From positions 90,210,001-90,274,000 of the forward strand of contig OZ260663.1 in assembly GCA_965285935.1 (NCBI GenBank): a DNA stretch of 64,000 nt, written 5' to 3'. The translations under genes were made by a program, and so were the position numbers. Below the pieces are notes generated by a model that was not told the DNA's origin, did not search any database, and saw only the letters and a list, made by a program, of their open reading frames with translations. Positions 1-64,000 of the stretch are shown here, piece by piece. Position 1 is the first letter of the stretch; each line of letters begins with the position of its first letter. The stretch comes from Ophelia neglecta (lineage: Eukaryota).

Positions 1-2060
1 TGCACCCTGTATCCTGGAAAACAAAGCTAACATTTTTTTCTACGTACAAAAAAAGGCCTAAGAACCAAGCGTCAAATTGCGTATATATACAAGTTAATAT
101 TATTGTTTGGGTGGTCCCTTTAAAATCACCCGCTTATATGCACACACGTATCTATCTGCCACGCATGTAATATTGCCTTATACACTCTGAGATAGATCGA
201 TTTTTGAAATCTTCAACATACTTATACAATCATTGTGTATTGATGCAACCATTCCCTACGATAATAAGAAAATCACGTATGATTTACATACGTGCATCGC
301 TTGATTGTGTAACGTATCCTGGAACGAAACATCTTTGGCCAGATCCTGTAATTTTCTGCACGCCATTGATTGATGGCTAACTTGATGGCGTGTAGGGTCC
401 ATGTCGGCGGAAAAGGCGAAGGTGGCTTAGTAGATTATGGCAGCGTATGAAGACGAACAGCAGGGTCTTTCAGCAGCTAACACCACTATAACTCTCGACC
501 TATCTCACCGCTGGAGTGTCCGTGCGTCCAGATCTAAAAGTTATATACAATGCAGCATCAGCAAATTTTGTTAGTATGGTTCAAGAAATTATTTTACTTT
601 CCTGCAAATCCAATTGTATACATTATGTTCTGCTGAAGACATTTACCTTTCTATATCTATTTAGCTTGATCTGGATGGTTTTCTTGCCTCTTCCCTTATT
701 TCTTTGGCTTTCAATGTCACCTTCTAGAACGAAGTATTATTAAAACATTGAAACGTAAACTACAAACTATTGTCTCCAACAACTATTTAGCAAAGTAATA
801 ATTTTAAAGGAAAGTGCTACATTTGTAATGGACACTGTGCAGTATGCAAATTCTATGTGATTCTGACATTTCCGTGGCGCGTGATACATTTGGCCGGTCA
901 ATGGGCAGTATCATGCCAATCATTATTGTCAGCTTTGCAACTCGCATGTTGACTTTTTTGATGCTAAGAAATTACGAAGAAATAGGTCCTATCATTTTGC
1001 TGGATTTTTTCTTCGATGCCATTTAGCAGGTTCACGATTTCTTTTGGATGTATGGACCAAATCTACATCCCACCTAATGGCTTTAAATGCGATCTTTGCA
1101 AACAAATAATAAGTACATATTTCATTTACTGTTCATGGTTTGTTTGACCAAATTGTAAAACATAGCAGGAAACCAGTAGAAGACGCCTTACTGGCTCAGC
1201 ATATTAATAAAACGCTGTTTAAGGAACAGCCTTTCTACGTTAACATTAAAGTCGCGTTCGAATGAGAACGATGACAAGCGTCTCGTCGGGACATGAAGAT
1301 GCCTGAATCCCTGGGCGTACATCGCGTGCATGATGCTCAGCATCTTGCGCGGTGCACCAGTGTATACAGCCAGCACCCGGCGAAAGCCTCATTCAGGCCA
1401 CGGTTCTTATATTTTGTCTATTACCTTGCATTTTCTTTAAATATTTCCAGCGAGAAGAGAGACTACTTAATCTTATATTTGTTGACATATAAGCCGGTGT
1501 TTTGTCTGACTGTACATTCACGGTATTTTTCCACCGGCATCGTGTGTCTGTGCTGTTCTTGCTCGATGCAGTCATTCGATTTAACATTTTTATCGTTGTC
1601 AAATGTTCATGCTAGATGACAGTTGAATGTTTATAACATAAAGATCTATCTGTGCCGCCATTGGGGGAATCAAAGAATGAAGCTATTCAATTTTTTAACC
1701 GATAAAGCTACTAAATGAATTAACACATCGCCATTACGTAGTGCATGGCATGATACCTTGAGATATTGGGGCAAGACTGTACTTTATGATCACAGTAATG
1801 TGTACATGTACATACTATTTTATGTTACAAATAAATGCCCTGATCGGGACTAACAAAACAAGCATTAAAACCTGCCATCTCATTGATCAAGTGACAAGGC
1901 TTTCAAGACTGGGTGGTGCTCATGTTCAGTGATGGATGCACATACAAGTGTATTGTCCATATGACCTAGCAAGTTCTTTTCCAGGTACATTAGCTTTTAT
2001 GATGGCGTTATTTGAGAACATTGGTCTGTACTTATTTTATCTTAGGATTCGTATTCCATT

Positions 2061-4073
2061 CATAGAGACTGGTCTGGCTTGGCCTTGCATTGGATTCGAG
2101 TGTGCACAGCAATAAACTATACAGTTACGAATAACCGACATCTGTCAGCTATATTAAGCAGAAAAAGCTTAAAATTTATTCATAACTACTTTCAATACGA
2201 TTTTCATTTGAAGTTTAGTGTTTTATTAGAAATCACTGTTGATCTTGTCAAACTGTCAGTTCATTTACCATTGGCCCAGCGCATCTCTATACTATCTTAG
2301 GCACGATTGAAAGACCGAGGATAGAAGATAAATACAGTAGCTTACATGCTACTGGATTGTCGTCGGACTGATGCGAAAATGGTCTTAATAGCCTTTTAAT
2401 AGTTTTGAAGTAATCAACAAAATCTGATTAAAGTTGTTTAGATATGATTTGTCCATCTTTCGGCTTTTAAATGTGTGTGTCAAAATGGCCTAAATTATTA
2501 AAGGCTTCAGGATAAAAATAGCATGGGCCACTGGACTTGGTGTCAATATGGCCTATGTAACATATATCTAAAAGTCCAAAATGGCTTAAGTTGCATCTAC
2601 CATCACCTTCCAAATGGCTTTAGAACCATGATCTTTTTATTTGGGTAATACAGGCTTTAAAACTATAGATTTATGTTGGTGTTATTAGACGGGCGTTCAT
2701 AATTCTAAATAAAAACTTATGCGAAATGTCACTTGGGTCATTTCCACATAAGACAATTTTATTGTTTTAAAAGTGATGCCGTACAAAGGAAACACATATC
2801 TCACCTGTGATGGTCCACTGTCTATATTATTCAAACAGAAAGCTGATGACATGTATGAAGGCCAACGCAATAGCTAGGCCGAAAACATCCTACTCCGCAT
2901 ACGGCATTTGATGTTGTGAGACTTAATTTAGCCTGCGTATTCACCGTTGATGTATAAACGTTTATGGTTGCCGCAAGACTATATGAACACCTGAGGTTTC
3001 CACGCAGCTGGTCACGCTCGTTTGAGAAGGGGAGACTTCTGTTTTTATAGAGGGCTTTTACGATGATATGCACGTATATGACCTTGGAACATTATTAGAA
3101 ACATTACTAAGCGACCTACAAATGATACTTTATGGTCAAAATACCACAGCAATATCACATGATCTCATTCCTTGGATATATGATACCTTACTATTACTGA
3201 GCTTCCAACACACACAAAAAAACCTTTTTTTACTGCCAACAAGTTTGTCAAAGGCGCCTATGGTTTAAATGTAAGTAGTTATTAAAGGAGATTGATCTAC
3301 CGCGATTTGAATAGGCCATAGTTTCAAGTGCTCGATTTATGGAAACGGTTCTTTGTCTTCATCAGATTAAAACCATCAGATTAAAGTGCTTAACTGGTCT
3401 GAGCTTGCTAAGTGGTTTTTCTGGAGGTTGGATATTATCTTATAACTATAGTCATGTGGATCTTAATTTAACCTTTGTCAACGGGTTACTGGGACAACTT
3501 TTAGCTTTGTTCCGAGCTGGTCGGTAATATGCTATCAAAATTAAACCTAATACCCATTTTAAGACATTTTTAAGACACCGGACCCAGAGTATTGATAGCT
3601 GTCTGAAACACCCGCTAAGTGGATATAAGCCATAGGAACAAAATGATTGACCTAAGGGTGACAAATAGCTTCTGCTTCGTTCCATATGATAACGACATGT
3701 TAAACGCCACTATACGTTCATTAATAATCAAAAAACGATAGTGTAATGTTTATACACAAAAAGCGCTATCATAACAATATATAAAGCTTAACGAGGATGT
3801 CTCAATAATATTTATCATTCCGATTAACAAATTATATGGTATTATCTTGGAAACGACGAACCGTTTCACATTTTACTTGAACTGTTTAATTAGGATTAGG
3901 AGCACATCCTTCAGAGTGACATTTCCCTGCTACATATTATTCCTCAACCCGATATTTTTTTCAAGATGTTCAGTACAATGCAATCGTTCCTTTATGAAAA
4001 TTTTTGATATGTCATTCCTCATACACGATTCGTGACTGTTTTCAATATATTTCATTTTATGTACCATTTGATA
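2061..4073. repeat. ~2-kb dispersed repeat, copy 1 (same-orientation copy at ~51789-53670)
   Basis: Collinear, diverged blocks shared with 51789-53670, e.g. catagagactggtc, aataaactatacagttac, gatttgtccatcttt, ggagattgatctac, ggacccagagtattgatagctg, gagcacatccttcagagtgac. No long ORF. Confidence 0.85.
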
Positions 4074-4976
4074 GGCACTGTAACAATCGGTGAAGATAAA
4101 AACATCAAGCGTTTGGCTTGTTTGTATCATGTTCTTGCAGGTCCTTTCTGTTGTATTTCAAAGGCTTTTCAGGTATAGCAAGCGGGCGGACATCTTTATT
4201 GTGTTTATTATAGGTGGTATGAATGGTGATTGAACACTTGTGTCATGTTTATTTATCATTGCAGCATGCATGAACCCGTCTAAGGACATTCAATGATCGT
4301 AACAACAAAGCAAGCTTTTCAAAGTGTTCAATGGGCATGTCGCCCTCTGCAAACCCAAAAGTGGCTCTTTTGAGAGTGTTCAGTGGTTGTTTCGACGAAA
4401 AGGAGGAGTAACTTTGTGGGCTCAGGTATTAAGAGTCTTTGATATGCTGGTATGTTCGTATCTGACCGGATACCTAAACCTTTTCTTTCAGTTCCTCCGG
4501 TTTAAATCCATTAATTAATCAATATATTGAATGTTGTAAAAAGATATTATATACAAAAATTCAAATGTGGTTTGGGCTGGGGCTCGAATCCACAACCCTT
4601 GCGGTACCATCCAACTAGCCCACCGATACCGGCGACTCTATTTGTGGGATCCAGTCCCAGACAAGTCAACAACCATATTTGAAATTCCAAAAGCCCAAAA
4701 AACTTAAAATTATCGCTCGGTTTTACACTGTAGGTTTTAAAAGGCCTATATGGCCCAGCCTGTACGGAGAAAATATATCCTGCATCGATTTCAATAAATA
4801 TATATAAAAGAAATTATAAATTTATATCAAAGTAATACCAGAAGCAACAATTACCTTGTATGTGCCTCTATCTTGGTAGTTTTCAAGTAATTATATATGG
4901 ACTTATTTTCAAGATTAAACTAAGGTAAGAGAAATAATGCACACAACAAAAAAAGCATGGATAGCCATACAAAGTA

Positions 4977-7868
4977 TTGATATATCGAACATTCATTGAT
5001 CACATCGTGTGCTCCGACCTTCTTAACCATCAGATCTCGGCTGTCTGTGTAGTTGATGATGACCATCGTAATACATCGGACCATCTTCCAGTCGGGTGCT
5101 CCCTGTCCGTGCCGACCTTACAATCATTCTCCTGTGTTAAATCCCCTCGCCTGGGATGGAGAAAGATGGCCTTCGCTGATAAGCAACAGTACATGGCTTC
5201 CCTTGACCACTGTCTGCCCTGCTCAACTACAGCGCCATGCTCACCCGAGGAAGTTAACAGTCTTTATAAGCAGGTCGTATCAGCATTACGCGTTGCCTCA
5301 GAAGAAGCCGTTCCCAAATCCAAATTCAAACCATACTTGAGGCCAAATTGGCGCTCATCGGGTTTGAAGGAACTTCAAAATAACCAGTTTCTCCTCCGTT
5401 CTGTCTGGATACGGGAGGGCAGGCCCCGCGGGATGCAGCACACTTCCTACCGCAAATACAAGCAAGCCAAGCGCCAGTTTGCAAACAATCTGGCAAAACT
5501 AGAACGAGAAGCCGATGTATCATTCTACAGTGAGGTAGACAAAGAAGCCGGTGCAAACCACCCTCGACTCTACCGTCTCCTGCGAAGGAAACGCGAGAAA
5601 AAGTTAAATCTGGCACCCCCCTTAGACATAGGAGGGGCGACACTTACTACACAGAGCGACATCATTCACGCTTGGCACGATCACCTTTCATCTTTTTATT
5701 CTCCACTGGTAGACCCAAACTTCGACGAAGCCCACAGACTCGCCGTCAGCAGCACTGTCAGTCAGCTAGAGGCCTGTGGGGCTGGGACTGACACAATTCT
5801 CGCCAACCCCATTACCACAGGGGAGATTCAGAACATCTGCGGAGAATTAAAATCTGGTTCTTGCGGTGGGCCCGACGACATAACTTACGAACACATTACG
5901 TTCGCCAGTCCCAAACTTTATTCAACGCTCGCCGCCCTATATAACTCTATGTACCAAACCTCTCATTTCCCACCTGCCATGAAACACAGCCTCATCGTAA
6001 CAATACATAAGGGCAAAAAGAAACACAAGGACGACCGTAAAAATCACCGTTGTATCAGCCTGCTTCCCGTCCTGTCTAAAGTGCTGGAAAAGATAATCAT
6101 GAGTAGGTGGTTAAAGCACAACGCCCACAACGATATCGACTTTCCATTAGATAGTCAAAACGCTTACCAGAAAAACAGGTGTTGCCTGTTGACGTCTTTT
6201 GTACTGCAAGAAACAATCGCTTATGCACGTGAGAGAGGGACCAAGGCGTACGTCTGCCTTATGGATGCCTCGACCGCCTTCGACGCCGTCTGGCACGAGG
6301 GCCTCTTCCTCAAGCTTCACCAGTTGGGTATCAGAGGCAAGCTCTGGCAGCTACTCAGATGCTCTTACCGCGACATGACTGCCAGCGTGGTGGTGAACGG
6401 CAAGCGGTCAGACCCTATTCTCATCAAACAATCATGTCGTCAAGGGTCTGTCCTTGGGGCGATGTTCTACCTGGTCTATATACACCAACTTACCGTCGAA
6501 CTACGTCAGAGCGGCAGGGGCGCTACTGTAGGAAATATTTGTACCACCTCTGTTCAACAAGCAGACGACATTGCCATTACTGCATATTCTCCGAGGGCCC
6601 TGCAAGATTTAATCTGTGTATGTCAACAATACGCGAACAAGTGGCGGTACAAATATAAGGACACCAAAACTACTGTCATGATTTTCAACGAATCAAAGCG
6701 GGAGGCCGCCAAACTGAGACATCACCGGTCATGGACACTTAATGGCTGTCCATTAAAGATATCGGATGAAGAAACACACGTAGGCATTCTCCTCAACTCT
6801 TTTCATACCTATAGCGAACGCGCCAACATCACAGTTCGAAAACTCAAGCAAGGGACCATTTCACTTTGCGGATTGGGTGTTCATCCTCGGGGACTCTCCG
6901 TCCTAACCGCCAGAAAGTTGTACATCCACATGATTATCCCAAAGGCTCTCTTTGGATGCGAACTGTGGTGCGATCGAAACCAAGGTGCAAAATCCCAAAC
7001 TGAGATAGCCCACCGGTTTTGCTTAAAAACCATACAGGATCTCCCTACACGAACCAGGTCTGTGATCGTTCACAGCATGCTCCACATTCCCACCCTGTCC
7101 TCCCGCATCGCGGAAAAACAGCTAGTCTTCATGGGCCGCATTCTCCAACTTCCACCAACCCACCTGGCTCTCAGACTATTCCGTCTACGACTCGCTCACG
7201 CTCTTTACGCTGCAACTCCTCATCATGGATCCTTGCCGGGATTTGTGGACAACTTGCACCGTCTGGGCTTGCAGGATTACCTTGACGCTTTCCCTGGGTC
7301 ATCCGTGTGGCCGAATCAGCGCGCCTGGAAAAGTCTCGTCAAAGGAGCTTCCAAAGACGAATTCGATAACTGGATGCGCGAAAATGTTAGTGCTCATGAT
7401 GAGTTCCGTCATTACGGGCTAACATGTGATGACCCTACAGCAATACATACCATCTGGCGAACGGCTCCTCTATACCCACTCCTGAGGGAACGGTTCTCCG
7501 ACCTGGCAGTACTGGCAAGTCAAACGCTGTCCGTGCCCATCCCCTGCCAGTTCTGTGACTCACCTGCGTCGGATGATCCTGACATACTAACTCACTACAT
7601 ATGTGATTGTCCAGAATTCAGAGATTTGAGGGACCTGTATTGGGATGATGTTTTTAATACTCTGATCCCTGTCATGTCAGTGCATCTTTACAATTTACCT
7701 GACAGAGAGTTAGTTAATGTAATCTTAGGGAAAAGCATTGCCATAGACAGTAGTAACCTTGACTCTAACAACGCTGGTAGGCAAGACACCAGCCTTTTAG
7801 AAATGTCTGCCAAGTACTGGAGCAGACTCAGCACATGTGTTAAAAGACAATTATGGGTCCACTTGTAG
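4977..7868 (+). CDS. Non-LTR retrotransposon ORF2, 5'-truncated (end of AP endonuclease + reverse transcriptase + C-terminal CCHC knuckle)
   Basis: 963-aa open frame. APE tail IDHI...SDHLPV; RT motifs GPDDI, NHRCISLLPVLSKVLE, DASTAFDAVWHEGL, RQGSVLG, QADD; C-terminal CQFC...HYICDC. No real start codon (begins at TTG in flank). Confidence 0.95.
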   Translation: MIYRTFIDHIVCSDLLNHQISAVCVVDDDHRNTSDHLPVGCSLSVPTLQSFSCVKSPRLGWRKMAFADKQQYMASLDHCLPCSTTAPCSPEEVNSLYKQVVSALRVASEEAVPKSKFKPYLRPNWRSSGLKELQNNQFLLRSVWIREGRPRGMQHTSYRKYKQAKRQFANNLAKLEREADVSFYSEVDKEAGANHPRLYRLLRRKREKKLNLAPPLDIGGATLTTQSDIIHAWHDHLSSFYSPLVDPNFDEAHRLAVSSTVSQLEACGAGTDTILANPITTGEIQNICGELKSGSCGGPDDITYEHITFASPKLYSTLAALYNSMYQTSHFPPAMKHSLIVTIHKGKKKHKDDRKNHRCISLLPVLSKVLEKIIMSRWLKHNAHNDIDFPLDSQNAYQKNRCCLLTSFVLQETIAYARERGTKAYVCLMDASTAFDAVWHEGLFLKLHQLGIRGKLWQLLRCSYRDMTASVVVNGKRSDPILIKQSCRQGSVLGAMFYLVYIHQLTVELRQSGRGATVGNICTTSVQQADDIAITAYSPRALQDLICVCQQYANKWRYKYKDTKTTVMIFNESKREAAKLRHHRSWTLNGCPLKISDEETHVGILLNSFHTYSERANITVRKLKQGTISLCGLGVHPRGLSVLTARKLYIHMIIPKALFGCELWCDRNQGAKSQTEIAHRFCLKTIQDLPTRTRSVIVHSMLHIPTLSSRIAEKQLVFMGRILQLPPTHLALRLFRLRLAHALYAATPHHGSLPGFVDNLHRLGLQDYLDAFPGSSVWPNQRAWKSLVKGASKDEFDNWMRENVSAHDEFRHYGLTCDDPTAIHTIWRTAPLYPLLRERFSDLAVLASQTLSVPIPCQFCDSPASDDPDILTHYICDCPEFRDLRDLYWDDVFNTLIPVMSVHLYNLPDRELVNVILGKSIAIDSSNLDSNNAGRQDTSLLEMSAKYWSRLSTCVKRQLWVHL

Positions 7869-8015
7869 ATTAGTCGCAACTTATTTCTCTTCGGGCTTTC
7901 TTTTTCTATTCCAACTGGTAACTTTATATAGCTTCTTTTTTTTCCATGTAAAATAACCACGTTCATTTGTTAATGCTCCTCTGTACCTCGAGAGGGAAAT
8001 AAAGGTAATAATAAT
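4986..8015 (+). mobile_element. Young 5'-truncated LINE (APE-RT-CCHC type; RTE-X/CR1-L2-group-like, clade not resolved)
   Basis: Abrupt switch to GC-richer sequence at ~4986. Short 3' UTR after the stop at 7868, AATAAA at 7998 and a (TAA)n tail at ~8006-8015. Possible ATATAT target duplication at 4980-4985 / 8014-8019 (low complexity, weak). Confidence 0.9.
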
Positions 8016-10641
8016 ATATAGGCACTTAAAATGACTGTAGCAATGAGTATATCATGGACAGGAGTGAGTAAAGAATTTAAACAACTTTAAAAAAACATTT
8101 ATTGAACAATGGCATAAGAGAACATTTATGGCATCATTATATCACAAGATGCATTTATATCATAACTGGCTTTTCTTTATATTGCAATATGTCTCTTTTT
8201 TTTCGTTCGTAGCATAACCAACCATACTGCTGGTTATACCAAGGATGGTCAGTTATGCAATAGCAATGGACTAATTGGTTATAGATTTCTTCATAATAAA
8301 CCATATTAGGGTACAAAAACGAATAATAGAATGACTATATGTCTAATTACTGAGCACTTTACAGGCCTTGGTCCTCTTGCCATCTGACCCTTTGTGTATG
8401 TTATAAATTCCTTCATTTAATAGTGAGACTCGAGGATAACTTAACAAGCTGGCAATGCTGTGAATTACGCTATAGTCTTTCGTAACTCATGTGTCAAACC
8501 TGTGTTGATTCTTAAAAAAAACAGTAATGACCTGTTACAACATTTAAAAGATATCGATCAATCTTAATACCAGTCTGTTGCCTCCTGAGAATTCTCTATC
8601 TTGTAAACTACACTTCCGGAGTTGGATTAACTTTTGCAACTGAAAAAAACATCTTAACATGGGCTGCCGTTTAATATATGTAAGCAAAAGAGAATGCTTT
8701 CTTTTCACACACTGAATGTCGACGTTACAACATATGGAATGCACACCAATTGACGAGTTACTTTACTTCCTCAAAGGTAACCTTTTTGTCCTGGTGGGTA
8801 GTGAGATATTTGTCTAAACTATTGGTATTGCAACTGCGCTCCTATGGATGAAGATTTGTACTTATTCACTTGATAACTGTAGTTCGGCCTTGATTTATAT
8901 TTAGTTGAACATAACTTGGAAATTCTTTTCCTCATTTAGATAATACATAGATGCTTTATTTCGTTAAATAACACATCCTTCAGTCAATGTGTATATAATG
9001 ACTGTCAGTAGTGATCTCTTACGACAGACATATTTACTTTGCCTTTTAATGGGGGGAGTCATCCGTTTAAAAACACCTTGCATTAAAAAACGAATGAAGT
9101 AGATTTCAGGAAGAGGAAAATTGCTTATAGCATATAGCCTGGGAAATGAATCTCAAATATATTTGTATACTCATAGCCTAGTTATTGAAAAAACATATAA
9201 GCCCAACGTTAACCCGGATGAAATAGATAAAAAAAGAATAAATATATAATGCCTATTGTCTTTATTATTATAATTCGACTTTATTAGAGAGGTAACCACG
9301 TAGGTATTGGCCTGTACAATAAATATTTCAAGATGAGATGCAAAAGGACCAGTGATAGATCATAACCTATTCAGTATATGATGGGTTTTTAAAATTCAAA
9401 TGTACCTTTGGTCAATAGTCGAGTCCTAATGGAAGGAGAAGGGTAGGACAAACGTTTCACATTAAGAACTGGCCACTAGATATGTTGCAATGCTCATGAA
9501 GTCAGATGTTTAAGTAAAATTCGGTATTTCTATAATAGTATTGCTTTAATGGGCTGCGCACGCCACTATACCAGATTGGTGAAAACTCTATAATATAAAA
9601 CAAATAATCAACTTCAACTACAGCCGGCAAATTTTCTCGGCTTTATCAAAATAAGTATCTCATTGTCCATGCCTCTCACCCACCAGTGCAGACGTTTTGC
9701 ACTTCCACCCCAACCCATCCCACCCCCTGCCCTCCCTTCAAGACAAAGGGCATCAGTCATCCAAAATCATTAACACAGTTAATCCAATTCATAGCATGTG
9801 TTACTAGCACCGATAGCAAATCAATTGGAGTTAATATGGACTCGGTATTCACTAACGCAGCCTGTTTGCACATCAATAGACAATCGCTCAGACAATATTT
9901 GTTCCGACTACAGATGGGACAATAATTGCATCAATTACGAAATTGTCCATGGAAGGCTGTAGAAATAATCATTGAGAAGTTTTGCTGTTGTCGGGAGGAT
10001 CTCCGGCCTAATGTGGCTCACACGCGTCAGTGCAGAAAAACATCTAGGCAATATATTCATAATTGAGACTTGTGATGTTCAGTTTGCTATGACTGACATG
10101 GATATCGAAAAGTGAATTAATGAAACATAACTACGCTATGCCGTAATATCTGATGTGTGCTCCCAAAGCGACTTTTTAGGACAAACTGCCTTTGTGTGAT
10201 GTGTCATATTGTATGTAGAGGGCTTATCGCCACATGATAGCCGAGACTGCCATAGTTATCGCTGTTTATATTGAGTCTACACCAACCTTATTTGCGGTGA
10301 GTCCTATGTTCCATTATTTTTATTTGTGAGGAACAATATTATCAGATGACCTATAACCTTTGTCGTGGTAATTTCATATAGACTGGTAGCAGTCTTTTGA
10401 ATGCCACATTGGAGGGTAACCACACCAGGCGTTTCTGGATAGCATACCTCTACATTTAGATCAGATTATAGTTGAATCACAGGAAGTGTCGCTTTAATTT
10501 CTCGGATAATTTGTTATTTTCTAGGACTTGTTAGTGACTATAGAATTGTCCCAAGTCCAAGTTTTATTTGCCTGCATCGTCAAGACATTTAGATTTGAAT
10601 CACATATACCTTTTCATTGATTTCACCAAGGATCGAACACA

Positions 10642-12597
10642 ATGTATTTGGAAGGCGGTGTCAGTAAAACTATTTCACAGTACCGGAAGTGGTTTTACCC
10701 CAGGACGTGGATTCAGATGATGTTGATAGTGTCTCTCATGTCACGCTCTGGTGGATGGATGGCAACTGATCCCCACTCACACTTTCTTGGGTGTTTCAGG
10801 GATAAGTTGCCAGCATCTGCGATGTCTATTTCTAGGTAAGAATTACTCCAATTTGAATGAAGCTTCCCCCGAAGTAAATGGACGGTGTGGGTGGTAGTTG
10901 GGTTGTGCGTGGGTGTTTGTGTATGTAATTTTGCAGTATGAAGGAATATTCATGCGCGCGGCAAAATATGCATTATTCAGACAGCGGATGGTAATAAAGT
11001 AGTCCTCGTTATCTTTATATGCGTAGTACATATTTGTACTTGTTTTGCATTAACGGGGAGGGAAGGGGGCTAGTGAGTGCGTACATTATGTAGTAATGTT
11101 AGGCTAGAAACAAACGTTTTTTGACCAAAATGTATTCAAAATTTCTGTGGTATGATACACCCATTTAGCGTATGCATAATATTATTGAATATACCGCATA
11201 CCATTAACAACAGCATTTGGATATGTAAATCAATAAGTTTTATTATTTATTGCTGCCTAAAAACAAACATTTTATACAAATTGGTATCAAATATCAGGTA
11301 CCAATTCCAACGGTATCTTCAACCTGATGAATGCAATATTATCTGTTTTTAAAACAGAACTAGTTATTGGATAGTGAGTAAGATGACCTTTCTTTTCAAT
11401 TGGCGTGTATCCAAATAACCTATGGGCTGAAGTATTATTTGTTTTGTAATAGTCATAAATGCTTCTTGATAACACAGTATGTGTATTTATGTCTATATAC
11501 GCCTACATGTTGCCTACATGTGTTCTCTCAATGAATTCGATATGAATTGTCTTTCAAAACTAATTAATAAAATATTATTTTTCAGCTTTCCTAGCCGAAT
11601 TTTCAGCATTTCTCAGTGTCTGAGTTATTGTGTGTTACAAGAGCGTACATTCGCAGGACTTCAAAACGCCGGAATCTGTCACTGCAGCGACACCTATGGA
11701 GAATATGGTATATCGGCGTCATGCGTGAAACCATGCAATGCAGATAAGCAGTATGTCTGTGGTGGGGTGTTAGCAAGCAGTATATACTCCTCCTGCCCTA
11801 AAGGATCCTTTGGCAAGAACTGTGTGTTTCAGTGTCATTGCAAAAACAACGCTATCTGTGATCTTAAAACCGGAAGATGTCCGAACGGGTGCGCATCCGG
11901 CTGGGAAGGCAAACATTGTTATTTTTCTTCCAGCATGAATTTCAGAAACATTTTTTCTGGTAATAAAAAGGTTGCGTCAAAGGAAATGGCTTTCGCCCAC
12001 TCCATGGGAATTGAAATCGGTCTAGGTCCAGACGCCACTTCCGACAAAGCCCAGGGTAGAGAGATAGATCTAGGCCGAGGGTCCACTTCCGTAAACTCAA
12101 TGAGGAAAGATATACGCAGGGGCCCAGAAGTCACACCAAGTCAGCCCGAGTCAACCGAGATCGGTGTGAAGCAATCATCGGGAACGGTAAACGGCACGAC
12201 GGTGTCACTTCAACAAAACTTGTACGAATCTGCGCGAGCATCATCTGAGACTATTGTGGAGCCTGACGTCACTCTACAGCCGTCGATAAACACAAAAAAC
12301 ACGAATGCATCAGATCCAGCAAACGAAAACATATACAATCCCGGCATGACTTTCCAGGAGTGGAAAGATAAGAACTATGACCAGTCCGTGAGACCTCGGA
12401 TTATCGGCTTTTCCGCCTTGGCCGTAAATGTGGTTGCTATTATTTGTCTGTCACTTTTTGTCTGGGAAAGACATAGCAGGCGGCCTGTCGAAAAGTCAAC
12501 GAAACAAAACGGAAAAGTGTCCAAAACAGGGGATGTTTCGGGGCCGAAAGAAATGTACGTCATTCACAGGGCCATCTCGGAAAAAGCTGAAGTCTAG
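10642..12597 (+). CDS. WSC-domain, EGF-like, single-pass membrane protein (2 coding exons: 10642-10835, 11586-12597)
   Basis: Exon 1 ends ...FLGCFRD...SIS AG|gtaag; acceptor ttcag|C at 11586 is phase-compatible (phase 2). The joined protein gives a WSC pattern (FLGCFRD...CLSYC...FAGLQNAGICHCS...CVKPC...CGG...SIY), a MEGF-type EGF (CPKGSFGKNCVFQCHC...CDLKTGRCPNGCASGWEGKHC), an S/T-rich stalk and a TM helix (IIGFSALAVNVVAIICLSLFVW). Start codon uncertain. Confidence 0.85.
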
Positions 12598-15500
12598 CTA
12601 TAAGCTATAACAAGTATTATATATGGCTACACATATAGTATGCTATTCACTTGCCACTTTCAAAGACGAATACGATAAGCTAGTCTATGCGTATGATAGG
12701 CCTACAAGAAACAAGCAATGAAATGTAATATCATAGTGTCAATTCTTTAGTCAACGAATATTATTTGACTCTCTGTTTTATTCACGTTTGATGGTTAATT
12801 AACAAAATGACAATTCCAAAAATAGTGCAGAAGAAGATGAAGAACAATTAAATTGTGCATATTTATGAAATGGATACTTACAAAAAAGCTGTCAGAGTTT
12901 TTATGATTTTCCGAGAGTATTTGATCTTTTCCAATCAGCCTGCTTATGCCCAAAAAAAATTTGGCACTTTTGCCCTCGAGGTTCTCTGGATGGAGTTCAC
13001 TGCCACTGGCACACTTCGCGATCAGTAGACTGTCAAAACTATTTAGTGAACTAACTAGAAGTTACATCTAGTGGCAAGACGGGCCAAAACTGAACAATTT
13101 TCTTGCAAAAATTTACAACAGATAATATGTTCAGCAACGATATGTTTATTTTCCAATTATTGATCCTTGGGTGCCGTATTAGAAAGGTACAAGTTCATTA
13201 ATAATCACACTAGTTCTCTTCGCTAAGAACAGAAACGCATGTTTTTAATATATGTTTTAATATTCCATTAATAAGATATATAAAGACATAAATATTAATA
13301 GGTTCTGTTAAATCATCAATAATAAACAATTCTTTGTATTATTTGTGCCTACGAAATTTGTAGATAAAACCTTGTAGTGTTACCCGCATAGGTCGACACA
13401 TTGGTACTCTGTGTTGAGAGTGAATATAGATGTATACTTATAATACTCGGTTAAGGAATTTCACCACCGTTTACTCGTTGAAACCAACAACATCAAGTTG
13501 ACAATTATCCAAAAAGCCTATACTAACTTATGGCATCTGACATGTTGACAGACATACACAATGGAAAATATGCTTTGGGTGTGTGTGTGTGGGGGGGGGC
13601 ACTTATGCCTATTGCGTTGAGGTATTCTGGGTTTTCGAAACCGGACGCATTCATGTATTTCCCCTTGCCCAGTATGGATCAAAAGATAGAAAATGAGGGA
13701 AAATGTAGAAGTTTTATAGCAAATGAAAGGTAATGTTTACCGCGACGTATTATGTAGGTACAAAAAGTACATAAATCTGAATCGAATCATGTACATACTA
13801 GTCCTTTTTAAGGGCAACAGGCTTTAGTGAGACAATGTTCGGACATTCGATCTTGCGCAATAATCAAAAGTACCAATTTTTGTATTAACAAAGGGGACAT
13901 GAGTCAAATCACAGGACATCCGAGTCAGTGGTTATTGTGAGTTGAGGAGTATAACATATGTATGCCGTAGAACAATTGACAATGAAATAGGCTTTCTTGT
14001 GAATACGAGCTTCAGGTGAAACTGTTTTCCTAACGCTTGTGTTATGAGGGATGCATAGGTATATGCAGCCTGCAGTGAAAGCTGGTCACATAGAGAGTGG
14101 AGGGCAAATGATGTTCACCTTACCCTGGGTACCAGTCACCATTATCGTGCATGGATACACCCGTGACTAATGATTACAACAGTAGTGAAATAGGAGAACA
14201 AGGGCCCTAGCCATCAGTGGAAGAGGTCATTGAAAACCATCGAAGTGTTTTCTAGGGTAACATTAAAACAGTGTCAGCCAGTGCATTTACACAACTTTTC
14301 CAAAATAGTGTCACTCATTATATAAGGATTTTATAATTTGACAAGCCCTCGAAGCAAGTGCAGAACTTAGATAAACTGGCTGTATATCGGTTAACATGCT
14401 ATATGTTAGTTTAAACCCGCATAGTTCATAGCCGTCTGCTAGTGAATCGGACAAGAGGACTTGGCGTCTTCTGTGCATATCAGGGTGAATAGCACATGTT
14501 TCTAAAAAGGGCACAAAACACCACGAATGATGGTATGGGGAAACCTTACCATTGTAACCGAGACGAGATGTTTGCTATTGGAAAATAAATACATTTATTT
14601 TTTCTATAAAATAGTGACATTATAAGGCTATTTTCTTTTAAAAATAAATCCTAAGAAGCATAACCATAGGGTCCTAAATCCTAAATTGGACATTGACCAT
14701 TAGTACAACATTGGTTAAGATAAATTCGATTAATCGCAAGTCTATTTACAGCCCTATTCTCACAAACCTTTCTAGAACACGCAATCATTTGTTACTGATC
14801 ATATTAAATGTTTTCCAATTGTTCTTTTAGGAATGCATCTACAACCCTTTCCATTAAGTGTGCATAGTGAATAATTGCATATATACCACTTCGGAGTCAA
14901 AAGTAGTTCAAGTTTAGTCTACTATTGAGGGTAATCATAAAAGCAAGCTATATCAGTCTAGGTCTTTCTAAGGTTCGTGGAGAATGACTGTGCGACTGAC
15001 GTGAAAACATACTACATAGATACACTCTGGGTAAGGATATGCACCTTTGTCTATGTTGCACTATTTACAGGTTCGCAGTGATATATCATATAGACGAATC
15101 TAGTATTATTGCGTCGGGAAATTTGGGCTCTTCTCGCAAGGATACCGCTATTTACCTATTTTAGTGATATAGCGCCCACGCAGGGTGTGATGTAACTTCT
15201 CACTTAACAAGGTCTGCTGGATAAAGGTGCCACATAACCTGTCATAGTATATGTACATTAACATGCTAGTGAACTAAACATGTTTACAACTAAGCATCTA
15301 ACAAATTGAATTGTTAAAAATATACGGATTTGATACGAATATCGTAATGGTCACAAATAGGAAATGTAGTAGTGATGAACATTATCTTTTCAGAGCACTT
15401 TACATAATTTGAACATTACGTGAAAATCGCTAACAAGACGGCACATGATGTGCGCTTATAGGTTCATAACGTATATATTATTCAACCCCATTGTTTTCTT

Positions 15501-18061
15501 TGAGTCTTGGGAAAAACTGTACATTGAAAAAAGAAGTTATCTATCGCCATTGCAGAGCCGTGACCCAGTGAATGAACCCTAACTAAATTTTCATACAATT
15601 AATTCTAGTTGTCTCACCTTAAGTATTTTCCAAAAAAAAAAAAAATAATAATTTCCTGATATCTGTTGATACAATACAACTATATCCTGTTCACAGCGCC
15701 TTGGGTCACCCCGAGGCCCTGCCACACATTACACCTAAAATGTTTTGACCATTGGAACTGTCCGTGCGCATGTAGATTTTGCCAGGCCGCCCGCAATCGC
15801 GAGTCAATCAGAAGAAATCAGTTTGATGAAAGCTGACGAGGGAAGTAACTATTTATTAGGCATGTCCGGCACGGTAAATTGCTATCTGAGTCGTGTTAAA
15901 GCTTTGTAAGAACACCATTACGGCGATAGAGTATCCGACCAAGACGCCTAACACAAAAAGCGTATGCTTATAATCTAAAGTGACGCTACCAACAATATAG
16001 ATTTTGTTTGATCAGCTGCATCAACACGAAGCTCTACCAGCCTTGCGGAACCCATAGAAATGTTCTGCGATGCCAGGAATACGCTGGCAACTTTAAGCTT
16101 GTACACATAGACGGCCAGGATCTGATAAGCTGTACACCTTACACAGTAGGCGGAGCGTATAAAAAGTGTCAACATACTATGGCTGAAACCTGAAAAAATG
16201 CGTGCAGTATCTTCAATTATATGGCATCCATATTAACGGTAAGTTCACCTGTAACACGTGATACATGATAGGTGGCGGACACTTTTTTTAATTTGGCGAA
16301 GAGTGCTCTTATTCGTGAGCGTATAACTAGTGGGGCGTGTCTTCAGGGATTTCTCAGGTTCCTGGAAAGTTATGAAGAGGGGCAGGCCTTAACGCATAGT
16401 AGATATGGTCTGAGAGCAAGATACCACAACCATGATTAAACTCTGTTGGATCAGAGAAGAAGTTTTGTCAACTTATTGGTCGTTCTAAAATCAAAAATTC
16501 TTCCTATCATATCCTTGTTGTTATTTATCCACACTTGACCACTTCTTTGTACCATATTATATGCACACTACTTTCATTAAAGCACCCTGTGAAAACAACG
16601 TTTGCTAGACGTAAATCATTTCCAGTTTCTTCTATCTTCCTTGATATCAACGTTAACTTTGTAGAGAGTGATTTTGTTTTAAGGAACACATATTGTGTGA
16701 TATGGCGTCGGTGGTTGACATTCAGTAAAAATGAGGAGCAAGAGAATTATTATAATTTATTCTACACCAGGAGATGTTATACCTAAAACAGTGCAAAATA
16801 AACTAATATTAAGCCTAGTGCATATATATTGAAAGAAGCTATACATGAGTAGGCAAAATAAACCGATAGGTATTTACATTACGAGAATGGTGTAGACAAG
16901 GATTTATCACTGAGCGAAATTCCTAAGGATTATAATAGAAATAAGTAGAATCCAGATGGAGAGCTTATTTTGCCTGGAACAGTTATATACATCTATTTTA
17001 TACTTATGCTAAAACAAAATTAATCTGCTTATGTGCTGTTTTGAAAATATTGCAAGCTTAACCACTATGTGCAAGTGGCCAACAACTCAATGAAAAAAGT
17101 GCAATTCTTTTCGGTATGATCAAAGGCTTTAAGCGCTTGAGAAACTCCGTGGTGGATTAGTGACGTCCTCCGCCTAGGGGATCAAAATCCTGGTAAAAAT
17201 ACTAGAGACGAGACTCTTGAAATGTGGCTATGTTCTTTGGGGTTAAGCTTGGGGCAAGGGTTAATAAGGGAATGGACGTCATTAGATTGTCGGTTAAACC
17301 GCTTCACATTAATTTCTTAACATATTTCTATTATTATCTCCTGTATTTTTCTCAAATTTCATGTTATATTTAACAGCATGCCTCCTTCAGATGAAGTGTT
17401 CTTTACCTTTAACAAATGTGACGATTTTCTTTTTTCTTCCTACAAGGATCGTAATAATATACTGCCTCGCCTTCGGTACGTCACCTTTAAATGTTGCTTT
17501 AATAGTTCGCAGTTTTCCGGGCTTGTATTAATACACATAAATGAGAACCGGTTTTATTACCGTAACAATGGTTCTCGCCTTATCTTGTAGATTAATACAA
17601 CCCAATCAGTGTCATCATTGTTCAAAGTGAATAGCCTTATAATGCCAGGCTGTTCTCTCCGGGAGATTAACAAAATCGCAGGACAACACGATATCATCAC
17701 TCAATTAAACCACAAAGGAAGTCAGAAATTAGCATCATATTATACTTTGCAAAAAAAAATGTTATTCGGCTATTTCTGGATCTTACTAAAGAAATCAAAC
17801 CTATTACCTTTTTAAGTAGTTTGCTTGCTTCAATTAATCTATGAGAGTATAGCTTTGTTCATATATAATTAGAAATACAACACCACTTTTATATGATTTA
17901 TGAGGCACAACTATTGAATCAAAAGGTATAATCATATTATTGTTCCATCACACTGGGTTTCCTATGTCTGCCCTTTATTTTGATTTAAATAGAGAAGAGA
18001 ATTGTCAGTTCACAGTGGCGCCTGATCTGCTGTACAGAAGAGTGTTTGTAACCAAGGATTG

Positions 18062-21000
18062 ATGATGGAAGTGTGCCACCTCTTATGCTATAACTGTTTT
18101 CTTATACTAATCTTTCCGTGGGAACTTTCAGGAAAGGAATGGGGTGTGTTCGTTGACTTGTCAGCTGCTCGTTGTGGCCTCAGGGCATTAAAAATTACAA
18201 AGCTTAGCCCCATTTTGATTATGAGCAGTATTGTAGAATGCATGGGCCAAACGACCAATGAGTGGGGAAGCATAGATATCGAAAACGACACAACTGGGAC
18301 ACAACCTTTCGGCAGTTTCCAACTCGTTTTGGCAAAAGAGGAAATGGCCAACGCCCAGAGTCAACCATATGTCTTCAAAGTCATAACACATCCTCGTCTG
18401 GGAATTAATATAACAATGGAGAGGTTTGAGATGGGTTATTCTGGAGAACCTTGTTTTTATGACCGGATGGAGCTTTACCAAAAGGCAAGTGTTAACCAGA
18501 CAAGAACCTCTTTTGGTAGGTATTGTGGAATCCGACCAGTGTGGAACATATACTCTAGTGAGCATATGATAGAATGTCACATTGTATATTCAGGTTCCTT
18601 TGGTATCGATTTACAAGCAAGCTATCAACCGTACGACTTGGCTGACATCACTGTGATTCGAGCGAGTGCTGGTATCACCAGGATAATCTCGAATGATTCG
18701 TATCCTTGCAACGAGGACGTATCTTTTCAACGAGATCCTTTAGAAAATGGAGAATATGTCATATTATGGGACAATGTTCAGACTTACAGCTGGGTGTATC
18801 AGGCCAATTATGCAAAAACTGTATCAGTAAATATGCACTTAAAAGGGAGCAGGATAGGTGATGTTCTAGCGCTATACGAGGGACCAGTTAAGGATTTGGC
18901 GATGCTTATATGGACATCAACCCATTTGGAGCCCTTTTCTGGCAGTACAATAAGTCGTCGGTCCGTCGGACCCCTTCTTACCGTGACCTTAACCACTAAC
19001 GACATGTCCACAATAACATTGTTAGTGTCAGCCTGTGACGCCGATGGTATGCTTGATAAATACAACATGTCGTTGGCCGAGGATCCAGTTACGCTCCAAA
19101 GCAGCCAGGTTTGTCTAAACAACAAACGCGTTGTGTATTGTATAATTACTTTAAATACATTGCCCGGGTTCTACCCTAGTGTACTTGTTAATGACTTGAT
19201 GTACGATGGACCAGATTTCAATTATTGCGCGATAGCTATGGTGTCCGTTTTTGACCGACAAACCGAAGAAAAGGAACTGGTGTTCCAGTTTTGTCGTTAC
19301 AATCAAGAAGTGTCTAATTGGACATTGGTAGGAAACGGACAAAACATTGTGATTCTCATACACTCATATACTCCGGTAATGAAATATTTAGACCAAAATA
19401 AGGTAAAGGGTATGTTTAATTTAAACATTACCACATCAGCCAGTCACTGCCGTGGCTTCAGGATGGAATGCAATCCCAACATTTTGCATTATGAGTGGAG
19501 ATACATAATGAACTTGCCTGCACCGTGTAATATTGTCCAGTTAAGGCCTTTACCAAATAGATTTTCGACTAAAGCTGAAAGTAGACAAGTTTGCTTCCAC
19601 AGATTAGCTTATGATTACGAGGTTGCATTATCCCGTGCTATGTACTCCATAACAGTAACCGCTTTAGGCTGGTCTCATATGTGTAAAGAAGACATTTACA
19701 TGCGAATAGAGATCAGTGATGCAGAAATACGTGGCTCTTTCTCCGATGCCATAAGATCTGGCTCTCGAATGTATACTGGAGACCTACTTAATATCCGCGT
19801 CATGAATTACTGCTTATGGTCTCGAACATGGTTTGATGTGATTGTCGAAAACTTTTGCGGCAAAAATGTGAATAAAGTCAGTTTCGATTGGCCCATCGTT
19901 GCAACAGAAATATCACCTGTGTGTTATTCGGGAAACCTACCAGCTATGAATAGAGTCTTCAGGTTCATTCCGCAAGTTGTCGACACAAAAGAACTCTCCA
20001 ATGATGTAAACACAGTACCATCTATTCTACCAGAGGACTTTGATAATATGGCTAAAGAAGAGTGTACACATCCCAACGGCACATATTGTATGCTGGTAAT
20101 GTCCTTATCGATGTCAAAGTCATGCCCTGAACATTGCGTGAAGGACCAGATGGAGATATTGGACGGACGAGGGGGGACTATGGGAAGCATGTCATATTTG
20201 CGGTTCTCAAGGGCGTTTATAAGACACTTTAGTTTCACTTTTCAACCTTCCAACTGGAAGCAGATGGCTGTGTTGGTTGATAGGGAGTTCAACGCAACTG
20301 ATGAGTGCCGTCACAGCCGATGCACAACCAAGTACTTGGTCAGCCATTCTATGCGCTCTTTGTATTTTTCGAGAGAGACAGACACCCCGGAATTTGCTTT
20401 AAGGGAAGAAACATTCATTGAGTTTAAGTATAGATCACATATATATTTTCTGTTTCCTTTAATTAATTCGACCTGGAGACAAAGCAGAGTGTTGTGCACA
20501 AATAGGCAGGCAGATTTGGTAACGATAGTAACAACCGAGGAAGAAGACGTCATAAAAATGGCATACGACTATAGAGTTCAAAATCAAAAGGGAGGTGTGA
20601 GGGAGGGCATGGCGTTTATCGGATTGAAGGGGAATAAGGTTTGTATTTAGCTGTACTAGAACGTCGAAAACTTACAACGACCTATTCACGAAATAACAAA
20701 GTCAAAACTTCTACACATGAGGAAGGCCTTTCAAAATACTATACAATATGACCGTCTTATTAAAACAAAATGTAATGAAATTATATATATGTATTGGCAA
20801 GTGATAGCTGTAGTGGGGAGGGATGGTGGTGGTTGGGCTAGGGGTTGGTGGTAGTGGTGGCGTGTGTGAGTATGTGGGTGTGTGTGTTTGTGCGCGCGGA
20901 GGGGGAGGAGGGGTTCTTGTTGTTCTTCTTCATATTATACAAAATTTCATTGTGTATTTTACATCCAAAGTCTGACCGACATCCCGGCAGATGGATCGAC

Positions 21001-22212
21001 GGACGTCCCCTAACTTTCACGCGCTGGAACACATTACCCAGGACAGGCCAACAACTGATCACCCTGAGGCACGCCGGTGGAGTCAACTTTCATGGTTTAG
21101 AATATCCCTGGTTTTCCTACGTAAAGAATATCTCACGAGAAGTACAGCCAATGGTAGATTTAGATTGCACCGCAATGGTCATCACTACTGGTTTACCAGC
21201 AGTATGGATTAGTGTTTCGTGCGATCGGACTTTCTACGATGTTAACCTTCTGTGCAAGGCCCCGTTAAATGAGTATCGGACTGGGTCGTATGTAAGTGAC
21301 ACGGAAAAAAAGCCACTGCGTGTCTCTGACGGATTCATGACATCCTGCAGAGGTTTGGCAGTGATTTCGATTAATGATATTTGTGTCGGATTGAGAAAAA
21401 CAAGCATAGCTTTTGATAACTCTACCGGAAATGAACTGCTGAATCTGACAAATAAATTCCTGAAACATTCCCTCCTTCCTCTGATCCATTCCCTTAGTCA
21501 TGCCATCAATGCTTTATTTGTTGTCAATTTTGAAGGCCAGTGCACAATAATTTACCCTGCCAGTGAAGCAAGATATGAACAAGTGCTTCACAAATGGCGT
21601 AAGCATGATTGTACCAGTCGTTTATTGAATGAATCGTCGAATGTGTATGGGTTAGTAGAGCTACGCCATAGTACCATACAGATGGAATGCCCCAATGGCT
21701 TTTTCTCATGTGACGATGGCACTTGCATCCCACAATTTCGTCTTTGTGATCAGGCCGTGGATTGCAATGGCCGCGAAGATGAGATCGGACAAATCTGTGT
21801 CGGTATGTTCAACAATTGGCCTCCTTCTCTCGAAATGAGTGACACACACCCTTGCAGGTTTCACGCGCTTGCTGCTTTCCTATGCGATAACGGTGAGTGC
21901 ATTTTGGATATCCAGAGATGTGACTATGTGGTCGACTGCGCTGATGCATCCGATGAACGTGAATGTTCTTACAGAACCCGAAGACCACTACCTGGTATGT
22001 TTCAATGTTATAATGGACAGCTTATAGACAATCACAAGAGATGCGATGCGCACAAGCATTGTTTAGATTCATCCGATGAAGACAACTGTAACCAATCACC
22101 ACCTTGTAGACATCCACACTTTGTTTGTGATGGTAAATGCCTGTCAAGAGGTAGGGTTAATGATTTGATACCCGATTGCTTAGATGGAAGTGATGAAAAT
22201 GTATACAATTGA
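18062..22212 (+). CDS. 5' part of GRL101/LGR-type GPCR: signal peptide, CUB-like domains, C-type lectin domain, 4 LDLa repeats; ends at a transposon-created TGA (exons 18062-20638, 20971-22212)
   Basis: Hydrophobic N-terminus; CUB-like motifs (GINITMERFEM...CFYD...GRYCG; CIITL...C...FCRY). Phase-0 intron AAG|gtttgt (20639) to ccaaag|TCT (20970) joins the CTLD halves (WRQSRVLC...LVTI...FIGL|...WIDG...FTRW...C...W..VSC...LLCK). LDLa repeats with DC.D.SDE. Confidence 0.88.
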
Positions 22213-22881
22213 CCATTCCTGCAATACCATACGCCGCCTGGTGGTGACCGCAGAACTACGGTTTTCGTACTTCTCGGTCGACCACTTTTCGCGAGCCACT
22301 GCGCATCCCACTGCGCATGTTATGCAGGTCACCAAGGGACATGCGAACAGCTGATCAAGATGGCTTGACAAGCTGTCCCCAGTTGTTCCACGCGAAGTAT
22401 TTCGGATCTCCAATCGCGACTCCTCGTTTATTAACCAATTGTTCTTGGTCGAAATGTCTAGAACACAGCCTAGATCGTTTGTTCACGTTTAATTTGTCAA
22501 CGATCGTGTAGTTTCCTTCGAAGGTTTGCCTTCTCTTCGTACAAGGCGCCGCCATCATGCAACCGATGCCGGGTTGTCACGGGGCCATTTAACCCAAGAT
22601 ATTTGTTCCATCCAAGGATATTTGTCCAAGTGTTTCATCTTCCTGCTATGCGAGAAGCATTCTGTTGCCTCGAAGATAAACACCATCGTCCCTTCTTTCG
22701 TTTTAAAGCTCAAAATAACGGTTGTACGACGCAGACCTCAGCATAACATGAAAAACGCCATGCATTGTTTATGACAGCTTGGGTCCGCCGACTGGAGTGG
22801 TCGACTTTTTTCCCACAATGCATTGCGCGATCGTAGTTCTGCGGTTTCCACCAGGCGGCGTATGGTATTGCAGGTATGGTC
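22211..22881 (-). mobile_element. Non-autonomous TIR DNA transposon carrying a decayed THAP-domain ORF (ISL2EU/PIF-Harbinger-group-like), inserted in GPCR exon 2
   Basis: ~50-bp imperfect TIRs (gaccattcctgcaataccatacgccgcctggtgg..accgcagaactacg and its reverse complement at ~22832-22881), flanked by AATT on both sides (equivalently an AT TSD around TGACC...GGTCA). Minus strand from 22686 reads MVFIFEATEC...KWPRD...*WRRLVRR, then after a frameshift RLCSRHF...DPKYF, a THAP signature. Confidence 0.9.
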
Positions 22882-24891
22882 AATTCGATTCTAATCACTG
22901 GAGATGAGTCAACTGAATGCAACAAAGCAACCCACTTGCCATGCTTGAAGGGGCATCCTCTGTGTTACCCCATGGAGAAAACATGTATGTTAGAGTTTGA
23001 TCTTGATAAGCAACTACTTTACTGCAGGAATGCTGCTCATCTTCAGAATTGTAGCATGTGGCAGTGTGCAAACAGCTACAAGTGTCCAATGTCATTCTGT
23101 ATCCCTTATAGATACGTATGTAACGGAGTGGCAGACTGTGTTAACGGTGAGGATGAATCGCAGTGCGAGGTCGGCGTAACATGTCCGGGTATGTTGCGGT
23201 GTAGCGGGATTTGTATCGAACCGGCGGAAATCTGTGACGGAGAAGTGCACTGCCCTAACGGTGATGACGAGAGAGTTTGTATATCCGAATGTCCTGACAA
23301 CTGTCAATGTGTTGGATTATCAGTTGCATGCTTATCCAATATGTTAACCCGTATTCCACACGTTAATTATATGTTAAGTAGCTTGGTTCTCAGTCAAAAC
23401 ACTCTATCATCCATAGATCTGCCCCCAACAGAAAACTATGGAAAATTACGTTCTTTGTTTCTGATCAACAACAAAATTTCCGATTTGGCCGCAGGCGCAA
23501 ATAATGTATTAAATAATTTGCCAAGTTTAAAGGTTTTGGATTTGTCAGGCAATCAGTTACAACATGTCGATTCGTTGAGCTTTCCTTTCAGAAGTAACAC
23601 AGTACATTACCTTTCCCTGGCATCAAACCATATATCATCATTGATGAATCATGCATTTATGGGATTTACGCACCTAGCCTCTTTAAACATTTCAAACCAG
23701 ATGCTTTATGATATATCTGACGATGCATTTTTTGGCGTTGTAAACTTGCACACGCTTGATTTACACAACAATCGCCTTTTCCAATTGAAAGTGACATGGT
23801 TTAAAGCGATGCCGAAATTGTCTTTTCTATATCTTAAAGGAAATCAAATATTTATGGTAGAGCCTAATGTTTTCCAGTCTTTGAGGGCAGACGTACATGT
23901 CGAGTTCAGTGATCCAGACTTATGTTGCTTGGCCAATTTGATAAACTGCTGGCCGAAGCGCCAAATCTTTAATGAATGCACCCGATCAATACTTTCTCTT
24001 CATACAACAATTTCTACTTGGCTTTTTGTGGTGATTTGTATTACTGGTAATGTAACAGTCATTTATTATCTGCAGCGAGGTAGTACGAGGCTAAATGGTC
24101 ATTCGTTACTTGTCGTTAATCTGGCAGTGTCTGATTTGGCATACGCAGTTTATTTAATCATTATTGCTGCAGCAGACATACACGACCCTCATGCATTTTA
24201 CGACAAACTCTGGAAGAAAAGCATTATGTGCAAGGCTGCTGCGTTCCTGGCTACCCTGTCTCACTTAATGTCGACTCTTTTGAGAATTCTCATAGCTTTT
24301 GATCGCCGTGTTGGTATACTGACTCCACTTAAGACACTCAAAAGTTCAAGAGACAAAAAGAAAGTTGTCTTGCTCTCTTGGCTTGCCAGCATTTGTATTT
24401 GTTTGATTCCGTTTAATCCGTTTGGCTTTGCCTGGAAGTCTCTGGCGCACTCAGCCTGTGTTACCTTCACCTTGACAGCTGATGACACATTCCAATTTGT
24501 ATTTTCTACCATTCTATATGTTTTTCTCACTTGCTGTGTGAGCTTGGCATTGTCAGTCATATACATTACTTTATATTTGGTCCTTATGAAAAGAAATACG
24601 AAATCCCAGCATTCTGGGAACAGCGTCGGCAATACAAAGAGGTATGCCATGAATTTCTCTTTAATCATTCTTTTAGGACTACTCTCCTGGATTCCAGCTG
24701 GAATAGGTTTATTGCTTTCATTGTCTGGAGTCCAATTACCTCGAGAACTCGTCCTTTGGATTTCAATATACATTTTACCAATGAACGCCGTTCTAGATCC
24801 GTACATCCTGACAATCTGCACTAAAAGTTTCCTAGGAAAGTTGTCTGGCCCAAACCTGACTAAAATTACCAGCACTAGCGGCCTTGAGTGA
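22876..24891 (+). CDS. 3' part of GRL101/LGR-type GPCR: LDLa repeats, LRRNT + LRRs, rhodopsin-class 7TM
   Basis: 671-aa ORF: atypical Cys module (CLKGHPLCYP...CRNAAHLQNC), 2 LDLa, CPDNCQC LRRNT, LxxLxLxxN repeats, hinge LCC...C...C, 7TM (GN; NLAVSD; W..S..CKAAAFL; FDR; C; WIP; ILPMNAVLDP). Same reading frame as the ORF upstream of the insertion; its ATG lies within the transposon TIR. Confidence 0.92.
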   Translation: MVNSILITGDESTECNKATHLPCLKGHPLCYPMEKTCMLEFDLDKQLLYCRNAAHLQNCSMWQCANSYKCPMSFCIPYRYVCNGVADCVNGEDESQCEVGVTCPGMLRCSGICIEPAEICDGEVHCPNGDDERVCISECPDNCQCVGLSVACLSNMLTRIPHVNYMLSSLVLSQNTLSSIDLPPTENYGKLRSLFLINNKISDLAAGANNVLNNLPSLKVLDLSGNQLQHVDSLSFPFRSNTVHYLSLASNHISSLMNHAFMGFTHLASLNISNQMLYDISDDAFFGVVNLHTLDLHNNRLFQLKVTWFKAMPKLSFLYLKGNQIFMVEPNVFQSLRADVHVEFSDPDLCCLANLINCWPKRQIFNECTRSILSLHTTISTWLFVVICITGNVTVIYYLQRGSTRLNGHSLLVVNLAVSDLAYAVYLIIIAAADIHDPHAFYDKLWKKSIMCKAAAFLATLSHLMSTLLRILIAFDRRVGILTPLKTLKSSRDKKKVVLLSWLASICICLIPFNPFGFAWKSLAHSACVTFTLTADDTFQFVFSTILYVFLTCCVSLALSVIYITLYLVLMKRNTKSQHSGNSVGNTKRYAMNFSLIILLGLLSWIPAGIGLLLSLSGVQLPRELVLWISIYILPMNAVLDPYILTICTKSFLGKLSGPNLTKITSTSGLE

Positions 24892-27800
24892 AGTTATGAT
24901 ACAAAATAAACATTTCAGGCCTGACACGTCTCTTGCGAGAAAAACGGTGATGAATGACCGACAAAGAAACCAAAAGAAGCGGAATTAGTCAAAATATTCG
25001 TTTTGAATGCATCAATGACCTTCAGGATGAAGAATGAGTCAGTCAAAGATTAATATATATATATCTTAAATTCGGACTGACTTAAGGGGCGGTTTCTAAT
25101 TAATTTTCATAAAAGAACAATGATATATATGGTGTTTTTCTGACATACGTTTTTCGATTTGTTGTGTTTGTGGTCGATCTACCATGCGATAAATATATAT
25201 CTTCTTCCTATTTCAAAAGCTACTAGGCATTCTTATGATTTGTCTATCGGGTTGCACTTGATTTCCTTACCCACTTACTGAACTTATATTCCATATAGTA
25301 TATTTCCAACAAGAAACTTCACAAGACTGTAATACGAGTTCTAAAACTGAATTTAACCGTAGCTTTATAATATATATACGGTTTTCATTATTCCTTCAGC
25401 ACAATGATCTGTCTGACAGGCCACATGCACCTGCAACATTGCACCAGCACTCAAACTAATAAAACTTTATTTTCCTTTTTTCTCGCATATTTCTTTTTCG
25501 GATTCATATCATTGAATAGATTTAACTTGAGTTTTCATTTATTTTTAATCTCTCGCGTATCAATTTACTTTTTTTGTCATAATATCCAGGACAAATAAGG
25601 CCTAGGCTTCCTGTATTTTGCTATTTTTAACAAGTACTTTTCTGTTAGCTGCTTTGATTAATCATAATATGGTAGGCTTAAACATACTTATATTAATTTT
25701 GATCTATATTCAATAATATTCTTTAACGCGATTTGGTTATATAACCAGTATATTATCTGTTTGTTTCTTTGCTATCTATAGATCTTAATTTTGTATATTG
25801 TGTATGTTATATATATTGCTCTAGAAATGTACATATGTTATATGTTATATGATGATAATAAACTATAAACTGTAAACATGTGCACATTTAATTGGAAGAG
25901 TGCTACGAAGGGTTTACTATTAAGTGCCGTCATATTAAGGTACGTCGTAGGCTGTTTCAAGTGAAACAAAATGGACGTTTCTGGCGTATTTGTTTCAGAT
26001 TTACAAATGTAATCTTAGTAAAGCGCTATATGAGTGAAATAAATAATAATAATAATAATAATAAGTTAATGGGATGATGCTCTTGATCTCCAAATGAAGT
26101 CTTTTATTAATATATTGAAGTAGCAACCGATTAGTAAACACTTTGGGACATGACAAAAATGACAAATAAAGATTATAACCTCTATTGCATTTGTTGAATT
26201 GATATAGAACGATTTGATATACATTATATTTTTGCCCGGGAACCGAAACCACGAATATCTAAACTTAAGTAGGATTTATTATACCAAACTCCTCGAGACC
26301 TTTCACAATTTCTACCGATTTAGAATTTGCTTTGCCATTGCTAATATTCCCATATGTCTGTTTTTAACTCTTGGCATGCACATCACAGAACATGCATCGA
26401 TCTAGTTTCACATTGTACGCTGATTCCTCTAGTCTGTCCATATCTAGTAGAGCAAATCTAGTTTATCGACATGGCGCATATGGACGGCATGCTCGTTAAG
26501 TTATTAATGAGATGCACCGGAAACCTCTAGGGATAAACAAGAAATAGGTCATAAAACCAAACTTTGCGACCAACCGTCCCGCTCAGTTTGCATAGTTGCA
26601 GAGGTTGGTTAGGAACATAAGGTTAAACCACGATGTGTTTATCATATTCAATATTTCTTATAATAACCTTAACTGGAAAATAGACGTTTTCTTACTTAAT
26701 ACGCTTATTTTAACAGGCATTACATAAACCACCTGATAGATCATTTCCTCAGCTATACTTCATACAATCACTCTGTCAGTAGACAGTATTTCCTTCCTCG
26801 AAGGAAATGTATGATTAATCTACATTCAATGAATGTTTCGCTAATATTTGCACCAAATTGACAGATAAATGTGATACTTCTGCACGCTGTCCTCTATCAT
26901 TCATGTTTTCGACTAAATAGATAGATAGATTACGGAAGCAAAATAATTCCGTGTAAAATATCAAACATAGACCATTTCAGTTTTGACCGCAAGCCGCTGA
27001 ATATATCCCGCAAAGTTAAAATTCAATCCATTGCTGAATTATTTTTCAAGTATTTTAGGGAGGTCTGTTCCCAGATGATTCGAAGGCTGCTTTGATTACA
27101 CCGCCGATAATAATGGTTCTAGAGATACCTCCGATCATTTTAGACCCATATCCGCAATACCACGCATTGCAAGGTAAATGGGAAAAAACTGTCCTAAAAC
27201 AAATTAAAGCCTACTTGATAATTATGATTTCGGCACTCCTGGGCAATCTTATCAATATTCACTGCGTAGTTATTACAGATCTGCCAGATAAATTAGTTAG
27301 GAACTTGTGTTTTACAATCAAGCCTAATGCACTATTAGAAAATTTGTATCACTGTTGAATTTGGCATTTAGACTTATCCTACGAATAGAAAACAGGCCCT
27401 TTTCTTATGAGTGACGAGCTTTCATCTTTCTTGGAATAGATGTTAATGGTCGTCAGTGCTTGACGCTCGGGGAAATATAATTTTAACCATTTTTTACAAA
27501 CTCCTCGCGTCTATATCGCGTGTCAGTAATTTATTTGCGAACGGTTCAAAATTGTATACTATAGCTGCACCGTTTGACGAGGAGGAACATTCTCAACATA
27601 ATGTGTTTTTTATGGAAATCGTTTAATTGTTAAAGGGCATTGATTTGATGATTGCTTGATACAGTGACACGTGTTAGTCATATAACACAAATATTTGCTT
27701 TTAAGGCATGTGATAATTGTCCTCCAATAATTGTACCGTCTGGGGTAGTATATTACCTAGTCGATCGCATAGTCGGCATACAATTTGTGTACATATGTCA

Positions 27801-28526
27801 TTAAGTCAATGATGAAATTATGAAAAGGTTATTTCTCTATTTTAAATTCAATATGTCATGCTTTAATATTATTCGAAATGGCTGGCCACGACCCTTGTAG
27901 TACCACCACCTAGCACAGCGATATCAGCAAATCTATCCATCGTGCCAGATCCTCTACCCAATAAAAAGTCGGGTCAATAGCTTTGATATAGTCACCGTCA
28001 TCATTGAACAAAGGGTCTATCGATTCTGGCAGCCAGGTCATACTTTTCTATAAAAAATTCCTTCGTTCTGTTCTTCAAAAGATGAAGTGTGGCTTAGAAC
28101 AACTAAAGAAAATTATCAGAGAAATTAAAGTATAAATAGTTTAATAAAAATCTGTTAATGTTCACTAAATTATGATTATATAAATAAAGAAATGAAATAA
28201 CGTAAGCATGATATGATGTCATGTTATAGATGTTCATATGGTACAATCCGCTTCCTCGTGTTCCTCTAAAGGAAAAAGTATTAAACATCTCATCTAAGCA
28301 TAGGAAACAGACCATTTTTAATTTTGTACCTGTTCATATATAAGTGCAAAAATATGTGGTTTTTATTTTTATTCGTAATTTCCAAATATAATTTTCAATA
28401 GTGGACGATTAAACCCTTAATATATAGGCACACATAAAATACGATTTCATTCTGAGAAAAGGATTCTTTTTCAGATTATTTATTACACAAAGTATATATC
28501 ATGCCGAAGGTAAATGCTAACATTAA

Positions 28527-28888
28527 CTAGTCTTTATTTACAGTAGCATAGTGCTGATCTAAGAAGAATTTGATGGCAACTGCAAGGGTCAGTCCGTACT
28601 CAGTTCTTTCTGTGCTGTTGAAACGGACAAAATGTGGGGTTTCTATCTGAATGGCGTCGATTTTACCCCCGTCCCGTGAGCCATAGCGCTTGGTCATGTA
28701 CCCACCAGCAAAATATGACGCATTTCCGGGGCTAGGAGACTGTAAATAAGGTTAACATCATTGACATATTACCAATTTTATTTTCAATGAATCGTTAATG
28801 TTGATCATGGGGAGCCGAAATGACAGAAGTGAAAGGACAGCCTCATTAGTTGTCGCTTTAATGAAACATGCACATTATTCTTATCTTT

Positions 28889-28927
<39 letters not shown>

Positions 28928-30330
28928 AAAAGTCTTTATGTTAGCAATGTAAACATATATCAATAAACATGTACTGGGCATCTAAACACGATTTATTTAG
29001 CTTTCCAAGGCCACCTGTACTTGGGGCTACGCTGCAGGAACTGCTCTGCTATGTTACTATAGAGAGATAACCCTACCCTGACACAGTGCAGGACAGCTTA
29101 AAGCGTCTCAAGAGTACGATCGAGGTAAAGACAGGGCAGCGCCCGAAGCTCCGAATAGAGCAAACACTGGCAAATGTTATCAAGTATCCTTTGAAGGCCA
29201 TACTGGGAATCCTGGCACGAGACCCAGATACCAGATAATGGTATTTACAACTATTCCATATGGATTAGGTTTGACTTAGGTTTAATGTTTATAGATGGAA
29301 TGTTTCAGTTAGGTTAATGGCTTTACCCTGCCTCTGCCCTTGTCCTAACAGACTCGAACTTTTCTTTTCTAATCAGGGTATTGTTTAATTCCCTACATAT
29401 CTCGTACCAAGTTTTCCAGTCTGCCCTTACAAGTAAAGTGGAATGGTCGATATTGCAACTTGCCTCTGGGGAAGGAACTGCATCGTATCCAAAGTAGTTT
29501 AGGTAGTTTCCGATGCTTGTTGTCCCAATGATGAGCTCTTCCATCCCCATGCCGGACACCGAGTAGATGTTCCTCACGGAGGACACTTCACCGGAAAGGT
29601 TGCCAGAGATTAGGTCAGGCTTGGAGATCAGGTAGCCGAGTTCGGTCCACTGTGTCGGATGTTCATGACCATATATGTCAATAAAGAGTCCTTGTCCAGG
29701 TATGGTATTACGAGCTGTTTGTATGTACCCATGATACGCTTCCCAAGCCTCCTCCGCCTCGCGGACGCCAAAGGTCCCCTCGCCTTTCTCCCTGTTAGCG
29801 TCCATTTTAAGGCGGCGTAGATGGCATTTGACCACGTGAGGAGACTTCCCTGTCAAACGCTGTAACACTGCGCTGACTTTATCAGCCAACTGCAAGGTGA
29901 AACGGTTAGTGTACGTCTCCACAGAACACCTAAAACAGATTGGATCCGATATTAAAATTACTACATTTGGAAATATATGAAACTATGGAAAAGATATTGG
30001 CGACTTTTCAATTTAAACCCAGCAGAGTTCGCCTAATTCCATGCCAGTCAGTCTTCGATTTATTTCTTACCTTGATGTGTTTTTAGGTCCACACGTATGG
30101 GTGAAAATACACTGGCTCCCGTCCCAGCACCCTGAAGTTCTATCAGGTATATGGCTTGGACTAGCCGTACCTCCGTGTGGGACGGAGAGAATGACATTCA
30201 GGGTACCAGGCTGGTAGTGGACATAGGGAGAAGTGGTTGTTGCACTGACCCTGCCCTGAACCACAACGTGGAGGACGAAAAGGAAAACGAATAAAACCAT
30301 TCCTCTTATCATGATGATCGAAAGGTTCAT
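28527..30330 (-). CDS. Secreted N-formylglutamate amidohydrolase-like protein (3 coding exons: 30330-30071, 29929-29464, 28739-28527)
   Basis: Signal-like N-terminus; family motifs ILSVPHGG, HLRRLKMDANRE, AWEAYHGYI, LFIDIYGH, ELGY, AVPSP.SPSPG..YFAGGY.T.RYGS, IDAIQIE. Intron 1 is GT-AG phase 2; intron 2 is GAG|gcaagt...ttacag|TCT phase 0 (GC-AG). Stop TAG at 28529-28527. Confidence 0.85.
28891..28924. repeat. (AT)n microsatellite
   Basis: Perfect AT dinucleotide run inside intron 2 of the amidohydrolase gene. Confidence 0.95.
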
Positions 30331-32510
30331 GGTATGGGACTGCGAAATCTAAAGATAAAAAAAGTCTTATAAAATGTTCGTTAAACCAACGAAGAGTAAA
30401 CAAATTTACGTAGTTTATAACCTGATCAATGTCAACTTGTTTTCAGGAAATAAGGGGATGGATACCTGGCAGATAAAGGGATATCTTTAATAAAGAATAG
30501 ACAAGTCTATTAAATCGATCTGACTATATATGTAAGAGTTAAAGAAACTCTTGTTTGCGAGAAAAGCCGAATCTGTCCAAGTAGTGAAAAGAAATTACAT
30601 GTACACGCGTTAAATAGTCTCTGTGTGTACATTTTTCATTAAATAAGATACCAAAAAAAATCTATAACTGAATACTTGTAAGAAATGTAAGAATGGGCAA
30701 AATATTGCGTCATTGTGTTGACACAACCTAAATTCCGAGAGATAAGCCCACTTAAAGCATGGACGTTTACTTAACTCACCTAGATACTTTGCTTTCAAAT
30801 AAGCTGTAGTACAATTTCAAAACTGGTCACAGATATGTGCGAACTGCAGCTGGAAATGCAGTATCCGCCTCGGGTTCAACACGTAAACAGAGGTAAATCC
30901 GGACGTACGAATGGGATATCAAACAGCAGATTCTATGCGTGGGCCATCGGTTGACATGCATACATGAGACGAATGATATATCATTCAATTAAAATAGACA
31001 TATTGCTTTATGTGACTTTACTGGCAAAGCACTATTAATATTTATTGTGATACGGAAGTATGAATATGTATGACGACAATTCCGTATCGGGCCATAGGCA
31101 GTTATGAATCCGACGTCACAGGCATTGTTGCCAAGATAAGCAGTGTAATCCACAAATATTGCACTTTAAAATAAATATTTACCCTTAAATCACCGACTCA
31201 TATCTTTACGGCTGTGTGATAATTATAAATACGTTGTACATCTTCGAGGGGTTTCCAGTTTGCCCCTATTATCGCCCAGTGAAAATATACAATATTCAAA
31301 CGTAATGTCGGTCGGCAAGTCATCATCTTGTACAGCCAATGCTTTTCTCGATATTTTCATGACATATACCTACGGATTCGTCGTCTGGCCAATGAATAGA
31401 AGCAATTGCGAAGCTAACAAAATAGCTTTATTTTATCTCATCACTGATCATTAAATGCGATGCCATTTACGTGTGTCCAGCAAATTAAGTTGTATTAAGT
31501 TAATACATAGGAAAACGAATGCTAGCGACCATGAATGGAATTACTAATACCTAGTTGGCAATTTCTGCCAAACCTTATATTTGGTACGCCCATGATTTGA
31601 GATTGTTGATATCTGTAGACGACAGTCAGTGCTCGGTGAAGGTTATTGTACTGATAGAATCCCATAAGGTATTCAGCTAATTGCACATTAATATACTTTC
31701 AAAGTACCTTTGATGAAATATATATCTCATATTCAACGTATGTTGGTAACCTTAAACGCTTATCAACCAAACCAGACATTTAGTTGTTCATTTTTCATGT
31801 GGGTATATTTCATTTAAATCCAATTGGCTCTAATTTAAAATGAATCGCATATGAATGTTCTGCATAGAAAAGACGCAAGGGAAAATTTCAAGGTATTACT
31901 ACGAGCATTCAGTTTGAACTTTGAAGAACATACACTCAAATCACCATAAAAACTATGGTATGACATTTACCTGATCTGAAAAGTGTATGTATAACGAATA
32001 AAGTCATTACCATAAATGCACTATTTGAATGCTTTCACGTTGTTTTAATACAGTTATTTTATGCATTTATTACAATCGAAGGCATTTATGATAAACAAGG
32101 TCTGGGCGGTAAAGGTCAAATAAAATACTAAAGTTCAAACATTGTCCAAGATGGCAATGTGCTTCAATTTGTACTGTTAAATGCAAACTGTCAGTTTGAT
32201 TTTTAAAAATAAGCTCGATTTAGTTATGTCACATGCTCGTTGCAAACCGACCAAAAGCCCAAAACTGTGATATATCCCAATATTTAAAAAAAATGAATCA
32301 TTGGCTCAAATACAAAAGCAATTGCACTAATTTGCAAGTACATCAAGAACGGATATATTTATTTTACACCTGTCAATTACAAGGCATATTTTCTGGTGTA
32401 TTTGTTATTTAATAATATACCTGAATAAGAAAGAAATTTTCCTTTCTCAAATCTGTATAAGGCAAGCACCGGCATTGTACATGGTACCCTGTACCATAGC
32501 GAGATCTACC

Positions 32511-32956
32511 TCTACCGGACATGACCTGCTTCATGTGGCAAATAAATTCCTTCCTCTGATCCATTCCCTTAGCCATGCCATCAATACTTTATTCGTTGTC
32601 AGTTGGGAAGGACAGTACACAATAATGTTCCCTGCCAACGAAGCAAGACATGAAAAAATTCTACACAAATGGCAAAAACATGATTGAAACAGTCGTTTAT
32701 TGAAAGAGTCTTCGAACTTGTATCAGGAAGTAGAGCCACAATATAGTGATATTGCCGTGCGACGATTGCCCACAGTTTCGTGTTTGAGACCAGGCCGTGC
32801 ATTGCAATTGCCGCGGAGACGAATCTGTGTTCAACAATTGACCCTCTTCTCTCATAATAAGTGGCAAACACTCTTGAAGGTTTCACAATTTTGTTGTTTT
32901 ACGGATTGCGGCGAGAGCCTTTTAAATATTCAGGTATGTGACTATGTTGTCGACTG
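32511..32956 (+). pseudogene. Decayed fragment of a GRL101-like GPCR paralog (matches ~21421-21939)
   Basis: Translates as STGHDLLHVANKFLPLIHSLSHAINTLFVV...HKWQKHD* versus STGNELLNLTNKFLKHSLLPLIHSLSHAINALFVV...HKWRKHDC. Shows TGT>TGA, deletions and frameshifts, then LDLa remnants (CDYVVDC). Confidence 0.9.
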
Positions 32957-33436
32957 TATTGTTTCCAAAAATAATGTAAATCATCTTTAACTGAGCGAAA
33001 AGCTCACTGCAATGTCCTATATGCGCTTTATAAATGTTTGTTTGATCTTTTAAATTTATTTTTGATTGAGAAGATGGGACACCCAAACTTTCTTTAGCAC
33101 TTCAACTTCAACAAGTTCACATATTCATAAAACTGTTTTAGTCTGAAAAGAAGAATAATTTTTAGCCTTATAAAGAAAAAAATATTGGATGATTTAGATA
33201 CAAACTTGTGGTATATGTGTTCTATAAAGTATGAACTGGGGTTCAGATTCTACTTATTTTCAAAATTAAATTTGAGAGCCTCTGCAACACAGCCTGTCAA
33301 GTAAGGTAACCCCATGTGGCAAGAATAGTGTTCAGAAGTACTACATTCTAAGGTGGGTCAAAGATCCTATCCGTAGTTGGAAAACATGCAATTAATGTGG
33401 CAGCAAGTCTTATAAAGTCCTTGCCAGGTATCACCC

Positions 33437-33716
33437 GTCACTATCAGACGTACATTTCAATACGAAACATCACCAAATAAGCACGTAAGAAATGTGCCAA
33501 ATTCTGCCAATTTACGAATGGCAATAAAATAAGTAGACGACAAGATTGGTTTGAATTGCATAAATGAGACTCCGTTGTCACTATCAGACGTACATTTCAA
33601 TACGAAACATCACCAAATAAGCACGTAAGAAATGTGCCAAATTCTGCCAATTTACGAATGGCAATAAAATAAGTAGACGACAAGATTGGTTTGAATTGCA
33701 TAAATGAGACTCCGTT
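33437..33716. repeat. Perfect 140-bp tandem duplication
   Basis: 33437-33576 is identical to 33577-33716 (gtcactatcagacg...gagactccgtt). Confidence 0.95.
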
Positions 33717-33829
33717 TATATATACTAGCCTCCGAAGCGCACATTTATTTGTCTTTGTTTCAGAAGTTGTTATGACAAAAGGTACGTATGAGAGTAGAAA
33801 TCTTATAAGCGTCAGGTTCATGAGTGCTT

Positions 33830-34420
33830 AAATGGATGTGGACCTCCACACATTTGTAACATTATCAAAGTGGCCCCCCATTCACGGTAGTGGAACAAGT
33901 TAGTACATTATAAGTGTATTAAAAGCTTGTGCTAATTAGGGGCATAACAGTTTTGATTATATGGGGGCGAAGTTATGGAATACCCTACCAAGTAATATAA
34001 ACTTTAATGGACTACCCTTGGTCAATGATCTAGCTATGTTTGCCGGGTATCCATTACCGTTTTTTAGAAGTAGTATGGTTTAGGGCCGACTGTTAGAATT
34101 GTAAACTTGCAAGAATAGCTTGTCATAAGCCTTTTGTCTTGAAATGTGCTATTTACTACACGTTTATTTTGTCTGGGAATTAATGCTATTGTCATGGATC
34201 TGTCATATTCTACTGGTTTAGAGGGATATAGTGGAAATAAGTCTCTAATAATAATGACTTTTTATGTAGCCTTTTCAGTAATTGGTTAGATAATATAGTC
34301 CTATTAATTAAATTGTTAAGTATGGTTTGTTGTTGCTTTTATAACTTCATTTTTACATGTTTATTGTTTAATATCTGTCCTGAATATGGGTCAATTAATA
34401 AACATATTGAACATTATTAT
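33830..34420 (+). mobile_element. 3' remnant of an L2/CR1-group LINE
   Basis: ~33943-33999 translates as HNSFDYMGAKLWNTLPSNI, the typical SF.Y.G..LWN.LP ORF2 C-terminus, followed by T-rich UTR-like sequence ending near aataaa at ~34397. Boundaries approximate. Confidence 0.65.
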
Positions 34421-35899
34421 ACTGCAAACGAGCGTCAATCCCCCCCACCCCCCTTCCGCTCTACGTCATTGCTCATCTCTCAACAACTCCTCCTCGACCA
34501 GTGTGCCTGAATTATCTACGGTGTCAACATGGCCTTGCTCGAGTCTCTAAAATGCGAGAGAAACAGCTTTTTCATGATACTTCCTCCCCAGAGGTAAAAT
34601 TTGTTAGGAAAGTACATGACAGGCTCTCTCAGAGCAGTAGACTTGATAATGCTGTATGCACATTCCTTTGGATGATATATTGGGAAACCAGATGTGACAA
34701 AATGGCTACCACCAAGCAGATCCAATCCCCGTAAGAATCTTTCCAGAGCTTCAGTGTCTGCAAAAAAAATAACATTTTAGCGCTATTTCCTTTCGATTTT
34801 AAGACTACTGCTTTCAATTCGATTGGTCATTTTCTTAAATTTGAAAACACAATACCTATATATCCTATGACAGCCACTGTACTCGACACGTTCATATTTC
34901 TTGAATAAAACTCTACGTCCAAGGAACCATAAAATCCGTTCAAAGCAAATTTTGAGGCAGAGTACTCTTTAATTAAGATATTAGGCACTTCCCCTAAACC
35001 GAAAATAAGGCATTAATACAAATAAAAACCCAACCACACATATAAAAGCATATAAAATGAATGGTAAATTAAATTACATGCCTACATTAAGTTTGTATAC
35101 TACTATTTAGTAGCTTTGTAAATACTTGTCAACATTCCCATTAAATAAGATTATCGGCCTAAGTAGTTTTGTTATTCACTAGCTTATTATTGTATAATGC
35201 AAAACATTTTAAACGAAAAAACAGCACACGCGTAACATGTCTGATTTATTGCTTACCGTTGATGGAAGACACAACACCGATCCTCCCAGACGTTTCCAGA
35301 AGAAAAGGCATGGCTGTTTGTGTCATCTTGACAAAAGAGAAGAAGTTCACATCCATATTTTTCTGTAGAAACATAAACCCGTCCTCATCCATGGGATGAA
35401 ACATTGGGACGGGTTCAATAAGTGCATGGTTCAGTATTAAGTAATCGATACCTCCTAGTGCTTTGGCAGATTCCTAAATGAGACACGTTTTGTACATACG
35501 TCAAAAGACATGATCAGATCGATTGGAGTAAAGGTTTCGAAATTTGACTAAAAATATATACCTGCTTTTTTCCGCGTCCACTCAAGTCACCTGGAGTTAA
35601 TAATGTCAAAACCTTTTAAAACTAATGTTTTGTCCATAAAATTTATCAGTATTTCAATCTATTTTCGTATGCCTACCAATACAACATTGGCCGCTTGCTC
35701 CATATCCTCCATGTCAGCCCTGACATAACCAAATTTAGCACCTTGCCGGCCCCTTCCTTTACACTCCTCTATTACCTATAGGTGAGCAATATGGTTACTT
35801 GTGCATATATCCTTAAGGCCACGAATTAATGTTTTTTTGCATACATATATTTGAATAACCAGATAAATATGCATTTTAAATTTTACCAGCACTAAAACC

Positions 35900-37710
35900 A
35901 AGCTCGAATACAAATTAATATTACAAGTGCACCTAGGAATAGAAAACTGGAATGCTGTACTTGTAATTAATGATACTCAAATGGCATCCTGTCACTTTCA
36001 TCATATCTCGAGTAAAATGTACGAAAAGTGATATCGGGTGACATCTTTGCAATCTACGTATTAGAATCCTAAACCCTGGTTGGCCCTAGAGCCTAAAAGT
36101 TTAGACTGCACATGATAATAACCTTATTTTTTATAAAAGTAAAAACATTCTTTAGCACAAGAAATGTTTCAACCTGTATAAATACAAACTTAATACAGTC
36201 CTGGCTCAGGCAGAGAAGATTCATCACCAGTGTCTTATTGAATAGCAACTTGAAAAAATCATGGCAAATAATAAAAAGTGTCATTAACAAAAACAAGCAA
36301 AACTATAATAGTAGCATATTAATTGTTAATGGTAAACCAAATTGCGATAAATATGTTAAGCAAACATGCTTAATAAGTTCTTTGTAAATGTCAGTCCGAC
36401 CCCGCCAAAACAATTCAAACATATGTACGAATCACCGGCAAAATTTATGAAGCAGACTAGTATTTTTTTTGGAACCAGTAAAACTAGGAGAAATCCTTAC
36501 CATAACATTGCAGAAGTGCTATTTGGGACGACACTGATGCCAAGTATTTGAAATAAATTAGCAGCCAGTAGACATATTAAAACATTTTGTTCGTATCATA
36601 TTGTATCTCTCACTTAAGTAACATTCCCTATGGAGTCGAAGATTGCCAGTGTTGTGACTATATTAAAACTGGTGATGCCAAGTTATTTACTAACTGTAGA
36701 CCTGTGTCTGTTCTACCGGTGTTTTCAAAAAATATTTGAACGCATCATGTAATAGAGGTTGTTGTCTCTCATAAAGGCTAACAAAATAATCTCCTGTATG
36801 CTAATCAGCCCGGCCTCAGACAAGGGCCATTGTACAAATTTAGCCCTTATCATGCTTGTTGAAAAAATGCCTGATGCATTATACAGGAGCGACATAGGCT
36901 TGTTTCTTGTTCTTTTTAATTCCTTTTGACACAGTCGACCAATCCAGTTTTCGAAACTTTAAATCTATGGGGTTAGAGGGCGCTCCTATAACGGGTTTTA
37001 AGATACCAAGTCTCTAAGGAAAACTGTACGTTGATTTTCATAATGTGAGATCTCGGACTGAGTTAACCGGCTGTGGGGCACCCAAGGGATCAGTAGTAGG
37101 TTATTTAGTATTCCTACTCTATATCATTGATTTGTCCTTCTTTTCTGAAAAAAAGGTGTATCAACATATTGTTTTTTTATTAAATTTGTCTCGGGGAAAA
37201 CGTTTGACAATGTTATTTCTGTCATGCAAAAATAGATACATTGCTGCCTTGGCTAGAAGTCAGCACACGTACTTTAAGCAAAATGAAGACACATTTTTTC
37301 CATTTTCAAATCATTAGAATTATGTAATATTAACCAATGAACGTAGTATATAGGGTCAAACAATTGACAGAGAAAACACCACAATTTATCCGGGAATAAC
37401 AGTTAACGATACATTAGATATAAATAAAATGAGAGTAAAGGTTTCCCCTGGCCATGGCAGTTTGTGTCAATATACAATTTTAACATTAAAGTATTCTTTT
37501 ACCTACCTAGATCTACTCTATTTTAATAAATTTGGAGTAGAACATTTAATACTGTTTGCAATTGCAAATCTTGCAGAGCGTGTTGTGCGCATCGTCGCCG
37601 GGGCAAAAAAAATTGATTCACATTTCACCTCTGTTGGCGGAGTTTAATCTTTTGCCTTTAGAGCAATTATATATCTACTCCACGTTATACATGTACCGAT
37701 TTGTCTATAC
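35900..37710 (+). mobile_element. Heavily decayed L2/CR1-group LINE ORF2 (reverse transcriptase pseudogene)
   Basis: Ordered remnants across frameshifts: NLKKSWQIIKSVINKNK, NKFFVNV, NCRPVSVLPVFSK-IFERI, QGHCTNLALI, FDTVD, YGVRG, CGAPKGSVVG.LVFLLYIIDL, RVVRIVAGAK, HISPL. Confidence 0.85.
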
Positions 37711-40176
37711 TTGGGAAGGAATAAACATTCATTTAAACGTAATGTGGCCCAAACCTTCTTAAATGTTATTCTATGGAAAAACTGAACAATGACACATGTC
37801 GATATTTAAAGAAAAGAACACGCACTTTAACAAAGATATAAGTTTGTCATTTGCTCGGTAGTTGGCCAAACTCAGTATTAAGCTGTGATTAGATAACCTT
37901 CCGTATAATTGACTTGTTCATAAGAACGCGTATTGTAATATGCCGCCATCACCAACCTGTTTAAGAAAATGTTCTCTCCTAGCTGTGATGTAAACGTTGG
38001 CCCCCATTTCACAACACAGTAGCGCCATCTCTCGCCCAATACCAGACGAAGCCCCGGTCACTATTACATTTTTTCCACCAACATGTTTTTCTACAACGAA
38101 ACAAAATTAGGGCTTTGATCAGTTTATTGTATTAAGGAACTCTCTTTAACTAAAGGAACGCTTATCCCCCCCCTACCCCCCCCCCTCACCCCAACTTGTG
38201 TGTAACTATAGCACAAGCACCCGAGCCGCGAGGCTTGCCTATTTCACTAAAGCCTAACTAGTTATGTATTATATAATAATATGAGAAAGTCCGTCTTTCT
38301 AGTATAGAAATTCCATTTTGCTATATTTCTAAGGTATTCACTGCAAACCAACCTGGCATGAAGGTTTCTTTCGGATGTTGAATGCATTTCAATGATATCC
38401 AAGCTATAATTGTAACAGCTGCACTGACTAACAAGACCCTTTTAGCTGCCATTATGCATACATCTGAATGTGTAAGCTGAACACTATAGTCAAATCAAAC
38501 GTAAATTCCGATGTTGGCTTTAAAATGCCTATATATATTTTATCCCAACTATGCACTCCCAACACCCATTGCCGAAACACATGTCAACATGCTCACGAGA
38601 GTGGCTACTGTTGAAAGCGATCACAAACTACACTAGCCCAAGATCTTGTACTTTAGCCTTTAACCGTTCGTTTTATGAACTGCTGAATATAAAACGTACT
38701 GTTGCTTGCCACCTGCTTCCAACACATGCAATGTGCCAGTTTTATTAACAAAATTAATCTCTTTGGCACCAAAAAATACACCGGTATAGTAGACTGTCTT
38801 CATGGACGTCCACCACGAAGCGATTTATTTAATTATTACTCACTTTCTACGTGTTTGAAGTTTTTCGCCGTAGAGGATACATTGTCTATGTAGAAGGTTA
38901 GCAGAATAATAATGAATGATTTTCCGTCAATAATCGGTGGAAAAACATACCTTGTATTTTTTTCTTCATATTTATTAAGTCACAAAAAATTGACGATAAC
39001 ATATTGCACATCGTTGGCAACCATCGGAATCAAATGACACAATAACGAGGTTTATTATACATGTTACAGCAGTGCTGTGCTTTTAACGATATCTTCATCT
39101 CATTATACTAATCTATAATCTAGCAAATACCGATTTCTTCTCAGGTTTCCTATGTGTATGTGTCAGTATGTGTTAATATATATCAATTGTTATATCATAA
39201 ACATGCCCTTTAGTCCCTAAAATGCGAAAAGAAAAATTTTTGATGCTTCCTTCCCAGACATAACAATTTTTGGAAAGAATTCTCCAAGAGCAGTGATAAT
39301 TGGAGTGCGCTAAATTGTCATTTGGGAATAATGTGGATAAATTACATACGTATTTTTGAGCCCATAGACACTTCTTCACCCTTATTAATGATTTCTTAAT
39401 AATACCACATTGGCGGCTTGCTTCATATCTTCTTTATCAGCCCTAACATAACCAAATTTTCCACCTTGCCGGTCACTCTTTCACACTCTTCAGTTACATT
39501 AAAAAGAGCAACATGGGTACTGTCGGTTACGTTTTTGTCAGTTTGTGCAAATGTCGTTTAAGCCACCAAATAATAGTATTTGGAAAACATGTATCTGTGA
39601 AATAATCAGACACATAACGCATAGTTAATTTTTCAAGCCTTAAAATGACTCCAGGAAACACACGTTAGGTGTTTCGACTTGCTTAAGTGTGGTTAAACGG
39701 ATAACATCGAAAAAATTCGCAAACAACGCCAGCATTTAGTCAAGAATAAAACACAATATCAGGGTTGGGGCAAAGTCCAAGTACTGTACTTGGTACTTGG
39801 ACTTAAGTACAATTTTTGCAGTACTTGGACTTGTACTTGGCAGTTTGAAAACAGAAGTAATTGTACTTGTACTTGTACTTGAGCCTAGAATACTTGAAAT
39901 GTTCAAGTACATTTCAAGTACTTCAAGTATATACTGTACATGAGAATTAATATTGGATATCACTGACTTAATGATACCCCCCCCCCCCCATCCGCTGAGG
40001 TCTCTTCAGCAGGATGTTATGACAAGGTCTGTGTCACACAAACAGTCCAGTGTGTCTGGCCTGCACCTACATACATGTCAGGGTGTTTAATGCAATCATG
40101 CATACCAGAGATAAGGAAGGGCAAATTGAGACCATGGAATTGGAATTGTGAGATGTTTATTACACCTGGTGGCTCC

Positions 40177-40270
40177 TACCCTTCGCAGCAGAGTCTAATG
40201 CTTATCGCATAGCTTTTCCGCATCACTACAGGCGAAGAGAGCGGAGCTGTGTACTCTGCTACGAAGGGAA
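40177..40270. mobile_element. 94-bp MITE nested inside the hAT element
   Basis: 18-bp TIR with 2 mismatches (tacccttcgcagcagagt / actctgctacgaagggaa), flanked by the direct repeat GGTGGCTCC at 40168-40176 and 40271-40279. Confidence 0.8.
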
Positions 40271-40611
40271 GGTGGCTCCCAAAACCAACAAAGAAATGTG
40301 GGGGATATGATTTTAATGAATTCTAGTGAAGAGGTTTGATCAATTATTTACAATTCCCTCTTGGAAATCACCATTTCTAGAATGTCTATTTGAAGTGTTA
40401 ACTTAGAATCCCATCAAATTTGCCACATTGAAAATACATATTTTATGCAGTTAAACTAAATTAACAGTATAATTATTAATTAAATACACCAACCACCATG
40501 TTTATGTTTTCTGTGAACAAGTATTGTGATCACGTCCACGAAAGTCAAGTATTTATCCTAAGTGCTCATGGGAACTAGTTGAGTTTAGTGTATTTTATTT
40601 TAGAAGTATAG

Positions 40612-40660
40612 TAACACGACTGCGGGATATAACTAATAGTTATATCCCGTAGTCATGTTA
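40612..40660. repeat. Near-perfect 49-bp palindrome
   Basis: taacacgactgcgggatataacta-a-tagttatatcccgtagtcatgtta: 24-bp arms, 2 mismatches, 1-nt spacer. Confidence 0.9.
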
Positions 40661-42345
40661 TTCATGAATACATCACTTTTTGAAAATATTTAGATTATAT
40701 TCGAATACAGCACATCATTAGCTAGAATTAAAATCATCATACATATGGGTCAGTAGGATTGGCACCCTTCATAATTGCAACTATGACCTTCCTTAATGAA
40801 GACAATTGTCTGGTTATGTGTTACTAGCTTACAGCACTTATACATACCACTACTATACCAATATATATTCAGCGAGAAAAAAGTACTTGTACTTGGACTC
40901 AAGTACTGTCCATTGCACAAAATAGCTGTACTTGTACTTGGACTTGTACTTGCAGTTCTTACATGTACTTGTACTTGTACTCAAGTACTGTCACCTGTAC
41001 TTGGCCCCAACCCTGCACAATATCGGTCCGAAATCACATAGTAACCTTAATGACCTGTAATAAAAATGGTATACAGCTAGAAGTCAATACACTAGGGTCT
41101 GATTTACTAGACGATTCACGGTACTAATTAATGTTGGGCAATTTATAGGATCATATATGGAGAGATGTTGGTTCCAAAAACACAAAAGCAAGGCCAACAA
41201 GTAATGAAGATTGCAGGCAACAGATTCGAAACATTCACCAAGGCAAACCACATCACTGATACTATAAAATGTACAGGTTGATATTATGTACAGCAAATAT
41301 TTGGGCCTTAAAGTACATATTGCATTTATAATAAAACGAAAAATAACTGCCATATTTCGGGAAAGAGTGTGAATTATGATTTCCGGAGAATATGCCTATA
41401 GATCTCAGTCTATCGGCTCTAGATATAATTCTCAATGGCAGTCATTATTTGGTTACTTTGGTAATTTATACATGCTGTAGTTTTCTCGGCTGTTGCCCGA
41501 CATGATCAATATTCAAACGTCCGTTTGATGTTATTGACTATATCATGAATGAAACATACTTGTATTCCCTTACTATGAAAGCTAAAAATATAAAATAATA
41601 ATTAATTCAATTGATTAATTGAGTGTTTCGCGCCGTTTTCCTTTCCCTGTACTGAATGCACTGTCTGAACATCAATAGCATTTCATAGTATAACTGTTTC
41701 CTTCTAACAAATTTTGACCTATATAGTATAGCAAATCGGTAGATATCGTATTACATATGCTAAATGGTGGAAAGATAGTGACGCCATGCACACAATTAAT
41801 TGCGTGGAGCAGACAGCAGCATAGGCAAGGGAGACTAAACTAACCATACCTCATCAAGGCGAAGATCTGTGTGAAATTCAACTAACTCAGTTTCTGATAT
41901 CCCCTTTACTGGGCATGTGGCACGTGTCTTTTAACAAAACCAGTTGCCACTTTTTTAAGTGGCATAGTATTACAGGCCAAGTTAGGAACATATATTTACA
42001 AACTGGGAGGTAAATACGTGTAGGCTTGTCTGTACAGTGTACGCGTTAATTTCCACTTGCAAAAATTCCAACTCGTGCAGAGTTGAACTTGGTAGATTTC
42101 TGTTCTAGGTCATAAGATAAGCATGGATAACTTTTTTTGACGAACGTAAGAGTTCTAAAAGTAGTATGAACTGTTTCTTCTGTTATAAATTCACTATTTA
42201 CCGGCAGTTCGTATCATATATAGGTCATTTGTCTGTCTGATGTGGCGCTATATGTTGTGGAACAAGCATGCCAGTATAAACAGTCTAGAAGGACTTGCCT
42301 ATTTACACGCACGTGTGTTCAATCCGAAGAATGTTGAATGCTCAT

Positions 42346-44539
42346 TTACCCGAGTGGTTCGCCGCTCTTCAACGCTTGTACCACCTCAAAGTTGTCGTCG
42401 CCTATCTTTGTATAATTGCTATGTCTAACAGTGGTAAAATCTGTGCAGTACTTTTGAAACAAATGATTTAATATTTTTTCATAATACGGTGGCACGGGAG
42501 CGATGTTCGCCGTAGCTGCCACATCTAGAATATACAATCCAACACGTGGTGGAAATAGCAGGTGGTAGTTCCTTGTTTCCACGCCCTGGCTAAGAGAACG
42601 CTTGTAATCCTCTTCTACATCTCGTTCCATTTCGTCCCTAGAGGGAAGCACCATTTTGCCGGTTAAGGAGGCCAGAAAAAAGCGTGCTTGTAAATCTATT
42701 AAGGGAAGAAATGAACAGATGCTAATAAATCCCATTGTAGGATGGTCCGTGTGTATAACATGTTTATATAGGGAGCTTATCCTATTATCCTCAATCATCG
42801 GCCGGCATTCGGGTGTAAGAAAGGGGAAGGAAAAGAGGTATCCAGTGCAAACCAGCAGCGCGTCAACTTCAATTTCTTCTCCGTCTTCTAGTACAATACT
42901 ACTGGCCTTCACTTCGGTGATGCCAGAGCTATTAGTAAGGTTATCAGCGTCTAACTTCGGCCAAATTTTGGAGCGATGGTTATCGCGGCAGTGGTACACC
43001 TGTAATTATAATACTGCTTTCAATTTAATTCGTAACCGATGCCCCACCCCTGACCAACGTCAAGTAGCTTTGTACGAAATTCCTTAATGTATTATTTTTT
43101 GTAAACGGATGGAAAATTAACTTTTTCCCAGTAAATCACTAACTTAAGCATTATTTCCTTTGACACCGACTGTGTGATATTGGACATAGTAATTACATGT
43201 TTTGCATGGTGTATTAAGGTCTGAGCCATGTCCATCGCTGATGGTCCACCTCCAATTACTGCCACACGTTTGGCGGCGTACTGCTCTGGGTGACGGTAGG
43301 TCATGCTGTGTCTCACGTCCCCAGTAAACAGCTCTAGTCCCTTCAGCTCCGGCCACCTCGGAGTACCATATTTGCTGAAATTTAAATACCATATGACGTT
43401 TAAGAACTATTTGAACCTATTTATAAATGCAATATGTAAGTGAGACCAGATGTGACGTGAAACCATGATGCACATGGCCAATTCACATTTTCCACAAAGC
43501 CCACAAGCCGATTCGGGATGAAAATTGGCAGTGGGATGTTTACAGAAATTTTTGATGATTTATTCAAAATGTTCTTGCCTACCCGCTGCACACCATTATG
43601 ACATCAAAGTAGTATATTTTCAGTGCAGTTTTTGCGTCGGTGCCAGGAGCCATGGCCTCGACAGTGACTTTCCACTTCTTGCTGCCACGGTTCCCATCCA
43701 AAATAGGCTTTACTTCAACCACTTTGGACCCAAACTGTTAATAAATCGTCGTAAGAACATTCAATAGAATATACACCTCAACTAGCTAGTACAAAGCTGA
43801 TCAAAAGACGGAGACAAATTCTAACAATGGCAAATGGCATGGTGAGCAATGTTTCCTTAGACAATTTTGCCTACCAAGTTTTTGAACATATCTTGCAGGG
43901 ACCGGAAATAACAATGACGTAAGTTTTCCTAAAATCTTAGTGTTCGGGTGTGGGTAGGATGAAGGTAAAAAACATTTATAGAAGAGTATATGTTCCATCT
44001 TTCCTACTATAAGGTACAAAATTTTACCTGAATATATTTCTTCAACGACAGTTTCTGACAAAAGTCCTCGAAGTATTTTCTGACATGTGTGTTGTGTACA
44101 AAGGAAGGTAGATTGGCAGGATAGGGGAAGCCCGGATACTCCATAATAGCAGTCGGAAAGTTGGTCCTAGCAAACATACGTTGAACTATGCACATTAGAG
44201 GCAATATTTTTTTCAATGAAAAGAAGTTTTTCGTTGATTTATTCTTATATGAATGCTTGTTGCTTGGACAGATGCGTATATGACCCCTCTTTAAGCAGAT
44301 ATAGCGAACATCAATCATTAGGGATATGAAATATCTTACACAAGGTCTGGGTACATTGGTGAGTGCACCGGCCGTCCATGTTCATCGGTTCCGTCGTTTT
44401 CCTTATAAGCCCAGATGCCTCCAACCTCAGTCGTCTGTTCAAAGGCAATGACATCAAATTTACCGTGATTCTCCGTGAGATATCGTAGAGATGCTAGTCC
44501 AGCTGGCCCTGCTCCTATTACACAAACTCGCTTCAACAT
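42346..44539 (-). CDS. Flavin-containing monooxygenase (class B FMO), paralog A; exons 44539-44340, 44166-44028, 43734-43583, 43374-43197, 42999-42346
   Basis: FAD motif VCVIGAGPAGL, EVGGIW, MYPDLVTNFP, FMO fingerprint FTGDVRHSMTY, NADPH motif IGGGPSA, CTGY..FPFL, LYKH. All four introns are GT-AG with compatible phases (2,0,2,0). Confidence 0.92.
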
Positions 44540-46208
44540 GATTGGGGCTAATACCACTAAATTAATTCTTTAATGTTTGATTCCTCGCTTGAACGTAGCC
44601 AACACAATCCCTAACATTAGTTGACAGGTGACTTGTTAATAATCGACCGAGTCTACTACAGAGTGAGGCAGCCCAGAGCTGTGCGGCGTATTGACACTGT
44701 ATTCATTGCATGGCAACCACTGAGTGGCAGAAATCAATCGTCTGGTTATTAGACACTGGATTTTTTTTCCCCTTAATGACGTCTAGAACTCCGTGGCAAG
44801 CATCCATGTGAAAGTTTAAGCCTAATTTATGGAATGAATGCAACAATATTTGTCTTGGGTATCTACCGGTTTGTTGGGTATTTACACCCATTTTTTCTAA
44901 CCTCTGATACGCCGTTTTCAGTAGGTAAACCACCGGCACGCAACACAGCCGGGGGTAATCAAAGTCGCCTTGAGGTAAGGGGGGGGGGGGGTTTGAGCAG
45001 GACACGAGGGAGGGGCAGAGGTCGGGGAGGGGTTTCTCGTTTGACTAGGGCCTTTTTTAATTATTGCATGGGGTCGCAGCAAATAAAGTTATAATGTCTG
45101 ACCCTCTATAAGGTGAATAGATGTCTACCAAACAATATTGGTTGAATGGGGATATTTTGTTTGTTTTACCAGGGGCTTAATCTTGTTCAAAGAATCAAGA
45201 ATATAGTATTAAAAAACATGAGACATTTAGTAACTGGGTAAATTTAAGGCTGAGAAAACGCATTGGCACTATGTCAATTAATTAAGTGATAATGAAATAT
45301 TCGCCTCCTAGTTATGGGAGGAAAGGCCCCTGAAATAAAAATCAAATACGATAATGAGGAAAAATTATATCCTGGTAGAATTTGTTTAATTTTAAAAGAA
45401 GTGGTGGGATTGAGGATAGAGCTACACACAGTCTCCACCATTAAATTGTTGCAATTTGTTTTCGATTCCTTTCCCTTAAATGGATTCTCATTGGATTAAA
45501 TAATTCAGTTACTTGGACTATATATTTTAGTAGTACAATATAATTTTATAGTATGAAACAATATTATTATAGGCCTATTTTGACTTTCCGTTTAACATTG
45601 TCCGGTGATGCTAATGTTGTATCCTATTTTGCATACCAACTCATACATTTTCAAATACATTATTCGTTTGAGTTTGTGAATAAATTAGTTTGTGTTTGGC
45701 GGCGTGTAATCTTCCAGGTGCTACAAAAATCCACATGCTGGAATATCGATGACGTACCCAATTAATTGCTGAAGAACCAAAGACCTTTTATTGTACTATG
45801 CTCCTCGCATATCACCTTGAGAATTACGAATTAAATTCGCGGACAAAATTCATTTCTTGGTTTATAATCGTCATACATTCAAGCTATCCCATCTTTTGAC
45901 TTCTCTTTGTTTGGTCCTAATATTTTCGCTATCAATTCTGGTAACATATCCGTTATGTCAACCTTTTGCTACATTTTAAATGACATCTTTGAAAAGTCAA
46001 ATTATATATAGTTAAGCTAAACGATTGATGTTATATTAATGAGTACAAGCATTATAACACGGACATCCCGAACATTGTGTTTTGATCAATTGTTTGTAGG
46101 GATGGTCAAGTTCTTAGGAAGGCCTAGCATCCTTTAATACATCAAGTAACCAGCCGACCCACACTTGTCATTAATGTGCTTTGAGAGAGGGCCTTATCAA
46201 TGTTCCAG

Positions 46209-49200
46209 TTAACCAAGTGTTTGGTGGCTGTCCATCTCAGGAGAGGTCGTAAAAGTTTCATCGTCAATCTTTGTATAATGGGTGTTTTTTACGCTTGCAT
46301 AGTCTGTGCTGTATGCTTTAAGAATGTGGCGATACATTTTCTCCACGTATGATGGCACGGGGGTTATGTTCGCAAGAGTAGCTACGTCTTGAATATACCA
46401 CCCCATACGTGGTGGATATAGCATGTGGTAGCTATTTGTTGCTGTACCTGGGTCGTGCGAACGCTTGTCATCCTCTTCCGCATCTAGTTCCATTTCCTTT
46501 TTAGACGGGAGCACCATTTTTTCTCTTAAGGAGGCTAGGAAAAAGCGTACTTGTAAATCTGCCAAAGGAATTCCGTGTGTACTAAAAAAGCCCAGCGTTG
46601 GGTGTTCTACATGCATAACATGTTTATATAGGGAGCAGACCCGATTATGCTCAATCTTTGGACGGCATTCTGGTGTCAGAAACGGAAAGGCAAAAAGGAA
46701 GCCAGTGCAAATCAGTACCGCGTCAACTTCAATTTCTTCTCCATCTTCGAGTACAATTGTTCTGGCTTTGACCTCCTTGATACCAGAACATGTAGAAAGG
46801 TTATCAGCTACCAAAAGTGGCCAAAGACGTGTTCGATGCCTCTCTCGGCAGTGGTACACCTGAAAATTGAAAAAAAATGTGATCTTGGTACAGCCCCATA
46901 ACATGATTTCTGACAAAAATGCGTGCATACATGTATATTATGGCAACCTGCCAGTTATCACCAAAACGTTAGGGACAGTTCACAGTTTCCTATTTGTGCT
47001 TTCTTTTCTTGACCTATTGTCAAAAAGCACCTTTTAATGTTGGCAAAGGAGGTGGATAGTGCGGAAAGAGTAGAACTACAAAATGCCACTTAGTCAATCA
47101 TACATTTACAAAGGATATTTCATATATACATATACTAACACTTGTTATGTCAAAAATTGTTACATATGCAACAAAACTCTTCTTGTTTGACAATTTACGT
47201 CATTTATACTATTTATCTGCACACAACTGTTTACTTCACTAATGTTTCCTAAAATGCTCTGTTCACGTTTAATATTGTACGACATTTATACTATGTCTCA
47301 AATGGGCGGCCAGCAAAAATGGCAAACGCTAAAGCTTGCGTCCAAAATAAATGCATTTCAATCAATCAATATAATGGAACTTTATGAGTAATAGGATTGT
47401 CCTTCTGGCACGAATGAGAGGTATAGTTAGGACAAGGTTTTGGGTGTTCGTAGGATGAGACTCCATAATGACATAATGCCATATAAAGGGTTTCTGAGGC
47501 ATTGTATATCGATGATCACATTTAATTTAAAATGACGTCAGGCTTGCCTGCCGTAGATTCTATATATATAAATACCCGGCGTATTGTATTATTTTAATGA
47601 CATTAAGGTTGCAATAATAGTAAGGCACCGATGAGCAGACGATTGTCTTTGGTATTTTCACACACAGCTCTACTGTCATTCATGTAAACCAATGTGTTAT
47701 GCTTCAGTGAGTATATATGATATCCTGAAGTAGTGTGCAAAGAAGGTATATCTTCAGACTTATGCCAACAGTGGCCTAATAATCACGGAACTGGAATAAA
47801 CTGACTAAATTAAGATTGTGAACTTAACAGGCAGGTCAATCAACACAGGCATAAATGAGGATTGGACTATCATTTAGTGACCTAAGTGGACAGGTGACCA
47901 CAAACACAGGTTACACTGTAGTTAACAAAACTAATTCAAATTGTTAATTGTAGCTATAAACTGGCATCGTTTTTACGTCTAGTTAATTTTTTAAAGAGGC
48001 CGATTGCATGGAATACCGCATTTTGGGACAAAGGCCAAACGGTACTTAATTTTGTGCCAACTTTGCCTATGTTGCTAAGAGTTCCAGAATCCAAATCGTC
48101 TTAATTACGGGACTTAGTTCCAAAATGGCATAAAGGATAGGCTTTAAGTTCCAAAATGGTCTAAGTGTTAGAATGGCCTAACACAGATCTGAAGGTCCAA
48201 AGTTGCGCCAAACATCTAACCCAAAGTAATAATGAAAATTGAGCATTTTTGCTTTTGGCAATAACAGCTTTTTAACTATTGATATATGTGAATGCTATTA
48301 ATAGGACGAAAGAGCTTGACCAGGCGTTCATTTTGAAAACCATTTTGCATTAGTCTGAAGCATAAGTTGAAGATTTATTGGTTAATGGTGTTATGATTTA
48401 ATGCTGCTAATATTTAACTAGACCACTACATCTTTTCGCATAAATAATATATTAATAGCAGTTTTTATTCAGATCATTGAGACACTACTTGCATGTTTTG
48501 CATGAAAAGTCAAGGACGGAGCTATGTCCATCGCTGATGCTCCATTTCCGATGACAGCCACACGTTTACCGGTGTATTCCTCTGGGTGTCGGTACGTGCG
48601 GCTGTGTCTCACGCTTCCTGTGAACAGCTCCAATCCTTTCAGCGACGGCCATCTCGGAACAGAATATTTTCTGAAATGTTTACATTTAAAAGTTATTATT
48701 GGCCATGTAGATTAATAAAAAACAATTATTATTAAATTGTCATAAGGTCATTATATATATATATATAGATAGTAGAACCTGTCAATTAAGACCAGACAAG
48801 GGAACTGTTCTATGGCTTATATTTAAAATATATGAAGGATATTTAGTAATATAAAATTAGCTGATTTGCGGTTTATTTACGTCTTTAAAGTCTTTTTACT
48901 CAACACTTTTTGATTTAGAATTGCTGCCTTTATTTTCACTAAGTTTTGTAAATGTGGAATCATTGTTTATTGTTAAAGATGCCTGATTTGCTCTATCTGA
49001 TGTATGGTATCATAACTCAATTTCTCTGATTGCTACTTTTTGTCTTACGGAGTAGTATAAAATTATATCGTAAGCTTGATATCACTTGCAATAAGAAGTA
49101 GAAAATAGAATTATTATATCCTTTACTAGTTTCGACAGAACTCAGTCTTCTCAATAGGTGGCATACATAATGGTTAAATGTGAAAACTCTCACATGTATG

Positions 49201-51120
49201 TGCTAATGAGAGCACCTGTCATTTATATGGCTTAACATAGTTTACCGGGAATTGCAGTGGAATCCTTAATTTTTCCGTTTTGCAATATCTCTTCACATAT
49301 TGCAAAATGTACCGGTCATTTAAATGTGAAATTAAAGACATTCCCCTTTAAAAATAATTAAGGGACCTTTAAGAAATGCATTTTATAAAGAGTTTGAAAC
49401 TAGAACTTAACGCAATTAAATAATTATCAAAAAAAACCTCATACAGAGCTGATTATCAAACAATATACCATATTTACTTTGTAAATTGAAACATTTAAGA
49501 GCTAATTCGATTAACATTATTTGTTTTTATTGCATATTAGAACGCGTCTCAGGGCAAAACTGATAACCAAACACAATAATCAAGGATACCACTCTCATTC
49601 CCGCTAAATAATTGAACTATGATTACCCATTTTAATGAAATGCACACTCTAATGCCATCTAATTTATTGGAGACTATTCACAAACAAGCATTTTGTTTGC
49701 AACCTTTTGTTGAAAAGTTGAGATTTCGGGGTTTTTTCTCAAAAAGTTCTATCAAGGCTATGTTGTATGATTTGTTTTGGAAGAAACCTTGTTACTTAAC
49801 AAACTTTTTACATTAACAAATTAGTTCCATTGCCTATTATGTTATGGAAGTTGGTAAATACAGTTCTAAATGGATAGCGAACAATGTCAGTTACTTTGGA
49901 AAATCACTTAATATAGATACTTAATACGTACATTTTTTCAACACATTTTCCAATGTCACGTGCCCTAAATGTAGTAAACATGTTGGGCAATAAAGAGGCA
50001 CTAAATGTAATCACCGGGGATGTCTTGTTAGGAGACGTTTATAAAAAGTATATTGAAATGTGTATTAATCAAACTATTTACCTACCCGTTACACACCATT
50101 ACGGCATCAAAGTAATATGTTTTCAAATCGACTGCAATGTCATTACAAACAGCCATGGACTGGACTTTGACTTCCCAAGTGTGGCTGCCATGGTTACTCT
50201 CCTCAATAGGCTTGACCTCAACAACTCTAGACTCGAACTAGTGGATATATTATTGATTAAGTTTGTTAATTATTTTTTAAAACACATGTCTGAGAATACA
50301 AAAATTAAAGGCATGTCAAAATACAATGTCTAATGGCTAAATAACAAGAGAAAGTCATTTCTATATTTTGTCGTGCCAATGATAATTGGGAAATGACAAA
50401 AGGACTACTAATATCAATAATTCCTAGCTAAATCGTATTGTAGAGTATTGGGATTGGTGAAATTTACAGAATAAATAGATGTGGGTTTTATACTTGAAAG
50501 ATAAAAAATTACCTGGATATATTTTTTCAAAGATAGTTTTTGACAGAAATCCTCAAAGTATTTTCTGACGTGTGTGTTATGTACAAACGATGGTAATTGC
50601 TCTGGATAGGGGAAGCCCGGAAACTCCATCAGAAGGGTAGGGAAGTTGGTCCTGGCAAATAAACCGTAGATACTGCACACTTGAGACAACGACCTTTTCC
50701 ATATTTTTCTGGTGGTACTTTCAACCTATTTCCTTAATAGTTCAAATACTTAGGTCAGTATCTGTTATCGCAGGACAGAGATTCAATATGTTAACCAACC
50801 AAATTACACCCCACCCCAAGCAACTAAAACCTACCCCAAGCAACAAGTATATATGTAAATTATGAGGTCCAGCTTATGAGGCCCCACTTATAAATACGAC
50901 AGGACACTTAATGTTCTTACACAAGGTCTGGGTACATTGCCGAGTATACTGGTCGCCCATGTTCATCCGTCCCGTCGTTTTCATTGTAAACCCAAGTGCC
51001 TCCAACCTCAGCCGTCTGTTCAAAAGCGACGACATCAAATTCACCATGATTCTCAGTAAGACGTCGTAAAGATGCTAGTCCAGCAGGCCCAGCTCCTATC
51101 ACACACACACGCTTCACCAT
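46209..51120 (-). CDS. Flavin-containing monooxygenase, paralog B; exons 51120-50921, 50651-50513, 50237-50086, 48670-48493, 46859-46209
   Basis: Same motifs (GAGPAG, FTGSVRHSRTY, IGNGASA, CTGF..FPFL). Exon sizes 200/139/152/178 are identical to paralog A. Intron 4 donor is CAT|gcaagt. Confidence 0.9.
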
Positions 51121-51788
51121 ACCTGGAACTTTTGACACTGAATAATTATATATTGTGCGATTCCTGCTTAAATATTAGGCTAATACGCAATAAGGCCAAC
51201 CTACTGTCATTTTTCAACATGCAGAAGCCCGCTCTATGTATATAATGTATTGTGAAAATAATTTTGTGATTGTTAAAGTTCGCAGCGATATATAATTCAA
51301 TTCATGTTGGCGCGGATGTAACGACTTGCACTTGGTTATTATGAATGATGTGCAAATCCGAACTATTAATCGAGAGCACTTGCAATATAGTTTAATTTAA
51401 TGTCGCATCTTCTAGTCCTGAGGAGACATTAAATACGTGCATAAAACCCATGTATACATAAAAAAATGTAGCCCACTTATTCAAGCCCCGTCTCTGTCCA
51501 ACCTCCTATTACAAGATGATATGCTACTAGGGGCATATTAATTCTGGGCAAAATATGAAAGAAATAAAAAACAACCTGTCAACACGCAGTGTTACAAACC
51601 ATTATTCGGCTTATCACAGTGACACCCTGACCACACTGATCTGCAAACTTAAGATTGTTATTTAGAGGGGGCCTTGAAACGTTTCTTCGGATATGTCAGA
51701 TGTTTCATAAAATGGGTTGCATCGGAGCAATGTTTGCAGTAGATCATACTTATTTTATACTTATTTTATACTAGAGATGTACTCAATG

Positions 51789-53670
51789 CATAGAGACTGG
51801 TCGGGCTAGGCCCTGGATTGGACAGTGTGCATAGAAATAAACTATACAGTTACAAATAACCAACATCTGTCAGCTATTTTTAACAGACAAGGCTCAAAAT
51901 TTATTCATAACTGCTTTCAATATTCTTTTTTCACTTTCTAGTGAATTTTGGTGTTTTATGATAAATCAGTGTTTATTTTTGCAAACTGTCAGTTTATTTA
52001 CCATTGGCCGAGCGCATCTAGTATGCACAAGTTATTTTGATGATTAATTATGATTTGTCCATCTTTTTTGATTAGGTCAAATCGGCATTACAATGTTTGT
52101 GCCAAAATGGTGTATATTACAAAAGGTTCCAGAACCAAAATGTACATCTACCATCAAAATCCAAATGGCATTTGGACTTAATCCGTTTTGATTATTGGTA
52201 AAACTATCTTTTAAACTACAAATTTATGTTGGTGCTATTAATAGAGCTTCGCCAGGCGGTCACAGTTTAAAATATAAACTCAACCGAGATATTACTTGGG
52301 CCATGTAGTCTATGTTCTTGTATAAACAGTGATGTCGTACAACGGATATACAGATCTAACCTTTGGTGATCCACTGTCTATATTGTTCAAGTCGAAGCCA
52401 ATCTTTCGTCCTAGGGTTCTTGGTACTGACGAGATGCACGAAGGTCTACCCAATAGTCAGGCCAAAGACATCCTACTGCACATGCGATTCTTGGTTATCT
52501 GAAACTGGATTTAGCCTGCATATTCACCGTTCATGTATATACGTTTATGATTGGCGTACGACTACAATGCACTCAAGGTTTCCACGCTTGATAAGGGGAC
52601 ACTTGTTTTATTATATAGGGCTTTCCCTTGATAATGATACGCACTTATACTACCTTGGAATATTATCAACAACATTATTAAGCCACCCTAATAAAAGTAA
52701 CCAAACATGACAGGCCGAAGACCTTTTATGGTGTCAGTTAAGGTCCTAATAATATACTGATGTACAGACTGTGATCCCATTTATTGGATCACTAGTACAT
52801 ATGCGCGCTTTTACACAACTTCCAATAAGTTAGTAAAAGCCGCCTTTGGTTTCTATGAAGGTAGTTACTAATGGAGATTGATCTACTGTCATTGGAATAG
52901 GCCATAGTTCCCAGTGCTCGATTTCTGGAAACGGCTTTATATCCTAATCAGATTAAAACAATAAGATTAAAGTGCCTAATTGGTCTTAGCTTGCTAAGTG
53001 GGTTTCCAAGAAGTTTGATTGTGTCTTGTGAATTTAGTCATTTTGTTCCTAACTTAACCTTGGTCAACGGGTACAAAACAATGTCACCTTTTAACTGTGG
53101 TCCGAGTTTATCGGTGATAGCCTATTAACTTTTAACCTCATACTGAACTTTAGACCATTAACAGAAAGCGGACCCAGAGTATTGATAGCTGGTTGATACA
53201 CGCCTAAGTCGATATAAGCCATAGGAAGAAAAATATGGACCTAAGGGTTCAGCTTCGTTCCATGTGATAACGACATTGTAAACGCCATTATACATTCATT
53301 GATAATCAAAATAACAATAGTGTAATGTTTATACAGAAAGAACAATATCATTACACTATATAAAGCCTAAATGTTTCAATAATAAAAAATTTATATCATT
53401 CTGATAAACAAGTTATATGATTTATTATGAACAATATAATACGGCCTCTTTGAATTGGAAACGAGGAACCGTTTAACATTGTACTTGAACTGTTTTATTA
53501 GGATTATGAGCACATCCTTCAGAGTGACTTTTCCCTGCCACATATTATTCGTCACCCCGATATTTTCCTTCGAGATGCAATCTTACCTTTTCGAAAGTTT
53601 TTGATATTTCATTCATCATTCCCGATTCGTGATTGTTTGCAATACATTTTATTATATGTAAAATTTGATA
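51789..53670. repeat. ~2-kb dispersed repeat, copy 2 (see 2061-4073)
   Basis: Collinear similarity to 2061-4073 with indels; lies between FMO paralogs C and B. Confidence 0.85.
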
Positions 53671-53839
53671 CTCAATGTGAGAATGTCATTATTATTAAAA
53701 CTAAACTTATTATAACAGCTTAGTTTCTGGCTCTTAGAACCTCATTTCACATTACAATACGATGCCAGGTGATTTTTCCATAGTTACATAAATAAAGCAG
53801 TGACAAAGTGCTTTATACTTTATTTTTACCTGCCTCTTC

Positions 53840-54572
53840 CTTAACTGGATTCTCATTGGATACATTAATTCAGTTACTTATACTATATACTTTAGTATAA
53901 AAACATTATCTTACAGTATAAAACAATATTATTAAAGGCCTATATTGACGTCCCGGTTAACATTTTCCTGTGATGCCAATATTGGATCCTATTTTGAATA
54001 GCAACTCATAAATTTTCAAATACATTATTCGTTTGAGTTTGTATATAAATTAGTGTGTGTGTGGCGGCGTGTAATCTTACAGGTGTTACAAAAACCGAAC
54101 GTGCTGGAATATCGATGACGTAATGTGCCCAATTAATTGCTGAATAACCAAAGACCGTTTATTGTACTATGCTCTCGCATATCATCAGGGAATTACGAAA
54201 TTTAACTACATTTTTGGACAGGATTCTTTTATTGGTTTATAATCGTCATATATTCACACCACATATATTCCATCTTTTGCGATTGCGATTTCTCGTAGTA
54301 TGGTTCTGATAGTTTCGCTATCAATTCTGAAAGCATATCGTTTGTGTCAACCTGTTAATACATTTTTAAATGACATCGTTTTAAAAGCCAATTTAATTAT
54401 ATACAGTTGAACTGGACGATTAATGTAATATATGTGTTCAGGCATTGTCTCACGATAATGACGAGCATTATGTTTTGATGAATTGTCCGTAAGGATGTTT
54501 AAGTTTTCGGAAGGTCTAATAACCTCAAATACATCACGGAAACAGCCGACACATACTTGTCATCAAAGTGAT
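53840..54572. repeat. Duplicated 3' flank of FMO C, homologous to the 3' flank of FMO B (~45475-46208)
   Basis: Shared blocks tggattctcattgga, tttcaaatacattattcgtttgagtttgt, ggcggcgtgtaatctt, gctggaatatcgatgacgta, ttcgctatcaattctg. Confidence 0.85.
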
Positions 54573-57500
54573 TTAATACAGGGCCTTATCAGTGTTCCAG
54601 TTAGTCAAGTGATTGCGGCTGTGCATTTCTGGAGAAGTCATAAAGTTGTCATCATCGATCTTCGTATAATGGGTGTTTTTTACGTTGACACCACATGTAC
54701 AGTACTCCTTAAAAAGGTAGCTAAACATTTTCTCCAAATACGATGGCACGGGGGCTATGTTCGCAAGAGTAGCTACGTCTTGAATATACCACCCCATACG
54801 TGGTGGATATAGCGTGTGGTAGCTACTTGTTGCTACACCCAGGTCGAGCGAACGCTTGTAATCCTCTTCTGCGCTTACTTCCATTTCCTCTCTAGATGGA
54901 AGCACCATTTTCCCTCTTAAATAGGCTAGAAAAAAGCGAACTTGTAAATCTTCCAAAGCAATTCCGCATAAACTAAAAAAGCCCAGGGTTGGGTGCTCTA
55001 CGTGGATAACATGTTTATATATTTGGTGGACCCGATTATCCTCAATCTTTGGACGGCATTCTGGTGTCAGAAACGGAAAGGCAAAAAGGAAGCCAGTGCA
55101 AATCAGTACCGCGTCAACTTCAATTTCTTCTCCGTCTTCAAGTACAATAGTGCTGGCTTTGACCTCTTTGATACCAGAACATGCAGTAAGGTTATCAGCT
55201 AGCAACTGTGGCCAAAGATGTGAGCGATGTTTATCGTGGCAGTGGTACACCTGAAATTGGAAAAGCATCGTGTTCTTGGTACATCTCCATAACAATAGTC
55301 TTGAATGCGCCCAAAAATTATGGAAACCTGCTAAAGTAATCACCATAAGTTGAAACAGGACGCAGTTTGCTTTTAATTTATATTTTTCTTGAGCTATTGG
55401 AAAAAAAATTACAAAATTAATCCAAACAGGCCAGTAAACTGAGCATTTTATTAGCAATAACAGGCATTTAACTACAGATTTATGTTATTGGTATTAATAG
55501 GTCGATAAAGCTTGATCAGGCGGTCCCTGTGAAAATCATACTCTATTTTGCCATTTTATCACTTTAGCAAATCTGAAGCAGAATACTAACTGGTAAATGG
55601 TGTTATGCTTTAATGCTACTTAAGATTCAATTAGACCACTACATCTTTTCGCATAGATAATGTATTAAAAGTTGTTTTATTCAGATCATTGAGACACTAC
55701 TTGCATGTTTTGCATGAAATGTCAAGGTCGGAGCTATGTCCTGCGCCGATAGTCCATTTCCCATGACAGCCACACGTTTACCGGCATATTCCTCTGGGTG
55801 TCGGTACGTGCGGCTGTGTCTCACGTCTCCTGTGAATAGCTCTAATCCTTTTACGGACGGCCATTTCGGAACAGAAAATTTACTGAAATATATATATATA
55901 TATATGTGTGTTTAATTATTATTGGCCATGTGCAGCGCCCCTGCTAGACGTCATGATATCCAGAAGTAGTCTAATTGTGGCTGGGGCATTTTATTCCTCC
56001 TTTGCGTTGCTCACTCTTCCCTTGTTTTTTATAACCTGACTATACTTATATATTGTTAATGCGTTTATGATGTTAATACTTTTAAATAAAAATACCAAGG
56101 TAATAATTTTCATTCACTTTTTGGTAACTTATTAGGTAAAAAGTACATTCGACCAAGACACTCTTTATCGCAAGACACTCTTACAAGACACAAATTATAT
56201 TGTCATAAGCACACAGACACACACACCACCACCACCCACACCCACACATATATATATAGAGCGAGAGTGAAACCTATGAATTAAGACCATTCAAGGGAAG
56301 ATGTCCTATGGCCATTGAAACAGATGAAGGATAGTTTGCATTATTAAAATAACTAATATGCGGTATGTACGCTGTATAATCTTTGTACTAAAATATTTGA
56401 TTAAGCATTGCTGCTTTTTGTATACTTAGTGCTTTAAATAAGGTATTTGCCTTATCACTGTTCATACATGCCTGAATTTCGTGGGTTTTGTTCTATCTGA
56501 CGTGTGGCCCCATTATTCAAATTTTCTATTTGCTTCTTTTGCTTTACGGAGTAGTATAAAATTAAAACGCAACCCTGATATCACTTGCAATAAGTAGTAT
56601 TCGGCAGTTTTCCATGATTTAAGTCAGAACAAAAACAAAAGAGTCAGTGGCAAATGTAGGACAGAGATGATATATGTTCTTGGAGAGTCAATGATTGTCT
56701 AAGCTAAGCTAAGAGATAAGAGCACAATGACAGAACGTGATTATAGGGCATTATATGGTTTGTCATAGTTCAATTGATTCCATCTAGCGGCAATAGGGCC
56801 AGTCGGATATGTTTCATACTGCTGACCAACAACCACTTTTCTTCATATGGGAATTTAACATGAAAATGATGTTTAAAAAGCCCTTACATAGTGCTTTTTA
56901 AAGTAATCAAAACATAACTCTCATGGAAGATTTACATTTTAGTGGGCTTTCCATTTAGGTAAATTTCACATTTTTGTGATAGCTACAGGTTTCGCGATGA
57001 ACATGGACCCGCGGCAAATCTGTAGTCTAGCCCCACATTCAAGTGCAGACTATTGGTGTGCAGTGCTGTCACCTCCTTGCTAGTAGGCTGAACTAGAATT
57101 ATTACATCATCCCTGACTTACCGCTATCTGTTTTTGATCTATGACTTATTCTAACATGCAATAAATACTTACAACGTTAATCGGAATAGCTCTCAAAGTT
57201 TAGAACTTTCATAGTTTATATTGTGCATTACTTGATAGTCAGCATCTGACCTGTGTGAGGTTTTGATCCGTCTAGTTAATCATTTAGTTGCGTTTAGTGG
57301 ATTCAAACCTTTTATAAAGTACATTTCCTTAGTGTCCCTGAATGATTTTCCGAGCTTTTTTTTTATAAAAAGGGAATATCTTTAATTTTACATCCAAATG
57401 ATCGGTCATTTTTCAATATGTGCAGAGACACTTGACATGTACAATATAAACTATGTAAATTGTAAACGTTGAGGGCTAATCCAATGAACGTTATATGTAT

Positions 57501-59261
57501 TTATTAGTGCAGGTTAGAACGCGTCAAAGGTCACGAACGGACAAAACTATCAATGAACTATGATCAGCCATATAAGCAAGTTATGACAGGTGCCCTCATT
57601 ATCATATAAATTTCAAGGAGGCTTTTCACGAACAACCATAATTATGTATGTAACCTTTTGACAGAACATTTCTGTCGAAATTAGTGTAAAGGACATAATG
57701 AGTCTATATGTGACACCGCCTCCTTTTGTCTCTATATTTATATATATATATACATATGTGTGTGTGTGTGAGGGTGAGGGTGTGTGTGTGTATATATATG
57801 TATATGTATATGTAAAATTGAAAATACTCTCGCTCTATACTACACCTCATACGTATAAATGCTTTATGTCTTGTATATGTCATATATAATCTTTATGCGA
57901 CAAATCTTAATGTTAAAACATATGGAAAAAATAAAATGAGTTGTCAATAACATCAAAAAGGATAGAACAAAATGCAGAAATTCAATTGACTAAGCTTAGA
58001 TTTTTCTGGGGTTTCATGTTTTTTTCCTAAAATGTTTTTTTTCCATTTCTAAGTGTTAGGCAAGTTTGTTTAACTGTTAGGCAAGTTGGTCAATATAGGT
58101 TTAAATGGATAGCGAACGAAGATTTCCGTTGGATTGGAAAAACATTCAATATTGATCGATTGTTTTCATTCTTTCAACACTTTCCATTGTCCATTTCCAT
58201 TGTCACATACTCCAAATGACGTAAACCTGTTGGGCACTAAAGGGACAGTATTCAACTTCTGGATGTTTATTTAGAATGGTGTATTAATAGTGTTAAACGT
58301 GCATAAACTGAACTATTTGCCTACCCGTTACACACCATTACGGCATCGAAGTAATATGTCTTCAATTCAACTGCTTTGTCATGACAAAGAGCCATGGACT
58401 GGACTTTGACTTCCCAAGTTTGGCTGCCATGGTTTTTCTCCTCAATAGGCTTGACGTCAACCACTTTAAACTCGAACTAGAGAATACAAATTTTAAAAGC
58501 ATGTCAAAATACATTGTCTTATGGCTAAATCACAAGAGGAAGTCATTTTGTAAGCTATATTTTGTCTTGCCAATAATGGAAATGACAATAAACTCTAGCT
58601 TGATCGCGTTAGAGAATTGCCCTTGGTGAAATTTAAAGAATAAATATATGTGAGCTTTTTACTGGTAAGATAAAAATATTACCTGGATATATTTTTTCAA
58701 AGTTAGATGTTGACAGAAATCCTCAAAGTATTTTCTGACTTGTTTGTTGTGTACAAATGATGGTAATTGGTCTGGGTAGGGGAAGCCCGGAAACTCCATC
58801 AGAGGGGTCGGAAAGTTGGTCCTGGCAAATAAACATTAGATACTGTACACTTGACACAACGAGTGGTACTTTCAACCTATTTCCTTAATAGTTCAAATAC
58901 TTAGGTCAGTATATGTTATCGCAGGACAGAGATTCAATATGTTATCCAACCAAATTACACCCCACCCCAAGCAACTATATTTATATTTATATATTTATAT
59001 ATATTTAGTTATTTATAATGAGGCCTCGCTTGCAAATATGACAGGCCCTTAATGTTCTTACACGAGGTCTGGGTACATTGCCGAGTACACTGGTCGCCCA
59101 TGTTCATCCGTCCCGTCGTTTTCATTGTAAACCCAAGTGCCTCCAACCTCCGCCGTCTGTTCAAAGGCGATGACATCAAATTCACCAGGATTCTCCGTAA
59201 GACGTCGTAAAGATGCTAGTCCAGCAGGCCCAGCTCCTATCACACAAACACGCTTCCCCAT
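54573..59261 (-). CDS. Flavin-containing monooxygenase, paralog C; exons 59261-59062, 58821-58683, 58476-58325, 55882-55705, 55250-54573
   Basis: Same motifs (GAGPAG, FTGDVRHSRTY, MGNGLSA, CTGF..FPFL) and exon sizes 200/139/152/178. Intron 4 donor is CAT|gcaagt. Closest to paralog B. Confidence 0.9.
57738..57812. repeat. Compound (AT)n/(GT)n microsatellite
   Basis: Alternating tatata and gtgtgt runs in FMO C intron 3. Confidence 0.85.
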
Positions 59262-61465
59262 ACCTGGAACTTGTATCAAAGTATTTACTGTGCGATACCT
59301 GCTTAAATCTTAGGTTAATACGCACATTAGGCCAACTTGCTGTCAATTTGCAATATGCAGAAGCCCGCACTATGTTTTATAAGGTAGTAATAACACGTTC
59401 GAGTGACTGTGACTTACAGATAAACTTGTATCAAATTTTCAATGTGCGAGTCTTGCCTTAAATCTATGCCTAGTGTGCACACTAGGTAAACCTACGGTCA
59501 ATGTTCAATTGATAGAATATCCACGCTCTATACTATGTACGTTTATCTCGTTCGAACGACCGTTTAAGGCGCAGTGAGATAGGGTAGAAAAGTTGGTTTA
59601 TATATTTATATACATATATATCTAAAATGGCGCAGATTTCACGAGTTGCACTTAGTTACCTTATTAAGAACCTTCGCTATCATAATGCCACCCATAATCA
59701 AAGCTGCGCGGAGCATCCCCGTAGGAAGTCCCCCATGTACCCCTGTGGGGCTGGGGTGTACGTCACATACTACTCTTTGACCGCAAGAAGGATTTGCGAC
59801 CTCCACCACTCGTGTAGTTTAATAATCAAGCTTCTCCTTTGAATTTGTTCGATTGATAGAAAGTATAAATAATTATAAATGCCTATTAAGCAACCATGCA
59901 GGGGTTTATAAATAAACCTGCGATATCTTTCTCGGGGGGAGGGGGTGGGGTGGGGTGGGCATTTGGGTAGTATCGTAACGAAAAATGTAATTGGCCTTAA
60001 TTCATATACTCACAATCAGTTAATTCAAGCATGGATCCATGGTTAAAGGAAAGAGATAGATATTATGTATACGGAGCGGTCATAATGTGTTCAACTTGGA
60101 GGGGGGGGGGGGGGGTGCGAAATCCGACGAAAAGTTGATGTGGCATGAGTTTATTGTCTGTATAACGTTGTTCAAGTCACTATATCATAGATAATTTTAT
60201 TGACAAAAGGGAGCTCTAGTCGGAAGTTAATAATTTGATAGCACTGATTTAAGATCGACAAGTTAGGCAATGTTAATTTAAATCATTGTTTAGCTTAAAT
60301 ATAATTTGTGGGTTAGGCTGTACCTATAATCTTTAACAAGAAATCAGGGGGTATCAATTTTTTGAGGTATGAACGCCGCGCTTTTTTTTTTAATTGGGAG
60401 AACTGTATAGGCCTAATGGTGAAACTGCTTTTAGCGGGTTTTAATCCGCGAAATATTTCTCTGTCGCATAATTAAAACCATCGAATATCGCATTGACTTG
60501 TCCTGTTATGGTAAAAATGTTCGCGCTGATTTTTCGCGAAAAAAAGGCTTGGCCACGAATTAAAACTCCCGAACATATAATCTTTGGATGTAGGCCTAAA
60601 TATTGTGATGCCAGTGGAAAACAACTCTCGCAGGTTCAACAACCCCCCCCCCCGCCGGCCCACTAAATAACGAGTTCTCCCTATGCTATGATGTAACAAA
60701 ATGCCTTAAAGGGAGGTCTTATAATATCTAACTTTTCTCATTAAAAGAATTGTCTGCGAATTAATGAAGGCCTATTTTCATAATTTGGTAATGATACATA
60801 CCACGCAAGTCAAGCTGATAGCGCGCGATTCGTTGAATCTCCAACCGTTTGGCAGAAACGACAAGCTGATAGCTTGCACGCAAGTGTACAAACCTTTCCC
60901 CAGGCCTATACCCACAATGACGTCATGCACGGGGATTCCACGGAAGTCACGTTATTGTCATGTGATGAGTATTGTACTTGCCAGATGTCCGTCCGTGTCC
61001 TGGCTTCCCTAATATTGTGATGATCGAAGTATATAAGTGATAGAAATTGGTGTCAATAGATCAAAACAGGTCAGTCGTCTGTGGCAACCGTTTGCATCAG
61101 TTTAACAAGTCTGCCTACGCAAATCAGGTTACCTTCGAGCATAGACATTTACATAGATAGCATCTATATGTTTCCCCGGGCAACTTTCTGTGTATTTAAT
61201 ACTAGTCATCCAGTTTCGAGTTAGAACGTTCGAGTATTGAGTTTAGATTATATATATCGAGACTTAAAGCTAATCACCAGTAAAAATTAATAAACTATAC
61301 ATACATTTATAAAGAAGAGTATAATTTTCAGCGAGCCCTAGCCTATGAAATTGGAGGGGTAGTTCTGCTGAGCCAGTGAACTGATTTGTGTGAAAAACGA
61401 TGCCCAGTGTTAGGCCGAGGTGATATTTTCCATGAAACTAAAACAAACGCTTTCTAGACGGTTAA

Positions 61466-63612
61466 TACCCATTCCCGTTCGTACCAAGTCGGTTCGTACC
61501 CAGTCTTGGATGTTTCGTACCCAGTCTTGGGCGTTTGGTACCCAGACTTGGACATTTCGTACCTTGATAAGGCGTTTCATACCTTAGTATCAGGGTTGGG
61601 GTGAGTACAGGGCTCATGTACTCGAGTACGAGTATGAGTACTTGCCTATCACATGAGTACTCGTATGCGTACAAGAAATCCTGGATGTACTCGAGTAAGA
61701 GTGTGAGTACTGCTATGCGAGTACGAGTACCGAGTACATTTGGAATAATTATTCACAACAACACTACAGTGAGTCAATCACACTTTATACATTTATTATG
61801 AAATTCCTACACAGTACAAGTTAATATCATATAGTCACTTGGAATAAGGAACCAGTGTTCAGGCCAGTGCTACTCATGACACCTTTGCTCTGTGTGTTCA
61901 AAATCATATGATCTGCTCTCTAAACAGATCTTACTAAGCAGATCTTGTGATTTGCTCATATGTTAGATTAAAGGGCAGTCAATAGAATTTGGCTTTGGCT
62001 AGAGATGTAATTGACAGCTTTATTGTATGCTATACTCCAGTGTCAGCCAAATGTACTCACTTTGGACTAAATGTAGTAATTGCTAGTGAAGTCAACTCAC
62101 TAAATGCAATTATGTTTTCAAACTGGTCAACAGGATAGCACTATACAAACATAATCCAGTGACAGGTGCACTTACTTTGGGTCCATAAGTATTCAAATTC
62201 AACACACAGAGTGCAATTGGAGAATTCTCATTTCAATGATTGCACCTCTTGGTTTGTGTAAAGTAGCAGCCAATCCCATTTCTAGCTGTGATAATATTGG
62301 AATGTGAGATAATCTTCACATTTAGTGGACATTTATTTCTCCCAGTGAACCATATATTTATACAACCCTGCTATAATGTATTGTGTAATATATCATTCTA
62401 AACTATAGCATTTAACATATACAGTATTTAACATAGCATCTGGGGAGCAGTTTGTGAGGCACACAAAGCTGAGGATTGGTAACTATGTATATACTAGTAT
62501 ATATCCTGTTCCCAGTTCCCAGTTTGAAAACATTTACAAATCCCGAACCGAAGCATGGATGTATAAAGTCTGCATTTTTTATGTCATTAGGGATAAAGTA
62601 TTTCTAGCTTCCCAATAAATTGTAATTGATTCCCTAGTCAGTTGAAATGAAACAGTACATTCCCGGGTCACAATTGTCGAATCCCGATTCTCAAAAAATT
62701 AAACCTTGAATTCCCAGTTCAAAAGTAATCCAAAATCCCGATCCCAATGGTCGGAAATACCCCTAACCTCCTCCTTTTATAGTGTTGAATGCAATTGACA
62801 GGCAAACCTCAGGGCAGACTAATACCGGTAATAGGTATTTGAGGAAGCAGGCTGGTGAAAGCAGGGAGCTCTACATTCTACAGTTAGGCCTGCTGCACTA
62901 ATATTCTCTAGGATATTTGAGCTCAACTTTCAGGTAAATAGGTATAGATTAGCATATGAAGAGCTATTTTAGAGCTCAGGCTAAAAAGCAAGGAACAATT
63001 CCTAAATCAACTAATCAATATTTTCATACTTATGGCAGGCTAGCATTTAAATATTTAAATTGACCAAAATGTTAGATTTGATCAACCATACTTTAAATGC
63101 AATTGCAGCTGGCATCAACATATCATTAAAATCAGAGCAAATCCTTTACCAACCAACGAAGAGACATTTAATTTGTTTTAAATACATGTACATTTTTCCT
63201 TGTACAATAGCTTTTGCATCTGCTATAATAACAACATATAGAGCTCCAGTGTTTAAATGCATGCAGGTACAATAATGACTATCATGCAGTTGGTTTGCTA
63301 TAATCTTCATATTCTTCATTGTAACCATCCACAACATGCATGTTGGGGACCAGTGAACAATGTGGCATATTAAAGCAGCAGTGTAAAAGACACAAAAGAA
63401 ACATGCAGTTCTATATAGTTTAGACAGCCTTAGATGCTAAAATTTTTCTATTGTGTTATGTGGATGTCCTGTGCTATTATATAATAGTGTTGCCATAAGG
63501 GTACGAAACGACCAATATACCAGGGTGGAAGAACCGTAGGAAACAACTACTACCAAGTGACGAAACATTCTGGATCGGGTACGAGCCTTCTTGGTACGAA
63601 CGTGACCGGGTA
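61466..63612. mobile_element. TA-flanked non-autonomous TIR element ends with subterminal (cgtacccagtcttgg)-type repeats, interrupted by other inserts
   Basis: Left end tacccattcccgttcgtaccaag versus the reverse complement of the right end, tacccggtcacgttcgtaccaag. ~21-bp tandem units at 61478-61570; inverted ggtacgaa units at 63499-63612. The two ends may belong to different copies. Confidence 0.6.
61591..61740. mobile_element. Left end of a second hAT-type non-autonomous element
   Basis: Starts cagggttgggg (same TIR as 39760), followed by gagtac/gtactc subterminal repeats. No matching right TIR found in the window. Confidence 0.7.
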
Positions 63613-64000
63613 AGAGCTAGTCTATCCAAGGCTGCTTGCAAAACGGCCCATGCTGAAGTGAACCCAATGTTGCTGATTTTTATGCTGAAAAAGGAGGGGG
63701 GGGGGGGGGGGACAGAACCTTCCTTATGTGGGAGTAATCCAACCCCAGTGTCCCCCAAATGGGACCCCGAACTAAGAATTGACAAAGATCACAAAAGCCC
63801 TGAATTGTGACAAGAAGGGTTTTATTCATAAAAGATCTCTAATTATTAGAGATATTTAATGAATAAATCCTTTAAAACTTATTAGTAATAAGTTTATTTA
63901 TCAATGCTTCGGCCACAATTGAAGTTTTTAACCAACCACTGGTACTGGATACTTGAAATTTGGTACTTGAAACTTTTTTTCATTTCCCGCTTCTCGATTT

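What the first reader, a model, noticed from the sequence alone, without database searches (positions are those of the whole stretch)
18062..24891. ~1940-aa GPCR combining CUB-like, C-type lectin, LDLa and LRR modules on one 7TM, with only one intron
Established: GRL101/LGR type C receptors have LDLa + LRR + 7TM. Seen here: an extra ~1000-aa N-terminal extension with at least two divergent CUB-like domains, an unassigned Cys-rich region and a CTLD. The CTLD lacks the EPN/QPD and WND sugar-binding motifs (it has QPM and WIS). The gene has two huge exons (2.6 kb and 3.2 kb), whereas LDLa/LRR genes are normally heavily intron-split. Inference: a member of a lineage-specific, possibly retroposition-seeded family of pattern-recognition or chemosensory GPCRs with a composite ectodomain.
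Basis: partly seen in the sequence, partly recalled or inferred. Interest (0 to 1): 0.72.

Follow-up and report, generated by a model that had tools for sequence, protein, structure and literature searches.

The report
Transposon-hit member of two-exon receptor family
This is a giant cell-surface receptor gene, broken in this assembly by a young transposon but intact in raw DNA data, whose domain line-up is common in invertebrate databases, and which belongs to a family of well over a hundred two-exon genes in this genome that likely arose from one intron-stripped copy and likely recognise varied outside molecules.

Summary
The gene is real: signal peptide, three CUB folds, a Cys-rich region, a split C-type lectin domain (QPM/WIS), six LDLa, LRR and 7TM, 1940 aa. 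But 'exon 2' is not continuous here. All three DNA runs hold the empty site, and allelic pN/pS is 0.27, so an intact allele exists. The architecture is not new: 53 of 120 listed database hits carry CUB+CTLD+LDLa+LRR+7TM across bilaterians, CTLD-LDLa-LRR-7TM is published for Biomphalaria, and this scan noted a similar clam gene. The less ordinary part is the family. At least 184 loci (125 with an open frame of 880 aa or more) lie mostly in tandem clusters. Sampled members share the two-exon plan and one phase-0 intron, at a site where the closest intron-rich relative (28 segments) has none. This fits retrocopy, intron gain, then expansion. Exon 1 evolves faster than exon 2, and most 7TM domains have lost LGR activation residues. 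No RNA evidence was available. New variant of GRL101-like (type C2) LGRs.

The parts
18062..20638 (+). Coding exon 1 (859 aa): signal peptide, helical segment, three CUB folds, Cys-rich beta region, first half of CTLD
   Evidence: ORF and donor; same exon plan in paralogues
18062..18130 (+). Hydrophobic N-terminus, predicted signal peptide
   Evidence: Hydropathy 1.3-2.2 over residues 1-21; no dedicated predictor run
18302..18658 (+). CUB domain 1 (res. 81-199)
   Evidence: Pfam CUB 1.5e-05; VIA Z 11.4, rmsd 2.3, 103 aligned; hhalign 98.2%
18680..19048 (+). CUB-like domain 2 (res. ~207-329)
   Evidence: hhalign 80.2%, 37 columns; part of two-CUB alignments to PCPE-1
19049..19450 (+). CUB domain 3 (res. 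330-463)
   Evidence: VIA Z 12.1, rmsd 2.1, 115 aligned; hhalign 96.3%
19451..20416 (+). Conserved Cys-rich, beta-rich region; possibly two degenerate CUB-like modules
   Evidence: Cys conserved across family; low pLDDT; only faint CUB similarity, E 0.10-0.13; profile match to amphioxus P0057 runs through the first module
20417..21258 (+). C-type lectin-like domain split by the intron (20417-20638 + 20971-21258); QPM at 21145, WIS at 21205
   Evidence: Pfam Lectin_C 0.034 on first half; hhalign 97.8% on second half
20639..20970 (+). 332-bp phase-0 GT-AG intron, 4 codons after CTLD FIGL
   Evidence: phase-0 GT 1-6 codons after the motif in 21 of 21 family loci examined; not RNA-verified
20971..22210 (+). 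Exon 2, part before the insertion
   Evidence: contiguous with the 3' part in the paralogue's 1130-aa ORF
21343..21663 (+). Degenerate second CTLD-like module (weak)
   Evidence: hhalign 30.8%, E 5e-4, 19 columns; a CTLD-like sequence is visible at this place in L032, P0057, P0131
21688..22200 (+). Four LDLa repeats
   Evidence: Pfam Ldl_recept_a, 4 stretches, 1.9e-25
22211..22881 (+). 671-bp non-autonomous TIR element (MITE), AATT duplication at 22207-22210 and 22882-22885; creates TGA 22210-22212
   Evidence: 40 of 40 scored candidates (335 found) full length at 99-100%; perfect 4-bp duplication in 24 of 32 copies; longest frame 93 aa; empty site in 3 of 3 DNA runs
22886..24891 (+). Exon 2, part after the insertion: degenerate LDLa-like repeat, two LDLa (23065-23280), LRRNT and LRRs (23290-23900), hinge (23920-23990), rhodopsin-family 7TM (24010-24810), stop
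   Evidence: Pfam LDLa 4e-08, LRR_8 7.7e-23, 7tm_1 9.6e-19; paralogue model matches TSHR/FSHR/LGR4 structures
32507..32956 (+). Decayed fragment of a paralogue (second CTLD-like/LDLa region), 70% identical

Best explanation
The locus encodes a GRL101-like (type C2 LGR) receptor of 1940 aa whose assembled copy is interrupted by a recent MITE while an intact allele exists, and it is one of at least 184 related loci that likely descend from an intron-stripped (retroposed) copy and likely act as a diversified set of receptors for outside macromolecules. Shown: domain order, insertion, empty allele, purifying selection, family size, two-exon plan, intron position, faster exon-1 evolution, loss of LGR motifs. 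Inferred: an mRNA of a CUB-CTLD-LDLa-LRR-7TM gene like the one on C8 was retroposed, gained one intron in the CTLD, and spread by tandem duplication with frequent gene death. Inferred mechanism: the CUB/CTLD array binds proteins or glycoproteins (microbial or environmental) without classical Ca-dependent sugar binding; the LDLa-LRR-hinge unit passes this to the 7TM bundle; because the usual LGR switch residues are replaced, signalling would be non-canonical or weak.
For: Empty site in 3 of 3 runs at single-copy depth. 12 synonymous vs 12 non-synonymous coding differences, pN/pS 0.27, P=0.002. Paralogue at C5:92.41 Mb has the same two exons intact, 42-55% identical. 184 distinct loci, 125 with open frame >=880 aa, 166 in clusters. 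First sample: 18 of 20 loci show an exon-1-like ORF or fragments upstream, 14 with both frames open; second sample: 19 of 20 with an exon-1 ORF >=700 aa. C8:56.30-56.32 Mb gene has 28 aligned segments colinear with Lamellibrachia LSAT2_016795 and no intron between IYIGL and the next Trp; the C7 gene has a phase-1 intron inside YIG instead. The family groups with C8/P0131/P0057 at FastTree support 0.93 and 0.90. dN/dS exon 1 vs exon 2: 0.74 vs 0.54 (P=7e-4, 13 genes) and 0.61 vs 0.42 (P=0.009, 6 genes). A CTLD-bearing GRL101 cluster lies in a schistosome-resistance region in Biomphalaria (PMC12297450, passages).
Against: No transcript evidence for expression, tissue or the splice junction. No 100-codon window has dN/dS significantly above 1 (best 1.27, P=0.21), so relaxed constraint explains the exon-1 excess as well as diversifying selection. 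The tree has very long branches and weak internal support; by BLAST score the C8 gene is not the top match of the family. No poly(A) remnant or flanking duplication was sought. Gene structures of the amphioxus and tubeworm relatives were not seen. GRL101 expansions in apple snails are expressed in tentacles and palps (PMC6573481), which favours chemosensation over immunity. The window gene itself sits in a two-member subclade, not in a large cluster.
Confidence: 0.55

Rival explanations
1. The family is a chemosensory receptor repertoire of sensory epithelia; the divergent 7TM pockets bind small cues and the long ectodomain mainly anchors or concentrates ligand in mucus.
For: GRL101 expansion (29-132 genes) with tentacle and palp expression in ampullariids (PMC6573481); tentacle-biased GRL101-like genes in starfish and triton (PMC6267866, PMC13403566); tandem arrays, intron-poor genes and many broken copies; extreme 7TM divergence.
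Against: Within recent clusters the 7TM region is not the fastest part; exon 1 is. A 1400-aa ectodomain is kept in all sampled intact members.
Confidence: 0.25
2. The divergent members are non-signalling surface-binding or decoy proteins in which the 7TM is only a membrane anchor.
For: The window gene lacks the hinge FSSCxDL Asp, TM3 Glu, TM6 Asp and TM7 Tyr found in conventional relatives; cluster members also lack the TM3 DR motif.
Against: Seven helices are modelled at high confidence in the paralogue; 7TM windows have dN/dS below 1; the window gene keeps NLAxxD, DR, WxP and TM7 Asn.
Confidence: 0.12
3. It is an endocrine receptor for an insulin-like peptide, as proposed for canonical GRL101.
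For: LDLa-LRR-7TM core of type C LGRs; hypothesis in PMC8286064 (passages); type C1 relatives bind relaxin-like peptides (PMC11863921).
Against: A conserved, multi-exon canonical GRL101 is present separately on C12; over a hundred fast-evolving copies do not fit a one-ligand hormone system.
Confidence: 0.05
4. The window locus is a dead gene, or exon 1 and exon 2 are two separate genes.
For: In-frame stop from the MITE; relics nearby; no RNA seen.
Against: Empty allele in all runs; pN/pS 0.27; no other lesion in 5.8 kb; each exon holds half of one CTLD and the junction is conserved across the family; full-length gene models join homologous regions in amphioxus and tubeworm.
Confidence: 0.05

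Closest known systems
GRL101 / type C2 LGR (Lymnaea stagnalis GRL101)
   Same: Multiple LDLa, LRR, hinge and rhodopsin-family 7TM; fold matches TSHR/FSHR/LGR4
   Different: Not the orthologue (that is on C12); adds about 1100 aa of CUB/CTLD modules; 6 LDLa rather than 12; hinge and TM motifs degenerate; two exons
Biomphalaria sudanica SudRes2 GRL101-like cluster (PMC12297450)
   Same: CTLD+LDLa+LRR+7TM, tandem cluster, presence/absence and truncated alleles
   Different: 12 genes versus >=184 loci here; no CUB mention in the main text (0 hits); exon structure not seen (supplements not read); orthology not tested
Uncharacterised CUB-CTLD-LDLa-LRR-7TM gene models (Lamellibrachia LSAT2_016795, Branchiostoma LOC144862181, Glandiceps LOC144437958)
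   Same: Same module types and order; the first two are the best matches to the exon-1 profile and nearest named sequences in the tree
   Different: Conserved 7TM motifs; the local orthologue of the tubeworm gene has 28 aligned segments; here two exons, massive expansion, long branches
Ampullariid GRL101 expansion (PMC6573481)
   Same: Tandem, lineage-specific expansion of GRL101-like GPCRs
   Different: Ectodomain and exon structure not described in the passages read; tissue expression known there, unknown here
Sola1-type MITEs (AWWT target duplication; PMC3845634)
   Same: 4-bp AWWT-type duplication, TIRs, non-coding, termini resembling GGACC
   Different: No autonomous partner or transposase was looked for; 8 of 32 copies lack a perfect duplication

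Membership tests
Type C LGR (GRL101-like, C2) | Rhodopsin-family 7TM preceded by LRRs and hinge | tested here: met
   Pfam 7tm_1 and LRR_8 above cut-off; Foldseek top hits TSHR, FSHR, LGR4 for the paralogue model
Type C LGR (GRL101-like, C2) | Multiple LDLa modules N-terminal to the LRRs | tested here: met
   6 Pfam LDLa stretches; definition from PMC11863921 and PMC4079206 passages
Type C LGR (GRL101-like, C2) | Phylogenetic placement among GRL101-like receptors | tested here: inconclusive
   Groups with CUB-CTLD GRL101-like sequences, but no type A, B or C1 outgroup was included and branches are long
Canonical GRL101 orthologue group | Orthology with Lymnaea GRL101 | tested here: not met
   A separate C12 gene is 60-67% identical to GRL101 orthologues over one exon; the window's C-terminal part is 26% identical to the Lymnaea protein
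Signalling LGR | Conserved hinge FSSCxDL, TM3 Glu, TM6 Asp, TM7 NPxxY (functional roles recalled, not from a call) | tested here: not met
   FNECTRS, SHL, LGLLSWIP, DPYIL in the window gene; the C5:68.6 Mb member keeps them
Signalling LGR | G-protein coupling | not testable with these tools
   Needs a cell assay
Ca-dependent sugar-binding C-type lectin | EPN/QPD and WND motifs | tested here: not met
   QPM and WIS at the aligned positions
CUB domain | CUB beta-sandwich fold | tested here: met
   Residues 81-199 and 330-463 at Z 11-12, rmsd 2.1-2.4; 207-329 weaker
CUB domain | CUB fold in residues 464-762 | tested here: inconclusive
   pLDDT mostly under 50; hhalign E 0.10-0.13
Retrogene | Loss of the parent's introns | tested here: met
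   One intron versus 28 aligned segments in the C8 relative; that intron is absent from C8 and differs from C7. Parentage itself is only moderately supported
Retrogene | Poly(A) remnant and flanking direct repeats | not tested
   Event too old (about 30% protein identity) for these marks to be expected
Sola1 MITE | AWWT 4-bp target duplication with TIRs | tested here: met
   24 of 32 copies perfect AATT; criterion from PMC3845634 passage
Sola1 MITE | Cognate Sola1 transposase element | not tested
   No search made

The most novel reading that the evidence does not exclude
One retroposed copy of an ancient CUB-lectin-LDLa-LRR GPCR seeded, in a probable annelid and other animals, a repertoire of 125 or more 2000-aa, two-exon receptors with fast-changing ectodomains and rewired 7TM switches: a large germline-encoded recognition system built on a hormone-receptor scaffold, largely missed by annotation and still turning over (a MITE knockout allele segregates at this locus).
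Probability: 0.35. Interest if true: 0.72.

Novelty: new variant of a known kind. Interest (0 to 1): 0.48.

Why it matters
The single gene is ordinary in architecture, but the family makes an open question testable: whether expanded GRL101-like orphan receptors of invertebrates serve immunity (as suggested for snail schistosome resistance) or chemosensation. A two-exon design with the whole variable ectodomain in one exon is easy to clone and swap. It is also a clear candidate for retroposition followed by intron gain seeding a very large family of 6-kb coding sequences, and a warning that a haploid assembly can show a null allele of a working gene.

Tried and rejected
No RNA holder was listed for the locus; this says nothing about expression. 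Zygosity of the MITE is open: the three runs are one sample, their contigs look like mosaics of two haplotypes, and no listed contig shows the filled junction. The ESM Atlas gave no result for exon 1 or for P0021. A word-indexed search for long homologues of exon 1 found none among 4231 candidates (weak evidence), while the full HMMER search found 13, of which P0008 (tolloid CUBs) and P0010 (repeat) were dropped as unrelated. The MITE as an introner: rejected, 0 of 11 other copies lie in a frame longer than 89 codons; in-frame cryptic splicing around it is possible (donor after 22150 scores in the family's range, acceptors have poor pyrimidine tracts) but unshown. 2-bp or no-duplication models for the MITE fit 26 and 31 of 32 copies and cannot be excluded. 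C7 multi-exon gene as parent: rejected by tree and intron phase. Positive selection: no window significant; pairwise values are non-independent and were not relied on; an ancestral-state script failed and was replaced by parsimony. BLASTP of the second CTLD-like region against P0057 found nothing. Literature: no paper held all of CUB, CLECT, LDLa, LRR, 7tm; none held GRL101 with intronless; 12 held GRL101 and CUB, and in the 4 whose passages I read the CUB hits shown were DOI strings; Nath et al. (PMC11886862) has 0 hits for LRR, LGR, GRL101 or intron in the main text. One search returned mostly unrelated papers. Subscription papers and supplements were not seen.
Full report
Observation. The window (G000:C5:90210001-90274000, a 762-Mb animal genome) holds three long + strand frames at 18026-20650, 20842-22212 and 22837-24891. 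Exon 1 starts at ATG 18062 and ends AAG|GTTTGT at 20638; the in-phase acceptor is at 20971. Pfam gives CUB, six LDLa stretches, LRR and 7tm_1 above cut-off. An AlphaFold model from a 14-sequence alignment (mean pLDDT 57) aligns to CUB structures at residues 81-199 and 330-463 (Z 11-12, rmsd 2.1-2.4), and profile comparison supports a third CUB between them. Residues 464-785 remain unassigned. The CTLD is split by the intron, with QPM and WIS at the QPD and WND positions.

The missed insertion. The gap between the second and third frames is not an intron. It is a 671-bp element with 54-nt inverted arms, flanked by AATT, which creates TGA at 22210-22212. All 40 scored candidates of 335 are full-length copies at 99-100% identity; 24 of 32 copies examined have a perfect 4-bp duplication, as described for Sola1 MITEs (PMC3845634, passages). 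Contigs in 3 of 3 DNA runs of one sample skip exactly these 675 bases at single-copy depth. The 24 coding differences among the 40 listed (one more was not shown) split 12 synonymous, 12 non-synonymous: pN/pS 0.27, P=0.002. So an intact 1940-aa allele under purifying selection exists and the assembly shows a recently disrupted one. Whether the animal is heterozygous is likely but not shown.

The architecture is common. Searching with a hemichordate homologue (P0021, found), 53 of the 120 listed hits (of 242; my hand count of precomputed Pfam labels, order not checked for most) carry CUB, Lectin_C, LDLa, LRR and 7tm_1, in hemichordates, echinoderms, amphioxus, chelicerates, a myriapod, nemerteans, annelids and molluscs. 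CTLD-LDLa-LRR-7TM GRL101-like genes are published as a 12-gene cluster in a Biomphalaria schistosome-resistance region (PMC12297450, passages). I found no paper describing the CUB-bearing form, but supplements, including that paper's Supplementary Data 7, were not read.

The family. A paralogue at C5:92.41 Mb has the same two exons with an unbroken 1130-aa second frame; another at C5:68.6 Mb has a 9.4-kb intron at the same place. Searching with the latter exposed many more. Five 7TM-region searches give 184 distinct loci, 125 with an open frame of at least 880 aa and no stop in the match, 166 within 300 kb of another; these are lower bounds. Of 20 loci sampled across clades, 18 have an exon-1-like frame or its fragments upstream, 14 have both frames open, one is ambiguous and five are broken or unresolved. 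Of 20 more from two clusters, 19 have an exon-1 frame of 700 aa or more. A phase-0 GT follows the CTLD 'IGL'-type motif by 1-6 codons in 21 of 21 loci examined; my rule found a plausible acceptor in most but not all. Four unnamed proteins from other animals end just after the same motif, and others are single frames covering CTLD-half to 7TM, so the plan is probably not confined to this genome.

Origin. The exon-1 profile matches the amphioxus and Lamellibrachia proteins best, and trees group the family with these and the C8 gene (support 0.93 and 0.90; long branches). C8 has no intron between IYIGL and the next Trp; C7 has a phase-1 intron inside YIG. Loss of all introns followed by gain of one fits retroposition; it is inferred, not shown.

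Mechanism. The paralogue's exon-2 model resembles TSHR, FSHR and LGR4. The window gene and its nearest paralogue form a long branch and have replaced the hinge Asp, TM3 Glu and TM6 Asp; the window gene also lacks the TM7 Tyr. The cluster members have drifted further. That these residues are activation switches is recalled from glycoprotein-hormone receptor work. In two young clusters exon 1 has higher dN/dS than exon 2 (0.74 vs 0.54 and 0.61 vs 0.42), but no window exceeds 1 significantly. The pattern fits birth-and-death evolution of receptors for variable external ligands. Published expression of GRL101-like genes in tentacles (PMC6573481, PMC6267866, PMC13403566; passages) keeps chemosensation a strong rival; the IGF-receptor idea (PMC8286064, passages) suits the C12 orthologue better. 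PMC4079206, PMC11863921 and PMC4085046 were read as passages for definitions and context; PMC11886862 was seen as a listing and a term search with no hits.

Verdict. Observation partly confirmed; architecture already in databases; this copy is MITE-disrupted with an intact allele; the large two-exon, motif-degenerate family is a new variant of GRL101-like LGRs. Interest 0.48.

Noticed in passing
window 4965-7868 (+): 967-aa open frame with a reverse transcriptase domain, a LINE-type retrotransposon
   Followed up: no
window 11473-12597 (+): 374-aa frame with WSC domain, EGF-like repeats and a transmembrane segment, probably a terminal exon of a membrane protein
   Followed up: no
window ~42300-59300 (-): Three tandem flavin monooxygenase-like gene copies, 66-96% alike in blocks; a further related block near 2100-3960
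   Followed up: no
L053, L058, L059 (C12:23.15 Mb; C5:30.77-30.79 Mb): MITE copies directly abutting further MITE ends, suggesting tandem arrays of the element
   Followed up: no
L033, L038-L040, L045-L046 (C5:87.08, 87.5, 96.2 Mb): Decayed relics of the window gene's subclade, one split by a large insertion with a 1010-aa unknown frame
   Followed up: partly
G000:C8:56298000-56322100 (+): Intron-rich EGF-CUB-CTLD-LDLa-LRR-7TM gene colinear with Lamellibrachia LSAT2_016795; candidate parent of the family
   Followed up: yes
G000:C1:26.51-26.69 Mb: Twelve family copies 95-100% identical in the 7TM region, some identical pairs; very recent segmental duplication or assembly duplication
   Followed up: no
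P0021, P0042, P0057: Hemichordate and amphioxus relatives carry a kinase-like Pfam match after the 7TM
   Followed up: no
window 29323-29982 (-): 219-aa frame without a Pfam match that reads like a real coding exon
   Followed up: no

What the first reader, a model, noticed from the sequence alone, without database searches (positions are those of the whole stretch)
22190..22890. THAP transposon splits a giant receptor in frame: it creates a stop on entry, donates an ATG on exit, and is precisely reversible
Seen in sequence: the element plus one target copy is 675 bp (225 codons), so the ORFs on both sides share one frame. The left junction reads AAT TGA (stop made by the insertion); the right TIR reads ATG GTC AAT TCG, in frame with LDLa-LRR-7TM. 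Removing it restores ...CLDGSDENVYN-SILITGDESTEC... with no other lesion in ~5.8 kb of coding sequence, although the element's own THAP ORF is decayed. Inference, one of: (a) a recent null or polymorphic allele; (b) gene fission into a secreted ~1272-aa CUB/CTL/LDLa decoy plus a 671-aa receptor started from the TE; (c) an on/off switch through precise somatic excision (PIF/Harbinger-group elements often excise cleanly); (d) removal by splicing, since in-frame GT-AG pairs exist (GT 22201 with AG 22853-22854, or GT 22190 with AG 22872-22873), though both donors are weak.
Basis: partly seen in the sequence, partly recalled or inferred. Interest (0 to 1): 0.8.

Follow-up and report, generated by a model that had tools for sequence, protein, structure and literature searches.

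The report
Young transposon insertion splitting a receptor gene
A 671-base mobile element from a young family of about 250 copies has landed in the coding exon of a large receptor gene, and DNA reads from the one public sample also carry the intact, uninterrupted version, so this is most likely an ordinary recent knock-out allele that is still polymorphic.

Summary
A 671-bp element (22211-22881) has 50-nt terminal inverted repeats and AATT on both sides. It sits in exon 2 of a 1940-aa CUB / C-type-lectin / LDLa / LRR / 7TM receptor gene. It creates AAT-TGA on entry and ATG-GTC-AAT on exit. Element plus one AATT is 675 bp.

It belongs to a young non-autonomous family of about 250 copies, many about 99% identical, and all 40 copies examined are flanked by AATT. 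Older copies keep an intact THAP-only ORF. The AATT target plus THAP fits ISL2EU-type elements best, which are sister to PIF/Harbinger. No autonomous partner was found.

Decisive result: in all three public DNA runs (one sample), a contig joins 22205 directly to 22881 and skips exactly 675 bp. The empty site therefore exists as DNA. The region carries two haplotypes at equal depth.

A paralogue 2.2 Mb away is uninterrupted and colinear across the site. Haplotype SNPs give pN/pS of about 0.3, so the gene is under constraint.

Fission, an excision switch and splicing have no support; no RNA data were available. The in-frame length is a coincidence, because it depends on a 1-bp deletion nearly private to this copy. 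The scan's first readers had already noted this TE family elsewhere in this genome.

The parts
18062..20638 (+). Receptor exon 1 (859 aa): signal peptide, CUB-like region, start of the C-type-lectin-like module
   Evidence: The ORF is open. Pfam finds CUB at E=1.5e-5. The N-terminus is hydrophobic, KD 2.47.
20639..20970 (+). The single intron, GT..AG, phase 0 (332 nt)
   Evidence: The sequence reads aag|gtttgt ... ccaaag|tct, and the frame continues GLKGNK|SDRHPGRW. DNA contigs run unbroken through it.
20971..22209 (+). Exon 2, part upstream of the insertion (413 aa): rest of the lectin-like module and 4 LDLa repeats. Ends ...DGSDENVYN.
   Evidence: Translation. Pfam finds Ldl_recept_a four times, E=1.9e-25. 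It aligns to paralogue residues up to 440.
22207..22210 (.). Left copy of the AATT target. AAT plus the element's first bases makes the stop TGA at 22210-22212.
   Evidence: AATT flanks 40 of 40 copies.
22211..22881 (.). Non-autonomous DNA transposon, 671 bp, member of a family of about 250 copies
   Evidence: At least 40 full-length copies at about 99% identity. The TIR 27-mer has 255+252 hits. This copy has 4 differences from the family majority. Read depth is 4,000-28,000 against 11-36 in the flanks.
22211..22260 (+). Left terminal inverted repeat
   Evidence: pair I1
22832..22881 (-). Right terminal inverted repeat. It contains the in-frame ATG at 22876-22878 and two acceptor-like CAG|G sites (AG at 22853-22854 and 22872-22873).
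22355..22713 (-). Decayed THAP zinc-finger ORF of the element. It carries a stop, a Cys-to-Phe change at the first zinc ligand, and a 1-bp deletion after 22511.
   Evidence: Pfam THAP scores E=0.0065 here. The intact 119-aa version in older copy L032:208-564 scores 26.2 bits, above the cut-off. The copies are compared.
22882..22885 (.). Right copy of the AATT target
22885..24891 (+). Exon 2, part downstream of the insertion (668 aa plus stop): LDLa, LRR ectodomain, rhodopsin-type 7TM
   Evidence: Translation. Pfam finds LRR_8 at 7e-23, 7tm_1 at 9.3e-19 and Ldl_recept_a at 3.9e-8. It is 55% identical to the paralogue from residue 442.

Best explanation
A copy of a young, non-autonomous cut-and-paste DNA transposon inserted recently into an AATT site in exon 2 of a functional receptor gene. 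The element has 50-nt TIRs, an AATT target, and carries only a decayed THAP DNA-binding ORF; it is ISL2EU-like. The gene encodes a 1940-aa CUB / lectin / LDLa / LRR / 7TM receptor.

The insertion stops translation after residue 1272, so the filled allele cannot make the receptor. At best it makes a truncated, secreted ectodomain fragment.

The insertion is not fixed. The exact pre-insertion allele is present as DNA in the only public sample, most likely as the second haplotype of the sequenced individual. So this is a segregating loss-of-function allele produced by ongoing or very recent activity of the TE family.

The in-frame length and the ATG in the right TIR are by-products of the TIR sequence and of a 1-bp deletion in this copy.

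Shown: the anatomy, the family, the empty allele, the intact paralogue, and constraint on the gene. Inferred: heterozygosity of the assembled individual, that the empty allele is ancestral, and the ISL2EU assignment.
For: (1) Empty site as DNA. In X1, X2 and X3, contigs of 2705, 2712 and 2785 nt at single-copy depth join 22205 to 22881, skipping 675 nt. 35 letters lie on the left side and the right side starts at record position 36, so nothing lies between (tables 5 and 8). These are DNA runs, because contigs run unbroken through the intron.

(2) Two haplotypes at equal depth next to the site. Bubble contigs at 21930-22039 have depths 21/21.6 (X1) and 20.4/23 (X3). One arm is identical to the assembly. 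The upstream contig ends at 22200 in all three runs, so the graph branches there.

(3) The family is young and abundant. At least 40 copies are about 99% identical. There are about 250 TIR pairs. This copy has only 3 substitutions and 1 deletion against the family majority.

(4) All 40 copies are flanked by AATT, and the empty allele keeps one AATT.

(5) The host gene is otherwise intact. The paralogue in L050 has one uninterrupted 1116-aa exon 2, colinear across the site...YN at residue 440, one residue, then alignment resumes at 442.

(6) Coding SNPs between contigs of the sample are 10 synonymous and 11 non-synonymous, pN/pS about 0.31. The locus has been evolving as a working gene.

(7) ISL2EU elements are described with a target A|AT|T and a THAP-bearing transposase (PMC4482050, PMC4122938).
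Against: The filled junction was not among the contig pieces listed for the sample (911 pieces were not shown). Heterozygosity of that individual is therefore inferred, not seen. The sample could instead be a different, homozygous-empty animal; the insertion would still be polymorphic.

Contig depth is a mean over the whole contig, so the allele fraction of the empty junction is unknown.

The upstream contig ends at 22200, not at 22210 as a pure insertion heterozygote predicts. This is unexplained; a linked SNP near 22201 would fit.

All three runs come from one sample and one study. No RNA data exist to show that the filled allele is non-functional. No autonomous partner was found, so the superfamily assignment rests on the target site and THAP only.
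Confidence: 0.8

Rival explanations
1. On/off switch by precise excision. The germline is filled, and the empty junction in the reads comes from somatic or germline excision of the element, which restores the receptor ORF in some cells.
For: The empty junction is exact. The family looks recently mobile. The related PIF/Harbinger MITE mPing excises precisely (PMC2836001, PMC4561436).
Against: The empty junction was assembled into the main contig path in three separate runs, including one with only about 11x depth. That requires a large allele fraction, not rare excision. The flanking region shows two haplotypes at 1:1 depth, as expected for ordinary heterozygosity. Precise excision has not been shown for ISL2EU-type elements. 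No autonomous transposase source was found.
Confidence: 0.05
2. Gene fission in progress. The filled allele is functional as two products: a secreted 1272-aa CUB/lectin/LDLa protein, and a 671-aa LDLa-LRR-7TM receptor translated from the ATG in the right TIR.
For: Both ORFs are intact. The ATG at 22876 is in frame. The upstream product has a signal peptide. There is no intron downstream of the stop, so exon-junction-dependent mRNA decay is not expected (the decay inference is from general knowledge).
Against: The intact ORFs are explained by the insertion's youth: 4 differences from the family majority. The in-frame length depends on a nearly private 1-bp deletion. The downstream product has no signal peptide (max hydropathy 0.59 against 2.47 for the native N-terminus), although it must export a Cys-rich ectodomain of about 380 aa. 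The uninterrupted allele still segregates. There is no evidence of a promoter in the element and there are no RNA data.
Confidence: 0.04
3. The element is removed from the mRNA as an intron, using a cryptic donor in the exon (GT at 22190 or 22201) and an acceptor in the right TIR (AG at 22853-22854 or 22872-22873). The filled allele would then still make a near-normal receptor.
For: Both pairs exist and are in frame, removing 654 or 684 nt. The two TIR sites read ...ccaccag|g and ...ttgcag|g, which resemble consensus acceptors (read; the consensus is from general knowledge).
Against: Both donors are weak: GTGATG and GTATAC contexts. There is no RNA run to test it. The joint seen in the reads is the 675-nt TIR-to-TIR deletion in DNA runs, not either predicted splice junction.
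Confidence: 0.05

Closest known systems
ISL2EU group of the PHIS superfamily (PIF/Harbinger-ISL2EU-Spy), non-autonomous derivative
   Same: The target site is AATT. It is described as A|AT|T with a 2-bp AT duplication and a conserved flanking A and T. The transposase carries an N-terminal THAP domain. TIRs of 6-259 bp are reported (PMC4482050, PMC4122938). Here AATT flanks 40 of 40 copies and a THAP ORF sits next to one end.
   Different: The TIRs do not start with the usual GG. No DDE transposase or YqaJ ORF with these TIRs was found. Because AATT is a palindrome, a 2-bp AT duplication cannot be told apart from a 4-bp AATT duplication.
Kolobok superfamily
   Same: Four-base palindromic target. 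Termini are 5'-RR...YY-3', here GA...TC (PMC9587614). THAP-bearing transposases are reported for Kolobok (my recollection of Repbase descriptions, not checked here).
   Different: Kolobok duplicates TTAA. This family uses AATT in 40 of 40 copies.
mPing / Tourist MITE insertion polymorphisms (PIF/Harbinger)
   Same: A short, high-copy, nearly identical non-autonomous family mobilised in trans. Insertions are polymorphic within a species. Exact empty sites are found (PMC2836001, PMC4561436, PMC3689806).
   Different: mPing duplicates TTA/TAA and carries no ORF. This element uses AATT, is 671 bp and carries a THAP-only ORF relic.
P-element KP-type internally deleted elements
   Same: An internally deleted element that keeps only the THAP DNA-binding part of the transposase. 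Older copies have an intact 119-127 aa THAP ORF.
   Different: P elements make 8-bp duplications. In the young subfamily and in this copy the THAP ORF is broken.
LDLa-containing leucine-rich-repeat GPCRs (type C LGR / GRL101-like receptors)
   Same: The host gene has LDLa repeats, an LRR ectodomain and a rhodopsin-type 7TM.
   Different: It has an extra N-terminal region of about 1000 aa with CUB-like and lectin-like modules. The best database relatives of the C-terminal half are only about 30% identical.

Membership tests
Non-autonomous cut-and-paste DNA transposon (MITE-like) | Terminal inverted repeats, a flanking target duplication, many near-identical copies, no transposase gene | tested here: met
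   50-nt TIRs. AATT on both sides in 40 of 40 copies. About 250 copies, at least 40 of them about 99% identical. The only ORF is a THAP ORF of 127 aa or less.
ISL2EU (PHIS superfamily) | Insertion into AATT (A|AT|T), leaving AAT...ATT around the element and a single AATT at empty sites | tested here: met
   Flanks. The empty allele in the reads keeps one CAATT: a 675-nt skip with 5 shared letters. A 4-bp AATT duplication explains the same data.
ISL2EU (PHIS superfamily) | THAP domain at the N-terminus of the transposase | tested here: met
   The THAP ORF lies adjacent to one end. Pfam PF05485 scores 26.2 bits against a cut-off of 23.9 in older copy L032:208-564. Only the domain is present, not a transposase.
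ISL2EU (PHIS superfamily) | Autonomous copy with a PHIS-type DDE transposase and a second ORF with a YqaJ exonuclease domain | tested here: inconclusive
   All 14 unpaired TIR hits on contig C1 were old or truncated short copies. None of the top 150 THAP-peptide hits has an open frame above 212 aa. The genome holds at least 150 YqaJ matches, but none on C1 lies near a TIR hit.
ISL2EU (PHIS superfamily) | TIRs usually begin with GG | tested here: not met
   The termini read GACC... (or TGACC... under the 2-bp model). The paper calls this feature 'usual', not defining (PMC4482050).
PIF/Harbinger proper | 3-bp TWA target duplication | tested here: not met
   AATT flanks in 40 of 40 copies, with no TTA/TAA duplication.
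Kolobok | TTAA-specific 4-bp duplication | tested here: not met
   AATT, never TTAA. The RR...YY termini are met (GA...TC).
P element | 7-8 bp target duplication | tested here: not met
   No duplication beyond AATT in the 30 copies listed with their flanks.
LDLa-LRR GPCR (type C LGR / GRL101-like) | LDLa repeats plus an LRR ectodomain plus a rhodopsin-family 7TM in one polypeptide | tested here: met
   Pfam hits. The paralogue shows the same architecture without interruption.

The most novel reading that the evidence does not exclude
The filled allele is not a simple null. It is kept in the population because it yields a secreted 1272-aa CUB/lectin/LDLa ectodomain (a decoy), with or without a TE-initiated receptor. 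Alternatively, frequent exact excision of this ISL2EU-like element toggles the receptor between off and on. Either would be a natural example of a transposon acting as a reversible in-frame gene splitter.
Probability: 0.05. Interest if true: 0.7.

Novelty: new member of a known kind. Interest (0 to 1): 0.22.

Why it matters
As it stands, this is a textbook case of a recently active DNA transposon creating a segregating loss-of-function allele in a coding exon, so it has little general importance.

It has some local value in three respects:
- It shows that this THAP/AATT family has been mobile within the coalescent time of the present population.
- It provides a clean filled/empty allele pair that fixes the family's target site, with one AATT at the empty site.
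- It gives a natural knock-out allele of a very unusual 1940-aa receptor, which could be used to study that receptor's function.

Tried and rejected
(1) Autonomous partner.
- I fetched all 14 unpaired TIR hits on contig C1. All were old (94-97%) or truncated short copies.
- A THAP-peptide search of the genome gave only short open frames, 212 aa or less, among the 150 hits scored out of 541 candidates.
- A YqaJ family search gave 150 hits, but none on C1 was near a TIR hit.
- An 8.4-kb 'P-like transposase with nested YqaJ' element noted by other agents at C5:72.63 Mb is an untested lead for the partner.

(2) RNA evidence. The run search returned three runs of unrecorded type from one sample, which behave as DNA. 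Expression, TE-initiated transcripts and splicing could not be tested.

(3) Exact-product look-up of the 671-aa ORF in public assemblies: nothing on record.

(4) A haplotig with the empty site in the assembly: none. Only 68-73% identical paralogous matches were found.

(5) dN/dS of each half against the paralogue: rejected as uninformative at 48-55% amino-acid identity, where synonymous sites are saturated. I used within-sample SNPs instead.

(6) Zygosity from contig depth: not possible, because depth is a mean per contig.

(7) The joined empty-site ORF was not built or searched. The two halves were always handled separately, except for one in-script count of synonymous and non-synonymous sites, from which no joined sequence was printed, saved or sent to any search.
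Full report
**1. What is there**

Element anatomy:
- The window carries an inverted repeat with arms at 22207-22260 and 22832-22885 (54 nt, 94% complementary).
- The element proper runs from 22211 (GACCATT...) to 22881 (...ATGGTC), 671 bp.
- AATT lies on both sides, at 22207-22210 and 22882-22885.
- Element plus one AATT is 675 bp, or 225 codons.

Host gene on the + strand:
- Exon 1 is 18062-20638 (859 aa). It opens with a hydrophobic signal-like N-terminus and holds a CUB match.
- A single GT..AG phase-0 intron spans 20639-20970.
- Exon 2 is split by the element into 20971-22209 (413 aa, four LDLa repeats) and 22885-24888 (668 aa: LDLa, LRRs, rhodopsin-type 7TM).
- There is no other stop or frameshift.
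- The upstream reading frame ends ...DENVYN with AAT TGA. The TGA is made by the last T of the target and the first two bases of the element.
- In the right TIR, ATG GTC AAT TCG is in frame with the downstream part.

**2. Is the configuration more than chance?**

No.
- The TIR sequence guarantees a TGA for any copy that enters in this codon phase.
- It guarantees an in-frame ATG if the inserted length is a multiple of three.
- Most copies are 672 bp, which makes 676 with the target copy and is out of frame.
- This copy is 671 bp because of a 1-bp deletion after 22511. Only one of the 39 other copies compared shares it. The reads, which are dominated by the other copies, confirm it by showing a T put in behind 22511 (table 4).
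- The tidy 'stop in, ATG out, same frame' picture is therefore about a one-in-nine coincidence.

**3. The element belongs to a young, abundant family**

Copy number and age:
- A whole-genome DNA search gave at least 40 full-length copies at about 99% identity, out of 335 candidates.
- A 27-nt TIR pattern has 255 forward and 252 reverse hits, which means about 250 copies.
- A THAP-peptide search found 541 candidates.
- Read depth over the element is 4,000-28,000, against 11-36 in the flanks.
- Older copies at 94-97% identity also exist.
- The window copy differs from the family majority at only four places: 22334, 22446, 22665 and the 1-bp deletion.

Target site:
- All 40 copies examined have AATT on both sides, with no further duplication.
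- There is a preference for C/T before the AATT and G/A after it.

THAP ORF:
- Older copies carry an intact 119-127 aa ORF on the minus strand that is a THAP zinc finger (C-x4-C ... C-x2-H). Pfam PF05485 scores 26.2 bits, above the cut-off.
- The young subfamily has lost the first Cys and gained a stop.
- The young, broken copies must have been moved in trans.

**4. Which kind of transposon**

The literature describes ISL2EU elements, which are sister to PIF/Harbinger and Spy in the PHIS superfamily, as follows:
- they insert into A|AT|T with a 2-bp AT duplication and a conserved flanking A and T;
- their transposase carries an N-terminal THAP domain;
- they have a second ORF with a YqaJ exonuclease domain (PMC4482050; PMC4122938).

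AATT flanks plus a terminal THAP relic fit this description best. Other families fit less well:
- PIF/Harbinger proper duplicates TWA: excluded.
- P elements make 7-8 bp duplications: excluded.
- Kolobok duplicates TTAA and has RR..YY termini (PMC9587614). The termini fit here (GA..TC) but the target does not.

Because AATT is a palindrome, a 2-bp and a 4-bp duplication give identical sequences. The usual GG start of ISL2EU TIRs is absent.

I could not find the autonomous partner:
- Unpaired TIR hits on C1 are old or truncated short copies.
- No long open frame appears among the top THAP hits.

The assignment is therefore 'ISL2EU-like, unproven'.

**5. The decisive result: the empty site exists as DNA**

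- The only public runs holding this stretch are three runs of one sample and one study.
- They behave as whole-genome DNA. Each has about 650 Mb of contigs, and contigs run unbroken through the intron.
- In each run one contig (2705, 2712 and 2785 nt; depth 36.5, 11.3 and 25.2, which is the single-copy depth of that run) starts with 35 letters matching 22171-22205 and continues at its 36th letter with 22881 onward.
- This joint skips exactly 675 nt, with five letters (CAATT) that fit either side (tables 5 and 8).
- It cannot come from a paralogue. The only related sequences in the assembly are 68-73% identical.

Evidence bearing on zygosity:
- Just upstream, two 110-nt contigs differing at 21960, 21990 and 22009 have equal depth (21/21.6 in X1, 20.4/23 in X3). 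One of them is identical to the assembly.
- Long stretches of other contigs are also identical, or nearly so, to the assembly.
- The sample therefore carries two haplotypes here, one of them the assembled one.
- In all three runs the upstream contig stops at 22200, so the assembly graph has two continuations there.

The simplest reading is that the sequenced animal is heterozygous: filled on the assembled haplotype, empty on the other. Three caveats apply:
- The filled junction was not among the pieces listed (911 were not shown).
- Contig depth cannot give allele fractions.
- The branch lies 10 nt upstream of where a pure insertion heterozygote predicts. A linked SNP near 22201 would explain it, but I could not check, because only one reads call was allowed.

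Even if the sample were a different, homozygous-empty animal, the insertion would still be polymorphic.

**6. The host gene is a working gene with an intact paralogue**

- A paralogue 2.2 Mb away (L050, minus strand) has the same two-exon structure (897 aa plus 1116 aa) and the same domains, without interruption.
- The upstream part aligns to it up to residue 440 (...DGSDE-x-x-YN). The downstream part aligns from residue 442, with 48% and 55% identity. The site is therefore colinear and the uninterrupted reading frame is the ancestral state.
- The 21 coding differences between contigs of the sample and the assembly split 10 synonymous to 11 non-synonymous. That gives pN/pS of about 0.31, which indicates purifying selection up to the recent past.

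**7.

(a) Recent null or polymorphic allele: supported by sections 3, 5 and 6.

(b) Fission into a secreted decoy plus a TE-started receptor: no support.
- The intact halves are explained by youth.
- The frame depends on a nearly private deletion.
- The downstream product lacks a signal peptide (hydropathy maximum 0.59 against 2.47 for the native N-terminus), yet it would have to export a Cys-rich ectodomain of about 380 aa.
- A truncated secreted 1272-aa fragment from the filled allele is plausible, because there is a signal peptide and no intron after the stop. Nothing indicates that it is selected for.

(c) Excision switch: exact excision is documented for the related mPing (PMC2836001, PMC4561436). 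However, assembly of the empty junction into the main path in three runs, one at only 11x, together with the 1:1 haplotypes, points to a germline allele.

(d) Splicing: the acceptor-like sites in the right TIR look reasonable, the donors are weak, and there are no RNA data. The joint seen in DNA is the TIR-to-TIR one, not a splice junction.

**8. Verdict**

This is an ordinary, recent, still-segregating transposon insertion that knocks out one allele of one member of a small receptor family.
- Novelty: a new member of known kinds, namely an ISL2EU-like non-autonomous element and a TE insertion polymorphism in an exon.
- Other first readers of this scan had already noted the same THAP-only, AATT-flanked mini-transposon at other places in this genome. 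I confirmed its features independently here.
- Interest is low, about 0.2.
- The most novel reading not excluded is a maintained decoy or fission allele, or an excision toggle. I put it at about 5%.

The joined (empty-site) coding sequence was not built for, or sent to, any search tool. The halves were treated separately throughout, except that one script joined them internally, only to count synonymous and non-synonymous sites.

Noticed in passing
L032:208-564 (+), likewise L033 and L042; genome-wide hits with 127-aa open frames: Older copies of the same mini-transposon (94-97% identical to the window copy) keep an intact stand-alone THAP zinc-finger ORF of 119-127 aa. The youngest, most amplified subfamily has lost the first zinc-ligand Cys and carries a stop. 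A THAP-only product could act as a KP-like repressor or competitor at the TIRs, and its loss coincides with the latest burst.
   Followed up: partly
window 22229-22268 (reads): In all three runs, a contig at single-copy depth (40.1, 11.6 and 33.7) joins 22229 to 22268, a 38-nt deletion inside the left TIR. It is probably another genomic copy with a damaged TIR, but its location is unknown.
   Followed up: no
window 22200/22171 (reads): In all three runs the contig upstream of the insertion ends at 22200, and the empty-site contig starts at 22171 (a 30-nt overlap). The graph therefore branches 10 nt before the point expected for a pure filled/empty heterozygote. A linked variant near 22201 would explain this; it was not verified.
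   Followed up: no
window 32493-32972 (+): An isolated fragment is 39% identical at protein level to residues 145-328 of the upstream part of the receptor's exon 2, and about 70% identical at DNA level. No long ORF surrounds it. It is a decayed partial duplicate of the receptor gene about 8 kb downstream.
   Followed up: partly
L050 (G000:C5:92407500-92417400), minus strand, 3057-6407 and 6858-9551: An intact paralogue of the giant receptor (897 + 1116 aa, same CUB / LDLa / LRR / 7TM architecture) lies 2.2 Mb from the window on the same chromosome. The receptor type therefore exists in at least two full copies.
   Followed up: partly
window 4977-7868 (+): A 963-aa ORF has a reverse-transcriptase domain (RVT_1, E=4.6e-22). 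It is a retrotransposon about 10 kb upstream of the receptor gene.
   Followed up: no
window 11479-12597 (+) and 54573-55457 (-): A 372-aa ORF has a WSC domain (E=2e-7), and a 293-aa ORF has a partial flavin-monooxygenase-like match (E=3.4e-11). Both are probably exons of neighbouring genes.
   Followed up: no
whole genome: At least 150 YqaJ exonuclease-domain matches, many with open frames of 300-950 aa and in groups of near-identical score. This points to several active or recently active YqaJ-carrying transposon families in this genome.
   Followed up: no
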